From the NCBI RefSeq assembly GCF_014297275.1, contig NZ_JACOQK010000001.1, forward strand, positions 1,033,603 through 1,065,602: DNA of 32,000 nucleotides. Direction: 5' to 3'. The notes beneath the pieces were generated by a model. The model ran no database searches. It was not told where the DNA came from and saw nothing but the letters and a program-made list of their open reading frames with translations. This document shows positions 1 to 32,000 of this stretch, one piece after another; positions within the stretch are counted from its first letter, which is position 1; each line of letters starts with the position of its first letter. The position numbers were made by a program, and so were the translations under genes. This stretch comes from Clostridium facile. GTDB lineage: Bacteria > Bacillota > Clostridia > Oscillospirales > Ruminococcaceae.

Positions 1-443
1 AAACGCGCTGCCGCAATCCCTTCCGCCTGTCGTTGGCGGATATTGCTCCGCTCAGTATGCGCCACATAACATAGGATCTGCAGCACCAAATCCGCAACAA
101 AGGTACCCATTACATCATCATTTTTTTGCCGGGTGTCCAATAAAGGCATATCCAACACCACAATATTGGCGTGTTTTTCTTTTGTAATAATTCGCCATTG
201 GTTCTGGATTTCCTCATAATCCCTGCCCAGCCTATCAATGGATTTGACAACAATCACATCATTCTTTTTAATGCGACGCATCAGTTTTTGGTATTGGGGG
301 CGGTTGAAATCCTTTCCACTGAATTTATCCAGGTAGATGTTCTTTTTTTCTACCGGAAATTCCCGCATGGCAATCAATTGCCTGTCTTCGTTTTGCTCTT
401 TGGTTGAAACACGGATGTAACCATAAATCTTTTGTTGTTGCAT
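1..443 (-). CDS. Serine recombinase (resolvase/invertase family), N-terminal 147 aa; the C-terminus runs off the left edge
   Basis: Not in the ORF track because it is truncated. Hand translation of the minus strand from the ATG at 443 gives MQQQKIYGYIRVSTKEQNEDRQL...SIDRLGRDYEEI...VAHTERSNIRQRQAEGIAAAR. It has the YIRVST catalytic-serine motif and the DRLGR motif typical of small serine recombinases. An AGGAGG RBS lies about 13 nt upstream. Confidence 0.85.
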   Translation of the reverse strand, partial: MQQQKIYGYIRVSTKEQNEDRQLIAMREFPVEKKNIYLDKFSGKDFNRPQYQKLMRRIKKNDVIVVKSIDRLGRDYEEIQNQWRIITKEKHANIVVLDMPLLDTRQKNDDVMGTFVADLVLQILCYVAHTERSNIRQRQAEGIAAAR

Positions 444-850
444 TTTTCATAAATGCCTCCTTTTCGTGTAATAACAATATTGTAAACCAAAATAGCAAAA
501 AAATTTTTGTAGGCAGCTACTTTTTTCCACATATTACGACAATATTTTCATTTCAATCGTTAAAATTAACATTTTCTAACAGTTACAGTTGTCTTTCTCC
601 CATAAATCGAGCAATATTTTCAAAAGCAGGAACCATATCTTTTAGCTGCCCGATATTAAGGAAACCATGAATTCGTGTATATAAACGCGGTAAATGAATG
701 AGCTGTTATCGGCAATATGAAACAATTAAAACCCACAAAAAGGAATATATAACATGATAAAACAGTAATCTTCTATCATCAAGTATTTTTCTAAGCAAAA
801 GGTTTCTTTTATCCATCATGGAATCAGTAGAGTATTCCGGTAATATAGTA

Positions 851-897
851 CAAAAAACTCCCAGCCATTTCACCTGGCTGGGAGTCCCCTTTTTTAT
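851..897. terminator. Bidirectional intrinsic terminator downstream of the DtxR-family gene
   Basis: A 10-bp GC-rich stem (ACTCCCAGCC 857-866 / GGCTGGGAGT 876-885) is flanked by an A-run upstream and CCCCTTTTTT downstream, so there is a U-tract on either strand. Confidence 0.7.
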
Positions 898-905
898 CCT
901 ATTTT

Positions 906-1292
906 TTACAGCACGCCCTGTGCGCGGCAACTCTCTACTAATAGTTTGATTTTATCAAAACTTTCCTGGCTGATCACATGTTCCATCCGGCAAGCGTCCT
1001 GATCCGCGACTTCTTTACTCACTCCAAGGCTAAACTGCAAATACGTCGAAATGGTAGTATGTCGCTCGTAAACCTGACGAGCTTTTTCCCTGCCTTCCTC
1101 TGTCAACAGGATATGCCCATGACCATCCACCACAATATAGCCCGCTTTTTTTAGAATTCCCATAGCTCGACTTACACTGGGTTTCGCGAACCCCAATTCT
1201 GTGGCAATATCGACCGATCTTACAATTCCATTCCGTTGTTCCAATACCAAAATTGTTTCCAGGTAATTTTCACCTGATTCCTGTATTTTCAT
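906..1292 (-). CDS. Metal-dependent transcriptional repressor, DtxR/MntR family (128 aa, no SH3-like C-domain)
   Basis: The ORF-track protein has a winged-HTH N-terminus (ENYLETILVLEQRNGIVRSVDIATELGFAKPSVSRAMGILKKAGYI) and a dimerisation/metal-binding helix region (YERHTTISTYL...DACRMEHVIS) collinear with MntR/DtxR. A GGAGGG RBS precedes the ATG. Confidence 0.85.
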   Translation of the reverse strand: MKIQESGENYLETILVLEQRNGIVRSVDIATELGFAKPSVSRAMGILKKAGYIVVDGHGHILLTEEGREKARQVYERHTTISTYLQFSLGVSKEVADQDACRMEHVISQESFDKIKLLVESCRAQGVL

Positions 1293-1315
1293 TGCCGCCC
1301 TCCTTCAACGGTATA

Positions 1316-1552
1316 TTAACGAATATAAAATATATAACAGATTACCGCAATCGCAAATATGGCAGTAATTGGCAGAGAAATTTTTAATATCCGCATTGGA
1401 ATAAAAAAGATATTTTGCACGTCTTCCACCAGGCTTTCCCGATGGTCTTTTAGCAGTTTGCTAATCCAGATTAGGGAAAATACACAACATACAAATGAGA
1501 TTAACGAAATAACCGCTAAAATAAGGCCTACTGTGCTTCCTACAATTCCCAT
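1316..1552 (-). CDS. Small hypothetical membrane protein (78 aa, two predicted TM helices), upstream of and co-oriented with the DtxR-family gene
   Basis: Hydrophobic N- and C-terminal segments. It lies 23 nt upstream of the regulator gene. No family recognised. Confidence 0.5.
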   Translation of the reverse strand: MGIVGSTVGLILAVISLISFVCCVFSLIWISKLLKDHRESLVEDVQNIFFIPMRILKISLPITAIFAIAVICYIFYIR

Positions 1553-1712
1553 AAATGATTTCCTTTCTGCGATAAAATAGTGTCATAGTAAGTCTATGCT
1601 AACAAAATGCTGATATAACAATTTTATTATATCATACATCTTTTGAATAAACAAACAAATTTGTATAAATTTAATGAAAACCCAATATACTGGAACAAGA
1701 GGTGAGGCTGGC

Positions 1713-2612
1713 ATGAAACGAATCATCTGCAACTGGAAAAAAATTTTATGCGGTTTGCTTGTTGTGGTTTTGGCTATAGCCCTACTGTTGGGTTGGGGCC
1801 GTACAAAAACAATTCCCACAGAGGCGGAAGTTCAATCCTCAACAACGGAGGAAGAAGGGGTTTTTGTTCCCATCCTAATGTACCACAGCATCTTAAAGGA
1901 CACCAGTAAATCAGGGAAATACACCGTTACCCCTACTACCATTGAAAACGATTTGCTTTACCTGAAGGAACATGGATACACTACCATTGTTATGGCTGAT
2001 TTAATCCATTATGTATATGACGATGTACCATTGCCAAAAAAACCGGTTATGATTACCCTGGATGATGGCTATTACAACAACTATACCTATCTGTTCCCAC
2101 TGCTCCAAGAGCATCAAATGAAAGCGGTAATTTCTATTGTAGGGAGCTATAGCCAAAAATTCAGTGAAATTGATGAACCCAATCCTGCTTACGCTTACCT
2201 GACCTGGAATGATATTTTGGAGATGTCCCAATCTGGTTTAGTAGAATTCCAAAACCACAGCTATGATATGCACCACCAGGGAAATGGAAGAAAAGGGACA
2301 AAACGGAAATGGGGGGAATCGGATGAGGAGTACCGGAAAAATTTTGAGAATGACCTCCAAAAAACTCAGGATTTACTCCGCCAGTATACCGGAAGTTATC
2401 CAACTACCTTCACTTATCCCTATGGAGCCTCCAGTAAAGGGTCGATTGATTTGATCAAGGAAATGGGGTTCCTGGCTTCCCTCTCCTGCTATGAACATGA
2501 AAACATCATTACCAAAGATCCCGAGTGTTTGTATTTCCTTAATCGGTATAATCGTCCCAGCGGAATCTCCACAGAGGAGTTTATGAAAAAAGCCGGAATT
2601 GCTGAAGGATAG
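1713..2612 (+). CDS. Polysaccharide deacetylase (CE4/NodB-like) with an N-terminal membrane anchor
   Basis: Motifs MITLDDGY, HSYDMH and TFTYPYG match the NodB-type deacetylase fold. The start is moved to the ATG at 1713 (MKRIICNW...) because GAGGTGAGG sits 5 nt upstream; the track ORF begins at 1674 without an RBS. Confidence 0.85.
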   Translation: MKRIICNWKKILCGLLVVVLAIALLLGWGRTKTIPTEAEVQSSTTEEEGVFVPILMYHSILKDTSKSGKYTVTPTTIENDLLYLKEHGYTTIVMADLIHYVYDDVPLPKKPVMITLDDGYYNNYTYLFPLLQEHQMKAVISIVGSYSQKFSEIDEPNPAYAYLTWNDILEMSQSGLVEFQNHSYDMHHQGNGRKGTKRKWGESDEEYRKNFENDLQKTQDLLRQYTGSYPTTFTYPYGASSKGSIDLIKEMGFLASLSCYEHENIITKDPECLYFLNRYNRPSGISTEEFMKKAGIAEG

Positions 2613-2684
2613 TTTTACACTATCTGACGTAAATGGTAAACAGCCTATTCCCGTGGATTAGAAATAGCTGCTAAGAGCATGGTA

Positions 2685-2727
2685 CAAAAAAGGAACCCCA
2701 ATTTCGTGAAAAATTGGGGTTCCTTTA
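2685..2727. terminator. Intrinsic terminator between convergent genes (stronger in the minus orientation)
   Basis: A 13-bp perfect stem (AGGAACCCCAATT 2691-2703 / AATTGGGGTTCCT 2712-2724). An A6 run on the plus side gives a U6 tract for the minus-strand glycosidase-like gene. Confidence 0.75.
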
Positions 2728-2793
2728 ACATTCTATATCTGGTTAAAAAACCAGACTTTTCTTATATTAAGAGAAAAAGAAGTTTATTATTTA

Positions 2794-5700
2794 TTATTTT
2801 TTCTTACGGGTGAACAACAGAGCTGCTCCTGCTAATGTAATTGCTGCTAATCCTGCAATTGGAGCAAAATCGCCTGTTTTCGCCGCGTTTGCTTTTGGTG
2901 TGGTAGATTCCTCTCCAGTTTGAGTAGCTGTATCATCAGTGGACGGTGTTGTTTCTTCTGGAACACTTCCATCTACTGTTACTAATTGATCCATTGCAGC
3001 TTGTACGTTTGTTACTGCTGCATCTACTTCCTCTTGAGTTGCGTTTTCATCTGCCATTACGTCATTTGCTTCTGCTACTGCTGCTGTCAATACTGCGTAG
3101 CTTTCTGCTGTATACGCAGATGCGTCTTTACCATTCGCTTCTGCCAATACAGATTCTAAGATAGATTTATCTGCTTTATATCTCAGATTCAGCATTGCGT
3201 TCAACAGGTTAGTTTCTGCTGTTTCGATTTCTGCCTGCATTGCGTTGTCTTTGTCTGCAAGGATTGCCTGTGCTGCTGCCAATGCTTCTTTAAATTCTGC
3301 TTGGCCTGCTTCTACATAGTCATTCATGTCATAACCTTCTGCCAATGCTACTAGAGTTTCTAAGGAAGTGATATCCCCTTTCACAAAGCCTAGTTTATGG
3401 ATTTCGGTCATCAATGTTTTCCATGCCGCGTCTACTTCTTCCTGAGTTGCTGCTGGATCTGCTGCAACTGCTTTGGCTGCATCCAATGCTGCATTGAAAG
3501 TTTTCTGCACATCCGCAATGATATTATTGAATTCATCAGATGCTTTTTGTTGTTCTGCATAGTCAATAACAGTGTTTAAAATATCTTTATCCGCTACTTC
3601 GTATTCAGAATCTACGAAAGGAACGATTACTGCCTGGCTTGGCCCATATGGCAAGTATTTTGTCTGTCTCATTTCACCAAACCAATTATTTCTGCTATTT
3701 CCACCAGGTTTAATTGCGCCACGGGAAAGTTGAACATTTCCTAATGGAGAACTATATTCAATATGGATCGTATTTTCACCGTCTACCAGGTATTCACTGA
3801 TATCCGCTACTGGGTCTGTAGAACTGATACCACCTGTGTATTGTTCTGTTCCTTCATATCCTTCAATTACAGATTGTGGAACTTTGGTTGGGTTCGTACT
3901 TACATCTCCGCCAACTTTCTGTCCATTAATCCATACTTTCATGCTGGAATAGAATTCATCGCCAAAGTCGATATATGCACCATCAGCGGAGCTGCTATCC
4001 CAATTAAATTTCGCATCATAATACCCAATACCGGATACGCTTTCTCCTACTTCAGGAATATTATTCCATGTAGTCAGTTCATCCAGTTTTACATTGATAT
4101 CTGTCTTGTCAGTATCAACTTTAGTATTTACAGTATGTACATCACCAATCGTTTCTTCACTGCGGAGTACATTTTCCGATGGTGTCCAAGATTCTACTGT
4201 TACATCCCAGTTAGTAATTGGGTAGGATTCTGGTACGTTGATTTCTTCTGTTACTGTTCTGCCACTACTCAATTTCGTTGTATAAGTACCACTTTGAGTT
4301 GCTCGTACTGCTACACCATTTTCTGTTCCATATGCCATATCTGCGTTGGTTGAAGTTGCGTGGAATGATTCCTCGGTTACTGGTTCAAACGCATATAGAG
4401 CGATATCATCATAATCCAAATCGATTGGGAATACAGTCTGACCATCTTCATAATAGTAATTACCAATTTCAGTTACTTCACCTGTCCAGGAATCGATGGT
4501 ATATGGGATATACATGCCATCCATCCGGATTTCTGTCTTGATGTTGGTTCCATGGTCTTCTGTTTTTACTTCATCAATAAAGCTGTTTTCATGGTAATCG
4601 TTGGAGCAGTAATTATAAGCATACAAATAACGGCTACCATCTTCTGCTTCACGGGTTTGGGTCAATAACTGATGGTTTGCCCCATTAAATTCAGCGTATG
4701 GACGGATGCCCATTTCCTGCATTGCATCGTACAGACCATCGTCATAGCCTTCCGCTACTTTGTCAAAGTAATCAAAGTCTTCAGAAGCATCGTAAATTTC
4801 TACATCTTTTACATTTGGCAGGGCTCTCATCTGTTCCATAATGGAAGCCAATTCTTCGTCCTTGCCATCGTTAAAGGTAGTGCGTTCCGCAGCCCCTTCC
4901 ATAATAAAGACTGGCAGGCCTTTTTGTGCCCATTCATAGATCAATTTCGCGCCATCAATATCCAGCCAATCCTGATAGAGTACCAGTGCTTTATAGCCTG
5001 CTGGTTCTATTGTCTTGGTATCTTCATCAAAGTAAACGCCGTCCGCTTTGAGCATATCAGGGCTAAAGTAATCATAGGTATAGCCGTTATCTTGCAGTTC
5101 AGTAGAACGATAGTAAACACCCTGATGAGCCAACATATACTGCATACCAGTGAGGCCATCTCCAGATTCTCCACCAAATCTTACACCTTGGTTCCAGTTG
5201 TTGTGGATAAAGCCAACATCGGTTCTGGAATTACCGGTTTGTAACATCTGCTGGATACGTCCCAGATGTGCGTTCATTTCGTCAAAGTCCTTATAGGAAG
5301 GTTCACGGGTTCCCCAACGGTCAAAACCAGAGCCCCAGCCTGGCCATGCAGCGTTTTCACCATAGCTATAGCCTGCGCTCCAAATATGCCAGATTAACTG
5401 TTGGAAACCGGAAGCATACATGGTATAAGCATCTTCCAAGCGAAGTTGTTGTGGAGTATAATAGGTATTTAATTCAGTTCCTGTTTCACTGGAAAGAACT
5501 TTATCCAACAGATGGTTGCCAGCACTATGTAATCTTAAAATATCAACCTGGTTGTATTGGTTCAAACTCTCTGCTTCTGGATAATCTACATACATTGCTG
5601 GTTCTGTGATTTCAAATGACCGACCATAGGAAATCTGGGCACGTGTTTCAATTCCTACAGAATTTAACCATTCTTTTAATGGTTGTAGCATATTTTCACA

Positions 5701-6849
5701 ATACAATTGTGTCAATACATCTACCCAGTCGTTGATAATTTTTTCCCGGTCATTTTTATCATTATACAGGTCATGGGTACCTTCCGCAGGTTGAGTATAT
5801 GGATCATATACAGCCTGTACCTGTGGCAAGCCATCTACTAAGAACAGGTATGGCATGATATCATAGCCTTTACGGTTGATAAATTCTTGCCGGATATCTT
5901 CTGTCCACCAGGTAATACCACCGTCAGGATTCAACTCAATGGAGTCCATAAACAGCTGTACATCGCCCTCTTTGATCTTCTCGTTCAATTCTGGGTCATT
6001 CAGATAATGCTCTTCCCAGAACGAACGTAAAGCGTCAACCCCTCTGGTATCAAAGTAGTTGGTCGCGTAGCAAGTTTCCGCCGCTGGGGAAGCTGTTTTG
6101 TAGTTCCCATGGGTCCAGTATCCAAATACCACATAATCAGAATCTGCTGGAGCTGTCCAGTTGATTGCCTGGTCATAAACAGTTGCGCCTTCTACTGCTG
6201 TCACCTGATTACTTAAGTCAATCATAGAACCTGGTTCTACAACATAGCTTTCTCCATCCGTACTAGCAAGTTTCCCTGCATATGCGGCAACAAATTTCCC
6301 TTTGTTGCTTTCCCTCTGGGTAGATGGTTTTGGCAATGCGGTAATGCTTTCCCCTGCTTTGACTACCTGGGACCCCATTGCCACAACTTGGCTTGCTTCC
6401 TGGCTATCTGGATCCAACCCTGGTACGTTTGAGGTTGACCAGTTGGTACCAGATGTTAAGCTCAATGTCATGCCCAGATCCAGGATTTTGTTCATCATCA
6501 GTTTCCACTTGTGGGACCACATCTCGGAACCATATGCGTAGGTGTCATCCGGTGCGTTTCTATCCGACTGCATACATAGCTCTACGCCACGGAACCCTGC
6601 GTCATACAATGCCTGGATTTCTTCCAGCAGCGTTTCATCTGTATTGGATGCTTCCCCGATCCACCAGCGCACCTCTGTACTGTACACCCTATCTGGATCG
6701 GTATACTGGGATTCCAGTTTGCTGGCAAAATCCGCTGTGCCAGCAACATTGCCGCCAATCGCACTAACAGCAGATGCCGCTACTGTAGAAAGCATGGTAG
6801 CAGCCAGCAATACGCCAAGGGCTTTTTTTGCTTTGTTTTTTAACTTCAT
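2794..6849 (-). CDS. Large secreted, cell-wall-anchored glycoside-hydrolase-like protein (1351 aa; possibly GH106 alpha-L-rhamnosidase-like)
   Basis: N-terminal signal peptide (MKLKNKAKKALGVLLAATMLSTVAASAVSA). The N-terminal catalytic-like region contains RWWIGEAS...AGFRGVEL. A jelly-roll-like segment follows (AYIDFGDEFYSSMKVWINGQKVGG). There are three helical FIVAR-like modules (ATQEEVDAAWKTLM.., ATQEEVDAAVTNVQAAMDQL). The C-terminal sorting signal is NAAKTGD plus a hydrophobic helix plus RKKK. The family assignment is from memory of motif style only. Confidence 0.6.
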   Translation of the reverse strand: MKLKNKAKKALGVLLAATMLSTVAASAVSAIGGNVAGTADFASKLESQYTDPDRVYSTEVRWWIGEASNTDETLLEEIQALYDAGFRGVELCMQSDRNAPDDTYAYGSEMWSHKWKLMMNKILDLGMTLSLTSGTNWSTSNVPGLDPDSQEASQVVAMGSQVVKAGESITALPKPSTQRESNKGKFVAAYAGKLASTDGESYVVEPGSMIDLSNQVTAVEGATVYDQAINWTAPADSDYVVFGYWTHGNYKTASPAAETCYATNYFDTRGVDALRSFWEEHYLNDPELNEKIKEGDVQLFMDSIELNPDGGITWWTEDIRQEFINRKGYDIMPYLFLVDGLPQVQAVYDPYTQPAEGTHDLYNDKNDREKIINDWVDVLTQLYCENMLQPLKEWLNSVGIETRAQISYGRSFEITEPAMYVDYPEAESLNQYNQVDILRLHSAGNHLLDKVLSSETGTELNTYYTPQQLRLEDAYTMYASGFQQLIWHIWSAGYSYGENAAWPGWGSGFDRWGTREPSYKDFDEMNAHLGRIQQMLQTGNSRTDVGFIHNNWNQGVRFGGESGDGLTGMQYMLAHQGVYYRSTELQDNGYTYDYFSPDMLKADGVYFDEDTKTIEPAGYKALVLYQDWLDIDGAKLIYEWAQKGLPVFIMEGAAERTTFNDGKDEELASIMEQMRALPNVKDVEIYDASEDFDYFDKVAEGYDDGLYDAMQEMGIRPYAEFNGANHQLLTQTREAEDGSRYLYAYNYCSNDYHENSFIDEVKTEDHGTNIKTEIRMDGMYIPYTIDSWTGEVTEIGNYYYEDGQTVFPIDLDYDDIALYAFEPVTEESFHATSTNADMAYGTENGVAVRATQSGTYTTKLSSGRTVTEEINVPESYPITNWDVTVESWTPSENVLRSEETIGDVHTVNTKVDTDKTDINVKLDELTTWNNIPEVGESVSGIGYYDAKFNWDSSSADGAYIDFGDEFYSSMKVWINGQKVGGDVSTNPTKVPQSVIEGYEGTEQYTGGISSTDPVADISEYLVDGENTIHIEYSSPLGNVQLSRGAIKPGGNSRNNWFGEMRQTKYLPYGPSQAVIVPFVDSEYEVADKDILNTVIDYAEQQKASDEFNNIIADVQKTFNAALDAAKAVAADPAATQEEVDAAWKTLMTEIHKLGFVKGDITSLETLVALAEGYDMNDYVEAGQAEFKEALAAAQAILADKDNAMQAEIETAETNLLNAMLNLRYKADKSILESVLAEANGKDASAYTAESYAVLTAAVAEANDVMADENATQEEVDAAVTNVQAAMDQLVTVDGSVPEETTPSTDDTATQTGEESTTPKANAAKTGDFAPIAGLAAITLAGAALLFTRKKK

Positions 6850-7372
6850 CGTTTTTCCTCCTTTAGAAATGGATAGTTTGTAAAGAGGACAAAATCAGGA
6901 TAGCCTACATGATGGTTTTCTATCAAAAATTTATTTTAAATTTTTGCAATTAATTAAACCAAACATGCCGCCCAAAAAACAGCCGTAAAATAAGATGCTC
7001 CCTAAACTAAATGTTTCCATCAGTTTTCTATGGTAAAACATCCTTTTACACCACTGTAAATGTGGCAATCACTTTATTTTCCGCTTTACAAGATAGATGA
7101 TTAATCTGTTATATTATTAAAACATAACAGAAATCGCTTACAAAATATATAAAATATATTTTGTATCTGCGATTAATATTATAATATTTATCTATTTTTA
7201 TCACAATGGGCATTCATGAACTAAAAAGTGGTAATTTTTTGTACTTTCTGGTATAAAATCTAACACTCTATCAAGTAAAAACAACCCGGGAATCCAGGAC
7301 GGATTCTCCGAGTTGTTCCTCAATGGAAAAGAAAAATTTGTTTGTTATCTTAAAGATTATCTCTTTTGAGGG

Positions 7373-7449
7373 AGCTGCACCTGCTAAGGCGATTGCCGAT
7401 AACCTCCCAATTGGAACAACACCGCCTGTTTTCGCTGCGTTCGCTTGGG
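7373..7449 (-). pseudogene. Orphan fragment homologous to the sorting-signal end of the 2794-6849 gene
   Basis: By hand alignment about 59 of 77 nt are identical to 2821-2897. The minus-strand translation reads AQANAAKTGGVVPIGRLSAIALAGAAP, versus PKANAAKTGDFAPIAGLAAITLAGAAL in the intact gene. Only an in-frame stop and no long ORF lie upstream. Confidence 0.55.
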
Positions 7450-7540
7450 CAGTTATCGTTTTCTGACCTGTTTAGGTAACATTTTCTTCCATTTGTTTTT
7501 TAGATGGGATTTTTGTTATAGGTATTATAGTATATTTCTT

Positions 7541-8275
7541 TCAAATAAAATAATTTTTGTTTTTTAACTGCTGGTTTTTCAGTAAAAGGGTAAGGGTTCC
7601 ATTGGTTTCCAAGGAACCCAACAACACATCTTCCGTACGATGTTTCTGTTGTTTTAGCTGTTTGTTTAGCCAGGCCAGATCATAGCCAGTTTGTTCCAAA
7701 TTGCGCTCCATTACCTTCCCATCAACAATTACGTTAGTACAGAGATGTTCCTGAGGCAGCGCCATCCCTAAATCTTCTGGCTGGACAGGACGTTTCCCCG
7801 TCTTTGGCAGAATGCTGACACTTCCGTCGATTTCCATAATCCCATACTCAATATCACTGATATTAAAATACCCATTTTTCCGACATTCACACAGTAAATC
7901 ATTGATATCATAATGGCAGTCTTTCATAGATTTTTCAATAATGGAGCCTTTATAAATCAGAATCGTAGGGGTACCGGAAAAAAAACGGCGCAGCTTGATG
8001 CTTTTCATCGTAATAATCGAAATCGATACTGTCAGGATCGCGTACAATGCCATTGCAACTAGACAGGCATAAATTGGAATGGTATCATCAATGGTTAACG
8101 TAGCCGCAATAGATCCAATCGTGATACCTACAATATAATCGTAAAAGGTGAGCTGGGAGATTTGCCGCACCCCAATTAAGCGAGAGAGCAAAAATAAAAA
8201 TACAAAGGAAAGGAGCGTCCGAAACACAATGGAAAGGAGATTTATCAAAACTTCATTCACGTTACAACACCTCAT
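7541..8275 (-). CDS. DUF421 (YetF-like) membrane protein
   Basis: The N-terminal TM region (LLSRLIGVRQISQLTFYDYIVGITIGSIAA) is characteristic of the DUF421/YetF family, followed by a soluble C-terminal domain. Confidence 0.7.
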   Translation of the reverse strand: MRCCNVNEVLINLLSIVFRTLLSFVFLFLLSRLIGVRQISQLTFYDYIVGITIGSIAATLTIDDTIPIYACLVAMALYAILTVSISIITMKSIKLRRFFSGTPTILIYKGSIIEKSMKDCHYDINDLLCECRKNGYFNISDIEYGIMEIDGSVSILPKTGKRPVQPEDLGMALPQEHLCTNVIVDGKVMERNLEQTGYDLAWLNKQLKQQKHRTEDVLLGSLETNGTLTLLLKNQQLKNKNYFI

Positions 8276-8355
8276 CCATAGTGTTGCAGTATTTGGGGAA
8301 AATATGCAAAAAACAGGACAACTTCTAAAGGATGTCCTGTTTTTACACGAAAATA

Positions 8356-8679
8356 TCAGAAAAAGTATTCCAAAGATTCCAGCCAGTCTTTCAAACTGAC
8401 GCCCTCAATACTGACTATACGAACATTTTGCCATCTTTCTTGAAGGGATTTCCCCTGAAATATTCTGGCAGTTACAAGCTCCTGGGCAGTTGGAAATTCT
8501 GCTCCGTTAGGAATATCACAATATCCCACCCAATACGGTTTTTCGCATTGGGGCATATAGCCCAAAAAATGTTCTTCTTCCCGCTCATCATCCGCAAAGT
8601 AAAAGCAGGTTTCGTTGATCCGTTTTCCCGCTTCCAACTGATGATAGAAAAAATCGTAATTTAAGCTAGCTATTTCCAT
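8356..8679 (-). CDS. Hypothetical cytoplasmic protein (107 aa), 6 nt downstream of the LtaS-family gene
   Basis: Clean ORF, co-oriented and nearly abutting the upstream gene. No family recognised. Confidence 0.5.
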   Translation of the reverse strand: MEIASLNYDFFYHQLEAGKRINETCFYFADDEREEEHFLGYMPQCEKPYWVGYCDIPNGAEFPTAQELVTARIFQGKSLQERWQNVRIVSIEGVSLKDWLESLEYFF

Positions 8680-8685
8680 GATGGA

Positions 8686-10710
8686 CTAGCCTGCCTGGTC
8701 GGAAATGGTAAAGACGCTATTTAATCGATTTTTTGGGTCAAACAGGTAATTATACTGCATCATATCATAAGAATCAATCAGGGAAGCATATACAGGGTCG
8801 TTTTTATAATCCTCAAGCCGATAATAGTTATTTTGATTATCCACATAGCCAATGGCGGTGAACACCGGCAACTGTTCCTGAATTCCATCCAGGAACTGAT
8901 TATATTCGGTCTTTTCCAACCCAGCAACATCCAACAACAGATTGGAAAGATAGTTGGCACTCATATGTTCCACCGTTTGTTCTGGGATATCATAATTTGC
9001 CCAGATGTAAAATGGAGTGATAAAACTCCGCATTTGTTCTTCAAAGGTACGCTGATCAAACGGGCCAACTAGAAAATCGTAAAACTCATCTTCCAAAGTA
9101 GGCTGATGGTCACCGAACATTAAAATAATAGTGGGTTCCTCCTGCTGGCTAAAATAGTTCACCAGATATTCAAACGCTTTGTCGGATTCCTGTACCAGAG
9201 TTAAGTACTGCTCCGCTTTTGGGAACTCCTGTCCCTCAGGTTTATTGAGGATTTCCACTGTGTTCTGGAATCCATTGGAGTAATCCAGATATCCCCCATG
9301 GTTCTGCATGGTAACGTTAAACAGGAACAGCCTTTCGTCTGGGTCCTTCTGTTCATACAGGTCGATTACTTTATCATAAGAAGATTTGTCGCTAATGTAT
9401 TCTCGTATGTACTCTGGATTTTCAAAATCCTCCATGCTAACAAAATCCTGGAAGCCCAGCAATGGATATACCCTGTCACGGTTCCAACCCGCCGCATAAT
9501 AAGGATGCACCGCCAAGCTGGTATATCCCTGGTCGTTTAAGGTACTTACCAGAGAATAGGTATCGTCTGTAATATACTGCTGGTATGGCCGACAGCCACT
9601 GGGCAAAAACGCCATGCTGTTCCCGGTTAAAAACTCAAACTCGGAGTTACAGGTCCCACTGCCATGGATGGACATATATAAATTTCCTTTGATGGTATTC
9701 TCGGTGAGATTTGTCAGAAAAGGCATGAGCTCCTGGTTGGTCTGGAAATCCCCCACCTGCCGGAAATCCGCTAGGGATTCATTCATAATTGCGATGATAT
9801 TTGGCTTTTGTTCCATAGAAGTTTCGGACACTTGATAAAAATCCCTGGTATCAATCTGATTGGAAATCGCCTCTACCTGCTGTACTGAATAATCTTCTGG
9901 GGAATCCACCATCAAAAACTGGGTGTTCATCGCCAAGGAAAGCACGATGCCATGGTCATGGGTGGACTGTGCCTGGCGCCAGGTATAGACACTAAGTCCC
10001 AGCTTTGGCAGAGTAGATTCCTGGTAAAAGACGGTGACAAATACAATACTGGCGGAAACAATTGCCACTTTGCCAATGATATTAGCTTTCAAGCTACGGT
10101 TCACATAGGTCAGCTTGGAAGCCACCATATTCCATAGCAACATCAGGCAAGTAGCAAGCAATACATTCCAGGTCATAACAAAAGTGTAGTTAGAAGCAAC
10201 ACTCAGTGCAGTTCCAACCGACATAAAATCCCATGGTAGGATTGGTTCCCCTCGGAAGAGGGTGACCGCATAATTAACAATTGCAAACAGCCAAAACAGA
10301 GTATTAGAAATCCAAATTGTCACCCTTATCCGGTTAGTCAGGGCATAAATGACTCCATATACCAGGTAATACCACAGCAAATTCATGACAAAATTCGCTA
10401 AGTTAAAATCAAAAAAGATATTAACATTGTTGTTGACATATTCAACGATTCCAAACGTTATGATTGGGGAACAGCAAAGCAGCAGGATGCTTACTCTTTT
10501 TTCCCATTTTTCCTCTTGAAACCGGATGCGGAAGGCTGTTACAGCGCCAAACAAACCAGCAACTACCACTGTAAGCAAAAACCATCCAATCTGAAATTGC
10601 TTGCTATCTTGGTCGATAAAAGCGGGGATATTGCACACAATCAAAACCAACAACACCGCTGTTAAAATTGCCGAGATAGTAATCCGTTTTCGATTGGTTG
10701 TAAACTCCAT
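8686..10710 (-). CDS. LTA synthase family (LtaS-like) sulfatase-fold phosphoglycerol transferase
   Basis: A polytopic N-terminal membrane domain is followed by an extracellular sulfatase-like domain. Motifs: NIIAIMNESL, GSGTCNSEFEFLTGNS, HPYYAAGWNRDRVYP, MFGDHQP. A GGAGG RBS precedes the ATG. Confidence 0.85.
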   Translation of the reverse strand: MEFTTNRKRITISAILTAVLLVLIVCNIPAFIDQDSKQFQIGWFLLTVVVAGLFGAVTAFRIRFQEEKWEKRVSILLLCCSPIITFGIVEYVNNNVNIFFDFNLANFVMNLLWYYLVYGVIYALTNRIRVTIWISNTLFWLFAIVNYAVTLFRGEPILPWDFMSVGTALSVASNYTFVMTWNVLLATCLMLLWNMVASKLTYVNRSLKANIIGKVAIVSASIVFVTVFYQESTLPKLGLSVYTWRQAQSTHDHGIVLSLAMNTQFLMVDSPEDYSVQQVEAISNQIDTRDFYQVSETSMEQKPNIIAIMNESLADFRQVGDFQTNQELMPFLTNLTENTIKGNLYMSIHGSGTCNSEFEFLTGNSMAFLPSGCRPYQQYITDDTYSLVSTLNDQGYTSLAVHPYYAAGWNRDRVYPLLGFQDFVSMEDFENPEYIREYISDKSSYDKVIDLYEQKDPDERLFLFNVTMQNHGGYLDYSNGFQNTVEILNKPEGQEFPKAEQYLTLVQESDKAFEYLVNYFSQQEEPTIILMFGDHQPTLEDEFYDFLVGPFDQRTFEEQMRSFITPFYIWANYDIPEQTVEHMSANYLSNLLLDVAGLEKTEYNQFLDGIQEQLPVFTAIGYVDNQNNYYRLEDYKNDPVYASLIDSYDMMQYNYLFDPKNRLNSVFTISDQAG

Positions 10711-11293
10711 ATTGTTTTTTTACCTCCATTTTATATGTGATTGTATTTTATCGTACACTGAAAATCATACCTTTTCGTTCGACAAAAACAGGTACAGATT
10801 CAGCCCATTTTTGGGTTTTTTGGTTGGGAAATAGCAGATACTATACCCATTTTAAGTGTGATGGAAAAAGTATACCATACGAAACGAAAAAAAGAAAGCA
10901 ATTTTCCTATTAATTGGGATTTATGTCAAATTTTCGTCGAATATCAATAAAATCTATGTAAAATCTTCGGGTTAAACTTTGTGTAAAATGCTATATTCAT
11001 TGTTTTGCAATACCACTTACTTCCTCATAATAGAACAATATGAAAAAAATACGGCTAATATGAGCCTGTACCAAAACCCATAACAGCCGTATTTTATTGT
11101 GTGGCTTCTATAATATCCGACACTTTGTTAGCATAAATAAAAACCATTTAAAATAATTTTATTACAAGACATCACAATTTCTTACCGATTATAAGGCTGT
11201 TATGGAATGATACCAAAACAGCCTAATGTATAGAAATAGATAACCCCCTGGTATAGGAAAATAAACAGCTACAACAATGGGATATCATAGACT

Positions 11294-13645
11294 TTATAAT
11301 TTCGTCAGCTTGGCGAAATTCGCCATAATCTTTTTTTTGCCTTTTGTTTGAAAATTGACTTCCAACAGGGTATCATTCCCCATCGGCTGCATGGATTCCA
11401 CAACGCCTTCCCCAAACACGGCATGTTTCACCCGGTCTCCTACAACGAAATTTACCACTGCTTGTTTTGGCTTTTGAGTGGTACCCACATTGCCCAGGTT
11501 AATATGAATGGGACGGGTGGACCGGCGGAATGCCTCAGATGTATGGGTAACTGTTTTATCCTCTGTTGATTTATACTGTTCTGGAATTTCTCCAAGAAAA
11601 CGGGATGGTCTAGCGTAACGGGTATTCCCGAACAGCATCCTCTGAGAGGCGTTAGTGATGTACAGCCACTTTTTGGCACGAGTAATCGCCACATATGCCA
11701 GACGGCGTTCCTCCTCCAGTTCCTCTGGATCGGACATGGACTGAATGCCTGGGAAAATCCCCTCTTCCATCCCCACGATAAACACCACAGGGAACTCCAG
11801 CCCTTTGGCGGAGTGCATTGTCATCATAGTAACCTTGTCCTCCTCACTGTTGTACTGGTCAAGGTCGGTATACAATGCCACTTCTTCTAGGAAGCCGGAG
11901 AGGGTTGCTTCCTCCTCCTGCTCGTCGGTGAATTTAATCAGGTTGGATTTTAATTCCTCAATATTTTCCAGCCTAGTTTCACCCTCTTTGCCCTGACGTT
12001 TGAGTTCATCTCTGTAACCGGTCAGTTCCATTACCTGGTTCAGCAATTCCTGGAGAGGCAGTTCCATTGCCTGTTCCTGCAAGTCCAAAATCATTCCGGC
12101 AAACTGTTTTAACGGAGTGGATTTTTTGGAAAGAGCCGCATAGGTATCCGCCTCTTTCAAGACATCAAACATGGAAATCCCCATACCGTCCGCAATCTCC
12201 TGCACCTTAGCAACCGTGCTGGCTCCTATGCCCCGCTTTGGCTCGTTGATAATTCGCTTTAGGCGAAGATTGTCGCTGGTTTGGTTAATCACACTTAAAT
12301 ACGCCAGGATATCCTTAATTTCTTTGCGGTCGTAGAATTTCATTCCTCCGACAATCCGGTAAGGGATACCTGAACGCACAAAATAATGCTCCAATGCGGA
12401 GGACTGGGCATTCATCCGGTATAAAATCACATGATCATGGTACGCCATACCGTCAATCACGTTTTTGGAAATGGTATCCGCCACAAACTCCGCTTCCGCA
12501 TTCTCGTTGAGCAGCCGCAGAACGTTGATTTTTTCCCCGTCCCCCTGGTCTGTCCAAAGATTTTTTCCTTTCCTTCCCAGGTTATTGGAAATCACCGCAT
12601 TGGCAGCGCTTAAAATATTTTGGGTGGAACGGTAGTTCTGCTCCAGCCGGATAACAACTGCGTTTTGGAACTGGTTCTCAAAGCTCAAAATATTTTCAAT
12701 GGTAGCTCCACGGAATTTATAAATACTCTGATCGTCATCCCCTACTACGCAGAGATTCTGGTGTCCCTGGCTCAACAGACTGACCAAGCGATATTGGGCA
12801 TGGTTGGTATCCTGGTACTCGTCCACTAATATGTAACGGAAACGGTTCTGGTAGTATTCCAATATATCCGGATTTTCTTCCAACAACACTACCGTTAAAC
12901 GGATAATATCGTCAAAATCCAGAGCATTGGAGGATTTTAAGCTGTTCTGATAGAAACGGTAAAGTTTGGCGATCTCTTTTTTCCGGAAATCCCCATAATT
13001 TTGAGCTTCGTATAGCTCTGGAGTCAGCATCTGATCTTTGGCACGGCTGATTTCCCCCAATATTGCTTTTGGCGGATAAATCTTATCATTCAGACCCATC
13101 TGACTCAGGCCATCTTTGATAACCCGAATACTATCGTCCGTATCATAAATGGTAAAGTTTTTCTGGTAGCCCAGACGCTCAATGTCACGGCGCAGGATTC
13201 GCATACATTGGGAGTGGAAGGTTCCCGCATGGATGTCCAGAGCGACATCTCCTAGCATGGCTTCCAAACGCTCTTTTAACTCCCCTGCCGCCTTATTGGT
13301 AAAGGTAATCGCCAGGATATTCCATGGACGTGGACAATCCACCGCAATCAACTGGCGCACCTGTTCTTCATCTACTGATTCACCATCCACTGCCCTCTGC
13401 AACAGATCAATATCCTGCTGGCTCAGATCAAACGGAATTTTTTCTGAAGCATAAGCATCTCCGAATGCCACCATATAAGCAATGCGGTTGACAATAACAG
13501 TGGTTTTTCCGCTGCCTGCTCCTGCCAGGATTAACAAAGGATTTTTTACCGTAAAAATTGCCTGGCGCTGCATCTCGTTCATATGGGAATATTTTTGTTC
13601 CAAATAAGCTCGTTTTAATGGAATAAATTGTTGTTCTAATGTCAT
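11294..13645 (-). CDS. pcrA: ATP-dependent DNA helicase PcrA (UvrD/Rep family)
   Basis: Motifs: Walker A AGAGSGKTTV, ILVDEYQDTN, VGDDDQSIYKFRGA, QNYRST, and a C-terminal Tudor-like tail (VGDRVKHAVFGEGVV). The start is placed at the ATG at 13645 (MTLEQQF...) with GGAGGAG 4 nt upstream. The track extension to 13783 lacks an RBS and adds non-helicase sequence. Confidence 0.92.
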   Translation of the reverse strand: MTLEQQFIPLKRAYLEQKYSHMNEMQRQAIFTVKNPLLILAGAGSGKTTVIVNRIAYMVAFGDAYASEKIPFDLSQQDIDLLQRAVDGESVDEEQVRQLIAVDCPRPWNILAITFTNKAAGELKERLEAMLGDVALDIHAGTFHSQCMRILRRDIERLGYQKNFTIYDTDDSIRVIKDGLSQMGLNDKIYPPKAILGEISRAKDQMLTPELYEAQNYGDFRKKEIAKLYRFYQNSLKSSNALDFDDIIRLTVVLLEENPDILEYYQNRFRYILVDEYQDTNHAQYRLVSLLSQGHQNLCVVGDDDQSIYKFRGATIENILSFENQFQNAVVIRLEQNYRSTQNILSAANAVISNNLGRKGKNLWTDQGDGEKINVLRLLNENAEAEFVADTISKNVIDGMAYHDHVILYRMNAQSSALEHYFVRSGIPYRIVGGMKFYDRKEIKDILAYLSVINQTSDNLRLKRIINEPKRGIGASTVAKVQEIADGMGISMFDVLKEADTYAALSKKSTPLKQFAGMILDLQEQAMELPLQELLNQVMELTGYRDELKRQGKEGETRLENIEELKSNLIKFTDEQEEEATLSGFLEEVALYTDLDQYNSEEDKVTMMTMHSAKGLEFPVVFIVGMEEGIFPGIQSMSDPEELEEERRLAYVAITRAKKWLYITNASQRMLFGNTRYARPSRFLGEIPEQYKSTEDKTVTHTSEAFRRSTRPIHINLGNVGTTQKPKQAVVNFVVGDRVKHAVFGEGVVESMQPMGNDTLLEVNFQTKGKKKIMANFAKLTKL

Positions 13646-14237
13646 AAACTCCTCCAGGGAACAGCCCTTTTTTCTTATTACCAATGGATTATCTGTTTGA
13701 TGATTGTAGTACCGCATTGTTCGTACAGGTAAGTGGTAAAAAGATGAAAATAACGTATTTTTGTGATAGGGAAAGTATGCCACAGTAAAATAAACTTACT
13801 GATAAATCAATATTTGTTGGTGTGATATGTATATAAAAAATCCTACCTATTCTATAATTGTCAGGTTGTATTTGAAACTAGATATTATATTACATCCTCA
13901 TGTGCATCAGTAAAATACTACTTATAGATATAGAGTGCTTGGTTGGTATTTCAAAGAAAACCCTAGTCTATTTTTTACTTATCAAAAAATCCCCAATCAC
14001 TCCTATTTAATATATGCCAAAGTGTCTATACTTGTCCACTGAGCCACATCGTTCATCCCGTTTTGCCAAGCCATCCGGCTGATGTTGTTTGTCTCTACTA
14101 TTTTATTTATTATAACAAAATTCGCAATTTGGTTCAACCAAAAAACAGAAAATAAAAGTGGAGTTTTTTAATTATTTAAAAACAATAACTGCAAGAAAAT
14201 CAGATACTGCTAAACCCCAATGACGATTCCAGTAAAA

Positions 14238-14248
14238 TATGCTACAAT
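14238..14248 (+). promoter_or_regulatory. Extended -10 promoter (TATGcTACAAT) for the metallophosphoesterase gene
   Basis: A TRTGn-TACAAT motif lies about 30 nt upstream of the AAGGAGGAG RBS and ATG at 14279. Confidence 0.45.
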
Positions 14249-14278
14249 GACAGTATCACTACAAAAGGAGGAGATGAA

Positions 14279-14815
14279 ATGATTTATTTTACTGCTGATT
14301 TGCACTTTTACCACGATAAAATCATTACCCACGTGAACCGTCCGTTTCATGACGCCCAGCAGATGAACCAGGCACTAATCCTTAACTGGAACCAACGGGT
14401 TTCCCCTGAGGACGAGGTATATATTTTGGGGGATGTGACCATGAAGGGTTCTATATTGGCGATGGAAGCCCTATCCCAATTAAAAGGAAGAAAATATTTA
14501 ATTCGTGGCAACCACGACGGGTTTGTGGACAGGCCTAGTTTTGACCAGTCCCTGTTTAGTTGGGTGAAAGACTATGCGGAACTGGTGTACTGTAACACCA
14601 GGTTTGTGCTGTTCCACTACCCTATGTTGGAGTGGAATGGTTACTTTGACCAAAGCATCCACCTGCATGGGCACCAACACAACTATGCAGATTATAATTA
14701 CCACAACCTACAGCAGGGAATCCGCCGGTATGATGTCGGTGTGGATGCCAATGGGATGTCCCCTGTCAGCGTAGAGGAAATCCTCTCGTTTTTTTCAAAG
14801 GATTCGATCATTTAA
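14279..14815 (+). CDS. Metallophosphoesterase family protein (calcineurin-like, 178 aa)
   Basis: Motifs in canonical order: DLHFYH, GD(V), GNHD, and HGHQH. Confidence 0.8.
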   Translation: MIYFTADLHFYHDKIITHVNRPFHDAQQMNQALILNWNQRVSPEDEVYILGDVTMKGSILAMEALSQLKGRKYLIRGNHDGFVDRPSFDQSLFSWVKDYAELVYCNTRFVLFHYPMLEWNGYFDQSIHLHGHQHNYADYNYHNLQQGIRRYDVGVDANGMSPVSVEEILSFFSKDSII

Positions 14816-14825
14816 TAGTACAAAA

Positions 14826-14886
14826 TCCCCTCATTCTTTGGATTACCTCAAATTGTGTATCAAATCCAAGAATGAGAGGATTTTAT
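14826..14886 (+). terminator. Intrinsic terminator after the phosphoesterase gene
   Basis: A long imperfect stem of about 18 bp (TCCCCTCATTCTTTGGATT / AATCCAAGAATGAGAGGA) is followed by TTTT. Confidence 0.65.
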
Positions 14887-14989
14887 GCCTCATTTTTATG
14901 TAGTTTCCTTTTTAATCTTAAAGAGAAACCGCAAGAATGGGGCAAGGAGTTTTGGGCTTTTTACTACAACTACTTTCATAAAAAATTCC

Positions 14990-15145
14990 TCACTTTCTAA
15001 CACACAGGATAACGCCGGAAATAATTAGGGCAAACGCCGCCAATACCAACAGGCTCCGTAACGGGGTAATCGTCAAAAATAATAGAAGAATTCCCAGGCC
15101 AATGATAATTGTGCAGGAACAATCCCTCCGCTTCCTTCTCCTCAT
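14990..15145 (-). CDS. Possible small membrane protein (about 51 aa from the internal ATG; MRRRKRRDCSC plus two hydrophobic helices)
   Basis: The ORF-track entry 14990-15190 starts on a TTG with no RBS. The ATG at 15145 has a weak GGTGA upstream. Hydrophobic composition is the only support. Confidence 0.3.
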   Translation of the reverse strand: MRRRKRRDCSCTIIIGLGILLLFLTITPLRSLLVLAAFALIISGVILCVRK

Positions 15146-15212
15146 TTTGGATTCACCGCCGTTTCCCTCTGTTTGTATTATCATACGCAAAAACCAATTT
15201 TTGTGTGACAGC

Positions 15213-15241
15213 TTCTATTCCAACGGTGGGGTACATATAAT
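15213..15241 (+). promoter_or_regulatory. Possible sigma-E-type sporulation promoter upstream of the M23/S2P operon
   Basis: TTCTATT-14 nt-CATATAAT resembles the Bacillus sigma-E consensus (kmATATT-14-CATACAhT). In B. subtilis the spoIVF operon is sigma-E dependent. The match is weak. Confidence 0.25.
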
Positions 15242-15262
15242 CGGGTATGGAGGTGATATTTG

Positions 15263-16171
15263 ATGGAACAACCATGGAACCAAACTTTGCTGGAAGAATC
15301 CCCTCTCCCGCCGGAATCTGAGGATGACTTGAACAATCTACTGCCTTGGGAACCGCCCCAGGAATCCAAAAAGGAAAAATCTGGGTTTGGAGTATTGTCC
15401 ATGCAGTTGGCGATTTGTATTTTAGCGGCCATCATCATATTATTTTGCAAACTGTTTTTTGCGGATGGATACCAGGCAATTGTTGCCGAGTATCAATCCG
15501 CTTTCCAGGCGGACATCCACTGGAGTGAAACCATGGGGCAGGTACAACAGACATTCGGTTCAATTATGGACAAGATGAAGCCCATCCAACGGGAGAAAGA
15601 GGCTTCCTCCCAAGATTCCACCAGTTCGGAGGGAACTTCTTCTGGAGAAGAAAGCTCACAGCCAGCAGAATCTTCCCAGGAAGCAGCTGGAGGGGAACAA
15701 ACACCAGTTTCGGAAACCGCCGTTTCCACCCCGACAGACGCTACCCTACAAACCGTGACTTACCCTGAGCAACTCACTCCCCCTGTAGAAGGCAAACTCA
15801 CTTCCGGCTATGGATTCCGGGCATATCCCCTAAATGGGGAGGCGGATTTTCACAAAGGGATTGACATCGCAGCGGACGAAGGGACAAAAATCAAAGCAGC
15901 TATTGGGGGAACGGTGGAAACTGCCAGCTATTCGGACAGTTATGGAAACTACCTTACCATACAGAACGACCATGGTTTTACCACCTGGTACGCCCACTGC
16001 AAAAAACTGCTGGTATCCGAAGGTGACAAAGTAAAGCAAGGCAAAAAGATTGCACTAGTTGGCTCCACTGGTGATTCTACAGGGGCTCACCTGCATTTTG
16101 CCATGCAAAAAGACGGGATTTGGGTGAATCCATTGGATAGTTTTTCTGAAAATACTTATGCTGCGGTTTAA
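15263..16171 (+). CDS. spoIVFA: M23 (LytM-domain) peptidase with membrane anchor, in the SpoIVFA position
   Basis: One TM helix (LSMQLAICILAAIIILFC), a Ser/Glu-rich linker, then an M23 domain with HKGIDIAA (HxxxD) and GSTGDSTGAHLHFAM (HxH). A GGAGGTGA RBS precedes the ATG at 15263. The gene overlaps the following S2P gene by 14 nt. Confidence 0.7.
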   Translation: MEQPWNQTLLEESPLPPESEDDLNNLLPWEPPQESKKEKSGFGVLSMQLAICILAAIIILFCKLFFADGYQAIVAEYQSAFQADIHWSETMGQVQQTFGSIMDKMKPIQREKEASSQDSTSSEGTSSGEESSQPAESSQEAAGGEQTPVSETAVSTPTDATLQTVTYPEQLTPPVEGKLTSGYGFRAYPLNGEADFHKGIDIAADEGTKIKAAIGGTVETASYSDSYGNYLTIQNDHGFTTWYAHCKKLLVSEGDKVKQGKKIALVGSTGDSTGAHLHFAMQKDGIWVNPLDSFSENTYAAV

Positions 16172-16745
16172 GCTGTTTGGAATTGAGATACGGCTGAACT
16201 TTTTGTTTTTTGCTGTGCTTACTGTGATTTTGTTGACTGACCAGACTGGGATACCTGTATGGGCACTGATTGCTTCCTGCATCCATGAATGCGGCCATAT
16301 GGTGGCGTTTTTCTGTTTTCACCAGACTCCCCGTTTGATCTCGTTTGAATTAGGCGGAATCCGCATGCAAGGCCAGAGAATGGAACAGCTAAAAACTTGG
16401 CAGGAAGCAGTGATTCTTCTGGCGGGCAGCGGGGTGAATTTTCTGGTATCCTTCCTCCATCTGGCAGTGCAACAAAATCTGTTTGCCAGTATTCATTTAC
16501 TGATTGGCTGTTTTAACCTGCTCCCAGTAAAATCCCTGGATGGAGGGAAATTATTGGAATTGCTGTTCCAATGTATCTTCCCGTTCCACCTTGCCTATCG
16601 GTCCGTTCAGATATGCTCCTGGGGATTCTGCCTATTGTTGCTTATTTTTGGAGGATATTTAGCGTATTATTTGAATTTCACCCTGTTGGCATTTGGAATT
16701 TATCTGTTGATTTCTTTGCTGGCAGAACATAGAAAACGGGCATAA
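16158..16745 (+). CDS. spoIVFB: Site-2 (M50) intramembrane metalloprotease, SpoIVFB-like, compact 195-aa form
   Basis: A polytopic membrane protein with HECGH (HExxH) in a TM helix and NLLPVKSLDGG (NxxPxxxLDG), the two S2P signatures. No CBS domain is present. Confidence 0.75.
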   Translation: MLRFKLFGIEIRLNFLFFAVLTVILLTDQTGIPVWALIASCIHECGHMVAFFCFHQTPRLISFELGGIRMQGQRMEQLKTWQEAVILLAGSGVNFLVSFLHLAVQQNLFASIHLLIGCFNLLPVKSLDGGKLLELLFQCIFPFHLAYRSVQICSWGFCLLLLIFGGYLAYYLNFTLLAFGIYLLISLLAEHRKRA

Positions 16746-16749
16746 AAAA

Positions 16750-16786
16750 CACGGTTTCCAACAAATGGATACCGTGTTTTTTATTT
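16750..16786 (+). terminator. Intrinsic terminator of the spoIVF-like operon
   Basis: Stem CACGGTTTCCA / TGGATACCGTG (one mismatch) is followed by TTTTTTATTTT. Confidence 0.75.
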
Positions 16787-16899
16787 TAAGAAGGATATAA
16801 TAAAACTCCAGCTCGCTTATCGGCTTGTCCTTTTAATCCGCATTCCTTATACGGCAACCACAAAATAACAGACCTACATAAGATGAAAATCGAGGAACA

Positions 16900-17669
16900 A
16901 TTTCAATCCACGCTGCCCGTGTGGGCAGCGACGCATAGTAAAAACCTCCTATTAACTTGACTTTGTGTATTTCAATCCACGCTGCCCGTGTGGGCAGCGA
17001 CTTTGTCCCAACGGTTATGCCACTAGGGACACAAAATATTTCAATCCACGCTGCCCGTGTGGGCAGCGACGGTACACATGTTTAGACTGCAAACACGCAT
17101 TGCTATTTCAATCCACGCTGCCCGTGTGGGCAGCGACGGGTTTTATCTTTTTGACGATATTACTATTATATCATTTCAATCCACGCTGCCCGTGTGGGCA
17201 GCGACTTTAAACCTCATTGTATTAAAGATAATGTTAGGATTTCAATCCACGCTGCCCGTGTGGGCAGCGACGTTGGACGAATTGGAAAACAAAAAGGTTC
17301 AGTTGGATTTCAATCCACGCTGCCCGTGTGGGCAGCGACCTCTACGGTTTCCTGCCCGTCATAGTCCATACAATTTCAATCCACGCTGCCCGTGTGGGCA
17401 GCGACCAAAATCATCATGCCTCATGCTTGATATGCCATTATTTCAATCCACGCTGCCCGTGTGGGCAGCGACCTGCCGCTGGTTTTTTGCCATCCAGCAT
17501 GGAATATTTCAATCCACGCTGCCCGTGTGGGCAGCGACTTCTTGCCATGCAACAGTATAGCGGTACAAATATTTCAATCCACGCTGCCCGTGTGGGCAGC
17601 GACTGCTTTTCACTCCATATTATTTTATTCAATTCTATTTCAATCCACGCTGCCCGTGTGGGCAGCGAC
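16900..17669 (-). CRISPR. Type I-C CRISPR array: 12 identical 33-nt repeats and 11 spacers
   Basis: The repeat on the minus (transcribed) strand is GTCGCTGCCCACACGGGCAGCGTGGATTGAAAT, with the I-C signature GTCGC...stem-loop...ATTGAAAT. Repeat starts on the plus strand are 16900, 16969, 17038, 17105, 17173, 17239, 17307, 17373, 17440, 17506, 17571 and 17637. Spacer lengths from trailer to leader are 36, 36, 34, 35, 33, 35, 33, 34, 33, 32 and 33. Orientation follows from the cas genes and the leader on the 17670 side. Confidence 0.98.
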
Positions 17670-17838
17670 CGCAAAATATGGCAATAATGAGAAACTACAA
17701 CCTAGATATTGCGGCAATGTTCTGATAACATCAAAATTACATCGCTTAATTAGGATGTATTTTTGCCATATTCCGCATTTTTTGGTGCGAATACATGGGG
17801 TTTTTATGAGAGCTTATGGTTCGCACCAACCCACAAGC
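17670..17838 (-). promoter_or_regulatory. CRISPR leader (between the cas2 stop and the first repeat)
   Basis: A 169-nt AT-rich non-coding stretch directly abuts the cas2-proximal repeat. It contains a 9-bp inverted repeat TGGTGCGAA (17783-17791) / TTCGCACCA (17820-17828). No convincing -35/-10 pair could be picked by eye. Confidence 0.7.
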
Positions 17839-18129
17839 TTAAATTAAGAGCTCCCCTTCCAGTTCCAGGCTATCTTTCACCCCGTAATGCTCCACTTTTT
17901 TCTGGTACTGTTCTCCTAAATAATAGAAGCGGATGCTGTCCTTTTTCTCGTCAATATGACGGAGGAGCTTTTCTTTTACTTCACGGCTTTTGGCTGCGTC
18001 CATGATACATTCAAATACAGAGTTCTGCACCCGCTGGCCATAATTTTCACATTCTTTTGCCACCTTACGCAGGCGCTTTTTACCCGCTTCTGTTTCGGTG
18101 TTCACATCATAGGTGATTAAAACCAACAT
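17839..18129 (-). CDS. cas2: CRISPR-associated endoribonuclease Cas2
   Basis: 96 aa. MLVLITYDV...RLRKVAKECENYGQRVQNSVFEC is the canonical Cas2 ferredoxin fold. It is the last gene before the leader. Confidence 0.95.
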   Translation of the reverse strand: MLVLITYDVNTETEAGKKRLRKVAKECENYGQRVQNSVFECIMDAAKSREVKEKLLRHIDEKKDSIRFYYLGEQYQKKVEHYGVKDSLELEGELLI

Positions 18130-18138
18130 TGCTTTCCT

Positions 18139-19170
18139 CTACTTCCACAAAAATACTGGGTATTCATCCAGCTCACCTCGGATATATCTGGCAAGCAGCA
18201 GGCTTTGGGCATAAGGGATTAGCCCCCATTCTATCTTTTCCTCCAAAAATGGATGCTTGATCACCTCTTTTTTCTTTTGCTGCCATGCCTTTATGATAGT
18301 ATTCCGACCAGAATCCGTCATCAACACAGCCCCATTTTCCTTTTGGATAAAATCAGTGGGCTTTACCATGTTCCGGTTCACCAATCCAATGACAAAACGG
18401 TCAACAAACGGGGCTCGCAGTTCTTCCATGAAATCCATTGCCAAGGAAGCCCGACCTGGCCGTTCGCAGTGGAGGAAACCTACGTAAGGGTCCAATCCGA
18501 CTGAGGATAGAGCGGAGGTACAATCATTGGCAAGAAGGGTATACAAAAAGGAAAGCATGGCATTCATATTGTCCAAGGGGGGACGGCGGTTCCGTTCACG
18601 AAAGAAAAAATCCTGCTTGTTCCGCAAAATCAACTGGTCGATCATCGAAAAGTACTGACTGGCAGCATTTCCCTCAATTCCCCTGATTTCGTCCAACGAG
18701 CTACTTTCCATTAACTGATTGATAGAACCCGCAAGGTTGGAACTGACCTTTTTCAATTCTTCTACATCTACCTGTAAGGGATGATCCCTGGTGGCACGCT
18801 CTAAAATCCATCTGCTGTTATGGAGTTTTCCCACAATCATATTCCTAGCGATCCTTACTGACTGGGTTTCGTCATCCGAAATCCGGTACTGCTGTTTGCG
18901 CAGCACCACATTGCCTTTCATTTCCCCGGCAACACTAGCTAAGAACCTGCCATGCTGGCTCATAAAACAGAGGGAAATATTGTGTTTGACACATGCTCCC
19001 ATCAAGGCGGGACTGGCACCGGTGTACCCAAATGTAACTATCCCCTCCAAGTTGTGCAGAGGAACTCTGGCAACCGTTTTCCCCTGTTCCAGTACCAGTA
19101 CGGTTTCCCCTTCCAACGCCAGATATCGCTCGGGGGAAACTACGTAAAGGGTGTTTAATAATTTTCTCAT
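18139..19170 (-). CDS. cas1: CRISPR-associated integrase Cas1 (I-C type)
   Basis: 343 aa. Motifs: LNTLYV..., GNAASQYF, RRPPLDNMNAMLSFLYTLL, DPYVGFLH. It overlaps cas4 by 4 nt. Confidence 0.95.
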   Translation of the reverse strand: MRKLLNTLYVVSPERYLALEGETVLVLEQGKTVARVPLHNLEGIVTFGYTGASPALMGACVKHNISLCFMSQHGRFLASVAGEMKGNVVLRKQQYRISDDETQSVRIARNMIVGKLHNSRWILERATRDHPLQVDVEELKKVSSNLAGSINQLMESSSLDEIRGIEGNAASQYFSMIDQLILRNKQDFFFRERNRRPPLDNMNAMLSFLYTLLANDCTSALSSVGLDPYVGFLHCERPGRASLAMDFMEELRAPFVDRFVIGLVNRNMVKPTDFIQKENGAVLMTDSGRNTIIKAWQQKKKEVIKHPFLEEKIEWGLIPYAQSLLLARYIRGELDEYPVFLWK

Positions 19171-19841
19171 GGCTCCTCCTCCCCGGTTTGCCTCCTGATA
19201 TAATCATGGACAGAAGGGCGTTTTAACAATTTTGGCAGGCAAATTTCCTTTAAGGAACAGGCGTTGCAGGCTTTTGTTCGTTTGACCATTGGCGTATGTC
19301 GCCGTTGAAACAAATCGTGCATCTGGGCGCATACATTCTCCAGTTTTTGACGAAACTCCTGGGTAATCTCCACCTTTTCCCGGTGCCGTGTGGCACCATA
19401 ATACAGATATCCATATGGGATATCGGTACACAGCATCTCTTCCAGGCAAACTGCTTGCGCCACAAGCTGGAGCCTGTCCGCATCGCTGATTTTGGGTTCC
19501 CCTTTTTTGTACTCCACCGGAACAACCCGGTAAAATCCTTCTTTTTGGAACAGGGAGATCCCTTCCTGCTGGGTGCAGCGGTGGAACTCCACTACATCGC
19601 AAATCCCGCTGATTCCTAATTTTGCGGAAAACACCCGCATCTCCCGGGAAATGAGCAGTTGTCCCCTGCTCTCCAAAGTTGGTCCCTCATGGGCTCTCTG
19701 GTGCAGAATGTTCCCCTCTATGGTTCGCAGGTTATCCGCCCACTGCTCTTCGATTTCAATCAACGCCCACTGCCGCTTGCAAAACACAAAGTGCTGTATC
19801 CCAGAGAGCATCAAGAAATCTTCCTCTTTATATTCCGTCAT
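19167..19841 (-). CDS. cas4: CRISPR-associated exonuclease Cas4 (RecB-like, Fe-S cluster)
   Basis: 224 aa. It has an N-terminal Cys (FVFCKRQW), the nuclease core DVVE...EYKKG, and the C-terminal cluster CNACSLKEIC. Confidence 0.9.
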   Translation of the reverse strand: MTEYKEEDFLMLSGIQHFVFCKRQWALIEIEEQWADNLRTIEGNILHQRAHEGPTLESRGQLLISREMRVFSAKLGISGICDVVEFHRCTQQEGISLFQKEGFYRVVPVEYKKGEPKISDADRLQLVAQAVCLEEMLCTDIPYGYLYYGATRHREKVEITQEFRQKLENVCAQMHDLFQRRHTPMVKRTKACNACSLKEICLPKLLKRPSVHDYIRRQTGEEEP

Positions 19842-20691
19842 ATTCTTCTACTGTTAACCCTTCCAGCGGGGTGAGGGTAATCTGGTAGTCCTCTATGCTT
19901 TTTGGGGTAAGAACCCCTTCTTTTTTGGCAACGCAAAGGCTATCGTGAACCTTTTTGGTGGAATACTGGCCAATTTTGCAGTTGTGTTCCCACCAGTAGA
20001 GCTTATGAATCTCCATACTGCCTTCCGGACGTGCGGAGGAACTATCGTTGACAAAAAGGGTGCGGATAGCTTCTTTGATTTTTTCCGCGTCCTCCTGGGT
20101 AAATCCGGTTTTTTCTGCAAGCTGGACGTTGATGCTCCCTTTTAAGAGGTATACACCAAAATCAACCCGGTGCTTATCCCCCATGGTGTCTGATGCTTTC
20201 CCTCCTTTGGTATCCTCACTGTTGACGCTTTTGGTGATTTTGATAGTGGTGATATTGATTGGATCCACGCTAAATGCTGGATGGAGGGAAACCGGCCCCC
20301 TTATTCCGAGGGAAAGTTCTTCCCCCTTAAAAGCGAATACTTGTCCAAAGCTGCGTACATCCATCCACTCTTGGCAAGCGGCTTGATAGGCTACTTGCGC
20401 ATTGGCTTTTTTCCCTTTTTTCAGTTCTGTGCCAAAGGCGGGGTTTTTATCCGCCCGCTCTTTCAGGCTGTCATAACCATCCACATTTTTGTCATCGGAC
20501 TGGACAAAGATGGATTCCCCCATATCCATCAGGCGGTTTCTGATTTTCCGTTTGATGCAGACATCCGAAATCTCCCCAAACCCTTCATCAGTGATTCTTG
20601 GCATATTTCCGTTGAGGGGATCGCCGTTGCAGTTTGCGTTATTTACTGTAATAATTGCCTCAAAATCAATTTTATTTTGTAATACACCCAT
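19828..20691 (-). CDS. cas7: Cascade backbone subunit Cas7 (Csd2, type I-C)
   Basis: 287 aa. NANCNGDPLNGNMPR is the Csd2/Cas7 N-terminal signature. The position after cas8c fits. Confidence 0.92.
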   Translation of the reverse strand: MGVLQNKIDFEAIITVNNANCNGDPLNGNMPRITDEGFGEISDVCIKRKIRNRLMDMGESIFVQSDDKNVDGYDSLKERADKNPAFGTELKKGKKANAQVAYQAACQEWMDVRSFGQVFAFKGEELSLGIRGPVSLHPAFSVDPINITTIKITKSVNSEDTKGGKASDTMGDKHRVDFGVYLLKGSINVQLAEKTGFTQEDAEKIKEAIRTLFVNDSSSARPEGSMEIHKLYWWEHNCKIGQYSTKKVHDSLCVAKKEGVLTPKSIEDYQITLTPLEGLTVEEYDGI

Positions 20692-20692
20692 T

Positions 20693-21127
20693 TTATTCTT
20701 CCTCCATCTTCTGTGATTTTTTTATTTGCCGTTCTTTGATAATTTGTATCCTTTGGCTGCAAAAACCAGATAAAAATGCCGCCCCCAAATTTCGTTTCTT
20801 TTTCAGTTCTTTCGTATCAATTCTACTGACCATTTCGTCTAATAAATCGCATAAATCGCAGAGTTTTATCCCCTTGGATTGCATAATGTAAACATTCACC
20901 TTATTGTAAAGTACTGTTAACGTGTCGTAAGGGCTCTGGCAAAACCGCGTAAGAAGCCTTCTCGCATTGGTAGGGCGAACTTCTTTATAAGATTCGTTGT
21001 CATCCGGCTTATTTTTTCCCCACAGCACCTGATTTTCAATAGCATCAGCAAGTGCCACAAATCTTCCGCAATTGTATTCAATATCATCAGTTTCTTTTAC
21101 ACAATTAAAAACACCATTTTCTCCCAT
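20693..21127 (-). CDS. cas11: Predicted internally translated small subunit Cas11c (144 aa, in frame within the cas8c 3' end)
   Basis: In-frame ATG at 21127 (MGENGVFNC...) is preceded by GGAGGA (21135-21140) with a 7-nt spacer. Type I-C systems are known to make Cas11 from an internal start in cas8c. The size and helical, basic C-terminus are consistent. Confidence 0.5.
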   Translation of the reverse strand: MGENGVFNCVKETDDIEYNCGRFVALADAIENQVLWGKNKPDDNESYKEVRPTNARRLLTRFCQSPYDTLTVLYNKVNVYIMQSKGIKLCDLCDLLDEMVSRIDTKELKKKRNLGAAFLSGFCSQRIQIIKERQIKKSQKMEEE

Positions 21128-22651
21128 AACAAATTCCTCCATTCTATAAATCAACGGATTGTCCTTATCGTAATCATATAAATAACGGTTATATAAGGCG
21201 CATGCCGCAAAAGCAACTTGTTCCCATAAGGACCCATAGCCATAGTTTTGTGGGAATTTCGCCTTGTTGACAGCAGCTTTTACAATATCCCGTGGAATTT
21301 TCGCCCCATCACAGATACAGGGCAGAATCCGCTGCACAGTATCTGCTAACAGCTTATTACTTCCCACTTCCAGATAGTTGCCCCTGCTCACCCCAAACGC
21401 CGCTTTTGCCAGATTCACTGGGGACGGCGCACCAAAATGGTATTCTTGTTTTTTTATCTCGTTGTAATAACGGATATTCCAGGCGCAGGTTTTGTGCCAT
21501 CGCTCTATGTTGTCAATCAGTTCGTTTCCTTGCAGTCCATTGTACTCTCGGTTGAAAACCACCGCCATCCTTCCGGTAGTAGCAGCATCCAACCCCAACA
21601 GCACCAGCTGGCTGTCCTTCCTGATTTCAGCGTGATAACCTGTAATCGCCATTTTAAACTGTTGGGCAAACTCCTGTTCAGTATTAATTTCCACACTCTG
21701 CTCCTCAAAGCAGAACTGGAATGTATCCGCCATGGGGTCGGGGAGTTCTTCCCCATCCACTCCCCACAGAACGAATACACGGTCACCAATTCTGGCAACT
21801 TGCTTCTGGTTCTGAATCAGCCATTTTAAGGCGTTATGGGCTTTTTGGGACGCCTCATAGGATATGGTATACGCTTGTTCCGCTGTTTCAAACCGTCCAC
21901 GGAAAGTAAAATTGGTGGTATCATTGGCAGAAATCAATTTTGCCTTATCACCGGAATTTCTGATTTTAGACGGATGGATGGTGCAGGCCCTTACATGATT
22001 TCCTGTGACATAACAGAGTTTTTTGCTGCCCTCCTGGCTCAAGTAGTAGTTTGTATATTGGTCTTGCAGTTTTCCATCCTGCCACAACGCGGGGACAGAA
22101 TCAATCCCAATCACCGAAAACCGTACAAAGGCATCGGATTGGTTGCCCACCGGCAGTTTTAAATTAGGCTGGTTTTCCCATTTCTTTGTCAACCTTCCGT
22201 TTTCATCCACCGAAAAAATACCCTGTTCCACCAAATCGTGAATCAATGTTTTCTGGTTCAGATACTGGTAAACCGCTTTGACCTTTGGGTTGCTGTACGA
22301 AGATTCACACCATGCTTGTAATTGTTCCATATACGCCTGATAGGCTTCGGCGTTATCCTCTTTGCAGAACCGGGGATAATCCCCCGCTATGTACTTTAGT
22401 TTATCGAATAAAGGATGGGGGCATGGTTTGGATGTCCGGTTGGCGGAATATTCAGTTACCGGTATCACCGTATCCGCTTGATCTTTTTCCACAGGGGTTG
22501 CAGAGATAAACTGCCCCTCCTTGCCCAGCTTGACATCCACATGCGCCTGTTGGGTGGAGAATCCCACCTTAAGCAGCCCTCTTTGGGTGAAATTAGCGGG
22601 GTCTTTTTCCAGCCTTTCATAGGTACGGTACAACGTCATCATGTAACTCAT
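20693..22651 (-). CDS. cas8c: Cascade large subunit Cas8c (Csd1, type I-C)
   Basis: 652 aa. Csd1-like N-terminus (VIPVTEYSANRTSKPCPHPLFDKLKYIAGDY). It sits between cas5 and cas7, with a 4-nt overlap with cas5. Confidence 0.92.
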   Translation of the reverse strand: MSYMMTLYRTYERLEKDPANFTQRGLLKVGFSTQQAHVDVKLGKEGQFISATPVEKDQADTVIPVTEYSANRTSKPCPHPLFDKLKYIAGDYPRFCKEDNAEAYQAYMEQLQAWCESSYSNPKVKAVYQYLNQKTLIHDLVEQGIFSVDENGRLTKKWENQPNLKLPVGNQSDAFVRFSVIGIDSVPALWQDGKLQDQYTNYYLSQEGSKKLCYVTGNHVRACTIHPSKIRNSGDKAKLISANDTTNFTFRGRFETAEQAYTISYEASQKAHNALKWLIQNQKQVARIGDRVFVLWGVDGEELPDPMADTFQFCFEEQSVEINTEQEFAQQFKMAITGYHAEIRKDSQLVLLGLDAATTGRMAVVFNREYNGLQGNELIDNIERWHKTCAWNIRYYNEIKKQEYHFGAPSPVNLAKAAFGVSRGNYLEVGSNKLLADTVQRILPCICDGAKIPRDIVKAAVNKAKFPQNYGYGSLWEQVAFAACALYNRYLYDYDKDNPLIYRMEEFVMGENGVFNCVKETDDIEYNCGRFVALADAIENQVLWGKNKPDDNESYKEVRPTNARRLLTRFCQSPYDTLTVLYNKVNVYIMQSKGIKLCDLCDLLDEMVSRIDTKELKKKRNLGAAFLSGFCSQRIQIIKERQIKKSQKMEEE

Positions 22652-23376
22652 TGGGCGCCACCCCCTTCCTGGTAACCCTCCAGAAGCCCAGGCTCCTGCA
22701 AACCGGAAAAGTTGGAAGAATCAAACCGTTTCGGTTTCATCTCCCTCACTGGAATCCGTTGGACACAATCCTCCTGTTTACAGTAGCGAATCACGCCCCG
22801 CTCCATTTTAGGATACCAGAACAACGCCTCCAATTGGTTGGTACCGTTCTGGTCAGGGTAAACAAACGAGTGGAACATCAGCCCAAAGTCCATCTGCTCC
22901 AAATCGCTGTAACAGCTCTGTTCCTCCCCTGTAACTGGTTCCACGTATGCCTGGCATTCCCGCGCCCCTAAAAAGACATCCCGCCTGCCTCCTTTTTCGA
23001 TGCAGCGTTTCGCAACCCAGTAGTGTTTATGCTCGTTCCAGTCCTGTTTTAAATCGGGACGATATAGGTTGAACTCAAAATGCGCCTTGACAATGTAGGA
23101 CACATTTGATAAGTACGTGTAATACGCCAAATCGTTGCCGCCGTAGTATTTGATGGGGCGAATGCCCTTCCGCTCGGTACGGATGGGGTTTAAAACCGTT
23201 GCTTCATCGATTATCCATAAAATAGACGGCTTCCAGTACACCGATGACACAATCCCTTTTAACGCCTCAGCAGTGGGAATCATCAAGGTGGATTTTTCCC
23301 CACCAATTTTGGTCATGGGGTCGGTGAATAAGGCGAATCTACCAGAAACCTTAAAAGTGACCTGATTTGGTTTCAT
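22648..23376 (-). CDS. cas5: Cas5c (Cas5d), Cascade subunit and pre-crRNA endoribonuclease of type I-C
   Basis: 242 aa. MKPNQVTFKVSGRFALFTDPMTK... is the Cas5d N-terminal signature. An AGGAGG RBS lies 8 nt upstream. It is the first gene of the tightly packed cas5-to-cas2 operon. Confidence 0.93.
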   Translation of the reverse strand: MKPNQVTFKVSGRFALFTDPMTKIGGEKSTLMIPTAEALKGIVSSVYWKPSILWIIDEATVLNPIRTERKGIRPIKYYGGNDLAYYTYLSNVSYIVKAHFEFNLYRPDLKQDWNEHKHYWVAKRCIEKGGRRDVFLGARECQAYVEPVTGEEQSCYSDLEQMDFGLMFHSFVYPDQNGTNQLEALFWYPKMERGVIRYCKQEDCVQRIPVREMKPKRFDSSNFSGLQEPGLLEGYQEGGGAQ

Positions 23377-23400
23377 TGCTGTTCCTCCTTTCTAACTTTT

Positions 23401-23429
23401 CTTATACTATTTTTCACTTATTTTGTAAA
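23401..23429 (-). promoter_or_regulatory. Sigma-A-type promoter of the cas5-cas8c-cas7-cas4-cas1-cas2 operon
   Basis: On the minus strand: TTTACA (23429-23424), 17 nt, TATAAG (23406-23401). This puts a start site about 20-25 nt upstream of the cas5 RBS. It is the only reasonable -35/-10 pair in the gap in this orientation. Confidence 0.6.
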
Positions 23430-23472
23430 GGGAAATTTTTCATAAAAAAACAGCTTTCTTCTTGTACATTTT

Positions 23473-23483
23473 TATGGTATACT
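23473..23483 (+). promoter_or_regulatory. Extended -10 promoter (TATGgTATACT) driving the repeat-like small RNA
   Basis: A TRTGn-TATACT motif on the plus strand ends 6 nt before the G of the GTCGC repeat-like element. There is no good -35, which is typical for extended -10 promoters. Confidence 0.55.
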
Positions 23484-23489
23484 AAAAGC

Positions 23490-23596
23490 GTCGCAATTTG
23501 CGTGGATTGAAAATCTTATACTATCTTTAACGAAAGAACTGCTTTGTAACAGGTGAGGACGCTATCCTTGTCTGTTGCAAAGCTTTTCTTTTTTCT
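23490..23596 (+). ncRNA. Solitary degenerate CRISPR repeat plus pseudo-spacer plus terminator: candidate crRNA-mimic regulatory RNA (CreR/CreA-like)
   Basis: 23490-23514 reads GTCGCAATTTGCGTGGATTGAAAAT. This is the array repeat with its upper stem replaced by AATTT and one extra A in the handle. The pseudo-spacer starts at 23515 (CTTATACTATCTTTAAC...). A hairpin at 23541-23583 and a T-run at 23584-23596 follow. Orientation is opposite to the cas genes and the array. Confidence 0.65.
23541..23596 (+). terminator. Intrinsic terminator (plus orientation) abutting the cas3 stop codon
   Basis: A 12-bp stem GCTTTGTAACAG / CTGTTGCAAAGC (one G-U pair) with inner AGGA/TCCT pairing, then TTTTCTTTTTTCT. 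In the minus orientation the hairpin is followed only by AGTTCTTTCGTT, a weak U-tract. Confidence 0.7.
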
Positions 23597-23597
23597 C

Positions 23598-25946
23598 TTA
23601 AAACAGCGCCAGATCATCTTTCAGGGTTACCCCCAGGCAAGCGTCATAATGGAGGGACCCCATCAGGTATGCCCCTGTCACCTGATTTTGGGTGATATCA
23701 TTCTGTAACGTCTGGAACTGGTATCGGTACAGATTGACCGAATATTTCCGCAATTGGGAAAGTAATCTTTTCTTTTCCTCCATAGGTGAAAACTCGTTAA
23801 GCTGCTCCAGTTTTTCTATGAGTTGTAACCCCTCCCCATAAGGGACAATCACTGGGATGGTATCGTTTCCAATCACCTCAAAGGGTTGCGCTGCCGATTG
23901 GAATTTTACTGTAGTAAATAATGGGCTTTTTCTGATTTTATTTTGTAGTAATTCATAAATGGATACAGATCCATTCAAAGGGTAGGAAAACTGTTTGGAA
24001 ATCCGCTCATCCTGATAATAAAGCTGAAAAAACTCCTTAATAGAGGATGGAGATAAACCGTCTGAGGTCATCCGCAGCACGCTATCCGCATGGTCGATTC
24101 CAATTGGATATTCCGGCATGTTATTGTAAGAGCCTTCCTGCAATTTTACCGCATAGCAATAACCCAGTTCCTGTTCCCCATTACGGTTGACCCTACCCGC
24201 TGTCTGGGCAACCGAATCCAGACGGGTTAAGCTGCGGACCGCTGCTTCAAAGCTGATATCCACCCCAGCTTCAATGAGCGAAGTGCTGACGCAGATTAAG
24301 TCCTCCCCATCTTTTAGCGCCTGCTTTAGTTCCTTCAACACCTTGCCTCTATGTGCCTGACACAAGCGGGTACTCAAATAAAACAGATTTATCCCTTCCA
24401 GTTCGGGAGATTGGCACAGCATTTCCCAAACAGCAGCTGCGGTATCCACCTTATTCACCACTGCCAATAGGCTTTTTACCTCGCGTTTTCTCTCCAAGAG
24501 GAACTGCTGAAATTGTTCCAAGTCATATTTCTTTGGCTTATAGACCACCTGTACTCGCTTGAGCTGCTCAAAATTGCGGCTGACATTCTTCACAATTTCA
24601 GCATCTTCCGATTCTTTTATCATGGGATGCCCCAGAAGATTCGTATAAGGCTGGGTAGCAGTACAAAGTACTAGGGTAGAATTCCCTACCTGGCGCAGAA
24701 AATTGGCTGCGCTTGTGAACAAATCCATACATTTGGCAGGAAGGGTTTGGATTTCATCAAAAATAATGGTGGCATTCATCAGATGGTGGAGACGGCGCAT
24801 GTCCTGAGTACCTCGATGGTAGAAGGTGTTTAAAAACTGCACCATAGTCGTAAAAATGATATCGCTCTCCCAACGTTCGGTAAGCAGTTTATAATCCTCC
24901 TGCTGGTTATCCTCCAACAGGTTGGAATGGTGCTCCAGCAAATCGCACTGGTAGCCCAGAGCTTTCCGAATTTGTTCAGCGTTTTGCTCGATGATTGAAG
25001 TATATGGAATGACATAGACAATCCGCTGTTTTTGATTTAGCCGGTTATGGTTCAGGGCAAACCGCATACTGGAAAGGGTTTTCCCTCCCCCTGTTGGAAC
25101 AGTAAGACGGTAGATACCCGTCCCTCTATTGGACGCAAGAAAACATTCATCCGAGATTGCTTGCCGAATCCGGTTTACCTGCTCTGTTTTGGGTTCCGCA
25201 GATGATTTCTGGCTGAGTTGGGACAGATAAACCTCAAACCTACCTTGGTATTCCTCCCATGCTGGGAATTGCTGTTCCCGTTCTATTACAGGGGAGATCC
25301 CCCTGTTTTCCTCAAAGCACATGCTGTCCATCCGGTCGGCGTCAATCAGTATGCTGTAGATGGTTTTGATCAGCAGGTGGTAACAGAACACCCCATCTTT
25401 CATTTTTGTAACCCCTTCGATAATAGGAACCAGTTCTTCTAACGCTTGGTGGAACAGTTTGGTAAGATCTTCTTGGATTTCCTGGGAAAACCGTTGGTAT
25501 GCCTGTTCTATCCTGTGTTGGTCTAGTTTTTCGAACCGCTCCAAAAGAGGGGATTGATTACAGACATCCACACAATCTTTTAATCCGCCATGGTGGTAGC
25601 AGCACGCCATGGCGATGATTTCCACGATGGCGCCACGCCGGCTTTTTCCCGGATAAAAGGTTTGGAAAAAATATTTTGCCCCATATACCCCATGGTCAAA
25701 ATCGGATTTCCGTTTCTGGGAAAGGTACTGCTTTGGGTTTTGCACTGCCCGCTGCCGTTCCCCTTCGATAAAATCCTGGAACTGCTGGTCGTATTTGCCC
25801 ATATCATGGAGCAAACCCGCCAGGCGCATGGTTTGAGAAAGGTTTAATTTTGCCCCGAATGATTCTGACAGACTGGCAACCCCTAAAATATGCTCCCGTA
25901 ACGGCTGCTGTTTTCCATCCTGTAGCCGGAACCTTGCCTGATACAT
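23598..25946 (-). CDS. cas3: Cas3 helicase-nuclease (N-terminal HD domain plus SF2 DEAH helicase)
   Basis: 782 aa. HD motifs (LAGLLHDMGKY, DHGVYGA), Walker A TVPTGGGKT, DEAH-box variant FDEIQ, and the helicase C-domain (TSLIEAGVDISF, AGRVNR). An AAGGAG RBS precedes the ATG. Confidence 0.95.
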   Translation of the reverse strand: MYQARFRLQDGKQQPLREHILGVASLSESFGAKLNLSQTMRLAGLLHDMGKYDQQFQDFIEGERQRAVQNPKQYLSQKRKSDFDHGVYGAKYFFQTFYPGKSRRGAIVEIIAMACCYHHGGLKDCVDVCNQSPLLERFEKLDQHRIEQAYQRFSQEIQEDLTKLFHQALEELVPIIEGVTKMKDGVFCYHLLIKTIYSILIDADRMDSMCFEENRGISPVIEREQQFPAWEEYQGRFEVYLSQLSQKSSAEPKTEQVNRIRQAISDECFLASNRGTGIYRLTVPTGGGKTLSSMRFALNHNRLNQKQRIVYVIPYTSIIEQNAEQIRKALGYQCDLLEHHSNLLEDNQQEDYKLLTERWESDIIFTTMVQFLNTFYHRGTQDMRRLHHLMNATIIFDEIQTLPAKCMDLFTSAANFLRQVGNSTLVLCTATQPYTNLLGHPMIKESEDAEIVKNVSRNFEQLKRVQVVYKPKKYDLEQFQQFLLERKREVKSLLAVVNKVDTAAAVWEMLCQSPELEGINLFYLSTRLCQAHRGKVLKELKQALKDGEDLICVSTSLIEAGVDISFEAAVRSLTRLDSVAQTAGRVNRNGEQELGYCYAVKLQEGSYNNMPEYPIGIDHADSVLRMTSDGLSPSSIKEFFQLYYQDERISKQFSYPLNGSVSIYELLQNKIRKSPLFTTVKFQSAAQPFEVIGNDTIPVIVPYGEGLQLIEKLEQLNEFSPMEEKKRLLSQLRKYSVNLYRYQFQTLQNDITQNQVTGAYLMGSLHYDACLGVTLKDDLALF

Positions 25947-26000
25947 CTTAAAATTCTCCTTTACCGAATTGACTTATTGTAAATGTTAGATATTGTTTCC

Positions 26001-26011
26001 ATTATAACACA
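26001..26011 (-). promoter_or_regulatory. Extended -10 promoter (TGTGtTATAAT) for cas3
   Basis: The minus strand reads AAATTGTGTTATAATGG about 55 nt upstream of the cas3 ATG. No clear -35. Confidence 0.5.
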
Positions 26012-26319
26012 ATTTTATGAATTTTTCTGTCTAAACAAGGGGATTATCGTCTATTTTTGGAATTTTTTATTTTATTCCCGATCATAAGGGAAATAGATCC
26101 AATGTCCCTACCAAAAAAGTAATCAAAATAAAAAATATGGACCAACCTATGAATTCAGTCTTTTTATGTTGACTGTTTGTATACAATCCTTTAGAAAATT
26201 CCATTTGACAAACTGTAAAATTGATATTTTGACCCGTTTTTAAATTATTTTTTAGTTTTTTAATCAATTTGTTATAATTATATCGTTTAATATTTTTTGT
26301 ATTTGGAGGGAAAATCGCT

Positions 26320-26718
26320 ATGCGAAAAGCAATACGAGAATTTTTGATTTATGACGCCTTTGTTGCGGTTACTATGATTGCAAGATATTTTGTAGTGAAT
26401 GATATTGAGTGGGGATATTTTTGGCTTTGCGTGGTCTATTTTCCAACTGTTTTTTTGTTTCAACCAGTTTTTGGGTTACTACTGGGATACCGGGCAATAA
26501 AAAAATATAATATCCCCTGCTTGCGGTTTTTAGCGTTAAGCCTGCTGTTCTTTCTGATCAACGGTTTTACATTTTCTATTCTATCCATAGGAAGTGCGTA
26601 CACATATGGATTTATAGATACTTTTTGGAACACCGGTTTGATATATGCGTGCATATTCATTGCGTTTTACTGGTTGTCCTATTTTATTACAAAATTTTAT
26701 TTGAAGTTTTATTTTTAA
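26320..26718 (+). CDS. Hypothetical integral membrane protein (132 aa, about 4 TM helices)
   Basis: GGAGGG RBS, and TATAAT-like GTTATAAT upstream. The sequence is strongly hydrophobic and aromatic-rich. No family recognised. Confidence 0.6.
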   Translation: MRKAIREFLIYDAFVAVTMIARYFVVNDIEWGYFWLCVVYFPTVFLFQPVFGLLLGYRAIKKYNIPCLRFLALSLLFFLINGFTFSILSIGSAYTYGFIDTFWNTGLIYACIFIAFYWLSYFITKFYLKFYF

Positions 26719-26794
26719 AAACTACCACATTAAACTGCGAAATGGACTTATCCAAAAACTTCTACCATTTATTAATATAATAAAAATACGCAAT

Positions 26795-26825
26795 AGAACC
26801 CTCTACCAAAAAAGTAGAGGGTTCT
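26795..26825. terminator. Stem-loop between convergent genes (terminator-like, poor U-tract)
   Basis: A 12-bp perfect stem AGAACCCTCTAC / GTAGAGGGTTCT with a CAAAAAA loop. The flanking T-runs are not immediately adjacent on either strand. Confidence 0.4.
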
Positions 26826-27086
26826 TATAATATGTAAGAGGATTGCAGTAGGTATTCCTTGGTTTCTCCTATAGAGAGAACTATTTTTCGTATTCCTAAA
26901 ATAATAATATGTTTCGGTTTCTATTCGTAGGATCTTTTCTCTACATACCGTTTATCTTTAGCTTACCGAGAAAGGAATATAATTGATACATTTACTAAAT
27001 AGCCTTTTTCCTATAGAATAACATAGCTGCTGTACAATTGCCAAGGGAACGCCAAAACTTTTGATTTGGAAATGCTAATACCAAAT

Positions 27087-29999
27087 TTATTGAAATGGCT
27101 GTTCTATCTGCTGTTTTAAAAAGAGCAGGTTACGCAAACAAGAAAGGGTTTGTGGATCGGATTCCCCCAGCGTATCCCTGAGGATGAAAAAGGAGCGTTC
27201 CAGATAATCCAATGCTTTACAAAGCTTCCTTTGCATAAAGTAGGCATGGCCAATTTCATTGTAATCCACAGCGATTTCCGGATGCAGTTCTCCAAGGATA
27301 TGTTGATGAATCCGTAAGGCTTTTGGGTAAAAGCCAATCGCTTTATCATACAAACATTGGATTTCATATAAATCCCCAATTAAGATATATTCCTCTGCTA
27401 CCTCCATAGATTCTTCCCCAAAAGCCTTCTGGCTGGCACGTAAAGAGTTTTGGTAAGCTTCCAGCGCATTTGAATATTCCTTTTGGAGGCTGTAAAGATG
27501 ACCAATATTATGGAAAAGGGTTGTGATTGCCTGAATATTTTCTTTTGTCTGCCCTTGTTCGATTTGCAGGCATTTTTGATAACACTCCAACGCTTTGGCA
27601 TAATTTTTCTGGCAACTATATAAATAGGCGATTGCGTTATACACCATGGACACGTTAGTATCCTGTTCTCCATACAGGTTCTGGGTTACTTTTAGCGCTT
27701 TCTGATAATATTCCAACGCCTTTGGATATCGTTTCCAATCCTGGTACATTTGAGCAATATTGTTATAGTAGGTGACAATATTGGGATGGTTTTCCCCCAA
27801 CAATTCCAGCTCTATTTCCAGTGCTGTTTGAAAATACCTCACCGCATTTGGATAATCTCCCATACCATAATAGGCTCCACCAATATTGTTATAGATCGTT
27901 GCGGTGGATTTATGAAATCCTTCTGTAAGATTTTGGTCGATTTCCAACGCCTTTTGGTAATACTCCAATGCTGTAGTATATTCTCCTTTTCGATGGTGTA
28001 CCATTCCAATATTCAGATAATTGACAATAATATTGGGATGCTGTTCCCCAAAAACCCTGCGGTTGATTGCTAGCCCTTTTTGATAATATTCTAATGCTAG
28101 TCCTAATTTTTGTTGCCTGCTATAGACACCTCCAATGTTATGGTAACAGGCTGCGGTTTCTGGATGTTCTTCCCCCAGTATCTTCTGGTTGATTTGCAAC
28201 GCTTTCGTATAATATTCTAAAGCGGTTTCATTATCCCCAAAGATAACATAAATCGAACCCATATTATTGTATACCGATGCTGCTGTATGCCCCTTGGAAT
28301 ATTTTTCGTCCAAAGCAATCGCCTTCTGATAATATTCCAATGCTGCGGCATAATCCCCTTTTTCAAAATAAAGCAATCCAATATTTCCATAAATGGAATA
28401 CAGCCGCAGCTCTTCTTTTATTTTTTTCTGATGAATATTCAGTGCTTTATTGTAATATTCCAGTGCAACATCATACTGGCACAGGTATTGGTATACCATA
28501 CCAATATTTTCATACTCTGTAGCAACCTGCAAGCACTCTTCTCCTAAGGTGTTCCGGACAATTTGCAAGGATTTTTGGTAATACGCCAAAGCGTCCATAT
28601 ATTTGCCACAATCGCAGTATACTAGCCCCATACTATTGTAAACAGATGCAGTATACACATCCTCTTTTCCAACTGTTTGGAGAAAAATGTTAAGCGCTTT
28701 CTGATCATATTCCAACGCTTTTGGAAAGTTGGCTCCTTGGCGAAGCAATTCAGCGTACTTGAGGAAAAAATTAGCATATGCCACGTCATCTCCTTCAATC
28801 CGTTTCGCTACAGCGTCTCCAAACTGGGAAATCTCCTGTCTTTGCTGGCAGGTATCGCAGTAGGAACCTAGATAATCGAAAATTGCTTCCAGATAACACC
28901 AGCAGTCCTTGATGTTGGGGGTTAGGTCATTCTCTAGAATATCTGCCATCACAGGATGGAGGGAATAGTGGGTGTTTTCGTTCCGTACCCATCCACGGGC
29001 TACCAACTGTTTCAGTTGGGGTAGTTTGGTTGATTCCATCCCACACCATTTTAGGAACTGCTTCCCGTCCACACCAGTGTAAGGAACCAACAATAAATTC
29101 CTTAACAGATAAATTTGATCCTCCGACAGTTTCTCCCTGCTAATATCAAAAATAGCGCGTAAATGTTGGTACATACTTTTTTGGGATTGCTTTCCGTCCT
29201 TATTCAAGGGGATCACGGTATCCTGATGATCTTTGAGTTTTTCCCTTAGTTCCTCCAGCATTTCCGCCAGGGGGATTTCTTCCTCCCGTATCTGTTTTGC
29301 CAGAAGCTCCACCGTCATGGTGTGTCGATCCACCAGCTGAATCAATTCATCCAGTTGGGCAAGTTCATCCTCTGTAAAATCCGTGCTTCCGTAAGAATGA
29401 AAAAACACCTCCCTAGCCTGTTCCGATTCCAATGGCATCACCTTAACCTGCTGTTTCCCATACTGACTCCAATCATTCCGGGTAGTAAACAACAGATACC
29501 ATCCCATTGATTCCAGATCTTCCATCTCATCGGATTCTGTTTCATTGAAATTATCCACGATGAGTAAAACCCTTTGCTGGGCACACAATTGTTTTATCAC
29601 GGCCTTTTTTTGCAAATAATACTGTTCTAATTCTTCCGCTTTCGCTTTCGCTGGAATAGAAAAACCTCCCAAAGTTATCCCTAGAACAACATCCCGCAAA
29701 CTGGAAGCGTAATTTGCCCATACTACACTACCGTTCCACCGGGTGGCATATTGTTTGGCGAGCTCACTTTTCCCGATGCCGCCTATCCCCCAAAGAAATA
29801 CCGTCCTGCCTTCCTGGAATTTTTGTTCCAGTGTTTCCAACTCCTGTTCCCTGCCAACAAACCCTTCTTTCAGCGGGATGGCTGAGCAGAGGATACTGTA
29901 TTGTTTTTCCCCGTTGGGATGAAGATGGATATTGTATTCCGAAAGGTAGGTTGGCCCCTGGTTTTTCATCTCCTCAATCCGGATTCCGTCCTGTCCCAT
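27087..29999 (-). CDS. STAND NTPase (NB-ARC/AP-ATPase-like P-loop) with a C-terminal array of about 13 TPR repeats (970 aa)
   Basis: A short N-terminal module of about 45 aa is followed by FVGREQELETL, Walker A GIGGIGKSELA, Walker B LLIVDNF and LLFTTRN. Then come 13 copies of a 42-aa TPR unit with a recurring ALEYYQKAL core (about 27120-28760). An AGGAGG RBS lies 5 nt before the ATG and overlaps the stop of the upstream gene. Confidence 0.88.
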   Translation of the reverse strand: MGQDGIRIEEMKNQGPTYLSEYNIHLHPNGEKQYSILCSAIPLKEGFVGREQELETLEQKFQEGRTVFLWGIGGIGKSELAKQYATRWNGSVVWANYASSLRDVVLGITLGGFSIPAKAKAEELEQYYLQKKAVIKQLCAQQRVLLIVDNFNETESDEMEDLESMGWYLLFTTRNDWSQYGKQQVKVMPLESEQAREVFFHSYGSTDFTEDELAQLDELIQLVDRHTMTVELLAKQIREEEIPLAEMLEELREKLKDHQDTVIPLNKDGKQSQKSMYQHLRAIFDISREKLSEDQIYLLRNLLLVPYTGVDGKQFLKWCGMESTKLPQLKQLVARGWVRNENTHYSLHPVMADILENDLTPNIKDCWCYLEAIFDYLGSYCDTCQQRQEISQFGDAVAKRIEGDDVAYANFFLKYAELLRQGANFPKALEYDQKALNIFLQTVGKEDVYTASVYNSMGLVYCDCGKYMDALAYYQKSLQIVRNTLGEECLQVATEYENIGMVYQYLCQYDVALEYYNKALNIHQKKIKEELRLYSIYGNIGLLYFEKGDYAAALEYYQKAIALDEKYSKGHTAASVYNNMGSIYVIFGDNETALEYYTKALQINQKILGEEHPETAACYHNIGGVYSRQQKLGLALEYYQKGLAINRRVFGEQHPNIIVNYLNIGMVHHRKGEYTTALEYYQKALEIDQNLTEGFHKSTATIYNNIGGAYYGMGDYPNAVRYFQTALEIELELLGENHPNIVTYYNNIAQMYQDWKRYPKALEYYQKALKVTQNLYGEQDTNVSMVYNAIAYLYSCQKNYAKALECYQKCLQIEQGQTKENIQAITTLFHNIGHLYSLQKEYSNALEAYQNSLRASQKAFGEESMEVAEEYILIGDLYEIQCLYDKAIGFYPKALRIHQHILGELHPEIAVDYNEIGHAYFMQRKLCKALDYLERSFFILRDTLGESDPQTLSCLRNLLFLKQQIEQPFQ

Positions 30000-30008
30000 A
30001 TAAACCTC

Positions 30009-30341
30009 CTATGATAGGCAAGAAGAAACAATTCCAATTAAATTTTTGATATTCTCTACTAATGTAGGAATTTTATCTGTAATAGCAACGGCGCACCCTA
30101 AACCTTCCACACATTTTTTGAGGATTTCCCATCTTGGCTTGGGCTTCATCAGTTCCGTATGAACAGTATCCACTGTTTCCACAATTGTTTTGGCCTCTTT
30201 CTCCGGAACGGCGGAAAGTTCCTTTTTAATGTTCTGAATAATCTTTTCCAATTCCTCGATTTTCATACTGTCCAAATGAACATAGATATCCCCTTCCGCT
30301 AAATAGGTCGGACCTTTATTTTCCATTTTGTTAATATACAT
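30009..30341 (-). CDS. Small protein (110 aa) co-transcribed with the STAND NTPase and sharing its N-terminal motif
   Basis: The start is moved to the ATG at 30341 (MYINKMENKGPTYLAEGDIYVH...) with AAGGGGGAG 6 nt upstream. The track extension to 30404 contains the promoter. The stop lies 9 nt before the NTPase ATG. The remainder is predicted helical, and no family is recognised. Confidence 0.7.
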   Translation of the reverse strand: MYINKMENKGPTYLAEGDIYVHLDSMKIEELEKIIQNIKKELSAVPEKEAKTIVETVDTVHTELMKPKPRWEILKKCVEGLGCAVAITDKIPTLVENIKNLIGIVSSCLS

Positions 30342-30372
30342 TCTAGCTCCCCCTTGTCCTGATTTTATCCAT

Positions 30373-30401
30373 ATTATACAACATGAATGGTTATAATACA
30401 A
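30373..30401 (-). promoter_or_regulatory. Sigma-A-type promoter of the small-protein/STAND operon
   Basis: On the minus strand: TTGTAT (30401-30396), 17 nt, TATAAT (30378-30373). This lies about 30 nt upstream of the RBS. Confidence 0.55.
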
Positions 30402-30604
30402 CAACTTTGTCTTATTTTTCCAACTTCTATCCCGAATAGTTGCTATAAATTTCTAATTGCATTTTGCTCTATGGTTTTTTGATAGATATTTTGACCTGTT
30501 CTAAATAAGGATACTACTTTTGGAAACTGCCGGATATAATAAAAATAGCATCCCAAAAAAGGATGCTATTTTTATGCTATATTGTCAGAGACTGTTTTTA
30601 AAAA

Positions 30605-32000
30605 TTATAGGCTATAGTATTCCATAAATCTCATAATCATCGTTGCTCCGGCCGCTCTTCCTGTTTGCCCTTGTGGGTCAATGACTGGCTGGTTGTTTTG
30701 CCCTTTGATGATACCGCAGCCCAGTGCCCATTCCATTGCTTCTTTGGAGAATGTACTTACCTGATTTCCGTCTTCATAATTGCCAATCGATGTTTTTTGG
30801 CTGGTGTCCAATCCTTTATACTGGGCGTATCGGTATAACATGGTTACAAACTGTTCTCTGGTAATCAATACCCCTACCCCAAATTCATTTGTATCCTGGT
30901 AGCCTGTTGTTATCCCAACTTGTTTTGCCCACAATACCGCATTCGTAAAATAAGCATTATCTGGTACATCTGAAAATATAGGCTCATAACTTATAGCTGG
31001 TTCCCCTTCCAAACGGTACAAGATGGTTACCAGATGGTCACGGGCCATACTTTCATTTGGTCCAAAAGTGGTCTCGTTAAACCCTGTCATTATGCCACGG
31101 TCATAGGTAAACCTTACAGCATCGTAACACCAATCATTTACAGAAACATCATTATATGGCAGGTCAATAGAAATAAAATCAATGCCTCTTTCTATTGCGA
31201 GTTTTTCTGCTGGACTACCAGATAATCCATAAATAGTTGATAAATTACTACATTCTTTAAATTCATTTTCTCCAATTATCGTATTTCCATTAAATTTAAC
31301 AGTCTTTAAATTATTACAACCATAAAATACACCATTAATAGATTGAATACTATTAGGTATAGTAAAAAACGTTAATCCATAGCATTCACGAAAAGCATTT
31401 GGTTCAATAGTAAGAATACTTTCTGATAATGACACAGATTTTAACCTATAACATTTTTCAAATGCAGAATTTCCAATTGTTTCTAAACCTTGTGGAAATT
31501 CAATGGACGATAAAGATATACAGTTTTTAAACGCACAATCACCAATCTTTTTTAAATTACATGGTAAATTAATATATTCCAAACTGGAACATCCAAAAAA
31601 GGCATATTCCCCCAAAATTTTAACAGTATCAGGAATTGAAATTGAAGTTATATTTTTGCATTCTCCAAAAGCATAACTAGAAATTTTAGTAATTCCATTA
31701 GGAATATTAATATCGCCAGATGCATTACCTGTTCCAAATAAAACTGTATTCAAAATAATATATGGATTTTCAATTCCCCATGGTGTATTTGTAAACGCTT
31801 GCAATTCAATTTTTTCAATAGTAGATGGAATATCTACATATACTAAATTAGAACAATTAACAAAGGCACCACTACCTATCGATTTAACATTACTTGGTAT
31901 ATCTATAGATTTTAAATTATTACAATAAGAAAAAGAACCAGATTGTATGTTAGTTAACTTTTTGGGCAGTGATATTGATTCAAAAGAACATCCGCTAAAA
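30605..32000 (-). CDS. Surface protein with BspA-type leucine-rich repeats and three C-terminal SLH domains; the N-terminus runs off the right edge
   Basis: Repeating units (IP.SV..IG..AF..C..L..I) run through 31230-32000. The frame stays open to the window end, so the TTG at 31804 in the track is not the real start. The C-terminal part has SLH-type segments (DVSVNDWCYDAVRFTYDRGIMTG, FSDVPDNAYFTNAVLWAKQVGITTG, KEAMEWALGCGIIKG). Confidence 0.85.
   Translation of the reverse strand, partial: FSGCSFESISLPKKLTNIQSGSFSYCNNLKSIDIPSNVKSIGSGAFVNCSNLVYVDIPSTIEKIELQAFTNTPWGIENPYIILNTVLFGTGNASGDINIPNGITKISSYAFGECKNITSISIPDTVKILGEYAFFGCSSLEYINLPCNLKKIGDCAFKNCISLSSIEFPQGLETIGNSAFEKCYRLKSVSLSESILTIEPNAFRECYGLTFFTIPNSIQSINGVFYGCNNLKTVKFNGNTIIGENEFKECSNLSTIYGLSGSPAEKLAIERGIDFISIDLPYNDVSVNDWCYDAVRFTYDRGIMTGFNETTFGPNESMARDHLVTILYRLEGEPAISYEPIFSDVPDNAYFTNAVLWAKQVGITTGYQDTNEFGVGVLITREQFVTMLYRYAQYKGLDTSQKTSIGNYEDGNQVSTFSKEAMEWALGCGIIKGQNNQPVIDPQGQTGRAAGATMIMRFMEYYSL

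Follow-up and report, generated by a model that had tools for sequence, protein, structure and literature searches.

A predicted CreR-type crRNA-like RNA in the cas3–cas5c gap of a type I-C CRISPR-cas locus of Clostridium facile

Introduction

The type I-C CRISPR-cas genes in the 32-kb window of Clostridium facile analyzed here (the window being the whole stretch of DNA, 32,000 nt) all lie on the minus strand, and their junctions overlap or are 9 nt or less, with the exception of a 221-nt gap (23377–23597) between cas3 and cas5c. An original prediction, made from the sequence, had pointed to this same difference, with which our coordinates agree, and had proposed that the gap encodes a CreR-type mimic of a crRNA, with which I-C Cascade would be directed to the promoter of its own operon. 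What this gap encodes, and what the product would do to the Cascade operon, is the question addressed here.

Whether such an element had already been described for this I-C lineage was left open in that prediction. The class of regulatory crRNA-like RNAs (crlRNAs) is already known, including for I-C, where action on cas promoters was predicted and action on cargo genes was shown (10.1101/2023.03.10.532045; 10.1101/2024.12.27.630466). Autorepression by CreR (Cas-regulating RNA) was described with experimental proof in I-B, I-E and V-A, and I-C was among the subtypes in which CreR-like elements were found by eye (Fig. S7 in Liu et al., 2023; 10.1101/2023.03.10.532045). Solitary repeat units of I-C and their crlRNAs control the Nezha, Gabija and CRISIS defence genes by Cascade-dependent promoter repression; these crlRNAs combine a single truncated repeat (PsiR) and an 11-nt handle with a hairpin at the 3′ end, and match their targets over 16 bp with position 6 mismatched (10.1101/2024.12.27.630466). 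A study of regulatory mini-arrays highlighted I-E, I-F1, I-D and I-B, validated repression for I-F1, and reported for I-C a mini-array in 7% of loci and a repeat-like sequence in 34% (Shmakov et al., 2023; PMC10120712). In the literature that could be searched, autorepression in I-C has been predicted and no demonstration of it was found.

Loci Compared

The window was compared with two sets of loci. The clade comprised Clostridium facile and Massilioclostridium coli (Cas5c at least 90% identical), with seven haplotypes of the pseudo-spacer (psiS) and its target; it was recovered via a protein-cluster route, the best match from GTDB genomes and JGI metagenomes being 65% identical. The wider set consisted of 148 I-C loci with cas3 directly upstream of cas5c, a non-random sample of those nearest to the window's Cas5c. 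The family, as used below, refers to 41 unique gaps pooled from all loci retrieved, clade included. A seed was scored as perfect when positions 1–5 and 7–11 were identical between psiS and target, with a TTC or TTT PAM, in the locus's own gap.

Results

The gene cas3 (23598–25946, minus strand) formed a separate unit upstream of the Cascade operon. The first gene of this operon, cas5c (22648–23376, minus strand; TIGR01876, 231 bits), encoded the predicted processing endonuclease, a protein identical to WP_186996300.1 of Clostridium facile. It was preceded by an AGGAGG ribosome-binding site (RBS; 23389–23384, minus strand) and followed by cas8c, cas7, cas4, cas1 and cas2, in that order. The CRISPR array (16900–17669, minus strand), with 12 identical 33-nt repeats and 11 spacers, is the source of competing crRNAs. 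No credible ORF in the cas direction was found within the gap; three short frames of 33–51 aa overlapped it, two of which entered the coordinates of the flanking genes and one of which crossed the truncated repeat. Rfam covariance models searched against 23377–23597 matched no family, even at E up to 1.

The gap contained, on the plus strand and thus opposite to the cas genes, a unit made of a promoter, a truncated repeat, a psiS and a hairpin, in this order. The repeat-like sequence GTCGCAATTTGCGTGGATTGAAAAT was located at 23490–23514, as had been predicted along with its 4-bp mini-stem, although the A formerly read as an insertion turned out to be position 11 of the handle. Within the window, GCGTGGATTGAAA was found only in the 12 array repeats and in the cas3–cas5 gap (0.09 expected by chance), and GTCGC...GCGTGGATTGAAA (23490–23512) reproduced the ends of the array repeat exactly and had no second copy outside the array. 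The truncated repeat (23490–23513, plus strand) could be divided into a 5′ part (23490–23502, plus strand), made of GTCGC and a mini-hairpin with CGCA (23492–23495), ATT and TGCG (23499–23502), and an 11-nt 5′ handle, TGGATTGAAAA (23503–23513, plus strand), the counterpart of which in the array repeat is TGGATTGAAAT. The 3′ end of the mini-hairpin is the predicted Cas5c cleavage site, and its 4 bp make only a short stem for such a cut. A stem of at least 3 bp abutting the handle exactly was nevertheless present in 39/41 family members, compared with 38% of shuffles, and the 19 different stem sequences among them all kept pairing, which indicates compensatory change in the mini-hairpin.

The handle was followed by a 17-nt psiS, TCTTATACTATCTTTAA (23514–23530, plus strand), the variable segment that matches the target, and by an intrinsic terminator (23541–23596, plus strand) recognized by terminator scan and folding. 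The terminator was real, with a hairpin (23541–23583) of 19 pairs, longer than the 12 bp originally given, ahead of the T-run TTTTCTTTTTTCT; it folded with an MFE of -34.5 kcal/mol (z = -5.6), came right behind the stop codon of cas3, a gene on the other strand, and was kept in the clade. A terminator was detected in 28 family members; its hairpin began 16–32 nt past the psiS start in 24 of them, and 20–27 nt past it in 22. Compensatory pairs were not seen in the terminator in the clade alignment, the members of which are too closely related. A TG-extended -10 (TATGgTATACT; 23473–23483, plus strand), with a predicted start at ∼23490, was read at the position previously assigned to it, was located 18–24 nt 5′ of the handle in 34/41 family members, and was kept in the clade alignment. 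A two-hexamer sigma-70 scan did not call this promoter, nor the other one predicted in the gap (below), on either strand, and both therefore rest on conservation.

The length of the handle sets the start of the psiS and the identity of the PAM. Family-wide, PAM-flanked seed matches were obtained in 32/41 members with an 11-nt handle and in 0–1 members at registers 8–10 and 12–14. A handle of 12 nt, or of 13 nt with a resulting TTC PAM, was rejected on these grounds. Because the relatives give PAM-flanked seed matches only at 11 nt, the register is regarded as settled, with TGGATTGAAAA as the handle, T23514 as the first psiS position and TTT in the PAM position. The TTC that the original prediction had offered beside TTT was thereby lost, while its alternative reading, an 11-nt handle with the spacer starting at 23514, 11 contiguous matches and a first mismatch at position 12, was upheld by the relatives.

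The target of the psiS, TCTTATACTATTTTTCAC (23400–23417, plus strand), lay 23 nt ahead of the ATG of cas5c. It was matched at 16/18 positions, 11 of them contiguous, with mismatches at positions 12 and 16. The seed CTTATACTAT occurred in exactly two copies in 32 kb, at 23401 and 23515 (0.06 expected), in agreement with the earlier observation of an exact recurrence. When the 113 nt on the target side were shuffled 200,000 times, 44 chance seed matches with a TTY PAM resulted (∼2e-4). No other psiS target above chance was found in the window, where the sole PAM-flanked seed match was that upstream of cas5c, and the window scan found none near cas3. The pairing is limited to ∼17–18 nt, as from position 18 on the psiS coincides with the conserved terminator base, where mismatches accumulated across the family. 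Judged by this length, the match between psiS and target is not long enough for target cleavage to be licensed.

The TTT on the psiS-identical strand (23397–23399, plus strand) was kept in 7/7 clade haplotypes. The PAM was TTC in 29/41 family members and TTT in the window; relatives whose array repeats likewise end in T had TTC at their crlRNA targets. A natural protospacer was recovered for window spacer 5 (33/33 in an IMG/VR contig) and was preceded by TTT (n = 1). The PAM sample for the array amounts to this one protospacer, because the IMG/VR scans with the spacers gave a single match and BLAST searches of GenBank phages with the window and M. coli arrays found none. TTT is accepted by the I-C systems of Xanthomonas albilineans, Legionella pneumophila and Ketogulonicigenium vulgare (10.1101/2021.10.18.464778; PMC5602111 via it; PMC10520945), and an I-C lineage with a TTT PAM was listed for a Clostridia genus (PMC8482600). 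It is plausible that TTT serves as the PAM at the psiS target.

The predicted cas5c–cas2 promoter (23401–23429, minus strand) consisted of a -35 TTTACA (23429–23424), a 17-nt spacing and a -10 TATAAG (23406–23401), a weak hexamer. CTTATA (23401–23406, plus strand) is the reverse complement of TATAAG, and the predicted -10 thus falls within the target. The -35 was invariant in the clade. Sister lineages had TAATAT or TAAAAT 17 nt from the -35, while a 25-nt deletion in the lineage of the window puts TATAAG at this distance. The target of the sister lineages was located just downstream of their predicted -10 and not on it, so that the originally proposed overlap with the -10 box of TTTACA-17-TATAAG agrees with the sequence in the window and does not extend to them. 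From the target to the crlRNA promoter there were 60 nt, with nothing in them but the conserved -35 region. If most cas5c transcription came from cas3 by read-through, the element would work as a roadblock and not through occlusion of the promoter.

Comparison within the clade, where the chromosomal synteny of the element was kept in two species and in metagenomes, revealed that the psiS and its target change together. The seven haplotypes carried differing psiS sequences, with differences at positions 1–5 and 7–11, and psiS and target were identical at the variable pairing positions 1–5, 7 and 9–11 in 7/7 haplotypes. Positions 6, 12 and 18 varied independently between the two; these are the positions that are flipped out in Cascade. 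Two psiS allele families, differing at 12/17 psiS positions, were recognized. Each psiS matched its own target at 13–15/15 pairing positions, compared with 4–6/15 for targets of the other allele family. The mean pairwise difference was 0.28 in the psiS and 0.105 in the gap outside it. Position 8 showed one uncompensated change among the seven haplotypes, in L161 (psiS C8, target T8), the window being C8/C8 and L169 and L171 being T8/T8, so that L161 looks like an intermediate on the way to a compensated state. L161 and L162, two closely related contigs, both kept this uncompensated seed mismatch, which implies that the seed match is not under absolute constraint.

Comparative analysis of the 148 I-C loci revealed a gap of at least 150 nt in 39, spanning many genera, and 38 of these 39 carried the unit of promoter, truncated repeat, psiS and hairpin. 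In the remaining 109 loci, the median gap was 16 nt and the unit was found in none. All 41 family members had a PAM-flanked seed in their own gap with one mismatch or less, and it was perfect in 32/41; among unrelated psiS/gap pairs used as a control, 0/1194 were perfect and 10/1194 had one mismatch. Across the 41 gaps, mismatches concentrated at position 6 (28 cases), position 12 (23 cases) and positions 17–18. The search for covariation between pseudo-spacer seed and promoter in orthologous loci, suggested as a check by the original prediction, was thus positive in both clade and family and, with the 38/39 long gaps, supports a CreR-type mimic that would guide I-C Cascade to its own operon. 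In some distant relatives with long gaps, small genes or ORFs were present behind the target, and the same type of RNA targets a site upstream of this cargo.

Discussion

The conserved anatomy and register of the element, together with its covarying target, indicate that the cas3–cas5 gap very probably encodes a CreR-type regulatory crlRNA of type I-C. The most likely function suggested by these patterns is that Cascade represses its own operon by means of a crRNA look-alike, since the short guide matches the start of that operon. The crlRNA would be transcribed divergently from the Cascade operon, from ∼23490 under the TG-extended -10, and would end at the intrinsic terminator (23541–23596). 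Cas5c is predicted to cut at the 3′ base of the 4-bp mini-hairpin, leaving the handle TGGATTGAAAA and a guide that pairs over no more than ∼17 nt. Cascade loaded with this RNA would recognize 5′-TTT followed by TCTTATACTAT... at 23397–23417, on the predicted -10 box, and form a short R-loop on which it would stay, blocking transcription of cas5c-cas8c-cas7-cas4-cas1-cas2, the R-loop being too short for Cas3 licensing. Such negative feedback would derepress the operon if Cascade ran low, was titrated away by crRNAs or was blocked by anti-CRISPRs. We infer crlRNA transcription, Cas5c processing and Cascade binding, as well as the direction and magnitude of any change in cas expression, from sequence comparison.

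An alternative is that the crlRNA is made and loaded but serves mainly another purpose than cas5c–cas2 repression, as a sponge or decoy for Cas5c or Cascade, in cas3 termination, or at a distant target. The hairpin directly after the cas3 stop codon could terminate transcription in both directions, the crlRNAs of long-gap relatives with a small cargo gene target a site upstream of this gene and not beside cas5c, and the search for alternative psiS targets covered 32 kb of the genome only. Nevertheless, the only PAM-flanked seed match in this span is the one upstream of cas5c, and this site, which precedes the cas5c start by 23 nt, changes together with the psiS in 7/7 haplotypes, whereas a decoy or distant-target role needs no covariation. 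Such a role is consequently unlikely as the main one.

In CreTA, which Li et al. are said to have described in 2021, the degenerate crRNA CreA reportedly guides Cascade by partial pairing and represses the promoter of the toxin CreT. A similar addiction module in the window, in which the targeted promoter drives a toxin RNA or peptide silenced by the psiS and cells depend on Cascade, is highly unlikely. The RNA anatomy is common to CreA and CreR (10.1101/2023.03.10.532045), and small ORFs do occur behind the target in some long-gap relatives. However, the target in the window runs into the cas5c RBS, which lies between it and the ATG, the 60 nt toward the crlRNA promoter hold the conserved -35 region alone, and the gap has neither a credible cas-direction ORF nor, unlike CreTA, a toxin gene; the preference for a CreR-type over a CreTA-type module was therefore well placed.

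There is likewise very little probability that Cascade at the target activates or stabilizes transcription in the manner of CRISPRe. Transcription enhancement by I-C was reported at sites flanked by non-PAM motifs, with Cas3 present, but TTT was an interference-proficient PAM in the same study (PMC10520945), and activation of this kind is rejected here because enhancement requires motifs other than PAMs. In addition, the target is in a blocking position, overlapping or shortly following the predicted -10 and adjacent to the RBS, and the tested crlRNAs of the same anatomy all repress (10.1101/2024.12.27.630466). An inert CRISPR repeat remnant resembling a nearby site by chance is extremely improbable: the gap is AT-rich, and PAM-blind matches are common there (cross-locus best matches averaging 12/18), but the element runs opposite to the array's strand with its own promoter and terminator, recurs in long gaps of many genera, matches only at the 11-nt register with a PAM and not in unrelated controls, and covaries position by position with its target, free at 6, 12 and 18, which already contradicts a remnant.

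With autorepression by a crlRNA as the preferred reading, the element resembles CreRs in being a standalone degenerate repeat inside a cas locus that keeps the 5′-handle nucleotides, in having a short psiS against a PAM-flanked site (here with TTT as the plausible PAM) at the (here predicted) promoter of the effector cas genes, in the lack of a toxin gene, and in predicted autorepression relieved by crRNA competition or anti-CRISPRs. It differs in that CreRs are described as mini-arrays with PsiR1 and PsiR2, whereas the window has a single PsiR, with an intrinsic terminator replacing the second repeat, and TTT in the PAM position. With the crlRNAs of Nezha, Gabija and CRISIS it shares the I-C subtype, one PsiR hairpin (with a Cas5c cut predicted here), the 11-nt handle, the 3′ hairpin, a match of ∼16 bp, tolerated mismatches at positions 6 and 12, and the cas3–cas5c interval; those crlRNAs also use non-TTC PAMs (TTA). 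They repress cargo between cas3 and cas5c, mostly in Neisseria, from a repeat unit that adjoins cas5c, while the element in the window, from a gut Clostridia lineage, has no cargo gene in its 221-nt gap, would target the Cascade operon, and, encoded on the other strand, adjoins the stop codon of cas3. Features shared with the mini-arrays of Shmakov et al. are a repeat-like sequence in a long interval between cas3 and the Cascade genes, predicted transcription opposite to cas3, a seed beside the better-conserved repeat, a target with a PAM, here the plausible TTT, in the (here predicted) Cascade promoter, and mismatches at every sixth position. The search for mini-arrays could under-count the present family because its members have a single repeat only.

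Viral Racr and Cracr RNAs are solitary and repeat-derived as well and load into Cas proteins, the Cracr RNAs copying the guides of host CreRs (PMC10651486; 10.1101/2024.10.29.618823). They are encoded by phages or plasmids and act against the host, unlike the element described here, which is chromosomal and syntenic across species. It is conceivable, though rather doubtful, that the psiS/target pair is a fast-evolving 'lock and key' under diversifying selection to escape phage-encoded guide copies (Cracr RNAs) that hijack autorepression, and that TTT is a deliberately sub-optimal or lineage-specific PAM, serving to tune repression without Cas3 licensing or self-priming. Behind this suggestion are the at least 7 haplotypes in a gap otherwise ∼90% conserved and the 25-nt deletion that moved the target onto the -10; phage-borne copies of the handle with the psiS were not found in IMG/VR.

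The single-repeat unit was present in 38/148 I-C loci, a quarter of a non-random sample nearest to the window's Cas5c, compared with the 7% of I-C loci reported to have mini-arrays. With their covarying guides and targets, these loci amount to a mutational data set already provided by nature for the seed rules of I-C Cascade, which suggests that positions 6, 12 and 18 are free, that ∼17 nt are enough, and that the PAM may be TTC or TTT. If the proposed function is correct, the Cascade and adaptation genes of a human-gut Clostridia lineage would be under RNA-guided negative feedback, with cas3 expressed separately, and diversion of Cascade by crRNAs or anti-CRISPRs is predicted to increase CRISPR output.

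Type I-C Locus and a Predicted crRNA-Like RNA Gene

A complete type I-C locus occupied the minus strand of the window, with cas3 (23598–25946), cas5c (22648–23376), cas8c (20693–22651), cas7 (19828–20691), cas4 (19167–19841), cas1 (18139–19170) and cas2 (17839–18129), and a CRISPR array of 12 identical repeats (GTCGCTGCCCACACGGGCAGCGTGGATTGAAAT) at 16900–17669. The cas3–cas5c gap was 221 nt long, and the remaining cas junctions overlapped or were ≤9 nt. Within this gap, on the plus strand and thus opposite to the cas genes, lay a repeat-like sequence, GTCGCAATTTGCGTGGATTGAAAAT (23490–23514); in a search of the window, the 13-mer GCGTGGATTGAAA was confined to it and the 12 array repeats. The sequence CTTATACTAT had exactly two copies in the 32-kb window (0.06 expected), one at 23401 and one at 23515. 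A terminator scan called a 19-bp hairpin at 23541–23583, plus strand, followed by TTTTCTTTTTTCT, and the predicted 108-nt RNA folded into a 4-bp mini-hairpin and this terminator (z = -5.6 vs shuffles). When the 113 nt separating cas5c from the repeat-like sequence were shuffled 200,000 times, 44 shuffles yielded a seed match (positions 1–5 and 7–11) with a TTY PAM. Based on these sequence checks and the shuffle test, every sequence feature of the original prediction, which had placed a crRNA-mimic gene here, was present, and the pattern went beyond chance.

Covariation of Pseudo-Spacer and Target

The Cas5c of the window was identical to WP_186996300.1 (Clostridium facile), and its 90%-identity cluster took in Massilioclostridium coli and many gut-metagenome contigs. 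Seventeen loci of this clade were retrieved for comparison, and contigs long enough to show it shared the order TPR protein, 132-aa ORF, cas3, gap and cas5c. The TPR-repeat-rich protein (970 aa; 27087–29999, minus strand) lay directly upstream of the cas3 region and was syntenic across the clade. The 132-aa ORF (26320–26718, plus strand, divergent from cas3) had no NCBIfam or Pfam match, and its position was kept in all long clade contigs (L163, L164, L165, L166, L169, L171, L173, and L174; L-numbers denote retrieved loci).

The gap was well kept across the clade (mean pairwise difference 0.105), with two short variable stretches: the pseudo-spacer (psiS), directly after the handle, and its target, directly after CTAAC-TTT beside the cas5c RBS. 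Together they formed seven distinct haplotypes. The window combined psiS TCTTATACTATCTTTAA with target TCTTATACTATTTTTCA (mismatches at positions 12 and 16), and L161 had the same psiS with target TCTTATATTATTTTTCA, in which position 8 was T. M. coli (L163) had ATTGTGTTGTATTTTGA and ATTGTTTTGTATTTTGA, mismatched at position 6, a mismatch that remained in L166 (psiS ATTGTATTGTATTTTGA, with A at position 6, and the M. coli target). L171 paired TCTTATATTGCATTTAA with TCTTATATTGCTTTTAA, mismatched at position 12, and psiS and target agreed at 17/17 positions in L169 (TCTTGTATTGCATTTAA) and L173 (ATAGTATTGTGTTTTGA).

Positions 1, 2, 3, 4, 5, 7, 9, 10, and 11 varied between haplotypes, and there psiS equaled target in 7/7; at positions 6, 12, and 18 the two varied independently. 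In type I Cascades, the bases at the latter positions are flipped out of the duplex. They are cited as such also in a 2024 preprint (10.1101/2024.12.27.630466). Agreement between a psiS and its own target covered 13–15 of 15 pairing positions, vs only 4–6 for targets from the other allele family. Covariation between psiS seed and promoter in related loci, proposed as a check in the original prediction, was therefore present column by column in the seven haplotypes, and supports the interpretation of the element as a crRNA mimic predicted to guide I-C Cascade to its own operon promoter.

The Cas5c of L161 was identical to that of the window, and a C to T change at target position 8 (window 23407) was the sole difference between the two over 271 nt of gap and flanks. 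This T was found in both L161 and L162 (L161:1020–1270 and L162:1–103), with C in the psiS of L161. Since psiS/target at position 8 were T/T in L169 and L171 and C/C in the window, the pair in L161 resembles an intermediate that has not been compensated, and that in the window a compensated one, with T apparently ancestral in the target. In L169, cas1 was broken into three short ORFs (L169:11213–12242) and the array repeats were degenerate (three variants), yet the match between crRNA-like RNA (crlRNA) and target was perfect (17/17).

Handle Register and PAM

The match began exactly 11 nt past the mini-hairpin base, with TTT in front, in 7/7 haplotypes. The window handle was therefore assigned to TGGATTGAAAA (23503–23513, 11 nt), with psiS starting at T23514, the target at T23400, and TTT as predicted PAM at 23397–23399. 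Among the alternatives given in the original prediction, the seven haplotypes bore out the 11-nt handle and TTT, and not a 12-nt handle or TTC. TTT is a non-canonical PAM for type I-C, and is credible as the PAM of the window system. X. albilineans (also for Cascade-only repression), L. pneumophila, and K. vulgare have I-C systems in which it is second-best or accepted, and Lachnoclostridium is listed with a TTT-PAM I-C lineage. The explanation of TTT as a consequence of the repeat ending in T was unsupported.

The single natural protospacer found for the window array (n = 1 for this kind of PAM support) matched spacer 5 at 33/33 positions and was preceded by 5'-TTT in the same register (L178:1507–1539, viral contig IMGVR_UViG_2788500145_000004). 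This protospacer ties the 29-kb viral contig to the host lineage of the window. GenBank entry MT838487.1 (“Bacteriophage sp.”, 5.2 kb, human faeces) also resembled the window and M. coli in their array regions (∼72–75% identity over 100–500 nt), probably owing to I-C-like repeats, and may be an array-carrying or mislabelled contig.

Predicted Promoter and Blocking Site

The target lay 23 nt upstream of the cas5c ATG, and the predicted -35 element, TTTACA (23429–23424, minus strand), was invariant in the clade. In sister lineages, the hexamer spaced 17 nt from the -35 was TAATAT or TAAAAT, with the target a few nt downstream of it. Compared with all of them (L163–L173), the window lineage carried a 25-nt deletion (window 23400–23430) that took out their predicted -10, and the TATAAG of the target is now 17 nt from the conserved -35. 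Given this deletion and the target placement, the block by Cascade would fall on the -10 in the window and, in M. coli, at roughly +3 to +20; both positions lie within the RNA-polymerase footprint. No second psiS target was found in the 32-kb window, and cas3 thus appears to stand outside the feedback loop.

A Family of Predicted crlRNA Genes in I-C Loci

The comparison was widened to 160 loci with Cas5c relatives (52–65% identical), drawn from GTDB genomes and JGI metagenomes, 148 of which had cas3 directly upstream of cas5c. The handle motif was absent from the short gaps (0/109 loci; median 16 nt) and present, opposite to the cas strand, in 38 of the 39 gaps of at least 150 nt. Pooling with the clade gave 41 unique gaps. 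A TG-extended -10 (e.g., TATGGTATAAT) lay 18–24 nt upstream of the handle in 34 of them, and a mini-hairpin of at least 3 bp ended exactly at the handle in 39, a stem length attained by only 38% of shuffles; its stem took 19 different sequences, so pairing was kept while sequence changed. Terminators (hairpin and T-run) were detected in 28/41 gaps, with the hairpin starting 20–27 nt past the psiS start in 22 of these.

In the 11-nt register, the seed found a perfect match beside a TTC or TTT PAM within its own gap in 32/41 cases, vs 0–1 in registers 8–10 and 12–14, and in 41/41 with one mismatch allowed; unrelated psiS/gap pairs gave 0/1194 and 10/1194, respectively. Four of the 41 gaps were of low complexity, and there the best match is probably not the true site. 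Position 6 was mismatched in 28 cases and position 12 in 23, and mismatches also fell at 17–18. The PAM was TTC in 29 and TTT in eight gaps, the latter being the window and its clade (seven distinct psiS/target pairs, one in two gap sequences differing elsewhere). No Rfam model exists for the family. From this family-wide gap comparison, the window element is, as judged by sequence, one member of a coherent RNA gene family that is widespread in the I-C loci of Bacillota and Chloroflexota.

A second geometry, with the target on the other strand, 72–111 nt from the cas5c start and between two divergent promoters rather than beside the RBS, occurred in 12 loci (L026, L031, L067, L080, L098, L100, L117, L121, L123, L126, L134, and L142). 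Four I-C loci on different contigs (L025, L038, L053, and L127) had gaps of 643–1004 nt with a small standalone HTH_Tnp_1 gene (IS3 OrfA-like, 92–124 aa), in cas orientation, between the crlRNA gene and cas5c. A TTC-flanked target lay just upstream of this gene, not beside cas5c, in L025, L038, and L053; L127, whose psiS resembles that of L053, had its best match flanked by the non-PAM TAA, and this match is probably not the true site. The small gene is a possible regulator or cargo gene under CRISPR supervision. In L045, L058, and L143 (gaps ∼530–545 nt), ORFs of 72–82 aa in cas orientation and without Pfam hit lay behind the target, and are candidate small cargo or toxin genes.

Proposed Mechanism and Relation to Known Systems

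In the best-supported reading of the sequence, crlRNA transcription would start at ∼23490, Cas5c would cut after the mini-hairpin, and the RNA would load into Cascade, which would form a PAM-dependent R-loop of at most ∼17 bp at 23400–23416; pairing would end there because psiS from position 18 is the conserved terminator base. In the CRISPR repeat, cleavage by Cas5c falls at the 3' base of the stem and leaves an 11-nt handle. Such cutting and an 11-nt handle were observed for I-C crlRNAs (10.1101/2024.12.27.630466). Repression would be relieved when Cascade is titrated or inhibited, a feedback logic known from the CreR (Cas-regulating RNA) literature (10.1101/2023.03.10.532045) and inferred here for the window locus by analogy.

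The element belongs to the CreR, or regulatory crlRNA, concept. CreR was demonstrated for I-B, I-E, and V-A, with I-C examples noted by inspection (Liu et al., 10.1101/2023.03.10.532045), and Shmakov et al. (PMC10120712) validated I-F1 and reported mini-arrays in 7% of I-C loci. The I-C crlRNAs of the 2024 preprint (10.1101/2024.12.27.630466) repress defence genes that are inserted as cargo between cas3 and cas5c, through a 16-bp match with position 6 mismatched, and share with the window element a single truncated repeat (PsiR), the 11-nt handle and a 3' hairpin. The window element differs in that its predicted target is the Cascade operon itself, its position is beside the stop codon of cas3 but on the other strand, its 3' end is an intrinsic terminator and its predicted PAM is TTT; these four differences set no new class. 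A CreTA (toxin/antitoxin-RNA) module was ruled out because neither a toxin nor, in the direction of the cas genes, a credible ORF was found in the window cas3–cas5c gap, and a viral RNA anti-CRISPR (Racr or Cracr) because the element is chromosomal and syntenic, with no viral copy found in IMG/VR.

The finding is real, and its value lies in a clean natural series of psiS/target covariation; autorepression in I-C is a prediction, by a mechanism that will not surprise a specialist. The finding also shows how common the single-repeat unit is among the I-C loci sampled. What merits following is how quickly guide and target change in concert, together with the predicted lineage-specific TTT PAM.

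Follow-up and report, generated by a model that had tools for sequence, protein, structure and literature searches.

Two adjacent genes of the gut bacterium Clostridium facile raise the question of why a small protein and a large STAND NTPase should begin with the same short motif, and what this shared head might do. The genes lie in a window of 32,000 nucleotides, the whole stretch of DNA that was analysed. A preliminary description had taken the pair to be a candidate defence system in which the head couples the two proteins.

Results

Gene arrangement and conservation

Both open reading frames were found at the positions and lengths first described (Table 1), and the same 110-aa product is annotated by NCBI as WP_069988982.1 from Clostridium facile. 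The small gene lies 9 nt upstream of the NTPase gene (TAG stop at 30009-30011, NTPase ATG at 29997-29999), and inspection of the sequence confirmed both this gap and the overlap of the NTPase ribosome-binding site with the upstream stop. Such a short gap implies that the two genes are co-transcribed and that their translation is probably coupled. The position of the GGGGGAG site favours the ATG at 30341 over the TTG at 30404 as the start of the small gene. The pair had been credited with a single promoter, and this held only in part: the TTGTAT-17-TATAAT site is present and has a perfect −10 element, but its −35 element fits the consensus at only 3/6 positions, and the site is absent from the output of the promoter consensus scan, in which promoter-like sites were not in excess (11 versus 12.5 expected). 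It is a plausible promoter of the pair. The gene upstream of the pair is terminated by a bidirectional hairpin at 30539-30575. The neighbouring CRISPR locus proved to be a type I-C CRISPR-Cas system.

The small protein is identical in 10 strains. It was found in 59 blocks of the assembly collection, and a 970-aa gene follows it in the 10 that are listed. The NTPase has stayed intact in 10 strains, in which it differs at 1-10 residues and most nucleotide differences are synonymous.

Table 1. Features of the two-gene locus (window coordinates)
Feature	Position	Strand	Details
Small partner gene	30009-30341	-	ORF, 110 aa from ATG; predicted disordered head and four-helix bundle
NB-ARC + TPR STAND NTPase gene	27087-29999	-	ORF, 970 aa
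Ribosome-binding site of NTPase gene, AGGAGG	30005-30010	-	Overlaps small-gene TAG stop
Ribosome-binding site of small gene, GGGGGAG	30347-30353	-	5 nt before ATG
Promoter-like site	30373-30401	-	TTGTAT 30396-30401, 17 nt spacer, TATAAT 30373-30378
Small-protein head motif, residues 3-27	30261-30335	-	INKMENKGPTYLAEGDIYVHLDSMK; BLASTP vs NTPase head, E 2e-7
Four-helix domain, residues 25-109	30015-30269	-	C-terminal module of PDC-M14B family; PADLOC PDC-M14B E 1.9e-11
NTPase head motif, residues 8-32	29904-29978	-	IEEMKNQGPTYLSEYNIHLHPNGEK; BLASTP vs small-protein head
NB-ARC module, ~residues 45-400	28800-29867	-	Nucleotide-binding, helical and winged-helix subdomains; AlphaFold2, Foldseek
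Walker A GIGGIGKS, residues 71-78	29766-29789	-	G74, G76, K77 invariant, 35-sequence alignment
Walker B LLIVDN, residues 145-150	29550-29567	-	L145, D149 invariant, 35-sequence alignment
TPR array, ~residues 403-965	27105-28793	-	13 repeats of 42 aa; TPR_12 E 4e-106, TPR_10 E 2e-78

The shared head

The two proteins had been reported to share 11 of 21 N-terminal residues. This count was reproduced, and BLASTP extended the match to 12/25 identical and 20/25 positive residues (E 2e-7). The best ungapped BLOSUM62 score between the heads is 67, against 29.8 ± 4.2 for 300 shuffles (maximum 47), which places it about 9 standard deviations above them. The similarity is far above chance. At the 12 identical residues, 7 codons are the same (one of them Met) and 5 are synonymous, and the nucleotide identity is 46/75 (61%). 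The codons thus indicate that the similarity is not a recent DNA duplication, as had been claimed, whereas the accompanying statement that most third positions differ was an overstatement. Given how short the matched region is (25 residues), the similarity might be due to chance, or be what is left of a decaying duplication, and have no function. We give this almost no credence: the E-value and the shuffle scores speak against it, as do the level of nucleotide identity, with synonymous differences at conserved residues, the invariance of the head across strains (zero amino-acid changes in the NTPase head in 10 strains), and the recurrence of the same arrangement with another motif in all the related loci described below.

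In the AlphaFold2 models, both heads are predicted to be disordered, with pLDDT below 50 at residues 1-20 (small protein) and 1-38 (NTPase). The motif, N.GPTYL.E..I..H, occurs only twice in the six-frame translations of the window and three strain flanks.

The NTPase

The description of the 970-aa protein as an NB-ARC-like P-loop NTPase with about 13 TPR repeats is in agreement with its profile matches (NB-ARC/AAA_16/NACHT plus TPR_12/TPR_10, E down to 1e-106) and with the regular 42-aa spacing of the TPR signature ALEYYQKAL; 12 repeats were counted by regular expression, and one degenerate repeat was read at residue 428. In the AlphaFold2 model, 10-residue block means are mostly 85-97 between residues 51 and 360 and drop to 54-76 in places. 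The Foldseek comparison proposed earlier matched the NB-ARC module to CED-4, Apaf-1, plant NLRs and Avs3/4, with E-values as low as 3e-11 and a TM of 0.65 to closed Apaf-1. The four-helix domain of the small protein has no PDB fold match at E <= 0.001. The NTPase also has a sequence match to Roq1 (E 0.003). Neither domain profiles nor the AlphaFold2 model revealed an enzymatic domain before residue 45, consistent with the claim that the protein has no enzymatic effector domain. In homologous NB-ARC proteins, this place is taken by a protein kinase or TIR domain, so the head is in the effector slot of the NTPase.

STAND proteins with TPRs also include transcription regulators, and weak TPR-level matches to the TPR_MalT and AfsR models might suggest non-defence signal transduction of the MalT, AfsR or GutR type, with the small protein as a cofactor. 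However, the NCBIfam matches are all far under their cut-offs and confined to the TPR region, and the NTPase has no DNA-binding or other output domain. The TIR or kinase heads of NTPase homologues, the bSEFIR, AbiH and DUF4062 genes near relatives of the partner family and the CRISPR-Cas system bordering the locus also argue against such a regulator, which we consider improbable. A TPR receptor of the RNPP type (Rap/NprR/PlcR/AimR) with an adjacent gene for a signalling pro-peptide would fit the small gene directly upstream of a TPR protein, and RNPP_C scores 31 bits (E 2.3e-7). This match falls within a generic TPR array, which is also hit by about 20 further TPR models. In addition, RNPP proteins lack the complete NB-ARC ATPase of this receptor, no signal peptide is present on the small protein, which is confidently predicted to form a four-helix bundle, and peptide-signalling logic leaves the shared motif within the receptor unexplained. 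We regard this reading as very improbable.

The four-helix protein and its relatives

AlphaFold2 places helices of the small protein at residues 25-44, 47-64, 71-87 and 92-109, with block-mean pLDDT of 87-97 from residue 31 onward. Its C-terminal half had been thought possibly membrane-active; the model instead suggests a soluble-looking four-helix bundle of moderate hydrophobicity (Kyte-Doolittle maximum 1.2 over 19 residues), and no Bell-like N-terminal hydrophobic helix was found in it. No Pfam family reaches significance on the domain, the Pfam library including the EAD and Death-like families. None of these features points to a particular effector activity, and the small protein could be an effector or equally a regulator.

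Exhaustive phmmer found 34 relatives of the four-helix domain, and a profile search placed it in an uncharacterised family of at least 223 clusters. In the relatives, an N/Q/G-rich motif of about 21 aa, GGQVNIAxDNATINATQNNG (GGQ motif), always stands directly ahead of the domain, and the head of the small protein aligns where they have this GGQVNIA...QNN motif. The neighbourhood survey suggested in the preliminary description showed that four-helix genes co-occur with a motif-bearing partner: in all 17 genome loci whose downstream sequence could be read, a matching motif is present in the following gene, usually about 10 nt away. In 14 of the 17, it is N-terminal on NB-ARC-TPR, NACHT-pentapeptide or two unclassified proteins; in the other 3, it lies inside the protein, which is bSEFIR/TIR in two cases and a membrane protein in one. 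One NB-ARC-TPR partner is collinear with the window NTPase (E 1e-31), and its GGQ motif precedes FVGRE, as the head does in the window NTPase. These loci, NB-ARC-TPR homologues included, support the earlier claim that the head is the functional coupling element of a defence-type pair. The two-gene arrangement with a different head recurs in many related gut bacteria.

The expected covariation of the head motif was also observed. The GGQ profile scores negative on both window proteins, which have a motif class of their own (cognate score 67 versus <= 29 for non-cognates), and within the GGQ class cognate pairs score 493 versus 420 ± 22 when permuted, a value reached by 0.0005 of permutations. 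The motif class is switched in both window partners, with the architecture kept. No GPTYL-motif relatives were found outside Clostridium facile in searches that included exhaustive phmmer, and the switch thus rests on one lineage. The GGQ motif is also fused to bSEFIR/TIR and lies in loci with DUF4062 and AbiH. In PDC-M14B, it lies directly ahead of the helical module and the partner lacks it, so the GGQ motif can evidently work without an NLR.

Discussion

Gene arrangement, motif sharing, predicted head disorder, folds, the reappearance of the architecture with a second class of motif and the association with defence-type domains are direct observations. The explanation that we favour, and hold to be somewhat more probable than its negation, is an NLR-type immune module in which a sensor is coupled to a separate effector through a homotypic, probably amyloid-like, motif. 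The 970-aa protein would be sensor and switch: the TPR array would recognise a ligand, on which the NB-ARC ATPase, judging by its family, would oligomerise, and the disordered head of about 40 residues would stand in for an enzymatic effector domain. The 110-aa protein, with the same head and a compact four-helix bundle, would be the output module. Oligomerisation on activation would gather several NTPase heads, which may take a cooperative beta-rich, amyloid-like fold that recruits and templates the same-type head of the small protein; the four-helix domain, clustered or refolded, would then release its activity, with growth arrest or death of the infected cell as the likely outcome. Defence function, oligomerisation-driven templating, amyloid character and four-helix activity are attributed to the pair by inference.

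Alternatively, in the same NLR module the head might be a finite, non-amyloid docking peptide, acting by beta-augmentation into the oligomer or through a third partner bound by both proteins. In that case the small protein would serve as a stoichiometric adaptor, or else as a negative regulator or decoy that keeps the NTPase head covered until activation, and not as a templated effector. All the evidence for functional coupling fits this equally, and the four-helix bundle shows no effector signature. The window motif, unlike typical amyloid signalling motifs, is charged and has a proline. With K, E, D and P among its residues and no N/Q/G-richness, it is a less obvious amyloid former than the GGQ class. 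The GGQ motif, however, resembles known amyloid signalling sequences in length and in its N/G/Q/I/V-rich, K/P/L-poor composition (10.1101/2020.01.06.895854). In relatives, genuine effector domains (bSEFIR/TIR) or membrane segments take the place after the motif, which speaks for the helical domain as an output and against its being an inhibitor. Nor is the motif a ligand of the TPR array, since it works with TPR, pentapeptide-repeat and sensor-less partners. Overall, we consider a docking peptide unlikely, though a serious candidate.

The arrangement is closest to the amyloid-motif signalling by which bacterial or fungal NLRs act on their cell-death effectors. It resembles the Bell/NLR pairs BASS1-10 (Dyrka et al. 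2020, 10.1101/2020.01.06.895854), which are likewise adjacent, collinear and separated by 10 bp or less, combine a small helical protein with an NB-ARC/TPR (or NACHT) NLR and share a motif of about 20-25 aa with the extreme N-terminus of the NLR, a motif also found on TIR-type effectors. The likeness in N/Q/G/V/I-rich composition extends to the GGQ motif but not to that of the window. The BASS motif is C-terminal to the effector domain, whereas the window motif is N-terminal, the reverse of all described Bell/HeLo-type effectors, which counts against our explanation. The putative window effector also has no sequence or Pfam relation to Bell. The BASS pairs of that survey came mostly from Actinobacteria and Cyanobacteria, the rest from Archaea, Bacteroidetes and Chloroflexi, with none in Firmicutes, and their hosts were almost always multicellular (10.1101/2020.01.06.895854); the hosts here are unicellular gut Clostridia.

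In Bab/Agp of E. coli (BASS11; Ibarlosa et al. 2024, 10.1101/2024.11.07.622273), a shared amyloid motif of about 20 aa, disordered in the monomer, was shown experimentally to couple a TPR-containing sensor of about 1000 aa to an adjacent helical abortive-infection effector of about 110 aa, also in a defence-island context. The window sensor differs in being an NB-ARC-TPR protein, and in Bab the motif is C-terminal to a Babybell domain whose helix 1 lines the pore. Bab/Agp has been shown to form amyloid and to defend against phage (10.1101/2024.11.07.622273); for the window pair both properties are proposed. Compared with BASS and Bab/Agp signalling, the novelty would be a motif N-terminal to a non-Bell effector. 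In the fungal HET-S/NWD2 and HeLo/NLR pairs, an NLR similarly uses its N-terminal motif as a template for the same motif on a cell-death effector encoded by an adjacent gene. These pairs are eukaryotic, their effector is a HeLo pore-former that ends in a two-repeat prion domain, and they show no sequence relationship to the window pair.

Avs (antiviral STAND) proteins are reportedly the subject of a 2022 study by Gao. The analogy drawn earlier to Avs-type and adaptor systems stands for the STAND ATPase with a C-terminal TPR-type sensor and effector logic at the N-terminus, but the window NTPase has no fused effector domain and matches no Avs model in PADLOC. In EAD-coupled STAND systems, recruitment runs through a module that the NTPase and a separately encoded effector have in common (Kaur et al. 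2020, PMC7159879). That module is a folded helical domain of ~90 aa (EAD or Death-like), in contrast to the disordered ~25-aa motif here, and the four-helix domain does not recur in the NTPase.

PADLOC PDC-M14 (A + B), itself a computational candidate system, is related through residues 25-107 of the small protein, which match the C-terminal ~80 residues of PDC-M14B. The window pair lacks PDC-M14A (a 170-aa zinc-ribbon protein) and the ~160-aa N-terminal domain of PDC-M14B, and its partner is an NLR, which PDC-M14 does not have. The defence context of the pair comprises this PDC-M14B module, the CRISPR-Cas neighbour and the bSEFIR/TIR, DUF4062 and AbiH genes in the loci of relatives.

Results

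A head shared by two adjacent genes

The small protein (110 aa) and the NTPase (970 aa, NB-ARC and TPR) are encoded on the same strand, with 9 nt between the small-gene TAG and the NTPase ATG. Their coordinates, this spacing, and a ribosome-binding site lying over the upstream stop, as given in the preliminary description, were all borne out in the sequence. The operon promoter proposed there held in part: the TTGTAT-17-TATAAT site is present, but its -35 element fits the consensus at only 3 of 6 positions, and the site is absent from the list produced by a promoter consensus scan of the window, in which promoter-like sites were no commoner than in shuffles.

Features of the gene pair and its surroundings (window coordinates unless residues are stated)
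Feature	Position	Strand	Remark
Small-protein ORF, 110 aa	30009-30341	-	ORF call
NTPase ORF, 970 aa	27087-29999	-	ORF call
GGGGGAG	ahead of small-gene ATG at 30341	-	read from sequence
AGGAGG	30005-30010	-	overlaps TAG stop of small gene
TTGTAT-17-TATAAT promoter-like site	30373-30401	-	read from sequence
Hairpin	30539-30575		ends upstream gene
132-aa ORF, about four hydrophobic segments	26320-26718	+	convergent with NTPase gene
cas2-cas1-cas4-cas7-cas8c-cas5-cas3	18139-25946	-	type I-C
CRISPR array, 12 identical 33-nt repeats (ATTTCAATCCACGCTGCCCGTGTGGGCAGCGAC)	16900-17669		adjoins cas genes
Walker A, GIGGIGKS	NTPase residues 71-78		
Walker B, LLIVDN	NTPase residues 145-150		

Both proteins begin with the same motif, as had been noticed by eye. 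In BLASTP, small-protein residues 3-27 pair with NTPase residues 8-32 at E 2e-7, with 12 of 25 positions identical and 20 positive, and the best ungapped head score of 67 lies about 9 standard deviations above that of 300 shuffles (29.8 ± 4.2, maximum 47). The 12 identical residues use the same codon in 7 cases and a synonymous one in 5, and 46 of the 75 nucleotides are identical. On sequence grounds, the head similarity is no fresh DNA duplication, in agreement with the preliminary description, although its statement that most third positions differ was too strong. The head, referred to here as the GPTYL class (N.GPTYL.E..I..H), contains K, E, D, P, and L and the alternating hydrophobic stretches TYL and IYVHL; it is charged, has a proline, and is not rich in Q/N. 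No third copy was found in the window or in three strain flanks.

The NTPase as an NB-ARC protein without an enzymatic effector

Pfam matched the NTPase to TPR_12 (E 4e-106) and TPR_10; matches to AAA_16, NACHT, and nSTAND models over residues 45-160 were weaker, those to AAA_16 and NACHT falling below the Pfam cut-offs. Homologues have precomputed Pfam NB-ARC matches. NCBIfam gave matches in the TPR region only, far under its cut-offs. An AlphaFold2 model of residues 1-420, built with 35 homologues, has a pLDDT of <50 for residues 1-38 and block means of 85-97 over most of residues 51-360. Its Foldseek neighbours are CED-4, Apaf-1, plant NLR resistosomes, the bacterial STAND-TPR protein 6mfv, and Avs3/Avs4 (E down to 3e-11; TM 0.65 to closed Apaf-1). 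The Walker A and B motifs and the nucleotide-binding, helical, and winged-helix architecture that define the NB-ARC clade are all present, followed by 13 repeats of 42 aa, so that the assignment as a P-loop/NB-ARC-like NTPase with about 13 TPRs is confirmed. Ahead of the NB-ARC, Pfam and AlphaFold2 revealed no enzymatic effector domain, just a disordered head of about 40 aa, as had been proposed. Homologues (25-39% identity), which belong to gut Clostridia (Acutalibacteraceae, Lachnospiraceae, and Eubacterium MAGs), have a protein kinase, a TIR domain, or nothing in place of the head, which indicates that the head stands where a modular NLR has its effector.

The small protein and its four-helix family

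In an AlphaFold2 model from 34 sequences, residues 1-20 of the small protein are disordered (pLDDT <50) and a bundle of four helices spans residues 25-109, the block means of pLDDT being 87-97 from residue 31 on. The small protein had no significant match in NCBIfam or in Pfam (best Pfam E 0.036, K-box), a library that includes EAD and bDLD models, and Foldseek of the four-helix model against the PDB returned nothing at E <= 0.001, only generic helical bundles (best E 0.25). It had been suggested that the helical C-terminal half could be membrane-active; this found no direct support, as Kyte-Doolittle hydropathy, averaged over 19 residues, peaks at 1.2.

A word-indexed homology search retrieved the small protein alone, whereas an exhaustive phmmer search of 1.84 billion representatives yielded 34 relatives, all through the helical domain, and a profile search extended the family to at least 223 clusters at 90% identity. 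These proteins are typically 110-120 aa long, have no Pfam domain, and are without exception unnamed or annotated as hypothetical. In nearly all clusters the four-helix domain is immediately preceded by a motif of about 21 aa, GGQVNIAxDNATINATQNNG (the GGQ class; N 22.5%, G 13%, A 12%, I 8%, Q 8%, T 7%, V 7%), and the head of the window protein aligns at this position. Some members carry an additional N-terminal DUF4062 or PDC-M14B N-domain or, judged by eye, a wHTH-like module or subtilisin-like or PLD-like sequence. A tblastn search of 50,697 phage genomes with the family and the window protein gave no match, and an IMG/VR scan with the family profile gave no confirmed relative.

The motif recurs in the neighbouring gene of relatives

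A genome scan with a 7-sequence profile gave 17 loci, and one more was added by exact look-up; the scan hosts include Lachnospiraceae, Lachnospira, Eubacterium, Clostridium fimetarium, Petralouisia muris, and others. Wherever the downstream sequence could be read (17 loci), the following same-strand gene, usually about 10 nt off, bears the same kind of motif; the neighbourhood survey proposed earlier therefore came out in favour of the pairing. The motif is N-terminal on NB-ARC and TPR proteins in L017, L018, L021, L025, and L028, on NACHT/NB-ARC proteins with pentapeptide repeats in L011, L013-L015, L019, L023, and L024, and on unclassified proteins in L016 and L022. In three loci it is internal (residues ~90-120), between a wHTH-like domain and either a bSEFIR/TIR domain (L012 and L020) or a membrane domain (L026). 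The NB-ARC-TPR protein of L025 is collinear with the window NTPase (E 1e-31), its motif standing at the same spot before FVGRE. In related loci the two genes are likewise adjacent and collinear, with a very short gap.

The GGQ motif seems to connect defence modules of several kinds. Locus L035 contains DUF4062, two members of the four-helix family, a motif-bSEFIR-AbiH protein, and AbiH. In the true PDC-M14 candidate system of PADLOC, a motif-bearing B protein is combined with a 170-aa zinc-ribbon A protein without motif, which implies that the motif can also operate without an NLR partner.

Several further arrangements were observed. The order wHTH-like N-domain, GGQ motif, bSEFIR/TIR domain occurs in L012:387-1982, L020:2391-3278, and L035:6574-8781 (with AbiH added in L035), each directly downstream of a gene for motif and four-helix domain; no NLR was called in the vicinity. 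Fusions of the GGQ motif to multi-pass membrane domains occur in L018:9656-10522, L020:4041-4886, and L026:7340-8401, and similar membrane proteins without motif lie downstream of the NLR in L021 (10101-10514). In L028, from a MAG, a frameshift interrupts the motif and four-helix gene (6950-7330), while the motif-NB-ARC gene downstream of it is intact; an additional 74-aa ORF (10079-10303) bears the motif. In L013-L015 (Lachnospira/Eubacterium, ~9690-14255), the pair adjoins genes that by eye resemble phage lysis and tail genes (an amidase-like 481-aa protein, small membrane proteins, and tail-fibre-like proteins), which suggests carriage at a prophage end.

In L036 (2377-2700), the NB-ARC/TPR homologue P0076 begins ...ISENASGVQAVDGIGTVNVNL, and just upstream an uncalled frame ending ...ITGENAKGIQAEKIDTVNM* has the same motif at its C-terminus, the canonical Bell/NLR orientation; this frame differs from that of P0076 and has no start codon yielding an ORF of >= 40 aa; possibly it is an effector gene that has decayed or was mis-called. 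Upstream of the NB-ARC homologue P0087 (head IVNNSDWNQYGDINVGGTVNHYYG), a truncated gene (L037:2-148) ends ...NGMITLGKTAIGIATKNPVLALEAVKDLAK, loosely resembling the last helices of the four-helix family.

The window pair has a motif class of its own

Against its own NTPase, the head of the window small protein scores 67, whereas none of 13 non-cognate partners gives more than 29; nor do GGQ-class motifs exceed 29 on the window NTPase. Both window proteins score negatively with a profile HMM of the GGQ motif, so that their heads are not detectable as divergent copies of it. These scores argue that both partners moved jointly to a separate motif class. The GGQ class itself cross-matches broadly; its cognate pairs score 493 against 420 ± 22 for permuted pairs, a level reached in 0.0005 of 20,000 permutations, uncorrected for relatedness. 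The preliminary description had asked whether the head motif covaries between the partners, and these scores indicate that it does.

Discussion

Motif-templated signalling between an NLR and a separate effector is established in fungi and, in bacteria, for Bell/NLR pairs and E. coli Bab/Agp. These bacterial systems, the Bell/NLR pairs with a bacterial amyloid signalling sequence (BASS) and Bab/Agp, are the described systems closest to the window pair, and everything observed fits an NLR-type sensor and a separately encoded effector coupled by a short homotypic motif. Membrane activity and membership in Avs apart, the reading in the preliminary description, that a short shared head couples the NTPase to its partner, is supported.

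The genes of Bell/NLR BASS pairs are adjacent and collinear, the gap being <=10 bp in 57% of cases, and their motifs, of about 25 aa and rich in N/Q/G/V/I, also occur on TIR and other effectors; unicellular gut Firmicutes are not among the hosts reported in that survey (10.1101/2020.01.06.895854). In E. coli Bab/Agp, an amyloid motif of about 20 aa is common to a TPR-containing sensor and a 109-aa helical effector and is needed for abortive infection (10.1101/2024.11.07.622273). The window pair resembles the Bell/NLR pairs in being adjacent and collinear and in carrying a motif of 20-25 aa on the effector and on the NLR N-terminus. However, the motif lies N-terminal to the output domain in the window protein, as it does throughout the four-helix family, whereas the motif of Bell effectors is C-terminal; the output domain has four helices only and lacks the N-terminal hydrophobic pore-lining helix that four helices cup in Bell/Babybell; and the hosts are unicellular gut Firmicutes. 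The GGQ class of the relatives conforms to BASS composition (N/Q/G/V/I up, K/P/L down), while the window motif, with K, E, D, P, and L but also its alternating hydrophobic stretches, fits it less clearly.

Other known systems are more distant. Like Avs, the window NTPase is a STAND NTPase with a C-terminal TPR-like sensor, but it has no fused N-terminal enzymatic effector and matches no Avs model in PADLOC, where a generic TPR model and, weakly, mad8 were its sole matches; any Avs membership implied earlier is not borne out. Residues 25-107 of the small protein match the C-terminal ~80 positions (181-259) of the PDC-M14B profile (E 1.9e-11), whereas full-length PDC-M14B has ~260-275 aa and P0095, a true member, is matched over positions 1-259 (E 7e-86). 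The stretch from cas3 to the upstream LRR/SLH gene has just three ORFs of >=100 aa, the small gene, the NTPase gene, and a 132-aa membrane ORF; PADLOC, run on all but the LRR/SLH protein, found no PDC-M14A among them, compared with E 3e-53 for the genuine PDC-M14A in L029. The EAD/Death-like STAND systems (Kaur et al. 2020) share a folded adaptor domain, unlike the window pair, which shares a disordered 25-aa segment; the four-helix domain is absent from the window NTPase.

From the anatomy and the comparative pattern, which are what was observed, we infer the remaining mechanism. The TPR array would sense a ligand, upon which the NB-ARC would oligomerise and the clustered heads would fold cooperatively; the folded NTPase heads would then recruit and template the head of the small protein, and the four-helix domain would be activated. 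The amyloid step is less certain than the coupling itself because of the N-terminal motif, the non-Bell output domain, the unicellular Firmicutes hosts, and the charged, proline-containing window motif. A model in which the head docks without forming amyloid, or the small protein acts as a regulator, is kept as the main rival; the BASS-like composition of the GGQ class speaks against it. An RNPP quorum-peptide system, a MalT/AfsR-type regulator, a TPR-ligand peptide, and an N-terminal degron were rejected, since relatives have internal motifs and non-TPR partners.

Returning to the amyloid reading, we tentatively propose, as a possibility we would not yet call probable, that gut Clostridia (Lachnospiraceae, Eubacterium, C. 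fimetarium, Petralouisia, and C. facile) hold a so far undescribed prion-like network in which an N-terminal beta-arch motif of ~21 aa links NB-ARC-TPR and NACHT-pentapeptide sensors to the four-helix effector, bSEFIR/TIR, and membrane proteins, with the window pair as an orthogonal channel whose partners have both switched to the non-Q/N class N.GPTYL.E..I..H. If so, the joint switch would insulate this pair from the common GGQ channel. Immune signalling of the amyloid type would then reach unicellular Firmicutes as well, with the topology mirrored and the effector unrelated to Bell/HeLo.

The concept is already known, but the effector family, motif classes, topology, and host range appear to be new. 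Full-text literature searches for PDC-M14 and motif strings (GGQVNIA and others) found no paper, the literature on BASS11/12/13 and on amyloid signalling with Firmicutes gave no description of the four-helix family, and neither amyloid motifs nor Lachnospiraceae appear in a 2026 STAND survey (PMC13581612). The locus and its relatives would add a new effector fold family, so far known only as an unnamed candidate module in PADLOC, as well as new motif classes and a new setting in abundant human and animal gut Clostridia. They would also add a reversed order of motif and domain, which constrains models of how templating is passed to the effector. The joint switch is a natural experiment on specificity, asking whether a tag of ~20 residues alone sets which effector an NLR fires. 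A four-helix profile combined with a motif check in the neighbouring gene would flag the at least 223 hypothetical clusters as candidate parts of defence modules.

Conservation and surroundings of the pair

The small protein has an exact match in WP_069988982.1 (Clostridium facile) and is listed in 59 blocks of the assembly collection, with a 970-aa gene following it in all 10 places shown. It is identical across 10 strains, in which the NTPase has 1-10 residue differences, none within the head, and mostly synonymous nucleotide differences (in L001, 30 nt vs 5 aa). NTPase residue 892 (window:27324-27326) is Pro in the window and Gln in the 10 other strains; because of this private P892, the exact window NTPase is absent from the assembly index. 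In the window (29997-30011), the small ORF and the NTPase ORF lie in one frame (TAG, GAG GTT TAT, ATG), and read-through would fuse them; this is probably a coincidence, as related loci such as L013 are not in frame.

One flank of the pair is a variable LRR_5/SLH surface-protein gene, and the other holds the 132-aa membrane ORF and the type I-C CRISPR-Cas locus, in agreement with the placement proposed earlier. The 132-aa ORF had no Pfam or PADLOC match, and its resemblance to the membrane proteins of related loci is not significant (E 0.077); it is conserved, being called in all 10 strain places listed. In 3 of the 10 strain contigs (L002, L004, and L009), cas3 (window:23598-25946) is replaced by a 120-aa ORF, with the NTPase pair and the other cas genes kept.
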